This document shows, in pieces, positions 1-64,000 of a stretch of 64,000 nt of DNA; within the stretch, counting starts at the first letter, position 1, and every line of letters begins with the position of its first letter. The notes below the pieces were generated by a model. It searched no databases and was not told where the DNA came from. It saw nothing but the letters and a program-made list of their open reading frames with translations. This DNA is from Octopus bimaculoides. Taxonomy: Eukaryota. The position numbers and the translations under genes were made by a program. The stretch is from the NCBI RefSeq assembly GCF_001194135.2, contig NC_068988.1, positions 59,369,604 through 59,433,603 on the forward strand. The letters run 5' to 3'.

Positions 1-29
1 TTTCTACACATACGTGAGACATATGCATG

Positions 30-60
<31 letters not shown>

Positions 61-1010
61 NNNNNNNNNNNNNNNNNNNNNNNNNNNNNNNNNNNNNNNN
101 NNNNNNNNNNNNNNNNNNNNNNNNNNNNNNNNNNNNNNNNNNNNNNNNNNNNNNNNNNNNNNNNNNNNNNNNNNNNNNNNNNNNNNNNNNNNNNNNNNNN
201 NNNNNNNNNNNNNNNNNNNNNNNNNNNNNNNNNNNNNNNNNNNNNNNNNNNNNNNNNNNNNNNNNNNNNNNNNNNNNNNNNNNNNNNNNNNNNNNNNNNN
301 NNNNNNNNNNNNNNNNNNNNNNNNNNNNNNNNNNNNNNNNNNNNNNNNNNNNNNNNNNNNNNNNNNNNNNNNNNNNNNNNNNNNNNNNNNNNNNNNNNNN
401 NNNNNNNNNNNNNNNNNNNNNNNNNNNNNNNNNNNNNNNNNNNNNNNNNNNNNNNNNNNNNNNNNNNNNNNNNNNNNNNNNNNNNNNNNNNNNNNNNNNN
501 NNNNNNNNNNNNNNNNNNNNNNNNNNNNNNNNNNNNNNNNNNNNNNNNNNNNNNNNNNNNNNNNNNNNNNNNNNNNNNNNNNNNNNNNNNNNNNNNNNNN
601 NNNNNNNNNNNNNNNNNNNNNNNNNNNNNNNNNNNNNNNNNNNNNNNNNNNNNNNNNNNNNNNNNNNNNNNNNNNNNNNNNNNNNNNNNNNNNNNNNNNN
701 NNNNNNNNNNNNNNNNNNNNNNNNNNNNNNNNNNNNNNNNNNNNNNNNNNNNNNNNNNNNNNNNNNNNNNNNNNNNNNNNNNNNNNNNNNNNNNNNNNNN
801 NNNNNNNNNNNNNNNNNNNNNNNNNNNNNNNNNNNNNNNNNNNNNNNNNNNNNNNNNNNNNNNNNNNNNNNNNNNNNNNNNNNNNNNNNNNNNNNNNNNN
901 NNNNNNNNNNNNNNNNNNNNNNNNNNNNNNNNNNNNNNNNNNNNNNNNNNNNNNNNNNNNNNNNNNNNNNNNNNNNNNNNNNNNNNNNNNNNNNNNNNNN
1001 NNNNNNNNNN

Positions 1011-1181
1011 NCTACCGCGAAGTTCTGAGTTCAAATTCCGTCGTGGTCGACTTTGCCTTTCATCCTTTTGGGGTCGATTAAATAAGTACCAGTAACGCAC
1101 TGGGGTCGATATGATCGAATTAATCCGTTTGTCTGTCCTGGTTTGTCCCCTCTGTGTCTAACCCCTTGTGGGTAGTAAAGA

Positions 1182-1186
<5 letters not shown>
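1011..1186 (+). mobile_element. tRNA-derived SINE, 5' part lost in N gap, (TA)n tail
   Basis: B-box-like GAGTTCAAATTCC followed by GTCGACTTTGCCTTTCATCC...GGGGTCGATTAAATAAGTACCAG; near-identical to the copy at 6160-6390; ends AAAGAAATA then (TA)n. Confidence 0.85.
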
Positions 1187-1224
<38 letters not shown>

Positions 1225-1549
1225 AATATATGCAAAGTATATGCATAGTGAAACAACGCTATGTAAATGTAGAAGACAACGCCCAAAAATCAAGACGGTC
1301 TAAATGAAACCTTGCTACAAATCGATTTTTAGTATTATATTATAATGACCCTTGCCATTTCACCGATACAAGAGACAGAATTTGAAATTCCCTCACACAA
1401 ATGTTGGAAGAATTATCACCCATACTGGTCGATGAAGACATTTAGACGAGATAAAGAGCGACAAAATCTGAGCAAATTACAGTACAGCATCAATAATGGT
1501 AAAAATGAAGTGGGCGGACGTATTTAATCCTCGTCTTATAATTCAATAG

Positions 1550-1801
1550 ATGTCTGAAAGAGGAAAAATGACTATGCTGCAAAAAGGATTACATTTTCTA
1601 AAGTCATCAGCCGTTTACACAATCAGAAAACAAGTAAAATTTATTGATGTCCCAGAGAGTAGAGTTCAGAGAATTTTCCGAATGCATATTATTGAGCGAT
1701 CGAAATATAACACACATAGAGTATTAAAAAGTACTTTCTACTGCTTCGAGGCAAATATATTTCGAAATCAGATGAAGTCGAAAGAATTCATCGATAAATG
1801 A
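1550..1801 (+). pseudogene. Possible degenerate Tc1-like transposase N-terminal HTH
   Basis: ORF MSERGKMTMLQKG...KFIDVPESRVQRIF loosely resembles a Tc1 HTH (IA..V.KSTVQRI); no catalytic domain seen. Confidence 0.25.
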
Positions 1802-2605
1802 AGTACCATGCATCTAATAGAGTGATTCTGCTTCATCATCTTCCACAATTATCATCGCCGTCAGTATCACCAGCATTTCTGTTTTTTCTCGCTCTCTTAC
1901 TTTACCTCCAACCAGTCCCCTTCAATTACCCACTTTATTCCGTTTGTGGAAGAATCGGCTATGTTCTAAATTCAAAAGTATTGTGATTCAACAGTTTTTT
2001 TAAAGCCTACAAGACGGGACTTCGATTATTCTGTTACTAGAAAGCAACATATGACAAGCAATAAATTACTCCACATTTAAAACAAGTTATTTAGTTTCCG
2101 TCCTCCGCCTTGTTCTGCATAATTTTATAAAATTGCGATATACTTTCATTCAATATTTTAGTTAATTTTTTCCTCAAAGAAAAATCCTACTTCAATTTTC
2201 TTCAATAGATGATCATATTCAAAACCTTTACGAAGGATTTTTCTCATATTTTGGTCAAAGTACATAGTAAGTTAAGCTACCATTTATTCCATTGTTATTA
2301 AACATAACATTGTATTAAATTGCCTTTCGTCATCCATTTTTTATTTGTAATAAAATTCAGAATCGATTAATGACAAAAAAAAAATAATAAATAAATTGAC
2401 TCTGTTCTTATGTATACGCATATTATAAGCAAGAAGTATATTTTCCATATAATTCTGGCTAAAATCAATAATTATATATAAGATTGCTTTCGCTAAAGAA
2501 TACAGATGATATTATACAACTTGGTTTAAGCCTATGCGATAAGCAATGGCTGACGAAATTGAATAAGGATACATTTGCTTTAATGACGATAGTGTAAGAA
2601 AAGAT

Positions 2606-2660
<55 letters not shown>

Positions 2661-2669
2661 AACAATAAT

Positions 2670-3206
2670 AATAATTCCTGTACCAGGCAATGGTTCTCAT
2701 GTCTTCTGATCTTAAATGATTGGAAGTGTTGTCATCATTGTTTTCCCTTGGTATAAAAGATTGGCTACAGCAAATATTCTGCTCAATACTACAAATCTGC
2801 GTGTCAGTTGTTTAACCTTAACCTGTTGAGCATGTCCCTTAGTGGATGACGATATGTGCATCTATAATCACGGACATAAGTAGTGGGAGAGCATCATAGC
2901 CATGTGCTGAAAGGAATTCTTTGGGGTTTGGATAATTCACCTTTGGAAACATGGGTGTCAACATCTTTAAACAGCACTTATCTAGGCATCTTTTGAACGT
3001 TATGGGCTACTCGACCTGAAGAAAATTTTAACTTAGCTCTTAGGTGATGCGCTGTTTATCTTGATATGACATCACTATGTCACGCACATATAGTTGTGAT
3101 GCATTTTCCTGGTGTACCCTTATCAGACGGGTAGTTATAATGGGTGTACTGGGCTTCGTATAGTTTACCTCGTGTCAATTTGATGGCATCTATTGCTCTC
3201 TCACTC

Positions 3207-3257
<51 letters not shown>
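2670..3257 (+). mobile_element. Non-coding ~550 bp retroelement (SINE or LINE 3'UTR) with (AAT)n tail
   Basis: 3' half matches the reverse complement of 49570-49800 (ATGGGCTACTC...GAAGAAAATT...TTTATCTTGATATGA...TTATCAGACGG...GCTTCGTA...CTC); ends in (AAT)n. Confidence 0.75.
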
Positions 3258-3258
<1 letters not shown>

Positions 3259-3259
3259 T

Positions 3260-4030
3260 CCTGAATAGTCAACGGAAGAGAAGGACCTCTACTCCGCAAG
3301 GAATTACATGGTTATTTCACCGTGAAACTAACAACTGAAGAGACCTCGAAGCATCATCAAGGTGACCTTAAAAAATGAAGACTGAAAACCTAAGAATCAG
3401 GCATTGAATAACAACTCAGTGAAAAGAGATATATGTCATACAAGTGTAACGAACATCTCTAGATTGGGTAGGGTTGAAAGCGTGAATCACATTGTCAGTG
3501 TTTCTGACTCACATTATTAATCTTGCGTAGAAAGAATACAGGCGCAGACTCGACAAGTTATTCCTAAATTCTCACTGGCTACAAGGCCGGCAGTATGGAT
3601 ACGAGGTAATATACACCAGAAAAGTTAATGGATGAAAAATGGGAATGCAAAGATTATCTACGGCTTTGACTTCCAGACAGAGAAGGTGCTGAATAACGAG
3701 AGCCGGATAGAGTAACCTTTAGGAAAAACAAGCAAGGATGCCTAATGATCGCTGTGTCAGTGCCAGTAGATCAACATATTATCATGAAAAAAGAGTAAAG
3801 ATTGACAAATATGCAGACTTGAGAATTGAGATCGTCAGGTTGTGGCAGCTACGCGATGTATACATAAAGGTTGTCCCTATTGTCACTGGAACATTGGGTT
3901 GAATATCACTCAATATGAAGAACCAGAAATATCTTACAATCTAGGTGAATTGCAAAAATGGACTTTGGAGCGGCACGTATATTGTGTAAAGTACTGAGGC
4001 CCTTCTTGTGACTTGACAGACAGTACAAAT
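3260..4030 (+). mobile_element. R4/Dong-clade LINE, 3' fragment (CCHC region and restriction-like endonuclease), frameshifted
   Basis: Translated pieces KELHGYF, QGDLK, QALNNNSVKRDICHT, VESVNHIVS, KEYRRRLDK, AKIIYGFDFQTEKVLNN, IDKYADLRIEIVRLWQ...KVVPIVTGTLG match the R4/Dong C-terminus. Confidence 0.85.
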
Positions 4031-4099
4031 CTCCGGTAGACACAATATCTTCAATCAACAACATCGCGGAAATAGATACTGTGCGACGTCTTAAATAAC

Positions 4100-4105
4100 A
4101 ATAGC

Positions 4106-4148
<43 letters not shown>

Positions 4149-4160
4149 CTAATAATAATA

Positions 4161-4226
<66 letters not shown>

Positions 4227-4229
4227 ATA
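4100..4229. repeat. Compound microsatellite (AAC)n(AAT)n(GAT)n(ACT)n
   Basis: Direct reading. Confidence 0.95.
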
Positions 4230-5989
4230 NNNNNNNNNNNNNNNNNNNNNNNNNNNNNNNNNNNNNNNNNNNNNNNNNNNNNNNNNNNNNNNNNNNNNNN
4301 NNNNNNNNNNNNNNNNNNNNNNNNNNNNNNNNNNNNNNNNTATATATATATAATTCAAAAATACTTGTAGTAAAAAAAAAAACGAACATATACTGAATAC
4401 ACAGGCGACCAGAAAACACCGTGTTTACCGCTTGTTGTCTACTTCTATTCATTCATCATGTGTATGTGGGGGTGTGTGTGCTCGCGCGCGCGTATGTGTA
4501 TTATTTTGCGTATGATTGTGTATGCATCTGTATTTACACTTACATTTACATATCCACGTGCATAGAATTTCTTTAAACAATGATACGTTGAGATATTCAT
4601 TGCTGTCAGCCTCATATGTAGCACCTTTCTCAAACTCATTCTATTTACAATCAATAAATACATATTGTGTCCTCATTTAATTAAATATTAGGAAGTAAAT
4701 CACTGCCAGAGTTTGACTATTTATATTATATCATTCACTTAGCTCCATTAAGTGTATTTGATTTTGATTGGATTAACCGCTTTGATTTTCATACAAAAGA
4801 GTTATTGCACAATATATGCAATTATATGAGATATATATTATAAAGAGACCTATTGAAAAATGTCTGCAACTTAAATGTACGCTGCAGTAATCTACAATAA
4901 ATCTATTAAAACTTTATTAGATCAGAATAATTTATTAGTTGATATACGTATCGTTATTATGTCCAGGTCATCTCTGATTGATCAGACCTGATATATTGTA
5001 CTTTAGCTGTGGCCATCCTCTCTACTCCTTCTTTCCCATCACCAAGCGTAGTGTACCACCAGTGCTTCGTTTCTAAATTATTGCACAGAGCTGTAATTCT
5101 AGCTAACATGTTATGTGATAGACGCGTCTAGATAAACGTATAAGTAAAAATAAAACATTGCACAGTTACAAGCTATTGTGATCTGCTTGGTTATATCGTA
5201 ATTTCTCTATCCTTTTTAGGAGCTATTTAGTGACAAGAAAACGTGGACATGTTATCACCCTCATGCGCCAGTGAAATGGCCAAGATGTGACAGCTGCTAG
5301 ACAATGTTCGTTGCGTAGACTGAAACAACAAGAGGTTACGTATTACTTGATGAAGTGCTTTAATCGAACGCATTGAATATTTGCAGATTCTGTACCTATA
5401 TATTTAAAGAAATCACCTACATGCACCTTAAAAAATATATTCAGCCTGAAGATACTAAATCCTATCTCTGCAATGTAAGTAGTTGGCCAGGTCTTCTTAA
5501 TCTGCAAGTGACAGAATAAGATAACATGGATTGTGTGCGCAATGGTGTAGGATAAAATCTGTTGATACAAAATTTACTAGTACATTATAGCATAAAATAT
5601 CCAGGATTATATTGTCCCCGAAGTGTCCATTGATATCTTTCCTTTGTCTCAAATTAGTTCCCATGCAGAAGATATATAATCAAATGCATTCAAACTCTGT
5701 CCATTATAGCTCATATTTATTTCAGATGTATTTTATCTCAGATTTATTTGTCCTATACCTCCTTCTACACTGCACTCTAGGTGTCTCGCCCTCACTACTG
5801 CTACAGAAGATCTAATAAAATGTTTTTCATCTGTGAACTTCTTGTATTTGTGTTCAAAACAGGTACCTGGACCGAAACTGTATAATGTATTCTAACTGTC
5901 TGTTTTTTTGAAGCAGGATACATTTGATGACAGTTCGCAGTTATTTGTAACAAGTCGTGATACCATGTGGTAGCATGTTCTTTAACACA

Positions 5990-6108
5990 CAACCTGTTCC
6001 GGAAGGAAACCGTTCAATTTTACGACAGACTCGCGGAAGGTCGGGCCCAGGCCAGCCTTCCCGAGAGCCGCCGCCAAGTACCGATGGTCGACCCTGTCGA
6101 AAGCCTTA
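5990..6108 (-). mobile_element. L1/Tx1-clade LINE reverse transcriptase fragment
   Basis: Minus strand reads KAFDRVDHRYLAAALGKAGLGPTFRESVVKLNGFL, the KAFDRV.H motif with following G.GP.F and V.NG typical of L1/Tx1 RT; GC-rich patch. Confidence 0.8.
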
Positions 6109-6159
6109 AATCATTATTATATTATAAAGTTTTAAATCATTATTATATTGCATACAAAT

Positions 6160-6390
6160 GCGGTGAGCTGAAAGAAACGTTAGCACGCCGAGCGAAATAC
6201 TTTGCGGTATATCGTCTGCCGCTACGTTCTGAGTTCAAATTCCGCCGAGGTCGACTTTGCCTTTCATCCTTTTCGGGGTCGATTAAATAAGTACAAGTTA
6301 CGCACTGGGGTCGATACAATCGACTTAATCCATTTGTCTGTCTTTGTTTGTCTCCTCTATGTTTAGCCCCTTGTGGGCAATAAAGAAATA
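6160..6390 (+). mobile_element. Full-length tRNA-derived SINE
   Basis: Head GCGGTGAGCTG.AAGAAACGTTAGCACGCCG, B-box GAGTTCAAATTCCGCCGAGG, body shared with 1011-1186, AAAGAAATA end. Confidence 0.9.
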
Positions 6391-6562
6391 GGTATTTCGT
6401 CTATCTTTACGTCCTGAGTTCAAATTCCGCCGAGGTTGATGTTCCTTTTCATCCTTTCGGGGTCGATAAATTCAGTACCAGTTGCGTACTAGGTAGATCT
6501 AACCGACTGGCCCCTCCCCCAAAATTTCGGGCCTTGTATCTAGAGTAGAAAAGATTATTATT
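6391..6562 (+). mobile_element. 5'-truncated SINE of a sister subfamily, directly in tandem
   Basis: Repeats GGTATTTCGTCT...CTGAGTTCAAATTCCGCCGAGG...TTTCATCCTTTCGGGGTCGATAAAT but has a different 3' half ending AAAGATTATTATT. Confidence 0.85.
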
Positions 6563-7155
6563 TCTCTGAAAAGGGTGGCAGACATTTAACATGCATAACA
6601 AAATGCTTAGTGATATTGTTTCTAGTTCTAATTTCTGTACAAACTGGGTCATCTTTGTATTTCATCTTTTCAGAAATGATAAAATAAAGCACCATTAACG
6701 TACCAGTGCCGCAGTAAAAGACTACTCGGCAACCCAATTAATTCACGGGAATTCTCCAACTGAGAAAAACGACAAGAAACTGCTGGAATAGATATATCCT
6801 GCGGCAGTTTAATAATAACGGTCTTTTATATTAATGATGCAGAAGAATGAAAGGCACATTTGAACTCAGGTTTAAGACCAAAGCTTGAAGTAGTGAATCA
6901 ACTACTCCCCGAAATCTATTATTGCATATTGTAACATTTCTGCCAATTTATCGTATATTCTATGTATATACCTCGAGAAAAGACACAATAGAAATTCCAT
7001 GCTGAGACATGAGTGAATAGCTATCAAAGTAAGGTTACGAGGCCAGCTAAATGATTGTCAGAAAATTTACATTACATTATTTACCATTGTGCAACGAATG
7101 TCTTACAATTCCTGATTTACTGAACCTACATTTATAGAAGCAAAGGACAAGAAAT

Positions 7156-7156
<1 letters not shown>

Positions 7157-7220
<64 letters not shown>

Positions 7221-7300
7221 TGTGGTGGTGGTGGTGGGTTGTTTCTCCGTGGTGGTGAAGGTGGTGTCGGTGGTGGTGTTGGTGGTATTATTGGTCGTAG
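7157..7300. repeat. (AGT)n followed by GGT-rich microsatellite
   Basis: Direct reading. Confidence 0.95.
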
Positions 7301-7604
7301 CGGTAGCGGTGCTGCTTTTTTTCCTGTAATAGTTATCTTACGACACATCAGAGCGAGCGTTGAATTTCTGTCCAAGGTAATTAAGAAGCAAAAGGCCATA
7401 ACAAGAACAGTCAGATTATGTAAAATTTATTGCCATATTTATATTTAAAAGGATTAGAAATTTGAATTACAAACATCTCACACGCCACTGTTGCAGCTGA
7501 TTTTGTTGTCTACGACGCTACCTAGACCATGCACGTATCATCTAAGCCCAAGCTAGAGTCTAGATTCATTCTTCCACTCAAACCGTCAGTTCTGCAAAGT
7601 GCAA

Positions 7605-8811
7605 TGCAAAGTGGTATCAAAAGTTTTCCGGACTAGTTATGTTTAATAAAAACAATAGCTTATTTACAAAAGGCGTTTTCCGTAAGCGAGTCACCTAGGC
7701 TAGCGGCAACGTTGTTAAAATGATGGCCCTTAAGTCGTTTTCGTCTTGAGGAAGAGATAGAAATCCACGGATGATAAATCTTGTGAGGAGGGCGAGTACA
7801 GAATCAAAACGATGTTGTTTTTTTAGCGAGAAACTGACGATGAGGAGACCACGAATGTCAGGACACATTATCATTGTAAAGAATCCAATTCTTCGTGCTC
7901 CACAGATCCGATCAATTTCACCAAATGTCCTTTCTCAAACACCTCAAATCGTCGCAGTAGAAACCTGGTGTGATGGTCAGGCCCTAGGTGACGAAATCTC
8001 GTTACATAATACTGTGGGTATCGAAAATAACGAAGAGCATGCTTTTGAATGAGTTGCAGCTCTATCGTGGTTTTCTTCAGTTGTGGATATGAAGGGATCT
8101 TCTATTGTGACGACTTCTACTTTGTCTTTGGCTTGTACTTTGAGACCTAACTCTCGTCAAATTTGATGATCTTTGGCATTAAGTATGTGTCATGAGTGCC
8201 ACGCTATCAGAGATACTGACAGACTTCGGTGGGATTTCCTTTCTGCTCAGTGGTCTGCAGGCGGAGACAGTCATGGCAGAGACGCATTGCGTGCTCAATT
8301 TTAACGTTAGGATTGCCTGCACGAATCCATACGACAGACCAAGAACACAAGAAATATCGATGATTGTCCCCCGACGATCGTCATGCACATGCTGAAGAAT
8401 GTTCTCCACATTTCTAGTGGTGACGCTCGTAGCAGGTCTTCAGAGTCATTCATCGTTTTCTAGGCTTTTCAAGTAACCGTCCCCATCGAAATACTACGTA
8501 GGACTCATTTCCTCGTCGCCGTAAGCTTGCTGAAGAATATGCAGCGTCTCTATAGCAGACGTCCCAAGTTTAAGCCAAAATTTTAGGTTGGCTCTTTGTT
8601 CGAACTTCCTGTCCATGACAAAATCGCAGACCACAGTATACACTTGATCACAAAGAGACAAATTTCACAATTGTTTCAGTAAGCACAGCGATGGCACTGG
8701 GAATACGGCCTCATGAAGGGCACTACTAAGTCACATTACGCAGGAAACCATTTGCTGCCTTCTGATGGCATACTACGGAACTAGTCTGTGATTTTTTAAT
8801 ACAACCTTGTA
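7605..8811 (-). mobile_element. Near full-length degenerate mariner (DD34D) transposon
   Basis: Minus strand MDRKFEQRANLKF..KLGTSAIETLHILQQAYGDEEMS, HDDRRGTIIDISCVLGLSYGFVQAILT, KSMLFVIFD, WILYNDNV, YSP..QDL..VDFYLF. Degenerate TIRs at 7605-7638 (TGCAAAGTGGTATCAAAAG...GGACTAGTT) and 8779-8811; ~1.2 kb. Confidence 0.88.
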
Positions 8812-9280
8812 CGGAATATCGTGCGTAAGAAGGCGCGCAGTACTTCGAATGCTTTCATCTAGCCTCAGAAAATTCCTTTTATATAACTCGTTTATATCTT
8901 TAAAAAACATACTATGGGTATTTAATACAAGAAATAAAAATGAAGTGTCAATGTCTTCAGCAACTTCTGGCATAGATGTTTTTGTTAAGAATTAGGTCCG
9001 CATCGATTGCACGAATATCTCTGCCATTTCTAATATACTTCATTTTGAAGGGACGATTGCATTTTATGTAGCATGGTTTGCCATGATATTCAACCTGAAT
9101 GCCGAAACATATAGGTAGTACTCTTTAGAAGGATGACAAACATTTCTATACTTATGGAAAGTAAAATAGCCTTGAAAACAAACAGGTGTCTTCATTGTAA
9201 AAAGATGTTGTGTGTGAATGGGTGCGGATTTGCGTGTGTGAGCGTGTGTCTGTGTGTGTATGTGTGTATGTGTGATTGTG

Positions 9281-9592
9281 TGTCTGTGTTTGTAGCGGTT
9301 TCATGTGTTGATATTATTCTTTCATTTGTAGAACTGTTTACCTCGAAATGGCTAACCATTCCGCAACGCTATAGTCGTTAAGAAAAAATGTCAACTTAAT
9401 TTAAACGATGATATCTTACTGAAGCAGTGGCAGTTTTATACTCAGGTAATCTAGTCAGCGCAAAAGAAAAAAAAAACATTAAAAAGAAATGAAATAAGTC
9501 TCTTAAGAAAATTCTGACTTGCAATGGCATGCATGCATTGATTATAATGGAAATGGCTAGATGCTATATTACTACTAGCTGCGTAGTAGCGT
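9281..9592 (+). repeat. Local duplication copy 1 (partner 13510-13848)
   Basis: Colinear match including identical AAAATTCTGACTTGCAATGGCATGCATGCATTGATTATAATGGAAATGGCTAG. Confidence 0.9.
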
Positions 9593-11174
9593 TGAACACA
9601 TCTGCGCACCCGTTCAACCTGTTAGATTAATCTTCCACGTATTCTTCACGTCGCTATTCCTTTTTTCAAAAACGAAGGTTACATCGTATAATGTTAACCT
9701 ATATATTCCTTAAAAAATACGATTGTCACACATGGAATAATGCTTATTATAGTATTCTTTAGTTTGGGAAACAGCGATTGAGAAATAAAAAAAAAAAAGA
9801 TATTCATATACTTGGGGTATTAAAAAAAACATTCTATGAGATAATGCTCAGTTACCCACTTCACTGTAAAGTAATTCAAGACACCGTAAAGATCTTCTAA
9901 TTGGCATCTACTTCACTATATATATATTCAATAACAGAAACTGCCTAGTATTATACGTTTAAAACAAATAGAAGAGAAAAAGCGTAGGATAAGAATCAGA
10001 AGATTTAGGCGGAGGATCACACATATTGGCTGTTTTTTCAGAGAGGCGGTTGTGCTATTGCTTTCAAACAGCTGTGTGGTATCAAATGCGATTGGTGTGG
10101 AACGTGTAACGATCAGTAAACATTTATTATTATTCAGAAAGACTGTTTGATTTCTATTTTCCTTTCTTTCATATTTATTCCATCTTTCCTGTTTAGGTTA
10201 GTGTAATTGTTCATTGTAATTTTTTTTCTGCGAGAAGACATGCGTGTGTCTGAGTGTGTATAGTTTTCTGTACTTGAGTATGGATACATNNNNNNNNNNN
10301 NNNNNNNNNNNNNNNNNNNNNNNNNNNNNNNNNNNNNNNNNNNNNNNNNNNNNNNNNNNNNNNNNNNNNNNNNNNNNNNNNNNNNNNNNNNNNNNNNNNN
10401 NNNNNNNNNNNNNNNNNNNNNNNNNNNNNNNNNNNNNNNNNNNNNNNNNNNNNNNNNNNNNNNNNNNNNNNNNNNNNNNNNNNNNNNNNNNNNNNNNNNN
10501 NNNNNNNNNNNNNNNNNNNNNNNNNNNNNNNNNNNNNNNNNNNNNNNNNNNNNNNNNNNNNNNNNNNNNNNNNNNNNNNNNNNNNNNNNNNNNNNNNNNN
10601 NNNNNNNNNNNNNNNNNNNNNNNNNNNNNNNNNNNNNNNNNNNNNNNNNNNNNNNNNNNNNNNNNNNNNNNNNNNNNNNNNNNNNNNNNNNNNNNNNNNN
10701 NNNNNNNNNNNNNNNNNNNNNNNNNNNNNNNNNNNNNNNNNNNNNNNNNNNNNNNNNNNNNNNNNNNNNNNNNNNNNNNNNNNNNNNNNNNNNNNNNNNN
10801 NNNNNNNNNNNNNNNNNNNNNNNNNNNNNNNNNNNNNNNNNNNNNNNNNNNNNNNNNNNNNNNNNNNNNNNNNNNNNNNNNNNNNNNNNNNNNNNNNNNN
10901 NNNNNNNNNNNNNNNNNNNNNNNNNNNNNNNNNNNNNNNNNNNNNNNNNNNNNNNNNNNNNNNNNNNNNNNNNNNNNNNNNNNNNNNNNNNNNNNNNNNN
11001 NNNNNNNNNNNNNNNNNNNNNNNNNNNNNNNNNNNNNNNNNNNNNNNNNNNNNNNNNNNTTTATTCCAAAAGAAAAGAAAAGGGAGTATTATAAGAATAC
11101 ATACATATGCAAAATCTATGGGCTACGCAAATATATATTAGTAATACATAAAAGAGTAAATGATTAAAATATCA

Positions 11175-11602
11175 GTTCCATACGGCCGTTTCTGCCCAGA
11201 GGCCACGATATCCTACTTGCTATCTTCACTCTTTTCCGTAGGCTTTTCCTTCCACGGCTAAACCTAAACTGTCCTCCCCTCTTTTTACACGAGAACATTA
11301 CTGTGTGATACACGATCCCTATTGATCGGCCTTTCCTTTTCTTTTTTTTCGCTCCCTTTTGATCGAACTGCCCCTTTTCCCTTCCTACGATCCCTTTTGA
11401 TCGACACCACCAATTTTTTTTTTTTTCTTTTTTTTTTCCTTCCTTTCCCCCTTCCAAAAAGAAAAGCTCTACATTGTATTTGTCCCATCTTCGTTGAGCC
11501 CTGTGTGGCTAATAAAAGAAATGTATCTTCACTCTTCAGTGTTCTGTATTGATGGTTAGATAGAGTTTGGATGTTGAGTGTGCCTCTAGGCTTCATCAGC
11601 GG
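11175..11602 (-). ncRNA. Type I hammerhead ribozyme motif with ~380-nt loop II
   Basis: CTGATGA (11599-11593), extra A, stem II GCCTAGAGGC/GCCTCTGGGC (10 bp, one G-U), extra A, GAAAC-GGCC-GTA; stem I only CCG/TGG. Confidence 0.6.
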
Positions 11603-11861
11603 TTGTAAACGGTTAGGAGAGCCGATACATACAAGATTGAATTGCTAATATTCATGTTATTTTGTCCAGTGTATCTTGGAAGGCAACACTTGAAGTCTGT
11701 GACAAATTTCCCTTTCCTATACCTAATAAATTTTCCACACTATTTCTCCTCTCACACTCTAAGTCTTGCTATTATTCTTCTTATGTTCTCTTCATCAAGA
11801 AACCTTTACTGTTCCTGTTAGTAACTGACCATGTATGTATCGGCTCTCTTAACCATTTAGA

Positions 11862-11966
11862 CCCCCCGATGAAGCCTAGAGGCACACTCAACATCCAGAC
11901 TCTACAAAACACTGAAGCTAGCAAGGAGGATATCGTGGCCTCTTGGCAGAAACGGCCGTAAGGAAC
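11862..11966 (+). ncRNA. Type I hammerhead ribozyme motif, U4C variant
   Basis: CCGATGA-A-GCCTAGAGGC...(54 nt)...GCCTCTTGGC-A-GAAAC-GGCC-GTA; stem I weak. Confidence 0.55.
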
Positions 11967-13509
11967 TGATTTTTTAATCTTTTACTCTTTTATGTATTAC
12001 TAATATATATTTGTGTAGCACACAGTCTTTGCATATGTATGTATTCTTATAATATACCCTTTTCTATGGGAATAAATAGACATAATAGAATGTCTACTGG
12101 CTGATGTATGTCATTTTTGTATCCACTCCATTTTCTTTTTGCCGTATAAATTAAAGGTACACCACTATTTACCCCCGCCCATATATGACACTTGAATGCG
12201 AAATTGCCATGCAATAACCAGCACTTGGGTATTAATAATTGGGCACAGTACCAGCAGTATATTGGACAGGTGCTATCCCTTAGTTAGTTGGCTTCCCTTC
12301 TTCTAACTCTCACATAAATATATATATAGAATTAGAATAGAGGATGTATTAACCTCTTAAAGGGATGATTACATCCAAGAAACTACTGGTTCTTTACCTT
12401 ATATCTTTGGGAAATAAAATTTCCCTAATCGGTATGTATATATTAAGTATAAATTAAGAGGAGAAAATGGAGAAATGGTGGTTAATATTTTTTAAATAAT
12501 AAATTGATAATTTCAGTGGAAAAATTGATAATCATTTCTTCCTAAAACCTTTTCCATTTCTACTCATTGCATAAGTTACAAATTTGTGCATTAAATTTGC
12601 ATTTATAAGTTATTTACAGTTATTATAAATTATTTGCAGTTTATTCCCCGAAAGAGAAAATTTCAATATATATGCATCATTACTTCCTAAAATGTGCCTC
12701 TAAACGTATGCTACGTACCTGTCAAATCTATTCCTATGTGAATGTATAATTCACGAGAAATTCACCAAAGAAATAACAGCATTAGCATTACATTCATGCA
12801 TACTTACTAACGTAAATGCAGACACACATACACGTATACATACAAACACACAAACATATAAGTACGTAGTTAAAGTGAATCTTCACCACTTTACATGATG
12901 AAACTATACCTCACTATAATGAGTGTGTTTTTGCGTGTTCTTTCGTTTGGAGAATTAGAAGTCAAACCAGCCCTTAATGTATTTTAAATGTTAGAATACA
13001 TTCGACGATGTGTGCGTAGATATAAAGAAAGTGATAATGGTCGCGTGTGGAATGCTTTCTTTCATAGGACCGCTCGACTAGGATTGACTTTTGTCTAATC
13101 AATAATTAGGAATTCAAGTACACGCAAACGAACAAATCTCAACTATTTTACATTATTGTCTATTGCTTTTAATGACCAGTACTAGTTCGTTCTGTCTTGT
13201 CTGTATATAACTTTTTATCAGCCATGTCGGAGAAACTTTTACATAGAGACCACGTTTATATGATGAACATATAAAATAAGCCTAAATAACGTTAACTTTG
13301 GTGAAACAATACCTTATGTGTGCGTGTGCGTGTGTGAGTCTGTGAGTGCATGGGTGCGTATTTGCGTGTGTGTATGTGTGTATGTGTGATTATGTGTGTG
13401 TGAGTGTGTGTGAGTGCATGAGTGCGTATTTGCGTGTGTGCGCGTGTGTGTGAGTGTGTGTGTGTGTATGTGTGTATGAGTGATTGTGTGTGTGTGTGTT
13501 TTCTGACTA

Positions 13510-13708
13510 TGAGTGATTGTGTGTGTGTGTGTGTCTGTAGAGGTTTCATGGGTTGATATTCTTTCATTCGTTGAACTGTTTACCTCGAAATGACTGACCC
13601 TTCAGCAACCCTAATTTCATTTAGAACAATTGTCAACTTATTTTAAACGACCGTATCTTGCCGAAGCAGTGGAAGTTGTATACTCAGGTAATCTAGTCAG
13701 CACAAAAG

Positions 13709-13741
<33 letters not shown>

Positions 13742-13848
13742 CAAAATGAAATAAGTCGCTTCAGAAAATTCTGACTTGCAATGGCATGCATGCATTGATT
13801 ATAATGGAAATGGCTAGGTGCTATATTTCTACTCGCTGCGTAGTAGCG
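13510..13848 (+). repeat. Local duplication copy 2 (partner 9281-9592)
   Basis: As copy 1, with an expanded poly-A tract at 13708-13740. Confidence 0.9.
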
Positions 13849-15462
13849 TAGAATACGTATGGGACATTGAGGAAGACAAGGAAATTAATCACAATACGTC
13901 AGTATCAGTTAACGAAGTGATATTACAAAACTTTGAAGTCTTATACTGAATAATTCAAAATTGTTCTGACAGCGAAAAGAATTTGGTAGTTTTCTATGAG
14001 TGTGTTGTGTTTACCTTTATATATTTTGTAGGGAAATTTTCGGAAAAGTGAAAATATTATTTGATGTTGTTTGTGAATAATTTTCACATAACAGTGAACT
14101 GTTTACAAAGCATTCAGTGTTCTGAGACAAATTACCCATTGTGTTATAAATATACATGGGTTTCTTTGGTTATTGGTTCGTTTGTGTTAATGACATTGCT
14201 GCACTTGCTGACATAGCGATACTTCATTTTGTGGACCTTCTTTTAACGGTGGCTGCTTATCAAAGGGAAATGTTATAATTGTGGAAATTCTAGTATCTGA
14301 AGTCTATTTAAACAGCATACATCACCAAATGTTATACGAGTGGGAATGAAGGGCATTAAAACCTGGTTTGTCGATCAAAGGAAAAATAGAACCAAATGCA
14401 CGGCGTTTCTACCTTATCTAATTAATTGGAGGTGTCAGCTTCCACACGGTCAAATGAACATGTATCAGAAATCGTAAGACAAAAATAGATTAAGTAGACT
14501 GTGCCCAAAATAATGTATACGAGTAGGAACGCTGTGTGCATTATGACTGTCAGTTTTAAGTTTTAAGAAGCATGTGCTCTCCTACAAATGATTCATTAAA
14601 AAGTAGTATTCCTTAAGGGAGATAGATGGCACGTAAGCGTACATAAGTCAATGACACATAAATACGGAAAGAAGAAACAATAGTCTCATAAAGTAATAGA
14701 GAAAATGTGAAACAGCACATAGCAATCTCTTCGTCATTAAAATACGAGAAAGCATCAACCTAGGCGATCAGTCCACTACAATAATCAATGAAATAACTCT
14801 TTGATCAAAATTATTATATGGTAAACATAACAAAAGAATACAGTGGCTATTATGAACCTGTTGGAAGCCTGATGCACGAACTCCTCTGATCAACTTCCGT
14901 TCCAGTCACTTTTGGATGGTTATTGAGTTTGAAACAAAATTTACTTCAGGCAAATTTCCACCATCTATAGCCCAGCTACGAAGGAGCTCAGCATCCTCTA
15001 AATCACTATCTATCAGCTGCTTATAAACAACTGAGATGTCTTTTTATAAATCTTCCATCATATCCTGAGAGGTTACTCTACACTTGTCGTCACATATCTT
15101 CAAACTATACGATATTTAATTCGCTATCTGCGGGATCATCTTATAAATAAATATGTATATATTCGCCTATCATAACACTGAAAGGGGGAAATGTTTAGGT
15201 TGGCGCCTTTGTTGTGAACAACATCTCTTTGGTTTGTATTAAACTGTTAACCTTAAAATAGCAGACCTAGTAATAATATGTTATTGCAACCATATACTAC
15301 AGCAGCACACTATTATAATAACTTGATTAGCATGGGGCATACACTCGAAGCCAAATACACTGTTTCGCAGTCTACATGAAATTTGTGGTATTGATATTAT
15401 TTTCGTTGCTGTATCAATGTTTCTCACTTTTACTATCTCATCTTTACAATTTGACCAGTCAG

Positions 15463-15670
15463 TTTGTGATTATTACAGTTTATATCAAGCTATAAAAACC
15501 ATTGATGCTTGTAATGATTTTTCTGACATTATATTCAACTTTTACTATTACACTCGGTCAGATGTAAATGTTACGACAGAAATTTTTATCGCTTGTAATA
15601 TACACGGTGTGGCACCTAATTACGGTTTTAAACGTTGTAAGTTTAACTTTTACGGAGATCGACATTACCT
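15463..15670 (+). CDS. Candidate internal coding exon, Cys/Tyr-rich, unknown product
   Basis: Pyrimidine tract and CAG acceptor at 15460-15462, open frame VCDYYSLYQAIKTIDACNDF...IACNIHGVAPNYGFKRCKFNFYGDRHYL, GTGAGT donor at 15671. Confidence 0.4.
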
Positions 15671-17490
15671 GTGAGTTATTCAGTTACGAGGAAGTGAAAT
15701 ACTATGGTTTCCTGTAAAGAAAATGTGCTATTTATTTACAACCAATATGCTCTGCGATCAAACCCAACCGAATTCAACATAGTGTTTCCAGTTTCAAAAG
15801 TGGATAATATAATTCAACATATTAATATTGACATCATTGATTATGTCATTTATTAAAAATTGTGGCCTTCTGCCGGATGAGGGAAATCATTATTGCCTTT
15901 TATTTTAGATACACATACACTATAGTAAAATCTTTATCATTTCTAATGTAGTCCTTTTATGGAAATGACCGATTTCTAATAATAATTCCAGGATCGAAAC
16001 TATGAGGATTCACTATTTAGTGAGAAAACATTCTCACCAAACACGTATTCTAGAGTATTTACAAGTAATCGTTTTTTATTTTCCGAAAGCAGTCGATAAA
16101 CAAGTAAAAATATTGGTTGTCAATTCCTGTTTTATAATTTGGCAACCAATCGCAGTTATAAACTATCATTTTAACTATAGTATCAAACATTTGTGAAAGT
16201 AATAAACACTGTGTATCTTTTGCATTTATTTGTGAATATATGGTTATATTAATTCGTGTGTTTGTGTAGTTTTAGATCTTTCCTGAACGATCAAACCAAT
16301 TGAGCTTTATGGCCCATAAATGAAATAAACTATTCCAAATTTGAATCGGTTCCTAGTTCCTTGAGAAATTGGGGTTTTTGTACGATCCGTTCTATAAAGC
16401 GTTATAATTAAAACTACCAAATCCGTCAGATGGAGCATATTCTATTTAGTTAATGCTCCGTTTGACTCTATAACCTGACATCTTAGCAATTTACGCTCTC
16501 TTTTAATCTATAGGGTAGGTCCGTCACCTTGGTATATCTTATTTTTGTCTCCCATCATATCTTAGAACGTAACACTTTATGAACTTTGCGACTCTTTTCA
16601 TTAGTCCTTGATCTCTTTTCCTATTACTCATTATGTCTCTGATTATTTATTCGCTATCGATGTAATTTGAGAGATAGTTGATTTCTACTTCGAGGAAAGT
16701 ATGCAACATCACATTTTCTTTTAGAAAACGCATCTGTGAAATACTATCGAAATAATTCTGTAATATACATATATAATATAAACGGGTACAACTGGCAAAG
16801 TAACGTTCATACTTTGCATAACTTTAGAAGTTGGAGACAAAGCAGAAACATTGTAGACATCGAATCAAATATATTGCCCAAAACTATTAAGTGATCCCTG
16901 AAATGTGCAAAGAAGAAAAGCAACGTTCAATTAATGGGACTTGGATTTTGAATGGAAATGTCAGTGAAAATATATTGTGAAATATTTTGTCTCAATAAAC
17001 ATCGTATCTGTCAATCTGGCATTAATTGATGCATTTAGTAATTTATAAGATAATAAGTTCACTGATGAGTAGACATCCCTTTCAATCAAATCAAATAGTT
17101 TGAAAGTATGAACCTATAATAGGAATGAGAAATACATGATAAGAATATTTTACAGCTTCTACTTATTAGGAGAAAATGAATTTCATGAAGAATAATTCCA
17201 TAACATTTCACTATGAATGACAACGTAAATCATTTATTATGATTTGAAAGTAAAATTTCTCATTAAAATTAAAATGTCAACACTGATATATCTAGTGATT
17301 ATCAAAATTGTAATGTATAGCGGATAGTTCATCACGCTTCATTGGAAGGTGATAAGTAAGAATGATATATGGTGTATAAGTGCTACTGGGAGAAGCTGAT
17401 CTAAAAATTTACATATGCTAGAACGAACAGCCAACTTTATCTGAAACAACATATTTTTTATTAAACCATGTAGATATATTAGATTGTGTA

Positions 17491-18115
17491 TTTGGTTACC
17501 CCATAAATAATGCAGTTTTCTCAATTAGAGGGATGCGGGATACAATAACTGCATCAGCTTGCTATAAAAATAGATGGTAATTTTACTTTGTCCTCATTCT
17601 GAGTGCAAGTAAAAAAGAGTGCAGTTCGATTTTAACAGTTATTTTTTTCAAAGGTATAATGAAAGTGACAAAAAAAAGAAAACATATTCGGCATATTTTG
17701 CTTTATAGGTTGAATAAAATCAACAAAACAACGGAAATTGCGAAGAATATTCATGAAGTATATGGGGATCAAACAAAAAGCGTAATCCAGTGTCAAGGGT
17801 GGTTCCAGAAATTCCGGGCCGAAAACTACAGCCTAGGAAACGAGCCTTATCCTGGGATATCTGTAGAGCCCAACGGAAACGTCCGGCAAACACTGCTGGA
17901 AGAAACTCCCTTCGTAACTGTTGAGGAACAAGGAGAGTAGCTTGGATTTGGTCATTCAAACATTCATCAACACCTGTGTGTCATCAGAAAAATCAGAAAA
18001 TTAGGTCAATGGGTTCCTCACAAATTTTCAGAGTCTAATCGCCGCATAAAGTGAATGTGCTCTCATTGCTGTTAGGTCTCACGAATGAACTAGTTTTGGA
18101 CCGAATAGTGACTAT
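17491..18115 (+). mobile_element. Mariner transposon, 5' half, degenerate
   Basis: MKVTKKRKHIRHILLY...EIAKNIHEVYGD...QCQGWFQKFRAENYSL.NEPYPG, then LGQWVPHKF (WVPHxL motif) and LDRIVT; starts after TA at a TIR-like TTTGGTTACCCCATAAATAATGC. Confidence 0.9.
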
Positions 18116-18524
18116 TCGTCTGTATATTTAGAATAATACAACAAGCTAAAGAACTAAAATTTAAAACCATAGAGAACATTAATAGACTGTTGATTAACAG
18201 CCCAGTCAAGATGGTAAATTCTTCATCTCCTACTCTTGTATTTGCACACATTTACTAACTGACTTTCTGAAATGAATTTCCATTATGCAGCTGAGGAGTA
18301 CATTTTCATTGCACATCTTATGTGGTGTTCTCACTACATAAATAAATGGAGTTTGTACGAAATGTACGTACTGCTATAACCTAATACATTTTTGTTGTTT
18401 TTCTTCAAATTTTATTCACCAAATCTCTTGGTTTTGTTTTTGGTTTTTACCCTAGCAAATTCTGGTGCCACATACATTTTAAGTACCACACTTAATCTTT
18501 TGATTAAATCTGTATTATTATATT

Positions 18525-18617
<93 letters not shown>

Positions 18618-18653
18618 ATATATATATACCCATGCATACATACATAAGCATAC

Positions 18654-19150
18654 ATTACTATTTGTAAATCTCTCGACGAGGGGCATTCAGTACCAATACT
18701 CCAGAGTAAATATTTGCCAACATAATGCGGCAGTCCTGGTTAGGACGAATGCGACTGCTATTTGGCGCGAGGAAACATCTTCACCAGCTGGCTATGCGGC
18801 ACACTAGAGTACTGTTACTGAATGTCTCTCTCTGAGAGATGTACAAATAGTAATTTTCTATTGTATTAGATCAGTAACTGTGTGTCACTTTGAAAACTAC
18901 ATATTTCGAACGAGAATCTAGCAGCGCCACCTCTAGTCGGACAATTATTCTGTGCTGATGAAGAGAAAAACCCCGGAAATCGCGGTACACAGATATTGTT
19001 TTGTGCTGACTGGGCATGCTAAACTCCCTTGTTCGGAATTACATGGACATAGATAGTGTGTGGTATAGCCAGTTGGAGACGATGTTTCCGGGGACTAAAT
19101 AGCAGTAACATTCCTCCTAACCAGAAATGCCATGTTATGTTCGCAAATAA
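18654..19150. mobile_element. Nested inverted-repeat element around a hammerhead motif
   Basis: 18654-18707 pairs with 18803-18854; 18711-18795 is the reverse complement of 19064-19149; flanked by TA/GT microsatellites. Confidence 0.8.
18949..18993 (+). ncRNA. Type I hammerhead ribozyme motif, core intact
   Basis: TCTGTG-CTGATGA-A-GAG-aaaaac-CCC-G-GAAA-T-CGCG-G-TA-CACAGA: 6-bp stem I, palindromic CGCG loop III, GUA site; stem II has one A-C mismatch. Confidence 0.75.
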
Positions 19151-19317
19151 TCTTTACTATATATGTGTGTACGTGTGTATGTGTATGTAGTTGGAATTTA
19201 CAAAAACAAAAAATAAATAATAGATAAAAAATAACAAACAAACAAAACAAAAGACGAGGACGAGTGTGAAAACAACAAACAAATATATTACTTTAACGCT
19301 CGGGATGTGGGAAAGTA

Positions 19318-19353
19318 TTTTACGTTTCGAGCCTACGCTCTTAGACAGAAAGG
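19318..19353 (-). ncRNA. Minimal hammerhead-like relic, core mutated
   Basis: Minus strand TTT-CTGTCTA-A-GAGC-gtag-GCTC-GAAAC-GTA-AAA; A6 and G8 substituted. Confidence 0.45.
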
Positions 19354-19433
19354 AACATAGATATAAACAGAGAGAGAAAATAAAAAAAAGGTTTAGTGGC
19401 TAGCGATCAATCATGGCGTATGCATACATACAT

Positions 19434-19469
<36 letters not shown>

Positions 19470-21039
19470 TATAATTTGACTTCAAATGGTCACGCTTGCA
19501 ACGATTCGTTTATAGGTCTATTTTTTAACGTAGGTGACCCGATTCGAACTACTATGAGACAAAACAAAATTAGTGAGTGCAATTTAGTAGCTTCCATTGA
19601 AATATCTCGAAATACCTGTAACTAGTTGTAACGATCCGTCAACCTTATAACATATTCAATAGGTCACATGCGTCCATTCGGATCTGCTCGTCTGGATGTC
19701 CCTTTAAATCATTGCATTTGAACATTATACATATATANNNNNNNNNNNNNNNNNNNNNNNNNNNNNNNNNNNNNNNNNNNNNNNNTATATATATATATAT
19801 ATGTATATGTATGTATTTATGTTTGTATGAATCTGCACCTCCTTACATGATGGAACATTCTACATCACTATAATGAGTATGTTTATATATATAATGACTC
19901 TAAGATATTTTAAATCTTCTGACTTAACATAGTTCACCGCGTATCAAAATGAAAATATATTCCTCACCACACTAAAGCAGTAATATTTTCCTTTAGATAT
20001 AAAAGGATTCGTTTCATTAAGTTTGTTTGCAACCGGGTAGCTTTTGTTTTTGAACACTGATGCTTGACTTCATTTTAGAAACAAAACCTTATCGTCACCA
20101 GCTTGGGATCGAAAATAATATATTATCTTTTTAACATAATGATATCGCGTAATTATTTTCCTTTTTGAAATTGTATTCATATTTTCTTGAATAGTATTGT
20201 TAGATATATTTTTGTATCTCTTTTAAGTAGATAATATTTTTGTATTTCTTTTAAGTAGATACATTCAGTCATGGTTCCGACAACTTTACTAAATTGCAGA
20301 AGACTCTCAATTAGTAAGAGACCCATCTATATCAATTAAGAAGTATTATCTACGGACAATACGTGTTTTGTTAGATGGATATATGTGTACCTCCATATGC
20401 TTCGGTGCAATTCTTTCTGCCTCTGTATATCTTAAATGCTTTCTACAGTTATTCAATATCGATTCTATGCACATTTAGATGGAATGCATAAGCTATGATA
20501 ATCAAAGTTTTCATATTTTCTGATATATCCTTTCAAGAGAGATCAATTCTCTCTTCACATAAATAATGTTGTTATTCCATGAGCAAAGCGCCAACAATTA
20601 CAGTTACGAAGACAAGAAATTAGTCGATATCCTCCACTGCCGTACTACCTTTTATTCAAGCCATACGGATAAAAGGCAAAGTTGACGTCAGCGGTACTTG
20701 AACTTAGAATGTAAAGATCAGAAAACAAAGAGAAGCATATTTCTGTAAAACAATCGTTTTCATATTTATTCTTAATAATTAGGGTAGTAAAATAATTAGG
20801 CTTATAAATAAGAGTATGAATTCTGTAATAATTCGATGGCTGTGGTGTTGATGCAATCTGGGAAAATTTAGATATGAGCCTTCCGTTATGGTCAGACGTT
20901 AGCAAAAGCTTTGTACGGTTGTCTTTAAACCCAGCGGAACTATAATCAAACGCACCCCAACTCTCCTACAGCCATCTGAGGATTGAAATATCTAAATCAC
21001 AGAATGTTATCTTTTCAAAAGATTGTAGTGTAATTTGAG

Positions 21040-21330
21040 AGATATATAGCCCTTATTTCAAGCATGTAAGGGAAACACAAAATCTCTTTATATTGACTTA
21101 TGCCTATTATTAATTGCTAGATGATGATTATTATAAGATCAGCTCTGGGTAAACGGAGTTATGAAAAGGGGCGATCCAAATATATTCCTTGCAGCTTTTA
21201 TTCATTTCAAGAATACCATTTTTGCTTTCTTTATCAGAAATTTCACGAACTATTTAAAGCCGAGGTGGAATCTTATGACGACAATTTGGCCCTCACTTAT
21301 ATTGAGTCAATAAACTATCTTTAATTGTTG
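21040..21330 (+). pseudogene. Possible ancient Ty3/Gypsy RT relic
   Basis: Frameshifted pieces IDL / YAYY*LLDDD and FQEY...FHELFKAEVESYDDNL loosely follow the DL..AY.Q, FQ..M, Y.DD order. Confidence 0.3.
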
Positions 21331-22977
21331 CTGCTTAACCCTAGGTTATCCCTGAGGAAGCTATGATACCATGCATTCTTCCTTCTGATCTATGTGCATG
21401 AAGCTATATCTACTCCCTTTCATGACAAAGTGACCTTACATTGGAAATTGTGTTCCGTGTTAAATGGTTGGTGGAAAACCCTGTCTCTCTAAGGGAGTTA
21501 CTGATGTGGTGATCTTTTATATGCCAGACAAAATAGTTTATGATCATTTCAGTTAAATTTCAAAATTGATCTACACAATCGCCATATTCAACAACAACTG
21601 CAGATCATGTAATATGAATGTATTACATTTTAACAATATTTAGATTACAGCAGTGAATTATGTTCTTCCGTAACGCTCACAATGACTTCCTGAAAGGCAT
21701 CAAACAACCACGAATCGATCGTTTTGTATTTTGACATATAAACAGGAATATTTATGAATTAAAAGAATAGAAATGCAGGATAAAATGAAAAAAAAATTCA
21801 TTATCACTACTACAAATGTTATTACAAAAATAATGTATATAAAGTTCCCAGGATAAATGACCATGCGCAAGTATTATATTAATCTCATGGCTAGAAAGGG
21901 AACATGCAGCATCAGCCACAGATACAAAACAATCCACTGCTCCAAAGAGAATTTCGAAACACGAAACACATTAAGTACCAAGTGAAGTTCATAATGATAA
22001 ATACCACGATAATACTACAATAAAACTAAAGTGCCACCATTACAGGTAATATGTAGTTTCACCATCGAAACTATTCTGTAGAATGAACCACAGAAAAATA
22101 GCATACCACGTACCTCTAAGGAACTATATAATTAACGATACAACGAAACGTAATGTATAATCCTGAGTTTTGCATATAGGTTATTTTCATTTGACATTCC
22201 GAGAGGATTACTTCTCGCATACATAAAACATAAAACACTGTATTGAATTGTGAGCCGTTTTGATCAAACAAGAAGCTATGTATTACACCCCCCCACACAC
22301 ACACACGCACGCACACACAAACAAAGGAAACTATATATACATCTACAGAGAGAGACAAGGGAGGAAAGAGAGAGAGAGCGATGAACATAGTGGAGGTAGA
22401 GAAAAATAGATAGGTAGATAGAAAGATTATTATAAAAGTACATAGTTAGAGACAGATGGAATGGTAGCTACAGGGATATAAGTGTACATATGCTTGCATA
22501 CACAGATATACATACAGAAACACAACGACACATATTTAGAAATACATATATGTAGAGGTGTATACGCTGCATAGCTGCTGACGGTCAGTAATTCTGTGAG
22601 GAGGTTGCCTGTTTCATATTAACATGGACATTTAACGGCAATTTCACCGTGAGAGTGGGTGAGAAGACTGGAGAGGTGCCTTACATGTACAATATACACG
22701 ATAGATAATTACTATGCATTCACTCATGCTGGCGCATACACACACAAACAGACACACATACAGTCACACACACAATCACACACACATATAGATATGCATT
22801 GGTGAAAATGTGTTAGAGTTGCAAAAGTTTATGCCTGGTAACAAGTTCTCTAACCACATGATTACGAGTTAAGGCCCACTGTGTGTCTCTTTGGGAAAGT
22901 GTTTTCTTCTCTACTCTTGAATCGAGCAGGGTCAGTCGTCTGAGTTCATTTTGTGGATGGTTACTAAAAGAAACGCA

Positions 22978-23140
22978 TCCGAAACTGCAAAGACGATCTG
23001 CTCCTCGACTGATGATCAAAAGTTCCGAATGACCCGTCCTTGTTTTCTCATGTCCTTTTTTGTATCATCTACTGTCCGAATGTTTTGTTGTCACCTGTTA
23101 CATTCTTGATACATTTTGTGTTTTGATTTTTTATATATAA
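22978..23140 (+). repeat. Dispersed repeat copy (partner 24112-24280)
   Basis: CCGAAACTGCAAAG.CGATCTGCT.CT.GACTGATGAT...TTTTTTGTATCATCT.ACTGTCCG.ATGTTTT.TTGTCACCTGTTA shared. Confidence 0.85.
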
Positions 23141-23271
23141 ATATAGCGGCGTACGCCTAGGCGGGCTATTTAAGCTAGTCGTGTACATACGTGCATATAT
23201 ATATGTGTATACATCCGTATATGTAAGTATACTGTTTATATATACATATTTGTATTTATGTGCTTGAGTAT

Positions 23272-23331
23272 ATTCCACCGATGAAGGCAAAGCATTATTT
23301 ATGCAAAGCCAGAAATCTGGGATCTGGAATT
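23272..23331 (+). ncRNA. Type I hammerhead ribozyme motif, U4C variant
   Basis: ATTCCA-CCGATGA-A-GGC...GCC-A-GAAA-TC-tgg-GA-TC-TGGAAT: 6-bp stem I, 3-bp stem III, AUC site, inner GCAT/ATGC helix in stem II. Confidence 0.7.
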
Positions 23332-23499
23332 ATCTTGTTATTTTACTGGTTTATTTTGTCTTCGTCTTCGCTCCTTGTGCTATGTGGACATTTATTGTGG
23401 TTTAGAGTCAGGATTTGACTGCTATTTTTCAGGGTGGCGGTATCTCTTAGATACCCTGTATTATAATTTATANNNNNNNNNNNNNNNNNNNNNNNNNNN

Positions 23500-23540
<41 letters not shown>

Positions 23541-24059
23541 AAATATATATATACATATATATATATATAAATTCTGTACGACTCTTACCCTTTCATTTAG
23601 CCACTTTCACAGTTTCTTCGTTCTTTCCACTTTTCTTTTTCTCGCTCCCACGTTCTCTCATATTTCTTGGCATTCCCTTCATTCTCATCACTTTCTCTCC
23701 TCCTCTACTTCACTCTGTTCCTTTCCTTGTGTCTTTCTTTCTCGTCTCTCCCCAGTTTTTTAATCCCTCTGCTCACTACCCCCTCCTCTCCTTGCACGTG
23801 ACTGGTGTTCGGCCAAGCCTGACTTTTCTTTCTTGGTTCGACAATCATCCTTGTAGCGTCTCTTGTATTTCTTCGCATGACTTTCATCCAGTATGTTTCT
23901 GCCCTAAGGCTTCACTTCCACACACACCATCTTAATTTAATTCATCCTGTTGTTAATCTCTGTCCTGTTGCTTCTATTTATAATTGTGTACCATTTCTCC
24001 GTTTTTTCGTCTTTGTTTTCCTATACATTCTCTTGCTTTCTTCCAAAGAATCTAGTACT

Positions 24060-24280
24060 TTTGGCTTAGATTTTCTTGGGGCCGGCCAGATTAGAGCAGT
24101 CACGAGATTAACCGGCCGAAACTGCAAAGGCGATCTGCTTCTTGACTGATGATTGAAAGCTCCGAATTACAAGTCCTTGTGTTTTGTTGTCCTTTTTTTT
24201 GTATCATCTGACTGTCCGGATGTTTTCTTGTCACCTGTTATGTTTTGTTCCATTTTTTTTGTTTTGATTATATATGTATA
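24060..24280 (+). repeat. Dispersed repeat copy (partner 22978-23140)
   Basis: See 22978-23140. Confidence 0.85.
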
Positions 24281-25158
24281 TATTTTATGTATTGACATCG
24301 ATAATAATAACAATATTGATATCTATATAAATATTCTATTCTGAATATTTTTGCTGATGACTAGTACTGTTCACATTGAGACTGTCCACATTTTGCCGCT
24401 AAGCATCTACGGACGCCAGCAGATTTTAAAACTGCGGACTTTTTCTAAGGATTAAGATGTGCTGAGAAAGGTAAGAAATTTGTATCGAATGAGAAGCCGG
24501 TCCACATATATATCTGTTCCATTGAATATATAGATTTGTACTATATAGGTATGAGAGATCTTTTTTGGTTCGCTTGCCAGTAAACTGTTGTATCTGTTGT
24601 TTTCAGTGTAATTGTTTTTGGTGCAAATGAGAGTCCTAACTCTTGTTTCTGGCGGATAGACATTTCGTTGTGATCTTGATTAATATAATTCTAATTTTAT
24701 AGGTATGTAACGCTGATTTATGCCTGCAAATGCATATATCAATATTGTTGTTATTATGCACTATTACTATTGAATTCAATAATAATAACAATATTAATGT
24801 CTATATAAATATTTTATTCTGAATAGTTTTGCTGCTGATATNNNNNNNNNNNNNNNNNNNNNNNNNNNNNNNNNNNNNNNNNNNNNNNNNNNNNNNNNNN
24901 NNNNNNNNNNNNNNNNNNNNNNNNNNNNNNNNNNNNNNNNNNNNNNNNNNNNNNNNNNNNNNNNNNNNNNNNNNNNNNNNNNNNNNNNNNNNNNNNNNNN
25001 NNNNNNNNNNNNNNNNNNNNNNNNNNNNNNNNNNNNNNNNNNNNNNNNNNNNNNNNNNNNNNNNNNNNNNNNNNNNNNNNNNNNNNNNNNNNNNNNNNNN
25101 NNNNNNNNNNNNNNNNNNNNNNNNNNNNNNNNNNNNNNNNNNTATATACATATATATG

Positions 25159-25209
<51 letters not shown>

Positions 25210-26065
25210 GTATGTATATATATACTGGAAAAAATTGCACTGATTGACACTTGCATGTAAGTATACACATACGAAATCACTCACTCTTTGTCTATCTCTA
25301 TCTCTACAAATAGCATCCCGTGTAACATAATTCCAGCATTCAAACATATACATAGATATTCAAAGCAAACAATAATATGTTCGAACACGTTTCAGCTTAA
25401 ATACGCATAGTTATGAAAAGAAACTTTTCCTTATCTTCGGTTTTTGTTCATTCAGTCTTTAACGAGTGGTCTGATTTGGTATTGTCACGTAAAGCTATTT
25501 CTGATTATTCCCATTATTCACTGGAGATTTGCTTTCGGCATGTACATTAGTATTAAGAATGACTTTTTTTGAATCTCATTTTTTTTTCAAATCTAATTTA
25601 AGTCACTAAATCACAATTCAAATCTTTGAAATTTCTTCTTTGACATGGTATGTATAACTATTTACTATTTTATATTTTTTTATGCAAGCAAAAAGCAATA
25701 CATAGACATTACAAAACCCTTGCTCAAATAGTTATAATGGACATATTTATTTTGAAAGCAGCAACATCAGCAGTAGTATTAGGGAGTTTTTCTGCCCCTT
25801 TTGCTATTTTGATATCAAAAATATTTATGCTGCTGTTGATAGTTTATATATAACATCAACATATCACATGTCATCAGAAGCTGAATATTGTCATTTTCAA
25901 GTCCATCACGAAATTTTGTGGTTATTCATAATTTACAGTCAGAATTTAAATGTGTTACATTAAATGATGACATTTAACCAGGGAATGATGGACGGGTATT
26001 TAGTCTAACATCGACAATGGAATAGAAGACGAAACAGGACTTCGATAAGGTGTGAATGCATAGAG

Positions 26066-26096
<31 letters not shown>

Positions 26097-26375
26097 NNNN
26101 NNNNNNNNNNNNNNNNNNNNNNNNNNNNNNNNNNNNNNNNNNNNNNNNNNNNNNNNNNNNNNNNNNNNNNNNNNNNNNNNNNNNNNNNNNNNNNNNNNNN
26201 NNNNNNNNNNNNNNNNNGGGGGGGGGTGTATGTGTGTGTGTGTGTGTGTGTTTGTGTGGGTGTATTGTGTGCGTGTGTGTGTCTGTGTTTGTGTGTATGT
26301 GTGTGTTTTAAATAAGATGAGACAACAAAACCAAGGTTGTGTGAAGTTTTCAGGACGTTTATAAAGAGAAAGTTT

Positions 26376-26423
26376 GTCTAACAGCAGTTTCTGGGATATT
26401 AGGGATATCCCTTCATCAGAGAC
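26376..26423 (-). ncRNA. Type I hammerhead ribozyme, fully intact
   Basis: GTCT-CTGATGA-A-GGGATAT-cccta-ATATCCC-A-GAAAC-TGCT-GTT-AGAC: 4-bp stem I, perfect 7-bp stem II, GUU site. Confidence 0.85.
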
Positions 26424-27169
26424 GATGAGTGATGTTTAAATAGAAGGAAATACTAGAGTTCAGTACAGGAGTTATTGTGGAAAAGGAAGCAAATAAAGAG
26501 TATATATGGAAATAGGAGAATGAATGTAGACATAAAAATTAAAATGTATAAAGATGTTATAGTTGCAGTTACATTATTCAAGGAAAGTGGTGTGTAGAAA
26601 TGGTATAAATGCTTCCTATCCGTGGTATGTAAATTCCAATAGGGGTTTATATTTTGTCATCACAGATGGAACCGTGGAGACATACATTCCATGTGCTGTT
26701 CATACAAAAGGGTCTTGTGGTGTGAATAAAAATGTGAGACCGTAGTGATAGTATTAAGTGGATAGAGATGGGAGAAGAGATGTGTATGTTAAAATGTAGA
26801 GAGGTCAAAGGGAAAATGAGAAAAGAAGTAAAGAAAGAGCAAGCGAAAAGGAAAACAAGTAGAGAAAAGGAAAAAAAGTGTTAAAAAAGATAAAATATGA
26901 AGACGGTGTATTAGTTGGTGGCCAAGATTTTAAGAGGGGTGATGGGGAGGAGTATGGTAAGAGTAGGAAAAAAATAAGAATGTAAATAATAAATATGTAT
27001 GAGGTGTATGATATGTTAGAATGGCATTAAGGTTTGGGTACGGCAAAATGTATAGGAGGAGTTTTTTTTAAAGTGAGTAGTAAAGCACAAAACGAAAGGG
27101 CAGAATGCTAAGAACGATCAAGTTTCTATAAATAGACTTATGTAATAGTGTCGGTAGAAGAATCAGGGA

Positions 27170-27360
27170 AAGAGAGAAGTGTATATTGATATACGGACAT
27201 ACGCACGTACATATATGTGTGTGTCTACGCATTATGATGTAGGCATGCGTACTTGTGTATCTAAACACGGACGCATGGATGCATATATATACACATACAT
27301 ATACACGTTCAGACATATACAGAAATACGCAATGTATGCACGCACAAGAACACAACTGTT

Positions 27361-27444
<84 letters not shown>

Positions 27445-27540
27445 AATATAGATACCCATAAATGCATACACGTGCGCACATATAAACTCGTATTTGTACA
27501 CGTATACACACTTACACGCACACAAGCACACAACCTTGCG

Positions 27541-27628
<88 letters not shown>

Positions 27629-27690
27629 CACATACGCACATACATCCTCATACATACGCCTATGTATGCCCATATGTGTAGTATTAAACA
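27170..27690. repeat. (CA)n/(TA)n compound microsatellite block inside the PLE
   Basis: Direct reading. Confidence 0.9.
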
Positions 27691-30600
27691 GTTAAATTAA
27701 GACTGGAGAGTTAAAAAATTGATGGTAAGTCAAATAGGGTTGTTATGCCTTACCTAAGTGGTTTTCGGGATATGTGCTGAGTGGTTATTTAGGTTGCATT
27801 TAGATTTGTGGTAACATTTGAAGGTATGGAAAAGCGTTGGTTGCATGTACCTAGGGCTTCGTTATATTTATCTAGTCGTATAGAAAAGTTGTGTTTTAAT
27901 ATGGGAATGCCTCTTTTAGTCATAGCTTACAGGCTGAGCGTTGACCTTAGTATGGAAGACCTGAATATATTATGGACCATGATATTATATAGGGAACATC
28001 TATATTTTTGAGAGGTTGTATGTGACTGCTTAGTGTTTCTGGTATCTAAATGAATTGAGATGCGCAGCGTATCGTTGTTTAAAATTTATAGTTGATCCTA
28101 TATATATGGCCGTAGAATTGTGTAACGTGTTTACGGCGTTGCATATATAAATTACAGTAGATATCCTGCAATGGGTTTGTAGATGGCAGAATATCTCAGG
28201 ACGACATTTACATGGTTGTGCAGTGTGAAGATTATCCTCGGGAATGGAGGGGGTAATACTGTCAAAGGAGAGGTTAGGGATGGGTGTAGATTGGTCTATG
28301 TTATTAGCAATATTATTACTACTATCATTACTATTTCTAACATTGTTGTTATTTATCCTATCCGTAATAGTAGTGGAAGTTGTGGTCGTCGTATTTTGGT
28401 TTGTGTTAGTGGGATTGGCAGGGTTTCTGTTGTGGACTAAAGTATAGGGTTCGACATGGGAGCTATGTATATGTTGGGCACTTGTGTATTCAAAGCTGTT
28501 AGAATGTAAGTTTTGATAATAGAGAGAAAGTTTTCGTTTCTTAGATGCTCAAAGTTGGGTGGGGAGGAGTAGGATAGTTTTAAGGTTGAACTATCAAAAA
28601 TTGAGTAATATTTATGTTAACAGGGGAGGTTTGAGTTCTGTATATTAAAAAAGGATTTAGCTAAGTTCTTGATATTTAGTAAGAAGGGGTGTGTGCACCA
28701 TGTAATAGAGCGTCCACCGCTTTTTTGTAGTTGTTTAAGGGTTGTGTTATCTATATTTTTGAGACGTTCAACCGTCAATGTTACATATTTCTCTCTTAAA
28801 ACATTAAGAGTTTTGAACTTTATTTCTTGCAATATAGGCACCTCAGCACATCCAGTCACATTTAGCGACGTTAAATATTTCTTGTGTGGAATTATATAGC
28901 GCCTAGCTGTTTATACTAATTCATATGTGTGTGTTTGCGTGCGTGTGTGTGTGAGTATATATGTGTGCGTTCCTGTGTGAGTGTGCGTGTGAAAATGGTC
29001 ATATGCGCATGTGTTTGTGTTTAAATATTCGTTATACATCATATTTTTTTCAAGTCAGACTCCAGTTTAGATCTTTATACATATCCAAGCACAAGATCTT
29101 CAATTAAGTTACGACTAGGAAGAGATTGATGCGACAAAAGTAAAATATATATTATTATTCTCTACTATTGTGTTGAAAGTACTTTTTTCCGACATTTAAT
29201 ATTAAATGGATATAAAAGCAGCTATTTGAGAGTATGCTTACGCATGTGTGTGCATACGAGTGTGAGCGCGTGCGATATGCATGCTGGTATACTTTAGCGT
29301 TGCACCTTCCACCGTGAAGGAAAACTAATTGCAATCGAACGGCATTTGCGTCATAAAGCGTTAAAAAAATAACCAAAATCGTCCATTGGCTTATTAGAAA
29401 TTTAAGAGAATTCGGTTTCGAAATCACACATATTCTTACATACATACATGCATACATACATACATACTTACATACATACATATATACGTACATACATACA
29501 TACATGCCTAAACATATCCATTCATGTATGCAAAATACACACATACATACATGTATATATACCCATGTATTATATGCACGCATATAAACACATCATTTTG
29601 AAATTAGACTGTTCTTTTGTGAGCGATAAGCATCGAATCTTAATAGTAAATTTTCTTGGTATTTGAACGAATTTTATCGTCTCTTCCATTCTTGCATTAA
29701 CATCATAAAAGAAAGTAGCTAAAAGAAATTCCTCAATTGGCAACATTTATAAAAATCTAATAATCAATATGTCTCTATCGGATAATGAAAAAATATATAT
29801 GCCTTCCTATCCTTTTCCTTCGTCTTGTCATGATCTTTGGCGGGGCTTATGCTCTAAATACAATATGTATGTTGAAATGGAATAATGTAATTCTACGACA
29901 CACGCACGCACACGAACACACCCACACACACACCCACATACGCAAACACACTCACATACGCAAACACTAAGAGATTTATATATTCATATTTATGTGAATA
30001 CATATATATTTGTGTGTGTAGTATGAGGTTTATATGAAGTATGTCTGCATGTCTAAGTTCTCTCCTCTATATGTGTCATTCTAACACTATTCACATTTTG
30101 TAAAATTTCTGCTTATTGTACATTTCTTATAATGGGTTTTTTATGGTCTCCTCCGTTCCCCTCTCTACTCCGTTATTCCAGTATCATTTTAATTTCTCTT
30201 AATTCTAATTTCTAATTATGTATTCCCTTCTCTCACATGGGCAAACGTATATTACGATATTGTTATAACCGTTTACATCCCATTACCTGCGTTTCCATTT
30301 TTCATTCATTGCGTTTCGTTCTTTGTGAAAAGTTGCCATTAAGTTATGATTGAAGTCATAACTTGTGTGTTAAAATTATAATTAGGAAGAAAGTATTCTT
30401 CTTCCTTTTATTAGAGGCCCATACCTTAATATAAGTTAAAGGTTGATTCAAGTAATATGATTTTACACCTAAACCTCGTTCGAGATGTTTTTCGACAGTG
30501 TAATTTTGATATCTATAATCTGTCTCATTGTTAAAATGTATCATTAAAGTCTAACCTAATATATTATACCGGAATATTCGTGAAAGATTAAATTAAATAT

Positions 30601-30892
30601 GATTAAACCCTGTCCGTTGCCTCAACAACATGTTAAAAACAAAACTGTTTTATTACATTGAAAAATCTAAAATTTCGAATTAATTAATATCTTGTATTTA
30701 TTTCAGGTGCATGTTCCATTTAAAGATTCAACACTCCTAGAAAATATTTTGCGTCTGTCTCCAAACTTTATCTTAGATAAACACACTGTTTTTCTTAATA
30801 TGACATTGCGTATTGAGAAAATGACCATACATACATGAATATTCATGTCTGTTACTGAATCATTACATTGTTGTAAACTGTATGTCAATATA

Positions 30893-30939
<47 letters not shown>

Positions 30940-33900
30940 GTATGTGTGTATGTATAAAGGTATGTCTATATTATATTATACGTAGATGTCTGTGTGTATA
31001 TTCACTTGAGTGTGCATGCACATAATATATCACGCTTAAAATGTAGTCTACCTCAGCTAAAGTTTAAGCAACCTTCACATGTATCATATGTAGATAGGGG
31101 CTGAATGTACACACAAGATGTCCACTCTGTTCTAACACCGGCATACTTAAGCACGGAGTACATTTATTTTAAACTGTTAACCCAACGTCTGATGAGAAGA
31201 CACTATCGTTGGAATCCCACTCATGTCACTAATACCATTTCTGAGAGAAACTGTAAGAACAGAGATAATAACAATGACAGCATTGTTGCCATATGTGTGC
31301 CATTTACCAAAGAATGATAGAGACAATTTAGAATACACACAAACAGATCAGATTTCTTATCTCCACACAACGTGACTGAGTGGTAGAAGTTGATCTGTTG
31401 AAATAGATAACGGTTCCAACGCACATGTCACAGAACTTGTTTAGCCATCTTGCTTTCTAAGGCAGCAAAGCACTGGTTGAAGGTAAAGGTGTCTTAATAG
31501 AAGATCTGAATAGGATGTATTGTTGTAAGACACAAAACATCAAATGTTCCTGAGGTCCATCAGTTGCTATGGTATCTGCTCATGTATACTGAACTAAGGA
31601 AGAGTTATTCAAAAGAAAGTCTGTTAAAGCTTTAACTGAATATCGTCCTGATCGGTCAATTTACTACTCAGTAATAATATGAGTTGCTATGGGAACACGT
31701 GTTGGGAGTATTATGAGAAACGGATCTTTACCAAATAATATTCCAGTATAGAAAATATTGGCTACGATTCTTACGGTAGAAAGGACATGCAAAACCTACT
31801 AAGGGCATGAAAGTAATACAGTTACCAAGAAAATGTTTGCAAGAGACAAATGAGAGGAGGGAACATTATTAGACGAAGTAAACAGATAAGATAAATAGAT
31901 TAAATGTCGAAGTAATAAAATGATATGACTAAATAAATCAATCGAAATTATAAAATGAACCAATAAATCTATTAAATGGTGAATGAACATATGTAAAGTC
32001 AGTAAGTATCCGTTTCATCCTCGTAGTCAAAACTAGAATATTGAACGTATAGATTGAAAATTCCTAGAAATTGGTGATTAAAAAAGTAAATAAAGTTAGA
32101 TGAAGGCAATTAAATGGTGTCATAAAGGAAAGAGTAAAAGTTCTAAAGGCGTAAATCTAATTTTTTGCCTGTGTTGAGGCTGTCCTTTTCTAATGAAGGG
32201 AATTCGACTATTGAATTGAAAACAGCCATATACTATAAAATGGGTGAATGTAATCAAATAAATTGCTTCAAAAACATTAGTATTCCAAAATATACGTGAT
32301 TCTGTGTGCGTGAACGTTTGGGTGATAGTATGTATATGTATTAATACATGTCGATATATGAATATGAAAACTAACATATATACGTACATACAGACATACA
32401 TATTTAATCACGTGTTGTAAATGTATGTGTGAGTGAGCGTATGTCAAATAAAAACTAACTGCCGTCTTTAAAGATTCACAAATCAAAGCTTTAGAATTAC
32501 CGCAGGTACGCTAGAGCTGAAATTATCTAGCTTCAGATATTTCCATCTATAAATCTGTTACAATTTAAAAAAAAAAAATCTGTAAGCGAAACAAGAGAGA
32601 ACCAAAATTTGACTAAATTTTGTACGATCCAAGAGGAAAAAAATACATTAAATCACATATCTGGATTGAATTCTTTAAGCCAGCATTGAAGACATCTGCA
32701 TGTTCATCAATTTTAAGTCAAATAGATTCGTGCAGGAAACTTCTTTGCGCCAATAAAACTAGTTCAGAATAACCACCATATACAATGGAAAATTCTCTAG
32801 TTTCCGTTTTACTTCTCCTATAATCAGACGTCACCTTTCGTTTTAGTTTCTGTTCTCTTAACCTTTTTCCTTTTCTTCCTCTCTTCTTCAACATTCTTCT
32901 CTCCTCCTGCTACTGCCAATAATAACACTATTAATAATAATGATATTAAAAATATTAATACTACATTTTCTCTACATTTCCCTATGTTCCTTGGTTTTAC
33001 TTTTCCATTTATTACAATTCCTCTGAATATATTAAGATTTGCTTTTGTATGCAAAGAATAACTGAAAAAGTTGTTTCTTGAGTCATTTCATGGGAAGATA
33101 TTGAAGGATTCATATCTATGTACGCATGTCTCTCTCTTTCCCTCTCTCTCTCTCGCTCTCTCTCACTCTCTCTCATTCTTTCTCTCTCTCTCTCTCTCTC
33201 TCTCTCCCTCTCTCTTACACACAAAATCTCTGTCGCTTTGATTCATGGCCTTAATCAGGGGCACTCAGGATTTCACAAGACAGTTGCTGTGAACATCCAC
33301 GAAAACGGGACACAAGTGCCCATAAGAAAACGTATGTTTCGTCATACACTCACTGACTGAAATATCTTAGAGTGTGGGGCCAGTCAAAGGCCTTCCCCAT
33401 CCATATCGATGACTGCTTCATACAGAGGTCAACACCTACCTAGATATCTCACTTGCTGTTTTACTGAGAATTTGTCATCAGTGATACGACTTCGTGTAAC
33501 AAGGGTGACCTTTTTGCCATTCATTATAATTCGATTGCTTTATAATTTTGCAATTAATCGTTACCGTGAATTTTATAAGATTTTCAAATAGTTTAATATC
33601 TAATTAGATTGCTCGTTTAAGTACACGTCCTTAGTTTTTCTTACAATATCAAATGATACAACAACCTAAGCAATGGAGTATTACAACTTACTGTATTACG
33701 TAATGGACAATTCGAGTGGATAGCCTGTATCTTAGTCAGCTAGGTAATTTAATTACCTCACTGATTATCCTTAATCGATCAAATGAAAAGCTACTTTCCT
33801 AACCTTTATATCATAAATTGATCTTTCTTCTACATTGCTGTAAAATGGAGAAGCTTGAAAAGTCTAAATGGCCGTAGTCTCAAATCTCTTGCATATTTCA

Positions 33901-34019
33901 AATATATTAAGCACATATAGTAGAACTTCAATGCTTCTCCTCTCCATCACTACTAACAGAGCCAGTGTAGTCGTCATTCCGCACATTTTACTCCACAAAA
34001 CCATGATAATTTATGAGAG

Positions 34020-34589
34020 CATTGCCTAGCAATGCAAAACACAGTAAAAACATGAGATACGAAAACGAATGAGTTCAATACGCAAACAACGAGAGAAACA
34101 AATGGAAAACAGGATAAGCAACATAAAGAACGACCCTTCATCAGTTGTCTTCTGGCTATTTTTGTACTCCTCATTTCGAGCACTGAACGACAAAATGAAA
34201 CTTCGAAGACAGTTGCTTCCATAATTACCAAAATATAATTTTGGATTTATGGAAGGTCAAATTTGGTAACAAAAACAGGACAGAGGAGATATATAAGGAA
34301 ACCGACCGAAAACAAACATGGATGGTTGTAGGAACCAGAACGAAGGTAAAATAGCGACCGCTGGAGAACTATATTCTTTGACAAGAAAAAAAGATAGAAG
34401 AGAGAGACAGGATACGCCCAGTCTTTAGGATAGCCCTGAAAGAAAAGAAAAATGACCACGAAAGGAAAATAAAGATGAACGATGGTCACGTGTGAGCAAC
34501 AAAAGAGAGTAAAGGAGAAAGAGGAAGAGAGAGACAGAGAGAGAGAGTGAGAGAGAGAGTGAGAGAGAGAAAGAGATAGATAGATAGAT

Positions 34590-34630
<41 letters not shown>

Positions 34631-34740
34631 GAGGCAATGGTGAAGGGGGCAAAATGAATTAGAGAAAGGAGAGAGAATTAGCGAGAAAACGTTAGGGGAA
34701 GAAAACAGTACAGTGTAGAATCGAATTAAAAAGATTAAGA
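34020..34740 (-). mobile_element. Non-coding dispersed element, copy A (family also at 34855-35465, 39200-39420, 54966-55265)
   Basis: Shared GTTGCTCACACGTGACCAT and ATGG(A/G)AGCA.CTGTCTT.GAAG...ACAACTGATGAAG with the plus-strand copy. Confidence 0.8.
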
Positions 34741-34854
34741 GAAACTTAGTTGGAAATGGATGCGTGGCGTTCAATCAAATAATAATATAAATAATATATA
34801 TACCGAACGCAGCGCATACAATTTTCACGTCAGTTTATCTTCACCTGTTTGATG

Positions 34855-35465
34855 CCACTCTCTATACTATACTGTTTTCTTCCTCCATCCTTTTCTAATT
34901 CCATTTTACTCCTCATCCCTCATTCACCATTTTCTATCTTTTTCTCTTTCTCTTCCTCCCCTCTTTCTCTCTTTTTCTCTCTCTCTCTCTCGTTGCTCAC
35001 ACGTGACCATTCTCCATCTTTCTTTTCCTCACGTGACTGTCTTTATTTTCCTGCACAGCAGTTTAAAATGAGCAGACGTGTTTTTCGCTTTTTTTCTATT
35101 CTTCTTCCTTTCCAAAAACATGTTTCTCCCAGCTTTTACAATTTTTTCTCGTTCTGATCTAACCACTCTCCATGTTCGTTTTCATTCGGTTTTCTTGTAT
35201 GTCTCTACCGTCATTTTTTCCTTCCCAAAGTTGACCCTCTATAAATCCTCAATTTTATTTTAGTATATATGGGAGCAGCTGTCTTTGAAGATTCATATTG
35301 TCGTTGAAAGCTCAAGATGAGAAGTAGATAGACAGCCGACAACTGATGAAGTGTCTTTTTCTGTATTTACTTGACCTGTTCTCTACTTTCTCTGCGCATT
35401 TCACTCGCTTTGCCCTCGTTTGTTTACGTATTTCAAGTTATTAGCACCGTTGGTGACGTTCTGTA
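34855..35465 (+). mobile_element. Non-coding dispersed element, copy B, inverted relative to copy A
   Basis: See copy A; enclosed by ~36-bp inverted repeats at 34750-34785 and 35525-35559. Confidence 0.8.
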
Positions 35466-36009
35466 CACATATATGCATGTATATACAGACATATACATGT
35501 ACACACATATATATGTATCCTATTTATTATTCAATTGAACGCGACGCATCCATTTCCAAGCATATATATATATATATATATATATAGGTAGATAGATAAA
35601 TAGACAGACAGACAGACAGGAAGATAAATAGATAGATAGATAGATAGATGGATAGATAGATGAACATACGTATATACAAAGCTATATAAATGCACATGTC
35701 AGACATGACAAATTATGCAATTTCAAATAAAAAAAGTTTTCTAAGTACGGCGGAGTGTTAATTCCTATGTTAGCGAAGTTTAACAGTCAGACAGTTTAAC
35801 ATAGTTACTAAATATTCTTCAAAGGCAGTTGGGCAACATTCCTGACAGTAATGACTAAGTGCAGCCCAGGCGATGAAACTTCACAGAGATGTAGGTGTGC
35901 CATTTCCAAAATCATTTTAATATTAGAAAAGTGTCGTTCATCATGTACCTACTCACCTACTTATAAATATCTCTTACCCGATAAAAATAAGATTTAAATG
36001 CAACTTTGA

Positions 36010-36666
36010 ATCTATTTCAAAACGGGGGCACCAGTTTTCATTTATGTTTTATGTAGTGTTTTTGGTACCGAAAGACTTTCAAACTTCGTATACTTATCTA
36101 TTTTGTGTTATAGAACAGAAAAACATTTTTGTACTCGAATTTATTTCATGTAAAAAATTGTCTTATTTCGATAATTTCTACTAATCACTGACGTCTATTC
36201 AGTTGAAAACAGTTAGCGCTGTAACGGTGTATATCGTATTAATCCCCTAACCCTAACCCTAACCCTAACTAGACTGTTAACCCTAACCCTAACCCTAAAA
36301 CTAACCCTAACTCTAGAATCCGAACTCTAAAATGGTTACACACATAGATACGCACAGCGTAATTTATTATATAAACAGTATATGCGTATAAATTACGATT
36401 AAACCGGATGAAATATGTCACAGGGAATAACATTTTTATGACCGCCGAGCAGTACCTCTATTCAGCTGAATAGACGTCAGTGATTGGTTGAAATTACAGA
36501 AATACGACAACTTTAACATGGAATAACTTGCGATGTACGTTTTTTTGTTAAGAAGACTAAGAGAAAAAGATGTTTTATATGACACATTCTACCAGTGTCC
36601 CAAGTTTCAAAGTGTTTCGTTAGTGTTTCGTTAAGAAAATACTGGTGCCCCCGTTTTGAAATAGAT
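36010..36666. mobile_element. MITE / non-autonomous DNA transposon with internal (CCCTAA)n
   Basis: Perfect 26-bp TIR ATCTATTTCAAAACGGGGGCACCAGT (36010-36035 and 36641-36666); internal inverted repeat at 36181-36209 and 36460-36488; telomere-type repeats at 36245-36312. Confidence 0.88.
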
Positions 36667-37672
36667 CCGCATCTTTTAATAGATATTTCCCTTTTTCTTT
36701 AATCTACCTCGCACAATCACGAACAAACTTGTATATGCATATAGATATTGATGTGTAAGTTTGTGTATTTCTGAGTGTGTGCTTAGCATATGTGCGTTAT
36801 TATCCGTGTGTATATGTCTCTGTGTGTATGATTTCATATATACATATATATATATGAAGAAATAGAAGTTAAAAATGCATTGGAAATAGTTAAAGTAATT
36901 TTTATTAATATATTTAAAGTTATAACCGGTTTTACATTTCACACTTATTTTTTAAAATTTTCGACGTGGTTTATGTCGCAGTTGTCTTGCTTCTGTTTAG
37001 TGTTTGAAACCGGCACTATTTTTATAGGCAGATCACAGCTCAAATTAGTATATGTTTTGAATAGGATATGATTAGTAGAGGATAGTCACATGACTGATTT
37101 ATAGAAATGTTTGTATGCTGCCCGCTACGTTCGTGTGTTAGTATCAAGTGACAATCTTTGGCATGATAAGTTAAGGCTGACACGTTTGACTGAACATGTC
37201 ATCCGATGCGCACTAATAATATCCCCTTTACCCTATCAAGAAGAATGTGCACAATTGTTTCAAACCCTGAAAGTCGCAATAACAGACTCTAGGAACAAAA
37301 AGAAATAATACTTAATAGACTATATACAGAAATGCTAATACACAACGGAAGAGAACGTGCCAAAGCCAGAAATATCGAAGAGTTACAAAAAACGTAAAAC
37401 GCTTCTAATATATTAAAAATTCTACCCTTTATTACAACATACAATCCACGAAAAACAGGTTTACAATATTATCCAGCTTATCAATCTTACATATGGGCAA
37501 ACTTTTCAAACGTTTTACATGAACAAACCATTATTACTGAAATTGCTTTCCATATTTTCTACGGACTGCTCGAATCTTACTATTTTCCTACCTTTTGATA
37601 CTTGGATCTCACCGTTACATACATACAAACATACATACATACATACATGCATACACACACAGAGACAAACAA

Positions 37673-37730
<58 letters not shown>

Positions 37731-37990
37731 GTGCAAACGCAAACACATGCACTGCCATACACTCTTCGCATACAAATACATATAATCTTAAATTTCTATC
37801 GATAAATGCTGATAATATTAATATACCTGTGATGTGAAATAGGCAGGACGCGTTTGGTGACAATTTGTGTCGTTATTCTTAAGTGAAGCATCATCAATCA
37901 TCTTGATGCTAATACGTCATCTGCTCCTGTATAGAAAATATACACTTCTCCTATTGTGATCGGACTATTGCTTTTTTTTCTCTGCTGTAG

Positions 37991-38103
37991 GTTTGTATAT
38001 ATCAATAAAGGTCCATTCATCCTACGATATTTCTATATTTAAAACTGTTGCTGGACAGCGTTTTATTGATTTTTCTTGTCAGCTTATATACGAATATCAC
38101 AAG
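37991..38103 (+). CDS. Candidate internal exon, unknown product
   Basis: Acceptor TTTTTTTTCTCTGCTGTAG, open frame LYISIKVHSSYDISIFKTVAGQRFIDFSCQLIYEYHK, donor AAG|GTATCG. Confidence 0.28.
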
Positions 38104-38399
38104 GTATCGTTATTTGATCAAACTATATTAAATGCATGAGTTGCATTATATACTACAAAAGCAAACAATTTTCGGTAAAATCAAAGCTAAACTGCCATGC
38201 TAAAGAAGTTTTTTCACCGCTATTTCTAGAGTTTATATGCAAAAATCATTCAACGCACACATGCCCACATATATGTGTGTCGGACTCTGTCGCCTCCCCC
38301 TCTCTCTGTATATGTGTGTTTGTGCATGTATATAGTGTAAGGCATTTGAGAAGAAAGTTGTTTGGTTTAGAAAAAACATACTTATAACGGGAAACAATT

Positions 38400-39050
38400 T
38401 AATTAATGAAAAAAATTGTACATATAAACTAGATTATCGTCTTTATGATCTTGTTCAATATAGCCACCTTCAGCATGAATAATTGCTACCGTACGAGATC
38501 TAAATCTTCTACATGCCCGAATTAAATGTGCTTGGTTCAAGTCAGACATTACTCTACCTATGGCGGTTTTCAAAGGGATGTTGACTGACCTGTCTCTGAC
38601 TCGGAAAAAAGTTTTATGCATTGTAGTCCAATTATGTAATGTGGTGATGAAAATTGTCAGAAATCTATTCTTGGATTGCTTGAATTCTATTTGAGGCGGC
38701 AGTCCTACTGAAATATGTACAGCTTTCAATTACATATTCTGTCTCTCTATGACCTAGCAGCTGTTTCCAGGAACTGAATGCAGCCAGCAGTTTTAAAACT
38801 AGGGCCTTTTGGAAAGAAATAACCACATACCATATGTACTTCATTACTGACAACTGCCAATATTATGACAATATTAAGTAATTGCGTGTGCATAACATTT
38901 GGAGTTTCAGACGTGCTTCAAAATAAACATAGGTAGTTTTTGTTTGGTTAACTTTCTGTTCCTGATCTAATTATTTCAGATATGAGAAAAACCAAATCAT
39001 GTCCTGAAAAACCAAATCATGTCTTGTTTTCTTTTTCTGACATGAGTTGA
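38400..39050 (-). mobile_element. IS630-Tc1-mariner transposase relic, DD37D/maT-like
   Basis: Minus strand pieces IWFFSY...DQEQKVN, NVMHT, VIILAVVSNE, FFPKG, YIFQ*D, DNFHHHIT, LKTAIGRVMSDLNQAHLIRACRRFRSRTVAIIHAEGGYIE. Confidence 0.8.
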
Positions 39051-39199
39051 ACTATTCTCATCCGCGAGACTTGTATCGGGTGCCTTCGTGGAAACATCTA
39101 TGATTGTCTCTTCTGACGAATGTAAATCGTGTGTGATTATGTATACGTATATATGTGTAAGAGTGCATGGGTGTATGGTGTATGTATATGCATAGTTTT

Positions 39200-39420
39200 A
39201 CCTGCGGTATGTCTAACGATCCTCCATGTTTCTTGTCGTTCGGTTTTCTTGTATGTCTCCACTGTGCTGTTTTTGTTACCAACTTTTACCCTGCATAAAT
39301 CCCAAATATTATGTTGGCTTTTGTGGGAGCAACTACCTTCTAAGACTCATATTGTTATTCAATGCGTATATTCAACTCATTTGGTTTCGTATTTCATGTT
39401 GTTTACTGTTTGTTTTGTGA
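39200..39420 (+). mobile_element. Internally deleted copy C of the 34-35 kb element family
   Basis: CTCCATGTT...TTCGGTTTTCTTGTATGTCTC and GGGAGCAACT...TCATATTGT match copy B, then jump to GCGTAT..AACTCATT.G.TTTCGTAT.TCATGTT. Confidence 0.75.
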
Positions 39421-42400
39421 AAACCCATCTATGCATATGTATATATATATATATATATATAAGTAAAATATATGTAATTTCAAGCATGGTATACAAGGAT
39501 CTAATGCAGATTATGCATAGGNNNNNNNNNNAACTACAGAAGGCTTGTGTTACATGGTTAAAGTATATATTTAAATTATGTCAGAAAAATGATATAAATG
39601 TTATAAAATTTTTTGGGTATATAAATATTGTATTTGGAGAAATAACCGGTTTCGTGTTGACTTTTAAAATTTCTCTACTTCATGGTAACATGTCTTCGCT
39701 CCCATGTGTAAAAAAATAGTTCTAGATAGGGGGAGGTATACCAATTTTCTCACCTATATATATATATATATATATAAGTAAAATATATGTAATTTCAAGC
39801 ATGGTATACAAGGATCTAATGCAGATTATGCATAGGAAGTGTATTTTGATATATTCTCATCGTGGTGAGGTAACAATGAAATTTAATAATTTTCAATTAA
39901 TATCAACTACAATAGTGATAATTATGTCCTTGAAAATTGTTGGCGATTTTTATAGAATACTTCAATGTCTTGTGTGGATGGACGGCATTGTTAAAAAGTT
40001 GCAAACAATGGTCACATATTATTTCAAGAAGAATATACAGTTTAACCTTAATTTAGATACAACTACGGTGACATTACCACAAATATAGACGGCGTTTATT
40101 ACAGTGTTGACTGTTAATCACATGTTGGCTTTTGAAAAAAACAAAATTGCCTTCGTATTGACTACGAAATAATTCAAGAATTGTAGTATGAGATGTGTAG
40201 GGAAAACAATAGTGCTCCTCTTTTTGATAAATGTAAAACATCAGTGGATTCGAGACAAACGATAATTCAATCAATAATTGATCATCAACAGAAAATAAAT
40301 ACGCCTAGATGCAAGTTTTTCAATGTTTTCGGCATTTAAACTATTTATCATAAATTAGATATTTGTGCAAACTAAATGCGTAATCAGCTTATTTAACCTA
40401 GTTTACAATCCTTTTATTCCGATTTAAATACGATGTTTCATGTATATTTCTCGACTAATCACATAATACTGTAAGCAGTAATATGTCATTACTCTAAGCA
40501 AAATTGTCTCCGAAAATTGCGACAGTTACCATTACTTGTGTCATTAATTTAATCGATTAAATTTAAATTCATTTCACATATTTTACATTGTAAGTTCAAA
40601 TTAAATTTTTACTTCATTCCATTTATTCGTGTGTGAGGAAACATATCTAGTTAAGTCCGCTATACTGAATATGCCATTCTTGTGGCTTTATAACAATCCA
40701 AGTAAACTTTTAGAAAATTATAGCTCATAAAATGTTTCAAATATTCTTCGCTTTCCAAAACAACTTGTAGTTAATTTCATTAAGTGTGTAAAGTACTTAC
40801 ATACATTTTATTGACTATCACATGAAATTAGCTGGTAATATATTTATATATCTAATACATACTTATTAATGTACATTCAAATTTGAATTCATATCATTAA
40901 TTTTAAAAGTTTATTGAAATTATTCACAATATCAAAACTTCAATGATACGGGCAAATAACTGCAGGATTATAACATTTTATGGCTTTCTAAAATATGATT
41001 AATACTCTATCGTATTTCAAATCCTCTAACGCTGAATACTTTTTAACTACAATCTTCACTACGAATATTTATTCCACGCATATTTTTTTTTTACTTGCGG
41101 CCTTTTTTTTTGTTTTTCTTTGAAAGCAGTTCAATGGAAAAAAACAAACTGTTAAACATCCAAAAAAATATAGTGTTTTTGTCAACGTTACAGTCTTCAC
41201 TTCTATATTTTCAAAAGCAATATTTGTAGCAACTTTCACGAAATATATGGGGTTTCATACTACTGTAGCTTCACGTTCAGTTACATTACGTTCCGATTAT
41301 ATTTACATGATCCATTACTGTGTTTACAGATATTTTAACCCCTCCCATGCTAATTAAGTCGAATTGAATCTATGCTAATTCATCTCACTCACCCTGCATC
41401 TATATCTACATTCCATTAATAACTTTCGAATAGAAAAATAAAACCTTCAGCTCAACTTCGAAGAAATTTTCAAAGTTTACGAATATATGAAAAATACCGA
41501 TGCTATTTGACTATTCGGCAACTGAATGCATGTGTTCTTATACATTTAAGAGTTTACGGGTAGCTTTCTTGAAAGTAAATGCCCTTCACAAATACTTAAA
41601 TGTATTTTCTATCGGAATCTGCAATACATTTCGCAAGTGACTTTCACTAAAACCGTGAGCCAAACAATGACCTTGGCAGAACGTATACGTAAAGTGGGTG
41701 TATGCATATACATATATGCCTGTCGGCATGCACGCATACATACATACATACATACATGCATACATACATACATACATACATATATACGTATGCGTGTTTG
41801 TGTAGGGTAAAGTGTAACTGGATTTGAGACATATTGGATATGTCTAGTTGATGTTAGGCTTCAATGTGACCGAAATCAAATCATTCTTCTCTAGATATCT
41901 GGTGCAATAGAATCATTAAATGAACCCATGTAACTTTAGATAATATGGAGCTGGGTCAAATAGCTAAAATGCGTTGAATGCTACTTTCGTTTTTTTACTC
42001 ATGTATATAGTGGATATGAAGATACTCATTAAAAATAGATATTCACCTGATGGAAAACTTTGTTCCTGATGCTTGGTCGCATTTAACTCCACATATGCTG
42101 AGTGTGTGATTATACATGTCTTGTGTAAATATTTATGGTTAATAATACTCTGTGTCTTAGATAAAAGGCTTCAAATTTTTCAAGAAAGGGCTAATTGGTT
42201 ACACCGACCCTGGTTCTTGTCAGAATATAGTCGATGACGTGCCCGTGTTTAGGCAGTTGGTGTTTCCAGATGGTCATTTGTCGGGTAGAGAGACGAATTA
42301 GGGACGGCGAAGCAAGCAGGTCAATCAAATTTCAATGAGGGCAATCTTAATCTCGAAAGGATTGAGTCCAGTGGATGAGGTCAAAGCCTTGCGGGCAGAT

Positions 42401-42704
42401 GTGACAAAGAAGGAGAGACTCCCACAGCTCGCTGCAACCAGCTTCATCAAGAGTGCACGTATCAATTCCTGTGCCACAGTGAAGTTCCTGGTCAAGTGCG
42501 TGCGGGAGGCCGTTGAACAACCACGATCACCCCAAACGATTTACTCAGCGACTGGATTCGTCGTTATACAAATAGTTTTATTTCTATGATTAATTACATA
42601 ATACGTAATATATATTTCAAGAATTCCTTTCTCAAACATTTATTCCTTGTAATATCTTACATTATCCGTATGATTTCGTTTCAGTTAATACATGCATGCA
42701 TATC

Positions 42705-42764
<60 letters not shown>

Positions 42765-45539
42765 TCTGTGTGTGTGTGTATGTGTGTGTGTGTGAGTATA
42801 CGTATAACTGTGCGTGTTCGTTTCTTAAACGAACAACTCCAAAGCCTAACTTCTATGGTATTCACGTTACAACCTGTCTACAAATGTCGACGAATATGGT
42901 GAAATTTAGTAGGAAAGGAAACGTAAAAATAGAAGGGCGGTTTATTTCAATTACTAATCGGGATATTTTACCACTTTCTCTTCTGCAAAGCCTACCTCCT
43001 AAAATATTTCATTACTTGCACGAACAGTTCAGTGCTCAATGTATCCATTTATATTCTGAAGCTATTCTCACACCAGTCAGCTCTGTTGCATTTACCCCAA
43101 AATAAGTTCATCCTTTCAATATGTAGTTCCCCGCTCTTGGGTCCTCGATCATTTCCTTTCGAATACTTTCGCTACATTTCAACACGAGAAGCTGTTCCTC
43201 TCGTTTCTAGATATGTTCTCTTTGATTTTCCATTGTGTTCTGATCGTGGGAGGTCAGTGATGGGACTTGCCATAACAACACCGGAACTGTGTTATTTTAT
43301 TGCTCTGATGTCTGTAACTTCTTGTCGATAGCTCTGCTTCTCCCCTTATTTGTTTCTTTTCTGTTCCAATTCACAGGTACTTAGAGTAAAATGCCTTTAC
43401 ATTGCTCTTGCACTCATAACTTATGAATGAAGCCACTTTCTTGCATAAGAACCAGGTTAACAATTTTAATTTTAAGATGTGATTCAGCCCATGCAATCGT
43501 TTCCGTCTGGCATGGTCCTTCAATGATTCGACAAAAGTTCATGAAATCAAAGTTGAACTCTCTTCAATTTTTTCAAGTGAGAATATAAAGAAACATATAC
43601 AACAAATGCAAGTCTTTATTTTCCGCACAAACCATTCTGCCTACTAGTAGTCTTGTTATTTTTAGCTTAGAGAAAACCTGAGTTTCTGACTATAGGTGTT
43701 TATTCAATAGAATTGCATCCGGTACGTGACTGGAACTTTATATTATCAACACAGAGAAGTTAAAAAGCAAAGTTAACCGCGCTAGTGTATGAACTCATAT
43801 CATAATGATCTCGATGAAATGCCGCTGAGTGTATCTTTCGACATGCTGAGGATGTATTTTCTATTGTGACAGTGTCTAATTTAGAGGAGAAGATTAAAAA
43901 AAAAACCCATTTATTTTATGAAACTAAATCACAGTTATACTACAAAATAATCGCTGATATATTCTTCTAATAAACCGACATGTCATGCCAGCGTTACACT
44001 GACAAGGGCAAAAGATTAATATAATCTCAGGCAGACGTCAATCCTTTGTTTTGAGTTAATTCTTTGAACTCAATGTTAAATGTTGCTCATCAAATTATTC
44101 AGTGAATCGAATGAAAGGAAATCTATAATCGCTGTTTTCTGGAAATATTAATATTACTATCTTTTAGAATTCATAAATTAACCGTTGATTATTTACTTAA
44201 CCATAAGGCTAAATATAACGGAGATTGCTTTATGTTCATGCGTTCTAAGAGTCATTGTAAACGGTTAGTTCACACGAGACGCAAAGAATAGAATGTAACT
44301 TATGGCCGTCGTTTACTCTGAAATGTTCTGTCCGTTACATTTCATAATATCAAAGCACATTTGTTTCGTTAACACATAGACTTAGTAAAATAAATTTTAT
44401 ATATTTTAACACTATAGCAAACATTTAAAAATGATATTTCCTTAAAGGTGGAGCAGTTTCATAAGAGTAGCCCGGCAGCTATAATCACTGAAATATACTT
44501 GTAACTGTTGTTATTCTTCAAAAAATAAAGATAATAATAAAAAAAAATGAATAAATGAATTTTATCTAAGAAATTTGGTTTCTCTTCACTGACAATCAAA
44601 AAAAGAGAAAGTCGAGATAGTGTCGTTTGACAACTCACGTCTAGCAGTCTTTGTCTTCATACTTCGATATTTATTCAGTTTCTACACATTTGCTTCAATT
44701 GTTTTGTTTTTAATCCTTATCTCCCATTACACTAGCTCATAATCCACATGTTTTGCACATCTTTAAAAGACTTGCGTTGAAATATTAATATTCTCTTCAT
44801 TTTCCCTTTTCTTTTTCTTTCCACAATACACGTCTTTTTATCAATATTCATTTCAGTACATTTCTGTTCACTTATCACATTTTTTTATAGAAAGGACTCT
44901 TGTTATTTTCCTTGTCTCTTTATTTCATCAATATTAAAACACCAAAGAATGTTGTTGTTTCTCTCTTAAACGTTCATCAGTGCTTTTTCGGTACCACGCT
45001 CTACTTATTTTTGCGTGTTTCCAAATATATTTTATAACAATAAAAGTCGTTCCTCATTTCATTCTACTCATTATTTCTATTTTTCAATCATTTAAATTTT
45101 CATTTATTAATGCTTTCGTTTACTTTCTTGGTTTATTTCTATCGTTTTCCTCATTTTATTACTGTTTGTACCTACACCCATTTGCCTGTTTTTCATTCTT
45201 CTCCATTTTATTTAAGTCTCGCGATTGTTTATTTCTTGTCCTCCGATCTGCTTTATTTATGTTTTGGAAGAATGTCTCCTGTTTTCTTAATGAACTATTT
45301 ATACAGTTTCAATAAGTAGCTGTTTTAAACTGTATCATGAATGTTTATATGGACCACACCTAACGAAAGACAGAGCTTCCTTCGATCACTACATAAAAAA
45401 AGTATTAAGAAAAAATGTTATTCAGATATACCTTTAGTTTAGTTGTTTACACTATTTTACGCTTGATTACACTCTTATACATTCAAAGTTCACAAATTTC
45501 CTTATTTAAATTATGAGCAATATACCATAATAATTAATA

Positions 45540-45830
45540 TATTTGCAAATCCTCTTCGCAGACTGTATTTTCTGTTTGGTCGACACTAATTCTCAAATTA
45601 CTGGAGTCCGTTACTCGACTCATAGCGACGTATAACTGGCCGTGTGTAAACATGGGAGTGCGTAAATATATAACTACACGATCTAAAGTCTGGCCCTGTG
45701 CCGAGTTTGCTGTGAATGCGCGAGCGGAATCTTTAGGGCTGCAAAAAATCAAACATAAACATACCTCACACTGTTTTATGCGAAAAATGTCTGGATGGTT
45801 TGGCACCATGGGATATTTTGATTGACAAAA
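45540..45830 (-). mobile_element. Helitron PIF1-family helicase C-terminal fragment
   Basis: [36 protein letters not shown] matches PIF1 motifs V/VI (TINKSQGQTL...HGQLYVA.SRV) as found in Helitron RepHel. Confidence 0.85.
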
Positions 45831-46818
45831 CAACAGCCGCTTCGATTGTCCGTTTCGGACCCTGCTCGAGACTAATACACTTCAATAACTACTTCATAAT
45901 CACACTCACTATATAGTGGCACACACTTTTCCCATTTCTTTTCGCTATTAACCGTCTTCGCGGTCTCTTTCGTATCTAGGATAAGTCCACGAACTATACG
46001 ATGAAAATCCAGAGTTACTCGTGGTCGGGGAAATTTTGGCAAAAATGGGAAGGTGGTTTCTTAATTAAAAAATCGACACCCACGAAATAAACATACTCCC
46101 TGACTTTTTAATGCTAAAAGCCTTCCTGACAACGTTCTTTGTAGATCCATAAAATATTGCAACCATTGGCAGTGAAGAAGGAACAGAGAAAGTGACTGAA
46201 TTGCAATTTCACTGAGGTCGAAAAGTAGTTCATGCTTTCGAGATCGATAAACTAAGTACCAGTTGAGCTCTAAGAGAGATGTAATCGACTTGTCCCTCAT
46301 CAAAATTTCAGACCCCGTGCCTATGTCCATCATGTAGGTCAGAATTGATGCCGTTTCTCTTCCGCTAATAGTTTTTCTCTCACTTCACTCATTCACACAC
46401 TTGCTAAATAACTTTTGCGGTGCCTTCTACATAATGATGCCTTCCTTATGCAATTAAAATTCTATTTTGATTCTTACGTCAGTATAAGTTATCAACTCAT
46501 ATTATGCACACTCATGCACATATTGGCATAAACGAATTACACACTGGTAAAAGCGAACTATTCTGAATGTGGTTTATAAATTTTGCTTGCTGCAGCACTT
46601 CAGGGAATAAAGGAGGATATTTAGGATTTAGAATAAATATTGGACATTAATTCTAATGCTTTAACTTCTTTGAAACTACTCTTATTAACTCTAATATTAT
46701 TAATTCTTCTCCTTATACTTAAATAACTATTCAGAGATCTTGTTTTATTACATTATATGAAGTGGCAGGAATTTCAAGTAGATGAACACACGCACACACA
46801 CAATATAATACATACATG

Positions 46819-46865
<47 letters not shown>

Positions 46866-47749
46866 AATACATATAAATACATTTGCATGTATGTGTGCAT
46901 GTATGCATTATGTATGTATGAATGTATGTATGTATGCACGTATATATGTGCAGAGTTCTTTTTGTGTTATGCATGCATTTCATGTATATAGTTACATTTC
47001 TAGACATGCTCATACATATCTCAGTGATAAACTTCTGGAAAGTTTTACAAATTTTTTCAGTACCAGTGATGGATTGGATCTGTAACTTCTGAATTCGCTT
47101 TCTCCTTTCGGGATTTGAGAAGCTTAATTTCTCAAGATTGATATTTAGGTAGTGTGTCGCATATCTCAGGGTCCTAATAATTACAGGTATAAACATGACC
47201 TTGTAATCTTGTAACTATAGATTTATCAATAGTTCAGCATAGGTGTTCCGATTTTCACTTTTCAGCTTTATATTAACACCCGCTGGGCAGCTAATTTCCG
47301 AAATTCTGCATAGTTTCTCTTCTCTATCCCAAATAAGCATATCAGGTCTGTTGTGCTTACATTTTATTGAGGTATTTGCTGGTGTATTCCACCCGTAATC
47401 CTATTCATTATGATGGCTATGGCTTCTATTATATTGTGGGTTTAATAAGCAAAAAACGTCTACGACTAATATTGATAGCTTCTTTTTACATTGAATGTGT
47501 CTGTTTCATTCTGTGTATAGTTGCGCGCCTGTATGTGTCTATAGATGTCCATATTCTGTACACAAACAAAAACACACCTACAGTTATATGTGTGTGTCTG
47601 CGTTTGTGTGTGTGTGTATGTGTGTGTGCGTGCGTGCATGTGTGTGCGTATGCGTGTACGTATATATGTGTATATAGCATGTGTTTAAATGCGTGGACGT
47701 AGATCCTTTTCTTTGCATCCAATTTTTACCATTGTGTGTCATTGTTAAA

Positions 47750-47890
47750 TCTCTCTCCCGTTCTCTCATGAATTTCAATTCAATGACATCTTTCGTTGGA
47801 TAACCGTGCCGGTCAATGATTGTTTGTCTACGCTCTATGAACTCTCTATTAATTGACCCTTGTGGAAGAGCTATCATTTCTTATCAGATC
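47750..47890 (-). pseudogene. Possible Tc1/maT transposase C-terminal relic
   Basis: ALPQGSINREFIERRQTIIDRHGYPTK resembles the ..LPQ..IN.......R...II...G.. terminus. Confidence 0.35.
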
Positions 47891-48239
47891 ATAACTTTAT
47901 CATGATTCGCGCAGTATTCTGTGCACACATGGGAGATATTTAATTAACTTTCTGTTTAATTAAACAATTCTAAGAACAGTATTTCTTCAATCGATTCTAT
48001 TGTCTGAGAGATAGGTCGCATGAACTTTGTACTTTAATGTTGTCAACAAGTATTGAAATGTGCCGCACTGTGCTTATTAAAAATGCTTTATCATCGCTTT
48101 CGTCGTCTTCATCATGGTTCTTATTATCATAATTTGCATCATAATTTTCACCATCGATTCCCAAATAAATATTGTATAATTTAAGATATAAATTTGTTGC
48201 CAATATTATTATCACTATCAGTTGCCCTTTTTTTTTCTC

Positions 48240-49480
48240 TTTCCCACACATTTTTTGGAAATCCTGGAGATTTGCATGCGTAGAGGGCTTACTACCTGCA
48301 ACCTACGATACCATGCTATTCGTTTTATCCAGCTATCTATTACTTGCCAGATTATTTTGGCCGTGCCAAGGCGGCAAAACTTTAGTAACAGTTCTACTGT
48401 GCACAACATTCGAATTTACTTTATTTTCCACTTGATGCCTTCTGATACTGTTCCCAAAGACACAACAATAATTGGCACTTTCTTCACCTTCTTCATTTTC
48501 CATGGTCGGGCTATTTTGTACTGATGTGGTTTGCAGTTATCTACTATTTTGCATTGCTTCTTGATTATTCGAGGATCAGAGGGGTGTGCAACATGAACTA
48601 AATAGCATATGTAATGCACCTTGTCCACAACCACTAGGTCCGGTCTGTTATGTTCTAGCACTTGATCTGTATGCATTTTACTAGCTTCTGTATGGATTTT
48701 GCTTGATTTTGCCAGAGGTGTTTGATATCTTCCGACTCTGCCACTCTCTGCGTTTTGTGCTCATACACGTCTTGCCTCTTTCTAGACCCCACATTTCGCA
48801 CACTTTCCAGTGTAGCACCTTCGTTATCTGATCATGTCACTATAACTTTAATCATTTTGAGCAAGTTTAGGGCATTCGTTTGTGATATGGGCTATGGTTT
48901 CGCCCACTTTGGTACACATGCCGTACAGCGGAGTAACTTGCTCTTTCCAAAGGTTGACACTCCAGTCTAGTCCTCTCAGTGTTCCTTTCTTCAGCCAATC
49001 CCACATATTTTCCCAGCAACTTCTGTTGTGGGTACATGGAATTGATTCTGTAGTCTCTTGTTGCGTAATTCTTCTTCGTGTACATTTTGCACTTCTTATT
49101 TCCTTTTTTCCATTTTTCTCTGTTTTGAATATTCCATCGTTTCTAACTGACATTAGAAAGGTTTCCTTGCATAGGGATAGGTATCCCATTAAGCTCTCGA
49201 ATTCAATACGTACGCAGTCTTCCACACTTGCCAGTGCTCTTCCTCCAGTTGCTCACTGCATGTATCACTGATCGGTGTCTGCACGTGGACTATGGGTTCC
49301 ATGCATTCTTACCAGCCGTCTTGATTTCCTGTCCACCTCCTTTAGTTCCTCCTCTGTCTACTTCAGGACCTCAGAGCCATAGCAAACTATTGCGACAGCG
49401 CGGGAGCTTACTGCCGAAATTATGTTTCTGACATTCACCAGTACCTTTCTCATTTGCCGAAAATAAAGGATATGCACATG
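48240..49480 (-). mobile_element. R4/Dong-clade LINE, 3' 1.2 kb (RT thumb, CCHC, RLE)
   Basis: VEDCVRIEFESLMGYL, WDWLKKGTL, GMCTKVGETIAHITNECPKLAQNDY, HTDQVLEHNRPDLVVVDK, KVPIIVVSLG, KFCRLGTAKIIWQV. Confidence 0.92.
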
Positions 49481-49525
49481 TCAATAAACAGACTTTATTG
49501 CTTTGTTTTCACAATAATATCTGGT

Positions 49526-49569
<44 letters not shown>

Positions 49570-49578
<9 letters not shown>

Positions 49579-49800
49579 GTGAGTGGGACAGCAGCACATG
49601 CCATGAAAGTGACACTGGGGTACAAATTTACGAAGCCTAACATATCCCTCATGACTAGCCGTCTGATAAGTGTACATCAGGCACATGCATCACAGCCATA
49701 TTTGCGCAACACGGTGATCTCATATCAAGATAAACAGCCATGATGTTGCAGGTCAGGCCCAGTTAGAATTTTCTTCAGAGTGAGTAGCCCATCTTGCTCA
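49570..49800 (-). mobile_element. 3' part of the same non-coding retroelement as 2670-3257
   Basis: Reverse-complement match; flanked by (ACT)n and (ATT)n. Confidence 0.8.
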
Positions 49801-49802
49801 AA

Positions 49803-49891
<89 letters not shown>

Positions 49892-49920
49892 TANNNNNNN
49901 NNNATCATCATCATCATCAT

Positions 49921-49967
<47 letters not shown>

Positions 49968-50389
49968 GCATCATCATCATCATCATCATCATCATTATCA
50001 CTATTATTATATGAAAACACACAATTTATTTTGCTGAATATGATGGAAAGTGCCAGCTATCAACAGCCAGCAGGCTAAGTTGAAACTTGTTTACTGGCCA
50101 TGCTTCTTGCTTGCTAAGACACATACAGCGTCCTATGACGTGTGAAGGATAAGAGATGCTACGGTTTGACTGAAAGCTTGAAGAGGGAAAGTGGCAGGGG
50201 CAGTAATGAAATATCTTCATGCAATGCAACAGAAACATTTAAACGGATAAGATTTTTTTAAGTATGTGGGCAGTACTTGTTAGCATAGTATTTTAGATTT
50301 CTCTGAGACGTTGTTCTCCTGGAATCTTATCTAGATATTTCTAACATCCCTTTTATCTCATACCTAGTGCACATACAATAACAGAAACA

Positions 50390-50470
50390 GTTATTGTGCT
50401 GAAATGTATTGCGCACATCCTTAGAAAAATCCTGTCCATTCAAAGGTCTCTGTTGTATTACACGAAGATA
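50390..50470 (+). mobile_element. Very short R4/Dong 3' fragment
   Basis: IVLKCIAHILRKILSI matches the RLE C-terminus IVLMGTAHILRKILSM seen at 50689-50860. Confidence 0.55.
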
Positions 50471-50474
50471 TTAC

Positions 50475-50859
50475 TATTATTATTATTATTATTATTTTAT
50501 ATTTGACTTTTGTTTTGCATTTGTACAAGTTGGATCCAAGTCTCACCCAGAGACCTCAAGAGACAACAAGTTAGAAGTTCATGTAGGTGTTATGCCTAGG
50601 GTACCATATATTTGGATTTGTACAGTTTTGTTCAAGTGAATGTTTAAGAAACCATAAGAAAATTATGAGTTTGTTTTAAAATTTGAGATTACATAGACAG
50701 AATTTTACGTAGGATATGGGCAGTTCCCATGAGCACTATCTTTTGAAATTCAGCCATTTTGGGGTTTCCTGGTATCTGAGCTAGGTAGTAATCAGCCCGT
50801 TTCGCGGTCATTCCCAGGGCACCTATGACGATAGGTATTGTTTTGGTCTTCAGATTCCA

Positions 50860-50860
<1 letters not shown>
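50475..50860 (-). mobile_element. R4/Dong LINE 3' end with (TAA)n tail
   Basis: WNLKTKTIPIVIGALGMTAKRADYYLAQIPGNPKMAEFQKIVLMGTAHILRKILSM* (stop at 50689), 3'UTR, then (TAA)n. Confidence 0.9.
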
Positions 50861-50861
<1 letters not shown>

Positions 50862-50938
<77 letters not shown>

Positions 50939-51305
50939 TATTTTTTTTTATAACGTGCTTTCACTTCACTACCGAGCGCAGTATGTGTGCCTTGGGCACG
51001 TGCTGTGGTTTTCTGTGATGCTCTTATGCTTACTGTATTGAAAGTGTTTTGCGTAGGATGTGTGCACTGCCAAGTAGTGCAATTTTCTGTATGTTATATA
51101 TATTTGTAAGTCCTGGTGTTTTTGTTATGTATTTGTCTGAATATTTTTTTATTATACCTAAGGCACCTACTATGATAGGAATTGTTTCTGTTTTTAGATT
51201 TCACATTCGAGTTACCTCTATTTCCAGGATTTTGTATTTTGAAAGTTTCTTCATTTCTATTAGGGAAACGTTGTCATCTGCTGGTATTGATACATCAATT
51301 AGAAA
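50862..51305 (-). mobile_element. R4/Dong LINE 3' end of a different subfamily, with (TAA)n tail
   Basis: FLIDVSIPADDNVSLIEMKKLSKYKILEIEVTRM*NLKTETIPIIVGALGIIKK...QKIALLGSAHILRKTLSIQ* (stop at 51030). Confidence 0.92.
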
Positions 51306-51310
51306 TCATA

Positions 51311-51405
51311 TTCTTCTTCTTCTTCTTCTTCTTCTTCTTCTTCTTCTTCTTCTTCTTCTTCTTCTTCTTCTTCTTCTTCTTCTTCTTCTTCTTCTTCTTC
51401 TTCTT

Positions 51406-51473
<68 letters not shown>

Positions 51474-51475
51474 TG
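51311..51475. repeat. (CTT)n(ATT)n microsatellite
   Basis: Direct reading. Confidence 0.95.
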
Positions 51476-54400
51476 CTTTTGCTGCTCTTCTTGCTGTTGT
51501 TACGTTGTTGGTATTGTTCCTGTTCTTGCGGCTGTGATTGAAGTATAATTCGACGCCTTCATTTTATTACAGAATAAAAAATATATATTTGGATTTATGG
51601 GTAATGACAAATCTGATTGACTTGAAACTTCCATCTTTCCTCATCTTCACACCATAGACACACCTTTTGATTCATGTTAGCATGCATGTACATAGTCTCG
51701 TTTAGCATGTCCCAGCAATTTCAAATACTAGTGACGTATATTAGCCCGAAACTTGAAGATTCAGTTTCCCTTTGAACAAATAAAAGCCATTCCAGTGTCC
51801 TCTATAGGAACATACATTAGTAAAATCTTAAGCACAACAAATACTAACAATCGTTACTGTATATAAATCCGAGGTCTGTAGACGCAGCGATCATTGGAAA
51901 TCGAGACAGGAAATCGATTAGTCGAATCTACATGCGTCGCTTAACATTACAGTATTCGTATATTGGCTATATATTATGTCTATAGTAAAAATGACAATTG
52001 ACGTTAGCTTATATAAGTATCAAAGGAATTTACATTTCAATCAGATCGGAAAAATACGAAATAACAGGAGATGGATACGAGATTAAATGGGAGGATAAAT
52101 TTTGAGTTTAACTTCATTATTAACATTTTCGCGTAAGATGATTGTTTATATACATGAGTAGCTGAAATGTGTGGAAGAGGTTCGTATTTCACAATCGCTT
52201 TCTGGTGAAATGTCCGTGGCACGCTATTTTGGTGTGTGTGGTATCTAATACAAGCCAGTGAATTGAATTTTTCATATCGTACAGTGTTTTGTTTTTGGAA
52301 GACTAAAGTGAAATAAAGAGGGCTTTAATATGCACATCAATATTTTTCAACAGATTGTATGTGCCGGTTAGAAAAACTCGTATCAAATTTTACTGGGGGA
52401 AATAAATTACTGAAATTGTTCTAATCAATATTAAGCGGGATATTACAGTTTCCGTGGTATTTCTCAACTGCTCCATTACAATTTACGTACAGTTTGGTAG
52501 CTAAGATCTTCCAGATGTTTAATCTACAGAGGAGTATTTTGCATAGGTTAACTTGAAGAGGAAAGCATCAGTTTGGAAAGCATCTAAATTGGCTGCTTTT
52601 AACCAATGAAATATAATGAGTTTGCACATTGTTAGTAACATCGTTGCAGGGAGAAATCTACACCGCAACAGAGGACTTTCTGGTTTCGCAAGAAACAATA
52701 AATATGAAAGTGAAACCTGACTTATTACCAGTAATATTTTTTATTATCCGACAGATCACCTCTGATTGTGCAGTGTAATGATCTATGGAGTTTCTCAACT
52801 CCGCCTTTTGAATGCCTTGATAGATTTGGCATGTGATTTCTGCCATTTTCGCAAATTTTTTATGTTTGATTTACTGGAATTTAATTGCTATTTATAGTAA
52901 TTCGTGTGAAGCATTGGCTCCTCCAGCGGTTAGACTTTGTTGGTTGATTGAGAATTCATTTAAATATCCATGCATTTCCTTAAATTCTGGAATGAAATAA
53001 GGACCCCACAGTAACTAGTACAAGCTGTCTGAAAGAAAAGTGACTTTAAATGTTGGTTTTAAGTAGTCAAAGGTTTGCTTTATTCGTAGATGTGAGGTGG
53101 CGTCTACGAATAATGCAAACAGGGATCTAGTAGAAAGGAATAATTTCATTCAACTGAAAGACCATTCAATCTTCTCTTCCACTCTATATTAGCATTCACT
53201 ACTTTAGCCCCCAAATTTGCTATAGTACTAGCAATTGTTTTTAATGTTAAATCTGTCCCTGATGAGAAACCAATGATCAAACTATTCAAATTAAATTATT
53301 CCTGTATCTATATCCAGATATTTAACTGAACGTTCACCGCTCATCGCTACTCTTACTTTTCTACAGATCCCCGTATCTAGAACGCTGCAGCCTCCGTTAA
53401 TATAGCTTAGATGTAGGTATGGTGAATGGCTTCTGGAATATTTCCAGATTCATATTAACCAAATACCAAAGCATTACGGTAGATAGAAGGAAAGCGCCAC
53501 CAGAGAGATTGCCTGTCTATGCAGGTGTACTTGGCGATCAATGATTTACTTCTAGAATTATTATCATATTATTAAGTATGAAGATTTACGATATACTCAA
53601 GAAGCAAACACTCAAACTTGGGAAACTGAAATAAGCTTCAAGGTCCTATATTCTATATTGATTTTCAGGTTGTCTTTTGTCCACTGAAGATGGTATTATA
53701 TGTTTCCCGAAGGTAGCATTGAAATTCATTCAACGGAAATGCCCTCAGGGTGGCTTTAGTTGATTTACTCTTATAATATAGAATGCTCGCAAATTGCTAA
53801 AAATATATCTTAGAGACAATGGTTGGGCCACCATATATCGTCTTTGATGAAAAGATGCATTGCAGTTTACAGAAAGTGTATTTTACATATAAGAATATCG
53901 TTTATTCTGAGATGTAACATTGAACCTTTTACTTCTTTCAATATCCATAGTTTATTTAAATTTCCTGTTACTCGATAACAATCTATTACGATTTAAGAAA
54001 ATAAGAATTCCTTCGGGTACAAAACAGCAACAAATTTTATTTTTTAAATAACGCTACATTGTAATTCAAGTCTTAATGTTATTAAAAATTAGCACGTTTT
54101 CTGTTCAGGGAAATTTATTTAAATATATCGATCAGACAGGTGAGAATATACAAACAAGATGAAGACGTACGACATGCTCAATAAGAAATTTTATATAAAT
54201 CTAATTTGAAATGTAAATTATTTTCGTTCACCCCTTGAGAAATTTTATGAGAATTACTAATTTATAAGATGGAAAGATCTCCAAAGTTTCACTGATCAGT
54301 ATCAGTTTAAAAATTAAGGCACGCATNNNNNNNNNNNNNNNNNNNNNNNNNNNNNNNNNNNNNNNNNNNNNNNNNNNNNNNNNNNNNNNNNNNNNNNNNN

Positions 54401-54821
54401 NNNNNNNNNNNNNNNNNNNNNNNNNNNNNNNNNNNNNNNNNNNNNNNNNNNNNNNNNNNNNNNNNNNNNNNNNNNNNNNNNNNNNNNNNNNNNNNNNNNN
54501 NNNNNNNNNNNNNNNNNNNNNNNNNNNNNNNNNNNNNNNNNNNNNNNNNNNNNNNNNNNNNNNNNNNNNNNNNNNNNNNNNNNNNNNNNNNNNNNNNNNN
54601 NNNNNNNNNNNNNNNNNNNNNNNNNNNNNNNNNNNNNNNNNNNNNNNNNNNNNNNNNNNNNNNNNNNNNNNNNNNNNNNNNNNNNNNNNNNNNNNNNNNN
54701 NNNNNNNNNNNNNNNNNNNNNNNNNNNNNNNNNNNNNNNNNNNNNNNNNNNNNNNNNNNNNNNNNNNNNNNNNNNNNNNNNNNNNNNNNNNNNNNNNNNN
54801 NNNNNNNNNNNNNNNNNNNNN

Positions 54822-54874
<53 letters not shown>

Positions 54875-55302
54875 ATGCACATATGTATATATATAAATAT
54901 ACATACGCATATATACATACATATATGTACGTACTTACGTATATATGCATATACATATGCATATATGGGCACAGGACGTCGCAGAACGTAAACAACATGA
55001 CATACGAAATACGAAAACATGCAGTATGACCTTTTTTTTCGATTCACGAAGGAAATGAATGGAAAACAAGACAAGCAATTAAAGAATGCTGTGAATTGCT
55101 CGAACTACGGAGTAGAAAAACAGGTGTCAGCTGATGAAGAGTCGTCCGTTTTGTTGCTTGTTTTGTATTCCATTTGTCTGTTTCGTTGTTCGCAAAAAAG
55201 TACGTATTCCATGTTTTCGAATTTCGTATTTTATGTTGTTTACGTTCTGCGACGACCTGTGCCCACGCATACATATGTATATACATATATATGTAAGTAT
55301 GT

Positions 55303-55348
<46 letters not shown>
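54822..55348. mobile_element. Palindromic element of the 34-35 kb family, between TA repeats and gaps
   Basis: TGGGCACAGG.CGTCGCAGAACGTAAACAACAT (from 54966) is inverted at ~55232-55265; arms ~115 bp, and the symmetry extends into the flanking CA/TA sequence. Confidence 0.85.
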
Positions 55349-56927
55349 NNNNNNNNNNNNNNNNNNNNNNNNNNNNNNNNNNNNNNNNNNNNNNNNNNNN
55401 NNNNNNNNNNNNNNNNNNNNNNNNNNNNNNNNNNNNNNNNNNNNNNNNNNNNNNNNNNNNNNNNNNNNNNNNNNNNNNNNNNNNNNNNNNNNNNNNNNNN
55501 NNNNNNNNNNNNNNNNNNNNNNNNNNNNNNNNNNNNNNNNNNNNNNNNNNNNNNNNNNNNNNNNNNNNNNNNNNNNNNNNNNNNNNNNNNNNNNNNNNNN
55601 NNNNNNNNNNNNNNNNNNNNNNNNNNNNNNNNNNNNNNNNNNNNNNNNNNNNNNNNNNNNNNNNNNNNNNNNNNNNNNNNNNNNNNNNNNNNNNNNNNNN
55701 NNNNNNNNNNNNNNNNNNNNNNNNNNNNNNNNNNNNNNNNNNNNNNNNNNNNNNNNNNNNNNNNNNNNNNNNNNNNTATATATATATATATATATATATA
55801 TGCAATATAAACATAAACATGTAATTGAGTGCATTTAGGTCCGTACGTTTATCCGCATACTAATAATACTACATTGAGGAGCCATCCTTAACTGCTTATG
55901 TAACCAGTCGTTCAATACACGGGTAATGAGTAGAACTTAAGTCGCGTTCAATTCAAGGACATTACTGAATTTCATACTTTCTCCTTCCACCGGTAACAGT
56001 TTTAATTCTTTTTCAGTAATATTGTCTAGAATACAAAGTACTTCGCAACGCGCGCGCGCGCGCGCGCGTGTGTGTGCATTTGTGTGTGTATGCATATGTG
56101 TATATGCGCGCGAGCCTGGTTTAGTCATTCGTCTTTTTTCTTGCCATCATAAGCTAGTTCTACTTCAATAACATACCGCAGGCAAATCGGCAAAAGAAAT
56201 GAAAAAGAACTTTAAGATTATGAAAATAATAAGATATATATCTTTGACATTTTTATTTTAGTTGTTTCAGTCATCTATCGTTACACCTCACGAGACTTTG
56301 GTTCCTGAGATTACTGTAAAAATCGCTGATCTATGTGCCAGGAAGTAGGGGTGAAGCCAAAAGCTTATGCTAGCGAAGCATGCTACCTAATCACGTCTGC
56401 GCTCATTTAAAATTACACTATCTTAAAAAAGTGGAGAATTATTTAGTAAAACTTGCTAAAATGCATGTAGTGTTGCATTTTTGAGATTACCTCTCGTAGA
56501 TTGTTTTAAATTCCCAAATAGCTATTCAGACTGAAATCGGTCTATCTCACAATTTCACATGCATCAAGAGGAAATATATTTCATAATAAATTAAAGTGGG
56601 GGAGACATTCACCAGGCAGGTTTATTTTGCTATTTAATGACGTGATTGAACAATTAATGGAAGTGAATTTCACTGAAACATCTCGGGTTGAGATTTTAAA
56701 GATATTCGTGCGGAAAAAAGCCACTTTCAATGTATCATACAATGCAGAAACAGTGTATATAGGTAGCGACGAATGACAGCATAAAGGAATTATTCATTGT
56801 TGTTTTATGCATCAATGTGTACTTATTAACGTGTCATAAGCGTCACAAATACTCACTGAATAATTACGCAAGAATTTGCTTATCAAACTAAATATGTATT
56901 AATATTTCTTCCTCTATTTTTTTTTTT

Positions 56928-57100
56928 AGAGTGGCAAGCTGTCAGAATCGTTAGCACGCCGAGGAAAATGCTTAGCGACATTTCATCCGGCTTTACAACC
57001 TGATTTCAAATTCCACTTGAGTTTTGCTTTGTCGTCCAACTCTTCGATAGAAATTTATACCAGTTGAAAATTGGGGTCGATGTAAACGATCTACCACTCA
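56928..57100 (+). mobile_element. Old degenerate tRNA-derived SINE
   Basis: GTGGCAAGCTGTCAGAATCGTTAGCACGCCGAGGAAAATGCTTAGCG...TTTCAAATTCC...TGGGGTCGATGTAA aligns to 6160-6390. Confidence 0.8.
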
Positions 57101-58716
57101 TTCAAAATCGTTCGCATTGTAACAAAATTTGATATAGGTATGTATTGCATTGTTTAGCGTGGCGTGCAGTTCGAATTGCTAACACACAGAGCAAAGTGAT
57201 TCGCGACATGTCCGCCATGTTTACGCTGTGAGTTCAGGGCAGCTTCAACTTTCAGAGTCAATACAATGATTACAGGCAGAGCACTGGTGTCGATACATTC
57301 AACTGCACTCCTCCACGGAAATGTTTTGGCTTGTGCCATCATTTGAAACCCGTATGTATTAATTTCTCTATAAACTTTAAAGCCCTCACTTCTTTCTGCG
57401 ATATAGTCTCTAGAAGTGTTTTATCTAAAGTGATTGTTAGTATTATAATGAATATGAACTCTCCTCAATCTAATTAATCATGATAAGGTAAAAATATTAT
57501 TAAAGCATATTTAGACAGGATATTTTATGACACTGTAAATGAATTAGTCTAGATTATCGAGTTAATTTCGAGAATTCATCTCTTGCGTTTATTTGTTTTT
57601 GGGCGTATAAAGAAAACAATGTCACCATTATTCTGACCCGGATTTGAAGAGGTCATAAGCGAATTAGCTCTTGATTGAATAGCAGTTGTTTATATGGTTA
57701 AGACGTACGGAACTTAGAGAAAAGCTGGTTCACCAGAAAGAGGTCCACCAGCTTTCACATAAGACAACCAAAATTCGAAAATATTATATTGACCTTGTGT
57801 CTCAAGAGGACGTTCGGGGAGCTGGGGACAAGCCGATTACATTACAAGCAAGGTAAAAAGTCAGAAAGCTGCTGACTTTTCCACAGATATTCTTAATCGC
57901 TAATAACAGTAGGCGTATTAGATGATGAAACAGGGAGAAAGAGACAGACAGACAGGGGAGAAAGCGAGAAAGAAAGAAAATCAGGATATAAGGTGACTGA
58001 CTAGGAATTTTGTTTTTGTTTTGTTTTGCAAATTACACAGATAAATGCATCCACGGAAATATGGAGTAGTATTTAATGATTTCTTGAGTTCCTTAAAACA
58101 AATTTACAACACACGTGGAGATATGGCAAAAGATACAAATCACGACAGTCGAAATAGAGTAGTAAGCCAATAAGTTTATATTGGAAATAAATGTTTCGTT
58201 TGTTTCTCACGAAAACGACTCTCATTTACTGGAGGATAGCGAGAAATTGAAGAATCAATATACTTACTATTAATTGTATCAGTGGAGCGGTTTGAAATAA
58301 AAAGACAGAGTTTATTTTTTGTTGTAGGTATCCTTTATTTGTTTTCGTTGCTCTGTATTTAACGAGAAGACCATTTATTAAGTTTTTTGGGAAATACCGC
58401 GCCTCCTTTCTAGCGATGTCAGATATATGAGAAAATATAGGCACTATAACGGAAAACATATAAGCACAGGACAAGGACACAGACAAGCAACGCGTTTACA
58501 CACATTCATTGACTACCGTTTGCCTTCTTTTATTCTTCCTCTTTTTGCCTCTTCCCTTCCCTCTCTCACACTCTCTCCTGCTCCCACACTCATACACACA
58601 TACATTCAAATAAAGTATTCCAATTCATCCATTTATAAATTTTATATGGTAAATTATGTATCCATTATTTCTTAATTTGTTTTTGTGTTTACAGCAAGCG
58701 TTGTGGTAGCACTGAC

Positions 58717-58772
<56 letters not shown>

Positions 58773-60997
58773 CGTGTGTGTACAGACGCTTATTCAATAC
58801 ATTTCATTTACAATTTCCCTATGATAACCTTATTATATTCATTTTGAAACGCGATGGAACGTTTGGTATGCAAAATGTATGATTCAGAATAGTAAAATGA
58901 AATTATTGGTGGCTCCAATGAAATTTATTTATATTAAATTATAAAAATCCAGTAGATCGTACAAATACAATTGCACGAATTAATCAGTAGAATGGCAAAT
59001 TCATCCAAGAAATATAGTTTATGTATGAAACAGAGTTTATGAAAACGCGTCTAATGAATCCATTATAAGTTAGCAAAACTTGCAAACATAAACATATTTA
59101 CACATAATACGCGCAAAAACTGATGTATTTATATAAATTTATTTGCTTTTGCGCTTCTGTTCTAAGGCCATATGTAAATATTTTCATATGAGAGTAACAG
59201 AAAGTAAGTATTCACCAACTACACACATAACATTTTATAGAATATTAAATCGCCAAGACACAAGACCCTTTCTTCCTGTCTGGCTCCATACGTTTATCAA
59301 GCTTTAGTAATATGGACAAAGAAATAGGTGTTCGTGTGAAGAGAGGCGGTTGTGAGGAGAATAAGTATTAGCAGCAGATGCTGAATTAAATACATATGTG
59401 AATACGTTGGAATTGACAGAGACGAGTAGAGACACAAAGGAAAATAGAAGAGTGACAGGATTTATAGAAGTTCAAAATTAAACTCTCACTCCTTCGTCCG
59501 AGGCAAGGACAACGGTGTTTCGAGTGTCTATAAGATGAATCTTTCACACTTTTACTCACCATCATATATTTATANNNNNNNNNNNNNNNNNNNNNNNNNN
59601 NNNNNNNNNNNNNNNNNNNNNNNNNNNNNNNNNNNNNNNNNNNNNNNNNNNNNNNNNNNNNNNNNNNNNNNNNNNNNNNNNNNNNNNNNNNNNNNNNNNN
59701 NNNNNNNNNNNNNNNNNNNNNNNNNNNNNNNNNNNNNNNNNNNNNNNNNNNNNNNNNNNNNNNNNNNNNNNNNNNNNNNNNNNNNNNNNNNNNNNNNNNN
59801 NNNNNNNNNNNNNNNNNNNNNNNNNNNNNNNNNNNNNNNATATATTTACAGAGGACTAAATAAATCATACATTCAGTTGTGAGAGGAAAAAGATTGATTC
59901 ACTTTTCCCTATGCTTCAACATTTTCACCATGCAGTATCACTTTCACCATGCTAAATTATACTTCTATGATTTCTTCAACACATATATTAAGTGTTATAC
60001 AAATCGACTGAATATTCATGAATTACTGCAAAGAAAGAAAGCTTACTAATCGGATCACCTTCACGTGGATGTTACAAGTACGAATGAACTTACAAAATCT
60101 AAGATACTTGTACAGAAAGAAAGAGAGAAAAAGAAAGAGTGAAGAATGAAATACGTGAGGGAGTCACTGTGTAAAAAACGAAAAAGAAATAATTGCGAGG
60201 AAATGGGGACAGAAATAAATATCAATCTAGTTGGTTTTGGTATGTCTGTTCACGTGTGAACCCTTTCACTTATGCTCTGTTGGGGAACACAAGGAATGAG
60301 TATGTCTTACCGTATATTCCCTTAGAAGTTTGAATATATAGTTTGCATACTGTAAGAGAAGTGTTACGACCAGACGATAAAACACGGAAATTATAGTCAA
60401 CCATGAATTAATTCTCAGTTACAAAGAAACTCTTGGATGTCGGTTTATAGAATGAAGGAGAAAATTATCAAAGAAAACTCCTTAATATAAATTACGAAAG
60501 TGTAGTAGAGCTGTAAAACATGATTAAGAAGAGACAGAAACAAGTTTTGCGATTAAATTACTAAATAATAAAATAAAATGTATGATACAAAAAGAAACAC
60601 GAAAAGAAAACGGAACAGAAATTAAAGCAAAAATATTAAGAATTAATCAAATGAAACAAATTACATCTATCGATTTTCACGGGTACTAGATACTTATTAA
60701 GATATAACAGCCATTCTGTGGCAATATGTTAGACTGGGTATGAGACAAAAATGTAATTGTTGAACGTCATTCCAATTTGCGTTCAGTTATTTTGTGTAGC
60801 TTCGATATATTTCTTTTGATTTTCTATAGCCTATAATCAAATCTCCCTCTCTCTCTCTCTCCCTCTCTCTCTCCCTCTCTCTTTCCCTCTCTCTCTCCTT
60901 CTCTCTCTCCCTCTCTCTCTCCCTCTCTCCCTCTCTCCCTCCCTCCATCCCTCCCTCCCCCTCTCTCTCTTTCTCTCTCTCTCCCTTTCACTGTATG

Positions 60998-61275
60998 CGA
61001 GGGGGTACCCAAAAGTAACCGGAAATATTCTCTGTGGGATAAGCCAGAAACCACTTAGACGCAGAAGCATCAGTCTGCCGAGCAGCGTTGTTTTCTGGGA
61101 TCGTACTATCACATGGTGCGTCTTTGTTTTGAGGAATCATGCCGTCGTGTGGTGTCTCTTTGTTGTGTAGTGCTTATCCCCTGTTCGTCGATTTCTGCAA
61201 TGGACGAAACGAAGGAACGCAATGCTTCCGTGAAATTCAGTATTTTTCTGGGAAGTAGTAGCAACATGAGCGGAG
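60998..61275 (+). mobile_element. Mariner 5' end (TIR and start of transposase), cut off by (AGT)n
   Basis: TIR-like CGAGGGGGTACCCAAAAGTAACCGGAA; MDETKERNASVKFSIFLG from 61200 resembles the mariner N-terminus EQRA.VKFC..LGK. Confidence 0.7.
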
Positions 61276-61283
61276 CAGCAGCC

Positions 61284-61348
<65 letters not shown>

Positions 61349-61352
61349 TGTT

Positions 61353-61386
<34 letters not shown>

Positions 61387-62790
61387 CAGCAGCAGTAATG
61401 CTGAAAGTTATTGCACGTCTCTAACATCCACATACGTCTATGCAAGTTTGAACATCATATTGTGAATATATATGCTTCGATATTTTATATCATTCTCTCA
61501 CTGTTCATTTTATTCTTAATTTTATTTTTCAATGTGAATTTCATAGTAAACAGTTATATAATGAATATTCTCTATATATGTTTCCCGAAATCCCTATTAA
61601 ATACAAGTTTAGAGAATAGTTACGATGTCAATATTTACTCATAATCAATGAAGCAAAAATTTAATTATTTGCTGGAATGATTTACAATTCAATATTAATG
61701 TTTTTAGGTCATTTGAATTTTACTGGCGACACAGATCTCTCTGCAATTTCCGATCAAGAAATTAAATAACTGTTAAATGTACCGAACACTGAAATAAACA
61801 AGCCGATAGTAAATCTGCGAATGAAAAAGAAACATGCATGTTCAATTGGCAAGGAACAAGTAATCAAAATTAACTTTTACCCTATAATTGTTTCTAGCAG
61901 AACAAGAAAACCACAATGAATGAAATGTTTTTCAGTTTGTTAGCCTATTGGTTATTGCTCAACGTTAGTTCCCTATGCCCTCTAGTTTCCCAATTTTAGC
62001 TATTTACATTATTTCATCAGTAACATAAATCTTAATCAGTTAGATTAATTTCCCTCTATTCAAAAGCTTTCACGTAACATATACTTAAACTACAAATAGT
62101 AATACAAGCTTTGTCCATTCACAGAAAGCTCTGCAGATATATAAGCTTGTTTGTGCTGTTATGTCTATATATGGGTGGGTATGTGGGGTGTATGTACATA
62201 TATGTACGTATGTATAGGTATGTATACAATTATGATATTATTTTATTTCTAAAAATTCCTTCTTAAAATTTCGAAAAATTTTATTATGCGTTTCGTCACT
62301 CTTGAAGAATAAATGCCAAATGAAAAAGTTCAAAGTTGAATAGTTTTAAAAGTCGTTTCCCAAAATTTGTCTATGTTAGATGATTATGTGTTGTCTAAGC
62401 CAGACACAAGTTTCAGAAATATAGAAATAATTTTTTTCCGTGCTCCAATGATTATCTCATAACAAAATGTTCATAATACTTCGCATACCTCAATCGCATT
62501 TCACATACAGAAGGGTAATAGGAAATAATTTTATTGTAGAATTTATTCAGCTGCAAACTATCAAATGTCATCGACAAAGTTAATCATTTTCTTCATATTC
62601 AAGAAGTGATGGGAAAATCAGAGAAAAACTACTGAACATTTAATTTCAGAATGTGATTATTACTATTTGTTTTTAAAAACTTTCGGTTGTCTGGCTTCGA
62701 ACATGCGCAAACCTAGTTTATGTAATGATCAGTAATACACATATATGAATGTATATATATATATGTATATGTGTGTGAATGTGTGTATAC

Positions 62791-62867
<77 letters not shown>

Positions 62868-63492
62868 TATATGTATATATATATATGTGTGTATAAGTCT
62901 CTGTGTCTGAGTTTGTGTGTGTGCGTGCGCGTACGTATAAGTGTACATACGAAAACATGGGTGATTATTTGAATGACAGAATTTACATAGTCACTTTTAG
63001 GTAAACAATATTTCCACTGTTTAGCATTGCACACCTAATAAAATTATCATTATGACAGTTCACTAGACATTATGTGTATAGTAATTTATATAATATGTAT
63101 GCATATTCACGCACAAACACGCACACACAGACAAAAATCCATACATGTATACACACAAAAGGAAGTATACACAGACAAGTATGTCAGTAACACATATGCA
63201 CACATATCCACGCACTGATACACGCGCGCACATATATAGATGTGTTACTGCATGGTTATACTTACAATTTCACTATTGTTTGCATTTCAGAATATTTTCC
63301 GGCCGCGTGCATGCCTTTTGTTTTCATGAGAAATTTGCATCTGTTAAATATTTCCTACCAGAAAACTTTGCAAATGTCTTTCTGGCAATATGTAAAATGG
63401 TATAATCTAAATGAAATTCATTTAAGTTTGATGGAACAAAAAAATGCGCAAAATCTATGCACGCACACAAACACACGCATACATACACACAT

Positions 63493-63537
<45 letters not shown>

Positions 63538-63634
63538 AACACAGACACGCACACAAACACATGCACCTATATATGTAAGCATGGAAAGAAATTTGCTTTC
63601 CAACCACTTTGTACTTGAATCAGGTGTCTATTTC

Positions 63635-63705
63635 TGTAGCCTCCGGCCGATCATATCCTTGTGAGTGAATCTGGAAGACAGAAACTAAAGGAAGCTCCAC
63701 GTATA
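63635..63705 (+). repeat. Probable SINE 3' fragment
   Basis: CCTTGTGAGTGAATCTGGAAGACAGAAACTAAAGGAAGCTCC followed by a TA-rich tail; recognised from general familiarity only. Confidence 0.35.
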
Positions 63706-63716
63706 TAAATGTATGA

Positions 63717-63752
<36 letters not shown>

Positions 63753-64000
63753 CTATGGACGGACGGTAGACGTGTCGGCTCTGTAAGTTTTGCCTTTTTC
63801 ATGTTTTAAAAAGTTTGTTTGTAAAATTTATTTTATATACAAAGTTGTATAACAACTTGTAGACTCTCTGGTGCAAGTTTTTTGCGACGGAAATCTGCCC
63901 TGTGTGGCACATTTCCAGGATATAAAAACCAATCTCGGCTTTCTAGCCATTTTTTTTTGAGACGATGGCGTCTTGTAGCCATGAAAATTTTTGTGAAACG

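What the first reader, a model, noticed from the sequence alone, without database searches (positions are those of the whole stretch)
11170..26423. One variant hammerhead architecture shared by several unrelated non-coding elements: candidate PLE-dependent retrozyme-like system
Seen: five motifs in four sequence-unrelated contexts (11.2-11.6k minus, 11.9k plus, 18.95k plus, 23.3k plus, 26.4k minus). All read CUGAUGA (or CCGAUGA) + extra A, stem II, an extra A/G, then GAAA, a short stem III and an NUH site; stems pair although their sequences differ completely. Known: Penelope-like elements carry type I hammerheads, often with short stem III and palindromic loops thought to cleave as dimers, and an extra A between A9 and G10.1 is known from a viroid hammerhead. 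Inference: the symmetric A.A/A.G pair at the base of stem II is a lineage-level HHR variant, and the ORF-less carriers are non-autonomous elements mobilised by PLEs such as the one at 26.3-28.9k.
Basis: partly seen in the sequence, partly recalled or inferred. Interest (0 to 1): 0.85.

Follow-up and report, generated by a model that had tools for sequence, protein, structure and literature searches.

The report
Penelope-type hammerhead ribozyme relics
Five (probably six) small hammerhead-ribozyme motifs of the kind carried by Penelope-like retrotransposons sit on short, decayed, protein-less insertions next to microsatellites. This is a known kind of element whose only unusual feature is a purine-purine mismatch at the base of helix II.

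Summary
The motifs are real and occur far more often than chance. A compact type-I hammerhead descriptor finds 2 sites against 0.03 expected, and a descriptor without helix II finds 2 against 0.09. All five read C(U/C)GAUGA-A-[helix II]-A/G-GAAA-[self-complementary helix III]-UH.

They are not all intact. Two have C at core position 4. The 18.95k copy has a broken helix II. The 11.x pair has only a 2-3 bp helix I, and its helix II encloses 52 or about 380 nt. I found a sixth motif at 18287-18374, with a canonical core.

The architecture is that of the published 'minimal' hammerheads of Penelope-like elements (PLEs): an extra nucleotide after A9, a helix III that forms only in a dimer, mostly solo copies or opposite-strand pairs. 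Only the extra 3' purine is unusual. In 81 loci of Hydra-clade PLEs the same position is U.U in 29 of 72 motifs and never purine.purine.

The supposed PLE at 26.3-28.9k is a 5'-truncated, stop-riddled C-terminal remnant (linker plus GIY-YIG) of a Hydra-clade PLE. It has no reverse transcriptase, and there is none elsewhere in the window. One carrier (18.65-19.15k) is a circularly permuted, ORF-less unit of about 352 nt, which is retrozyme-like. PLE-dependent retrozymes are already published. Interest is modest.

The parts
11178..11602 (-). Hammerhead motif of the long left copy. It reads CUGAUGA-A-GCCUAGAGGC[about 380-nt insert]GCCUCUGGGC-A-GAAA-CGGCCG-UA|. Helix I is only 3 bp.
   Evidence: Helix II is 10/10 bp. 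Helix III ACGGCCGU is a perfect palindrome with dimer dG -14.1.
11864..11963 (+). Hammerhead motif of the short right copy. It has the same architecture with CCGAUGA (C at position 4), a 52-nt helix II insert and one U.U in helix II. Helix I is 2 bp.
11060..12082 (.). Head-to-head inverted pair of one ORF-less element. The left copy is 11633->11060 on the minus strand and is cut by the gap at 11059. The right copy is 11832->about 12082 on the plus strand. A spacer of about 200 nt lies between the two 5' ends. The right copy lacks 325 nt between TGAAG microhomologies.
   Evidence: Self-blastn (90.4-90.6% identity) and the alignment. The 3' half resembles the hammerhead region of a Hydra-clade PLE locus, L085 (score 39 against a shuffle maximum of 28).
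18287..18374 (+). Sixth motif, not in the finding. It reads GCAG-CUGAGGA-GUACA[51 nt]UGUAC-GAAA-UGUACG-UA|CUGC, with a canonical core and no extra purines. It lies about 135 nt upstream of a (TA)n array.
   Evidence: The loose descriptor expects 0.49 hits per window, so this motif is likely real but not certain.
18949..18993 (+). Decayed hammerhead. It reads UCUGUG-CUGAUGA-A-GAGAAAAACCCC-G-GAAA-UCGCGG-UA|CACAGA. Helix I is 6 bp, helix II is broken, and helix III is self-complementary.
18654..19152 (.). Retrozyme-like carrier. The right copy is A'(18801-18866)-C(with the hammerhead)-B'(19054-19149). The left copy, read on the minus strand, is B' followed directly by A'. Together they show a circular permutation of an ORF-less unit of about 352 nt, arranged head-to-head. 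Microsatellites lie on both sides.
   Evidence: The copies are 79-81% identical.
23272..23330 (+). Compact type-I hammerhead. It reads AUUCCA-CCGAUGA-A-GGC AAA GCAU UAUUU AUGC AAA GCC-A-GAAA-UCUGGGAUC|UGGAAU, with C at position 4. Helix I is 6 bp.
23264..23472 (+). ORF-less carrier of about 210 nt, lying between a TA/TG-rich tract and the assembly gap plus (TA)35.
26376..26423 (-). The best-preserved hammerhead. It reads GUCU-CUGAUGA-A-GGGAUAU CCCUA AUAUCCC-A-GAAA-CUGCUGUU|AGAC. Helix II is 7 bp. Helix III is one change away from the palindrome ACAGCUGU, which is common in Hydra-clade PLE hammerheads.
26306..27185 (-). ORF-less, pyrimidine-rich carrier of the 26.4k hammerhead. It lies between a compound microsatellite (27190-27690) and (GT)41 (26226-26306).
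   Evidence: It has no PLE protein similarity.
27908..28748 (-). 5'-truncated, stop- and frameshift-riddled remnant of a Hydra-clade PLE ORF. It corresponds to aa ~490-765 of about 806: the post-RT region, the CxCX5C linker (CKCRPEIFC) and the GIY-YIG domain. The RT core is absent.
   Evidence: Relatives carry the RWK, DKT and YRDDG motifs and a telomerase-like RT fold.

Best explanation
The motifs are relics of the minimal, dimer-dependent type-I hammerhead ribozymes that Penelope-like retroelements (PLEs) and their ORF-less parasites carry in their terminal (pLTR) regions. Each sits on a short non-coding insertion that was copied into a (TA)n/(TG)n microsatellite.

Inferred life cycle, taken from published work on PLEs and retrozymes. 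A tandem or multimeric transcript brings two hammerheads together, and their palindromic helix III segments pair to form the active double hammerhead. Cleavage after the NUH triplet releases unit-length RNA, which may be circularised. A PLE reverse transcriptase with its GIY-YIG nickase, supplied in trans from elsewhere in the genome, then copies that RNA into nicked microsatellite DNA. This produces 5'-truncated, more-than-unit and head-to-head inverted copies.

At this locus every copy is solo or inverted, so none can pair with a partner in cis. The copies are 10-21% diverged and several carry disabling changes, so they are most likely dead. The A.A or A.G pair at the base of helix II is a local version of a non-Watson-Crick 10.1/11.1 pair that is U.U in many Hydra-clade PLE hammerheads.

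Shown here: the motif architecture, its enrichment over chance, the insertion anatomy, and the PLE remnant. Inferred: cleavage, dimerisation, circularisation and mobilisation in trans.
For: Enrichment over shuffles. The core, helices and NUH triplets read directly from the sequence. No monomer helix III forms, but stable self-duplexes do: -14.1, -8.9, -6.8 and -6.2 kcal/mol.

Head-to-head inverted pairs at 11.x and 18.x. A permuted 352-nt unit at 18.x. Eight of nine determinable element ends abut dinucleotide microsatellites.

A Hydra-clade PLE C-terminal remnant lies in the same region. Its relatives have a TERT-like RT fold, and they form tandem units of 2.4-2.9 kb with a hammerhead at each junction. 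The 3' half of the 11.x hammerhead and its downstream flank resemble the hammerhead region of Hydra-clade locus L085.

The literature matches. An extra nucleotide after A9, a long helix II, a short helix I, a palindromic helix III, solo copies and opposite-strand pairs 100-700 bp apart are described in PMC4209133. Inverted 5'-truncated copies and (TA)n targets are described in PMC8557442. A U.U at the base of helix II in an axolotl retrozyme hammerhead (HHR_Amex2) is described in PMC7229834.
Against: No hammerhead family of Rfam matches, even at E<=10 or in 80-125-nt windows. However, Rfam also misses the canonical hammerheads of 12 Hydra-PLE loci, so this result is uninformative.

Two motifs have C4, one lacks helix II, and the 11.x pair lacks a real helix I. 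No direct tandem of any carrier is present, so no copy here could act as a dimer. Only one carrier has a PLE coding remnant nearby. That remnant lies about 1.4-1.5 kb upstream of the hammerhead, whereas Hydra-clade units have the hammerhead 100-550 nt after the ORF match. No other copies from the same genome could be retrieved, so no family consensus exists.
Confidence: 0.8

Rival explanations
1. The carriers are not dedicated non-autonomous families. They are simply the 3' or pLTR ends of severely 5'-truncated autonomous PLEs (solo pLTRs), as proposed for most dispersed minimal hammerheads.
For: PMC4209133 states that most motifs are single and probably belong to truncated PLEs. The 23.3k carrier is only about 210 nt. 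The 11.x 3' half resembles the hammerhead region of a PLE. A truncated PLE ORF lies upstream of the 26.4k motif in the same orientation.
Against: The 18.x carrier is a permuted 352-nt unit, far shorter than any PLE. The 770 nt upstream of the 26.4k hammerhead have no PLE protein similarity, although Hydra-clade units place the ORF end 100-550 nt before the hammerhead. Both 11.x copies start at the same 5' position.
Confidence: 0.35
2. The A.A/A.G pair marks a functional, lineage-specific hammerhead variant used by several active retrozyme families in this genome.
For: All five copies in four unrelated contexts carry it. It is absent from 81 hammerhead motifs in 309 kb of Hydra-PLE loci, where the position is U.U, G-C or A-U. 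A non-canonical pair at this position occurs in an axolotl retrozyme hammerhead (PMC7229834).
Against: Only four families were seen, all decayed. The one canonical-core motif at 18287 shows that the genome is not uniform. The accessible literature could not be searched exhaustively, because Lunse et al. 2017 is not held.
Confidence: 0.3
3. The motifs are SECIS-like or kink-turn-like elements (an AUGA...GA quartet closing a helix), not ribozymes.
For: There is a weak SECIS_1 match at 26376-26423(-), 12.9 bits. All five have AUGA-A...R-GA. Some PLEs (Naiads) carry SECIS elements (PMC8557442).
Against: The score is far below the gathering score of 35. No SECIS match was found for 23.3k or 11.9k. 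SECIS does not explain C3, the full GAAA, the palindromic segment, the UH triplet or helix I. The apical AAR motif is not at the right distance. The PLE remnant is Hydra-type and shows no selenoprotein signature.
Confidence: 0.03
4. The motifs are chance matches to a degenerate descriptor.
For: Loose descriptors do give background: 0.49 and 1.08 hits per window. The hit at 48994(-) looks spurious.
Against: Compact and no-helix-II descriptors are 20- to 60-fold enriched. Shared extra purines, palindromic helix III segments, microsatellite flanks and inverted or permuted repeat structures are independent of the descriptor.
Confidence: 0.02

Closest known systems
Minimal hammerhead ribozymes of metazoan Penelope-like elements (Cervera & De la Pena 2014, PMC4209133; Lunse et al. 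2017, not readable here)
   Same: Type-I topology. An extra nucleotide between A9 and helix II. Helix II longer than usual and helix I short. Helix III very short or palindromic, so it can form only in a dimer. High sequence diversity between families. Mostly solo copies, or pairs on opposite strands a few hundred bp apart.
   Different: There is an additional unpaired purine between helix II and G12, so the bulged A gets an A or G partner. One family has 52 or about 380 nt inside helix II. Two copies have C at position 4.
Hydra-clade PLEs and their hammerheads (Craig et al. 2021, PMC8557442; 81 loci surveyed here)
   Same: [quoted passage not shown] 29 of 72 Hydra-clade hammerheads have a symmetric non-Watson-Crick pair (U.U) at the same place. 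Helix III of the 26.4k motif is one change from their ACAGCUGU. The 11.x 3' half resembles locus L085.
   Different: Hydra-clade hammerheads have a 4-5 bp helix III and U.U, G-C or A-U at the base of helix II, never purine.purine. They lie 100-550 nt after an intact ORF in 2.4-2.9 kb tandem units. Here there is no RT, no tandem and no intact ORF.
Metazoan non-LTR retrozymes (Cervera & de la Pena 2020, PMC7229834; Li et al. 2026 bioRxiv 10.64898/2026.07.22.740005)
   Same: ORF-less units of a few hundred nt carrying one type-I hammerhead. Proposed dependence on PLE machinery. The 18.x carrier shows a permuted unit of about 352 nt, as expected from a circular or tandem template. A mismatch at the base of helix II is known from HHR_Amex2.
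   Different: Retrozymes are defined by direct tandem arrays and canonical hammerheads with loop-loop contacts. Here the copies are solo or inverted, the hammerheads are of the minimal type, and no RNA data exist.
CChMVd (+) viroid hammerhead with extra A10 (De la Pena & Flores 2001; cited in PMC4209133; details from my own knowledge)
   Same: It has an extra A between A9 and G10.1.
   Different: In the viroid the A is a single bulge in a type-III hammerhead of an RNA replicon. Here it faces a second purine in type-I motifs of retroelements.

Membership tests
Hammerhead ribozyme, type I | Conserved core boxes C3-U4-G5-A6-N7-G8-A9 and G12-A13-A14 | tested here: met
   All five have GAUGA and GAAA. 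Three have CUGAUGA. Two (11864, 23272) have C at position 4.
Hammerhead ribozyme, type I | Three helices around the core, with helices II and III closed and helix I open | tested here: inconclusive
   Met for 23272-23330 and 26376-26423. Helix II is broken at 18949-18993. Helix I is only 2-3 bp in both 11.x copies.
Hammerhead ribozyme, type I | NUH triplet at the cleavage site | tested here: met
   GUA, GUA, GUA, AUC and GUU.
Hammerhead ribozyme, type I | G10.1-C11.1 pair directly next to A9 and G12 | tested here: not met
   One unpaired nucleotide lies on each side: A...A in four copies and A...G in one. A G-C pair follows as the next pair in four of five.
Hammerhead ribozyme, type I | Match to a curated hammerhead covariance model | tested here: not met
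   No Rfam hammerhead hit. The control also failed on canonical PLE hammerheads, so this carries little weight.
Hammerhead ribozyme, type I | Site-specific self-cleavage | not testable with these tools
   This needs transcription and cleavage assays.
PLE minimal hammerhead (Cervera & De la Pena 2014) | Extra nucleotide between A9 and 10.1 | tested here: met
   An A in all five copies.
PLE minimal hammerhead (Cervera & De la Pena 2014) | Helix III absent or tiny and palindromic, able to form only between two copies | tested here: met
   Monomer dG is 0 for all. Dimer duplexes are -14.1, -8.9, -6.8 and -1.9 kcal/mol.
PLE minimal hammerhead (Cervera & De la Pena 2014) | Location in the terminal repeat of an element encoding RT plus GIY-YIG | tested here: inconclusive
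   There is only one PLE coding remnant (27908-28748), 1.4-1.5 kb upstream of the 26.4k motif. None lies near the other carriers.
Metazoan non-LTR retrozyme | Direct tandem repeats of 150-450 bp, each with a type-I hammerhead | tested here: not met
   No direct tandem of any carrier was found. The 18.x locus shows a permuted unit of about 352 nt, which implies a tandem or circular template but is not itself an array.
Metazoan non-LTR retrozyme | No protein-coding capacity | tested here: met
   There are no long ORFs and no PLE or RT similarity in the carriers.
Metazoan non-LTR retrozyme | Expression as small circular RNAs | not testable with these tools
   No transcriptome data are available. 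Unit folds are unremarkable (z -2.0 and -1.4).
Hydra-clade Penelope-like element (for the remnant at 27.9-28.7k) | C-terminal GIY-YIG preceded by a CxCX5C linker | tested here: met
   CKCRPEIFC followed by VIY...YIGST. Pfam GIY-YIG scores E 8.6e-4, below the cutoff. phmmer gives 39 hits, including the C-termini of 491-806 aa proteins.
Hydra-clade Penelope-like element (for the remnant at 27.9-28.7k) | Telomerase-like RT with RWK and DKT motifs | tested here: not met
   These are absent from the window, so the copy is 5'-truncated. They are present in relatives, whose model matches TERT structures best (E 3e-9).
Hydra-clade Penelope-like element (for the remnant at 27.9-28.7k) | Insertion into (TA)n-type microsatellites | tested here: met
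   It is flanked by (TG)33 at 28926-28991 and by compound AT/AC arrays at 27190-27690.
SECIS element | AUGA/GA quartet plus an apical AAR at the set distance, scoring above the model threshold | tested here: not met
   12.9 bits against a gathering score of 35 for one motif only. No hit for the others.

The most novel reading that the evidence does not exclude
A purine.purine pair (A.A or A.G) inserted between the A9.G12 sheared pair and helix II may be a functional, genome-specific hammerhead core variant. It would be shared by several unrelated PLE-parasitic families. One of them would have its whole cargo of about 380 nt inside helix II, so that the ribozyme forms only when the full element RNA folds. 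This would extend the tandem G.A motif of domain 2 into a four-pair non-canonical stack like a SECIS or kink-turn quartet. It would also show that the 10.1/11.1 position tolerates U.U, A.A and A.G in nature.
Probability: 0.3. Interest if true: 0.5.

Novelty: new variant of a known kind. Interest (0 to 1): 0.3.

Why it matters
If the A.A/A.G pair proves to be the consensus state and compatible with cleavage, it adds a natural variant next to the A9/G10.1 metal-binding site of the best-studied small ribozyme. It would join the U.U state, which the survey here shows to be very common in Hydra-clade PLE hammerheads. Descriptor and covariance-model searches that require G10.1-C11.1 next to the core would then be missing many eukaryotic hammerheads; Rfam found none here, nor in the control loci. 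Otherwise the locus is an ordinary graveyard of PLE-related insertions and adds little to the published picture of PLEs and retrozymes.

Tried and rejected
- Rfam scans at gathering score and at E<=10, on 20 kb and on 80-125-nt windows, gave no hammerhead. The many mir-297-type hits are microsatellite artefacts. A control on 12 PLE loci showed that Rfam is blind to these hammerheads.
- MFE folding of motifs and units gave z-scores of -0.2 to -2.0 for the five motifs and two units, and -3.4 for the sixth motif, so it is not decisive.
- The first word-indexed protein search with the stop-masked GIY-YIG remnant found nothing. The exhaustive phmmer search then worked.
- Exact-protein look-ups of three window ORFs found no contig, so the organism was not identified. 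A literature search for the SRA run numbers led nowhere.
- A search for an RT box (Y/F-x-DD) in six frames found none.
- tblastn of 158 Hydra-type proteins found only the one remnant.
- Carriers compared with all fetched loci by blastn gave no hit. Only a sensitive local alignment linked 11.x to L085.
- An apparent match of 12068-12105 to the start of a PLE ORF was not better than shuffles and was dropped.
- The recurrent CTGATGAAG at 34144(-), 35343(+) and 55131(+) belongs to another repeat family with no GAAA box or helices, so it is not a hammerhead.
- A profile search of A1 against PDB sequences gave no hit. The fold search did.
- Lunse et al. 2017 could not be read, so prior description of the 3' purine cannot be excluded.

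Full report
WHAT IS THERE. The window is AT-rich (about 33% GC), full of (TA)n/(TG)n microsatellites and assembly gaps, and has no long ORFs. I take it to be a transposon-rich stretch of an invertebrate genome; that is an inference, and the organism was not identified. Reading the five places named in the finding and fixing exact coordinates gives these motifs:
- 11178-11602(-): CUGAUGA-A-GCCUAGAGGC[about 380 nt]GCCUCUGGGC-A-GAAA-CGGCCG-UA|
- 11864-11963(+): CCGAUGA-A-GCCUAGAGGC[52 nt]GCCUCUUGGC-A-GAAA-CGGCCG-UA|
- 18949-18993(+): UCUGUG-CUGAUGA-A-GAGAAAAACCCC-G-GAAA-UCGCGG-UA|CACAGA
- 23272-23330(+): AUUCCA-CCGAUGA-A-GGC..GCC-A-GAAA-UCUGGGAUC|UGGAAU
- 26376-26423(-): GUCU-CUGAUGA-A-GGGAUAU-CCCUA-AUAUCCC-A-GAAA-CUGCUGUU|AGAC

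So the shared reading (core, extra A, helix II, extra A or G, GAAA, short helix III, NUH) is correct for all five.

IS IT MORE THAN CHANCE? Rfam finds no hammerhead at its gathering score, at E<=10, or in 80-125-nt windows. This is uninformative, because Rfam also finds nothing in 12 PLE loci that carry textbook-looking hammerheads. I therefore wrote descriptors and compared them with dinucleotide shuffles.
- A compact type-I descriptor allowing 0 or 1 free nucleotide on each side of helix II finds 2 sites (23278 and 26419) against 0.03 expected. Both are in the 1+1 state.
- A descriptor that ignores helix II finds 18955 and 23278 against 0.093 expected.
- A long-range helix II descriptor recovers both 11.x copies with 10/10 and 9/10 bp helices placed exactly 1 nt from both boxes. 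The background for that loose test is about 1 hit.
- The looser form of the first (type-I) descriptor also found a sixth motif at 18287-18374(+), with a canonical core (CUGAGGA, G10.1-C11.1, no extra purines) and a self-complementary helix III. Given a background of 0.49 it is likely real but not certain.
- A hit at 48994(-) looks spurious.

Helix II of the 18.95k motif does not pair; it is one G-to-A change from GGG/CCC. Helix I of the 11.x copies is only 2-3 bp. Two copies have C at the conserved U4. In the 11.x family the two halves of the core are 76 or about 400 nt apart.

THE CARRIERS. Self-comparison shows that the four contexts are unrelated to each other.

The 11.x copies are a head-to-head inverted pair, 90.4-90.6% identical, with both 5' ends at the same position and about 200 nt between them. 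The right copy lacks 325 nt that lie inside helix II of the left copy, between two TGAAG microhomologies. That segment holds three CGAUCAAAAGGGAUCG hairpin motifs and purine runs.

The 18.65-19.15k locus is also head-to-head. The right copy reads A'-C(hammerhead)-B'. The left copy, read on the minus strand, reads B' followed directly by A'. That is a circular permutation, so the template was a tandem or circular ORF-less unit of about 352 nt. The copies are 79-81% identical.

The 23.3k carrier is about 210 nt and the 26.4k carrier about 875 nt. Eight of the nine element ends that can be determined abut dinucleotide microsatellites, which cover roughly 8% of the region.

None of the helix III segments folds alone, but they form self-duplexes of -14.1, -8.9, -6.8, -6.2 and -1.9 kcal/mol.

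THE 'PLE' AT 26.3-28.9k. No Y/F-x-DD RT box with open context exists anywhere in the window. The only coding trace is on the minus strand at 27908-28748. It is a 77-residue stop-free piece with C-K-C-RPEIF-C followed by VIY...YIGST...FKQRY, with a weak Pfam GIY-YIG match (E 8.6e-4, below the cutoff).

An exhaustive phmmer search gave 39 hits. They include a 58%-identical fragment from a Logan contig (P0001, run SRR11869384) and the C-termini of 491-806 aa proteins. Those proteins and 960 relatives carry RWK, DKT, YRDDG, CxCX5C and CxLCxxEK motifs. Craig et al. 2021 (PMC8557442) give the RWK, DKT and CxCX5C motifs, together with units under 3 kb, hammerheads and (TA)n targets, as marks of the 'Hydra' clade of C-terminal-endonuclease PLEs. 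An AlphaFold model of P0008 (pLDDT 78.9) matches telomerase reverse transcriptases best (E 3e-9), as expected for a PLE.

tblastn places the window copy at residues ~490-765 of 806, in three pieces with frame changes and stops. No other fragment of this protein family lies anywhere in the window. It is therefore a dead, 5'-truncated copy without RT.

The 26.4k hammerhead lies about 1.4-1.5 kb downstream of it, beyond a 500-nt microsatellite and 770 nt with no PLE similarity. In Hydra-clade units the hammerhead follows the ORF match by about 100-550 nt. Whether the two belong together is open.

HOW UNUSUAL IS THE ARCHITECTURE? [quoted passage not shown] That covers everything in the finding except the 3' purine.

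To see what PLE hammerheads do at that position, I fetched 80 metagenomic loci of Hydra-clade PLEs plus several others. Many are 2.4-2.9 kb tandem units with a hammerhead at each junction; L087, for example, has an exact 2400-nt period. Of 72 plus-strand motifs in 57 of 81 loci:
- 39 have no extra nucleotide;
- 29 have U...U flanking helix II;
- 3 have only a 5' A (the classical minimal type);
- 1 has only a 5' U;
- none has purine...purine.

The same holds on both strands of all 309 kb. A U.U mismatch at the base of helix II is also reported for the axolotl retrozyme hammerhead HHR_Amex2 (PMC7229834).

The locus closest to the window's PLE family for which a hammerhead could be read (L085, 44% protein identity to P0008) has a U...U hammerhead. 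Its 3' half and downstream flank align with the 11.x element (GAAACGNCCGUAAGGAA...UUUAAUC; score 39 against a shuffle maximum of 28).

So a symmetric non-Watson-Crick pair at 10.1/11.1 is a common natural state. The A.A/A.G version seen in all four families here is a local flavour that I did not find elsewhere. I could not read Lunse et al. 2017, so earlier description cannot be excluded.

MECHANISM. The best-supported reading is that these are relics of PLE-type insertions. In life, multimeric transcripts let two hammerheads pair through helix III and cleave after the NUH triplet. Unit RNA, perhaps circularised, is then copied by a PLE RT/GIY-YIG enzyme supplied in trans into nicked microsatellites. 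This gives 5'-truncated, more-than-unit and inverted copies. This follows PMC4209133, PMC7229834, PMC8557442 and PMC11167929; the last reports that hammerhead cleavage is protein-assisted and not needed for insertion in vitro.

The anatomy is shown here. Cleavage, dimerisation and mobilisation are inferred. At this locus no copy has a partner in direct orientation, and several carry core or helix defects, so present-day activity is unlikely.

Whether the carriers are dedicated non-autonomous families or truncated ends of autonomous elements can be judged only for 18.x (a 352-nt permuted unit, so non-autonomous). There is weaker evidence for 26.4k and 11.x. The idea itself is published (PMC7229834; bioRxiv 10.64898/2026.07.22.740005).

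RIVALS. Chance is rejected. A SECIS or kink-turn reading was suggested by a 12.9-bit SECIS_1 match at 26376-26423. It reflects the AUGA/GA tandem sheared pairs that hammerhead domain 2 shares with SECIS. It fails the threshold of 35, is absent from the other motifs, and does not explain C3, GAAA, the palindrome, the UH triplet or helix I.

ASSEMBLY GAPS. None interrupts a motif or a reading frame. All lie in or beside microsatellites. They limit only the 3' ends of three carriers.

VERDICT. The one feature of note is the purine.purine pair at the base of helix II, plus a family with its cargo inside helix II. Both remain untested for function.

Noticed in passing
window 18287-18374 (+): A sixth hammerhead-like motif with a canonical core (CUGAGGA, G10.1-C11.1, no extra purines). 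It has a 51-nt hairpin insert in helix II and a self-complementary helix III, AUGUACGU. It lies about 135 nt upstream of a (TA)n array. The fold z-score is -3.4.
   Followed up: partly
window 11236-11560 (inside helix II of the left 11.x copy): A 325-nt segment absent from the right copy. It holds three copies of the hairpin motif CGATCAAAAGGGATCG separated by purine-rich runs and a long A-run. It is bounded by AGAGTGAAGATA/TGAAG repeats. It could be a deletion by microhomology in the right copy, or an insertion with a target duplication in the left copy.
   Followed up: partly
L004-L089 (metagenome and genome loci of Hydra-clade PLEs): About 40% of the hammerheads at unit junctions (29 of 72) have an invariant U...U flanking helix II. 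Several contigs are perfect tandem arrays, for example L087 with a 2400-nt period. Rfam detects none of these hammerheads.
   Followed up: partly
L026 2177 (+), L036 2464 (-), window 11864 and 23278: C instead of U at hammerhead core position 4 (CCGANGA) recurs in otherwise well-formed motifs from unrelated sources. It may be a tolerated variant, or simply frequent decay at a CpG-creating site.
   Followed up: no
window 34144 (-), 35343 (+), 55131 (+); repeats 34121-34546 / 34943-35364 / 39223-39365: Another non-coding repeat family keeps the string CTGATGAAG but has no GAAA box or helices. It is not a hammerhead.
   Followed up: partly
window 22979-23139 and 24116-24280: An 82.5%-identical direct repeat of about 160 nt ending in a T-rich/TA tract (SINE-like), just upstream of the 23.3k carrier. 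A second duplication at 24296-24357 / 24766-24842 runs into the gap at 24842.
   Followed up: no
window 17581-17937 (+) and 45537-45881 (-): Two other transposon fragments: a Mos1/mariner HTH_48 domain (E 4.9e-14) and the C-terminus of an SF1 helicase of the kind found in Helitron/Pif1-type elements (E 5.6e-6).
   Followed up: partly
window 26376-26423 (-): A weak SECIS_1 match (12.9 bits). With the extra A.A pair, hammerhead domain 2 (U7.A14, G8.A13, A9.G12, A.A) mimics a SECIS or kink-turn quartet.
   Followed up: partly
L002 2580-2607: The Logan contig that carries the closest full-length PLE (P0008, run SRR11869389) ends in a loxP sequence (ATAACTTCGTATAATGTATG). This is a mate-pair library adaptor, so the contig end is artificial.
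   Followed up: no
window 18583-18668, 23176-23267, 25137-25225, 27186-27684, 29433-29605: Numerous sub-threshold Rfam 'mir-297 / mir-466 / mir-3149 / mir-1277' matches are TA/TG microsatellite hairpins, not miRNA genes.
   Followed up: yes
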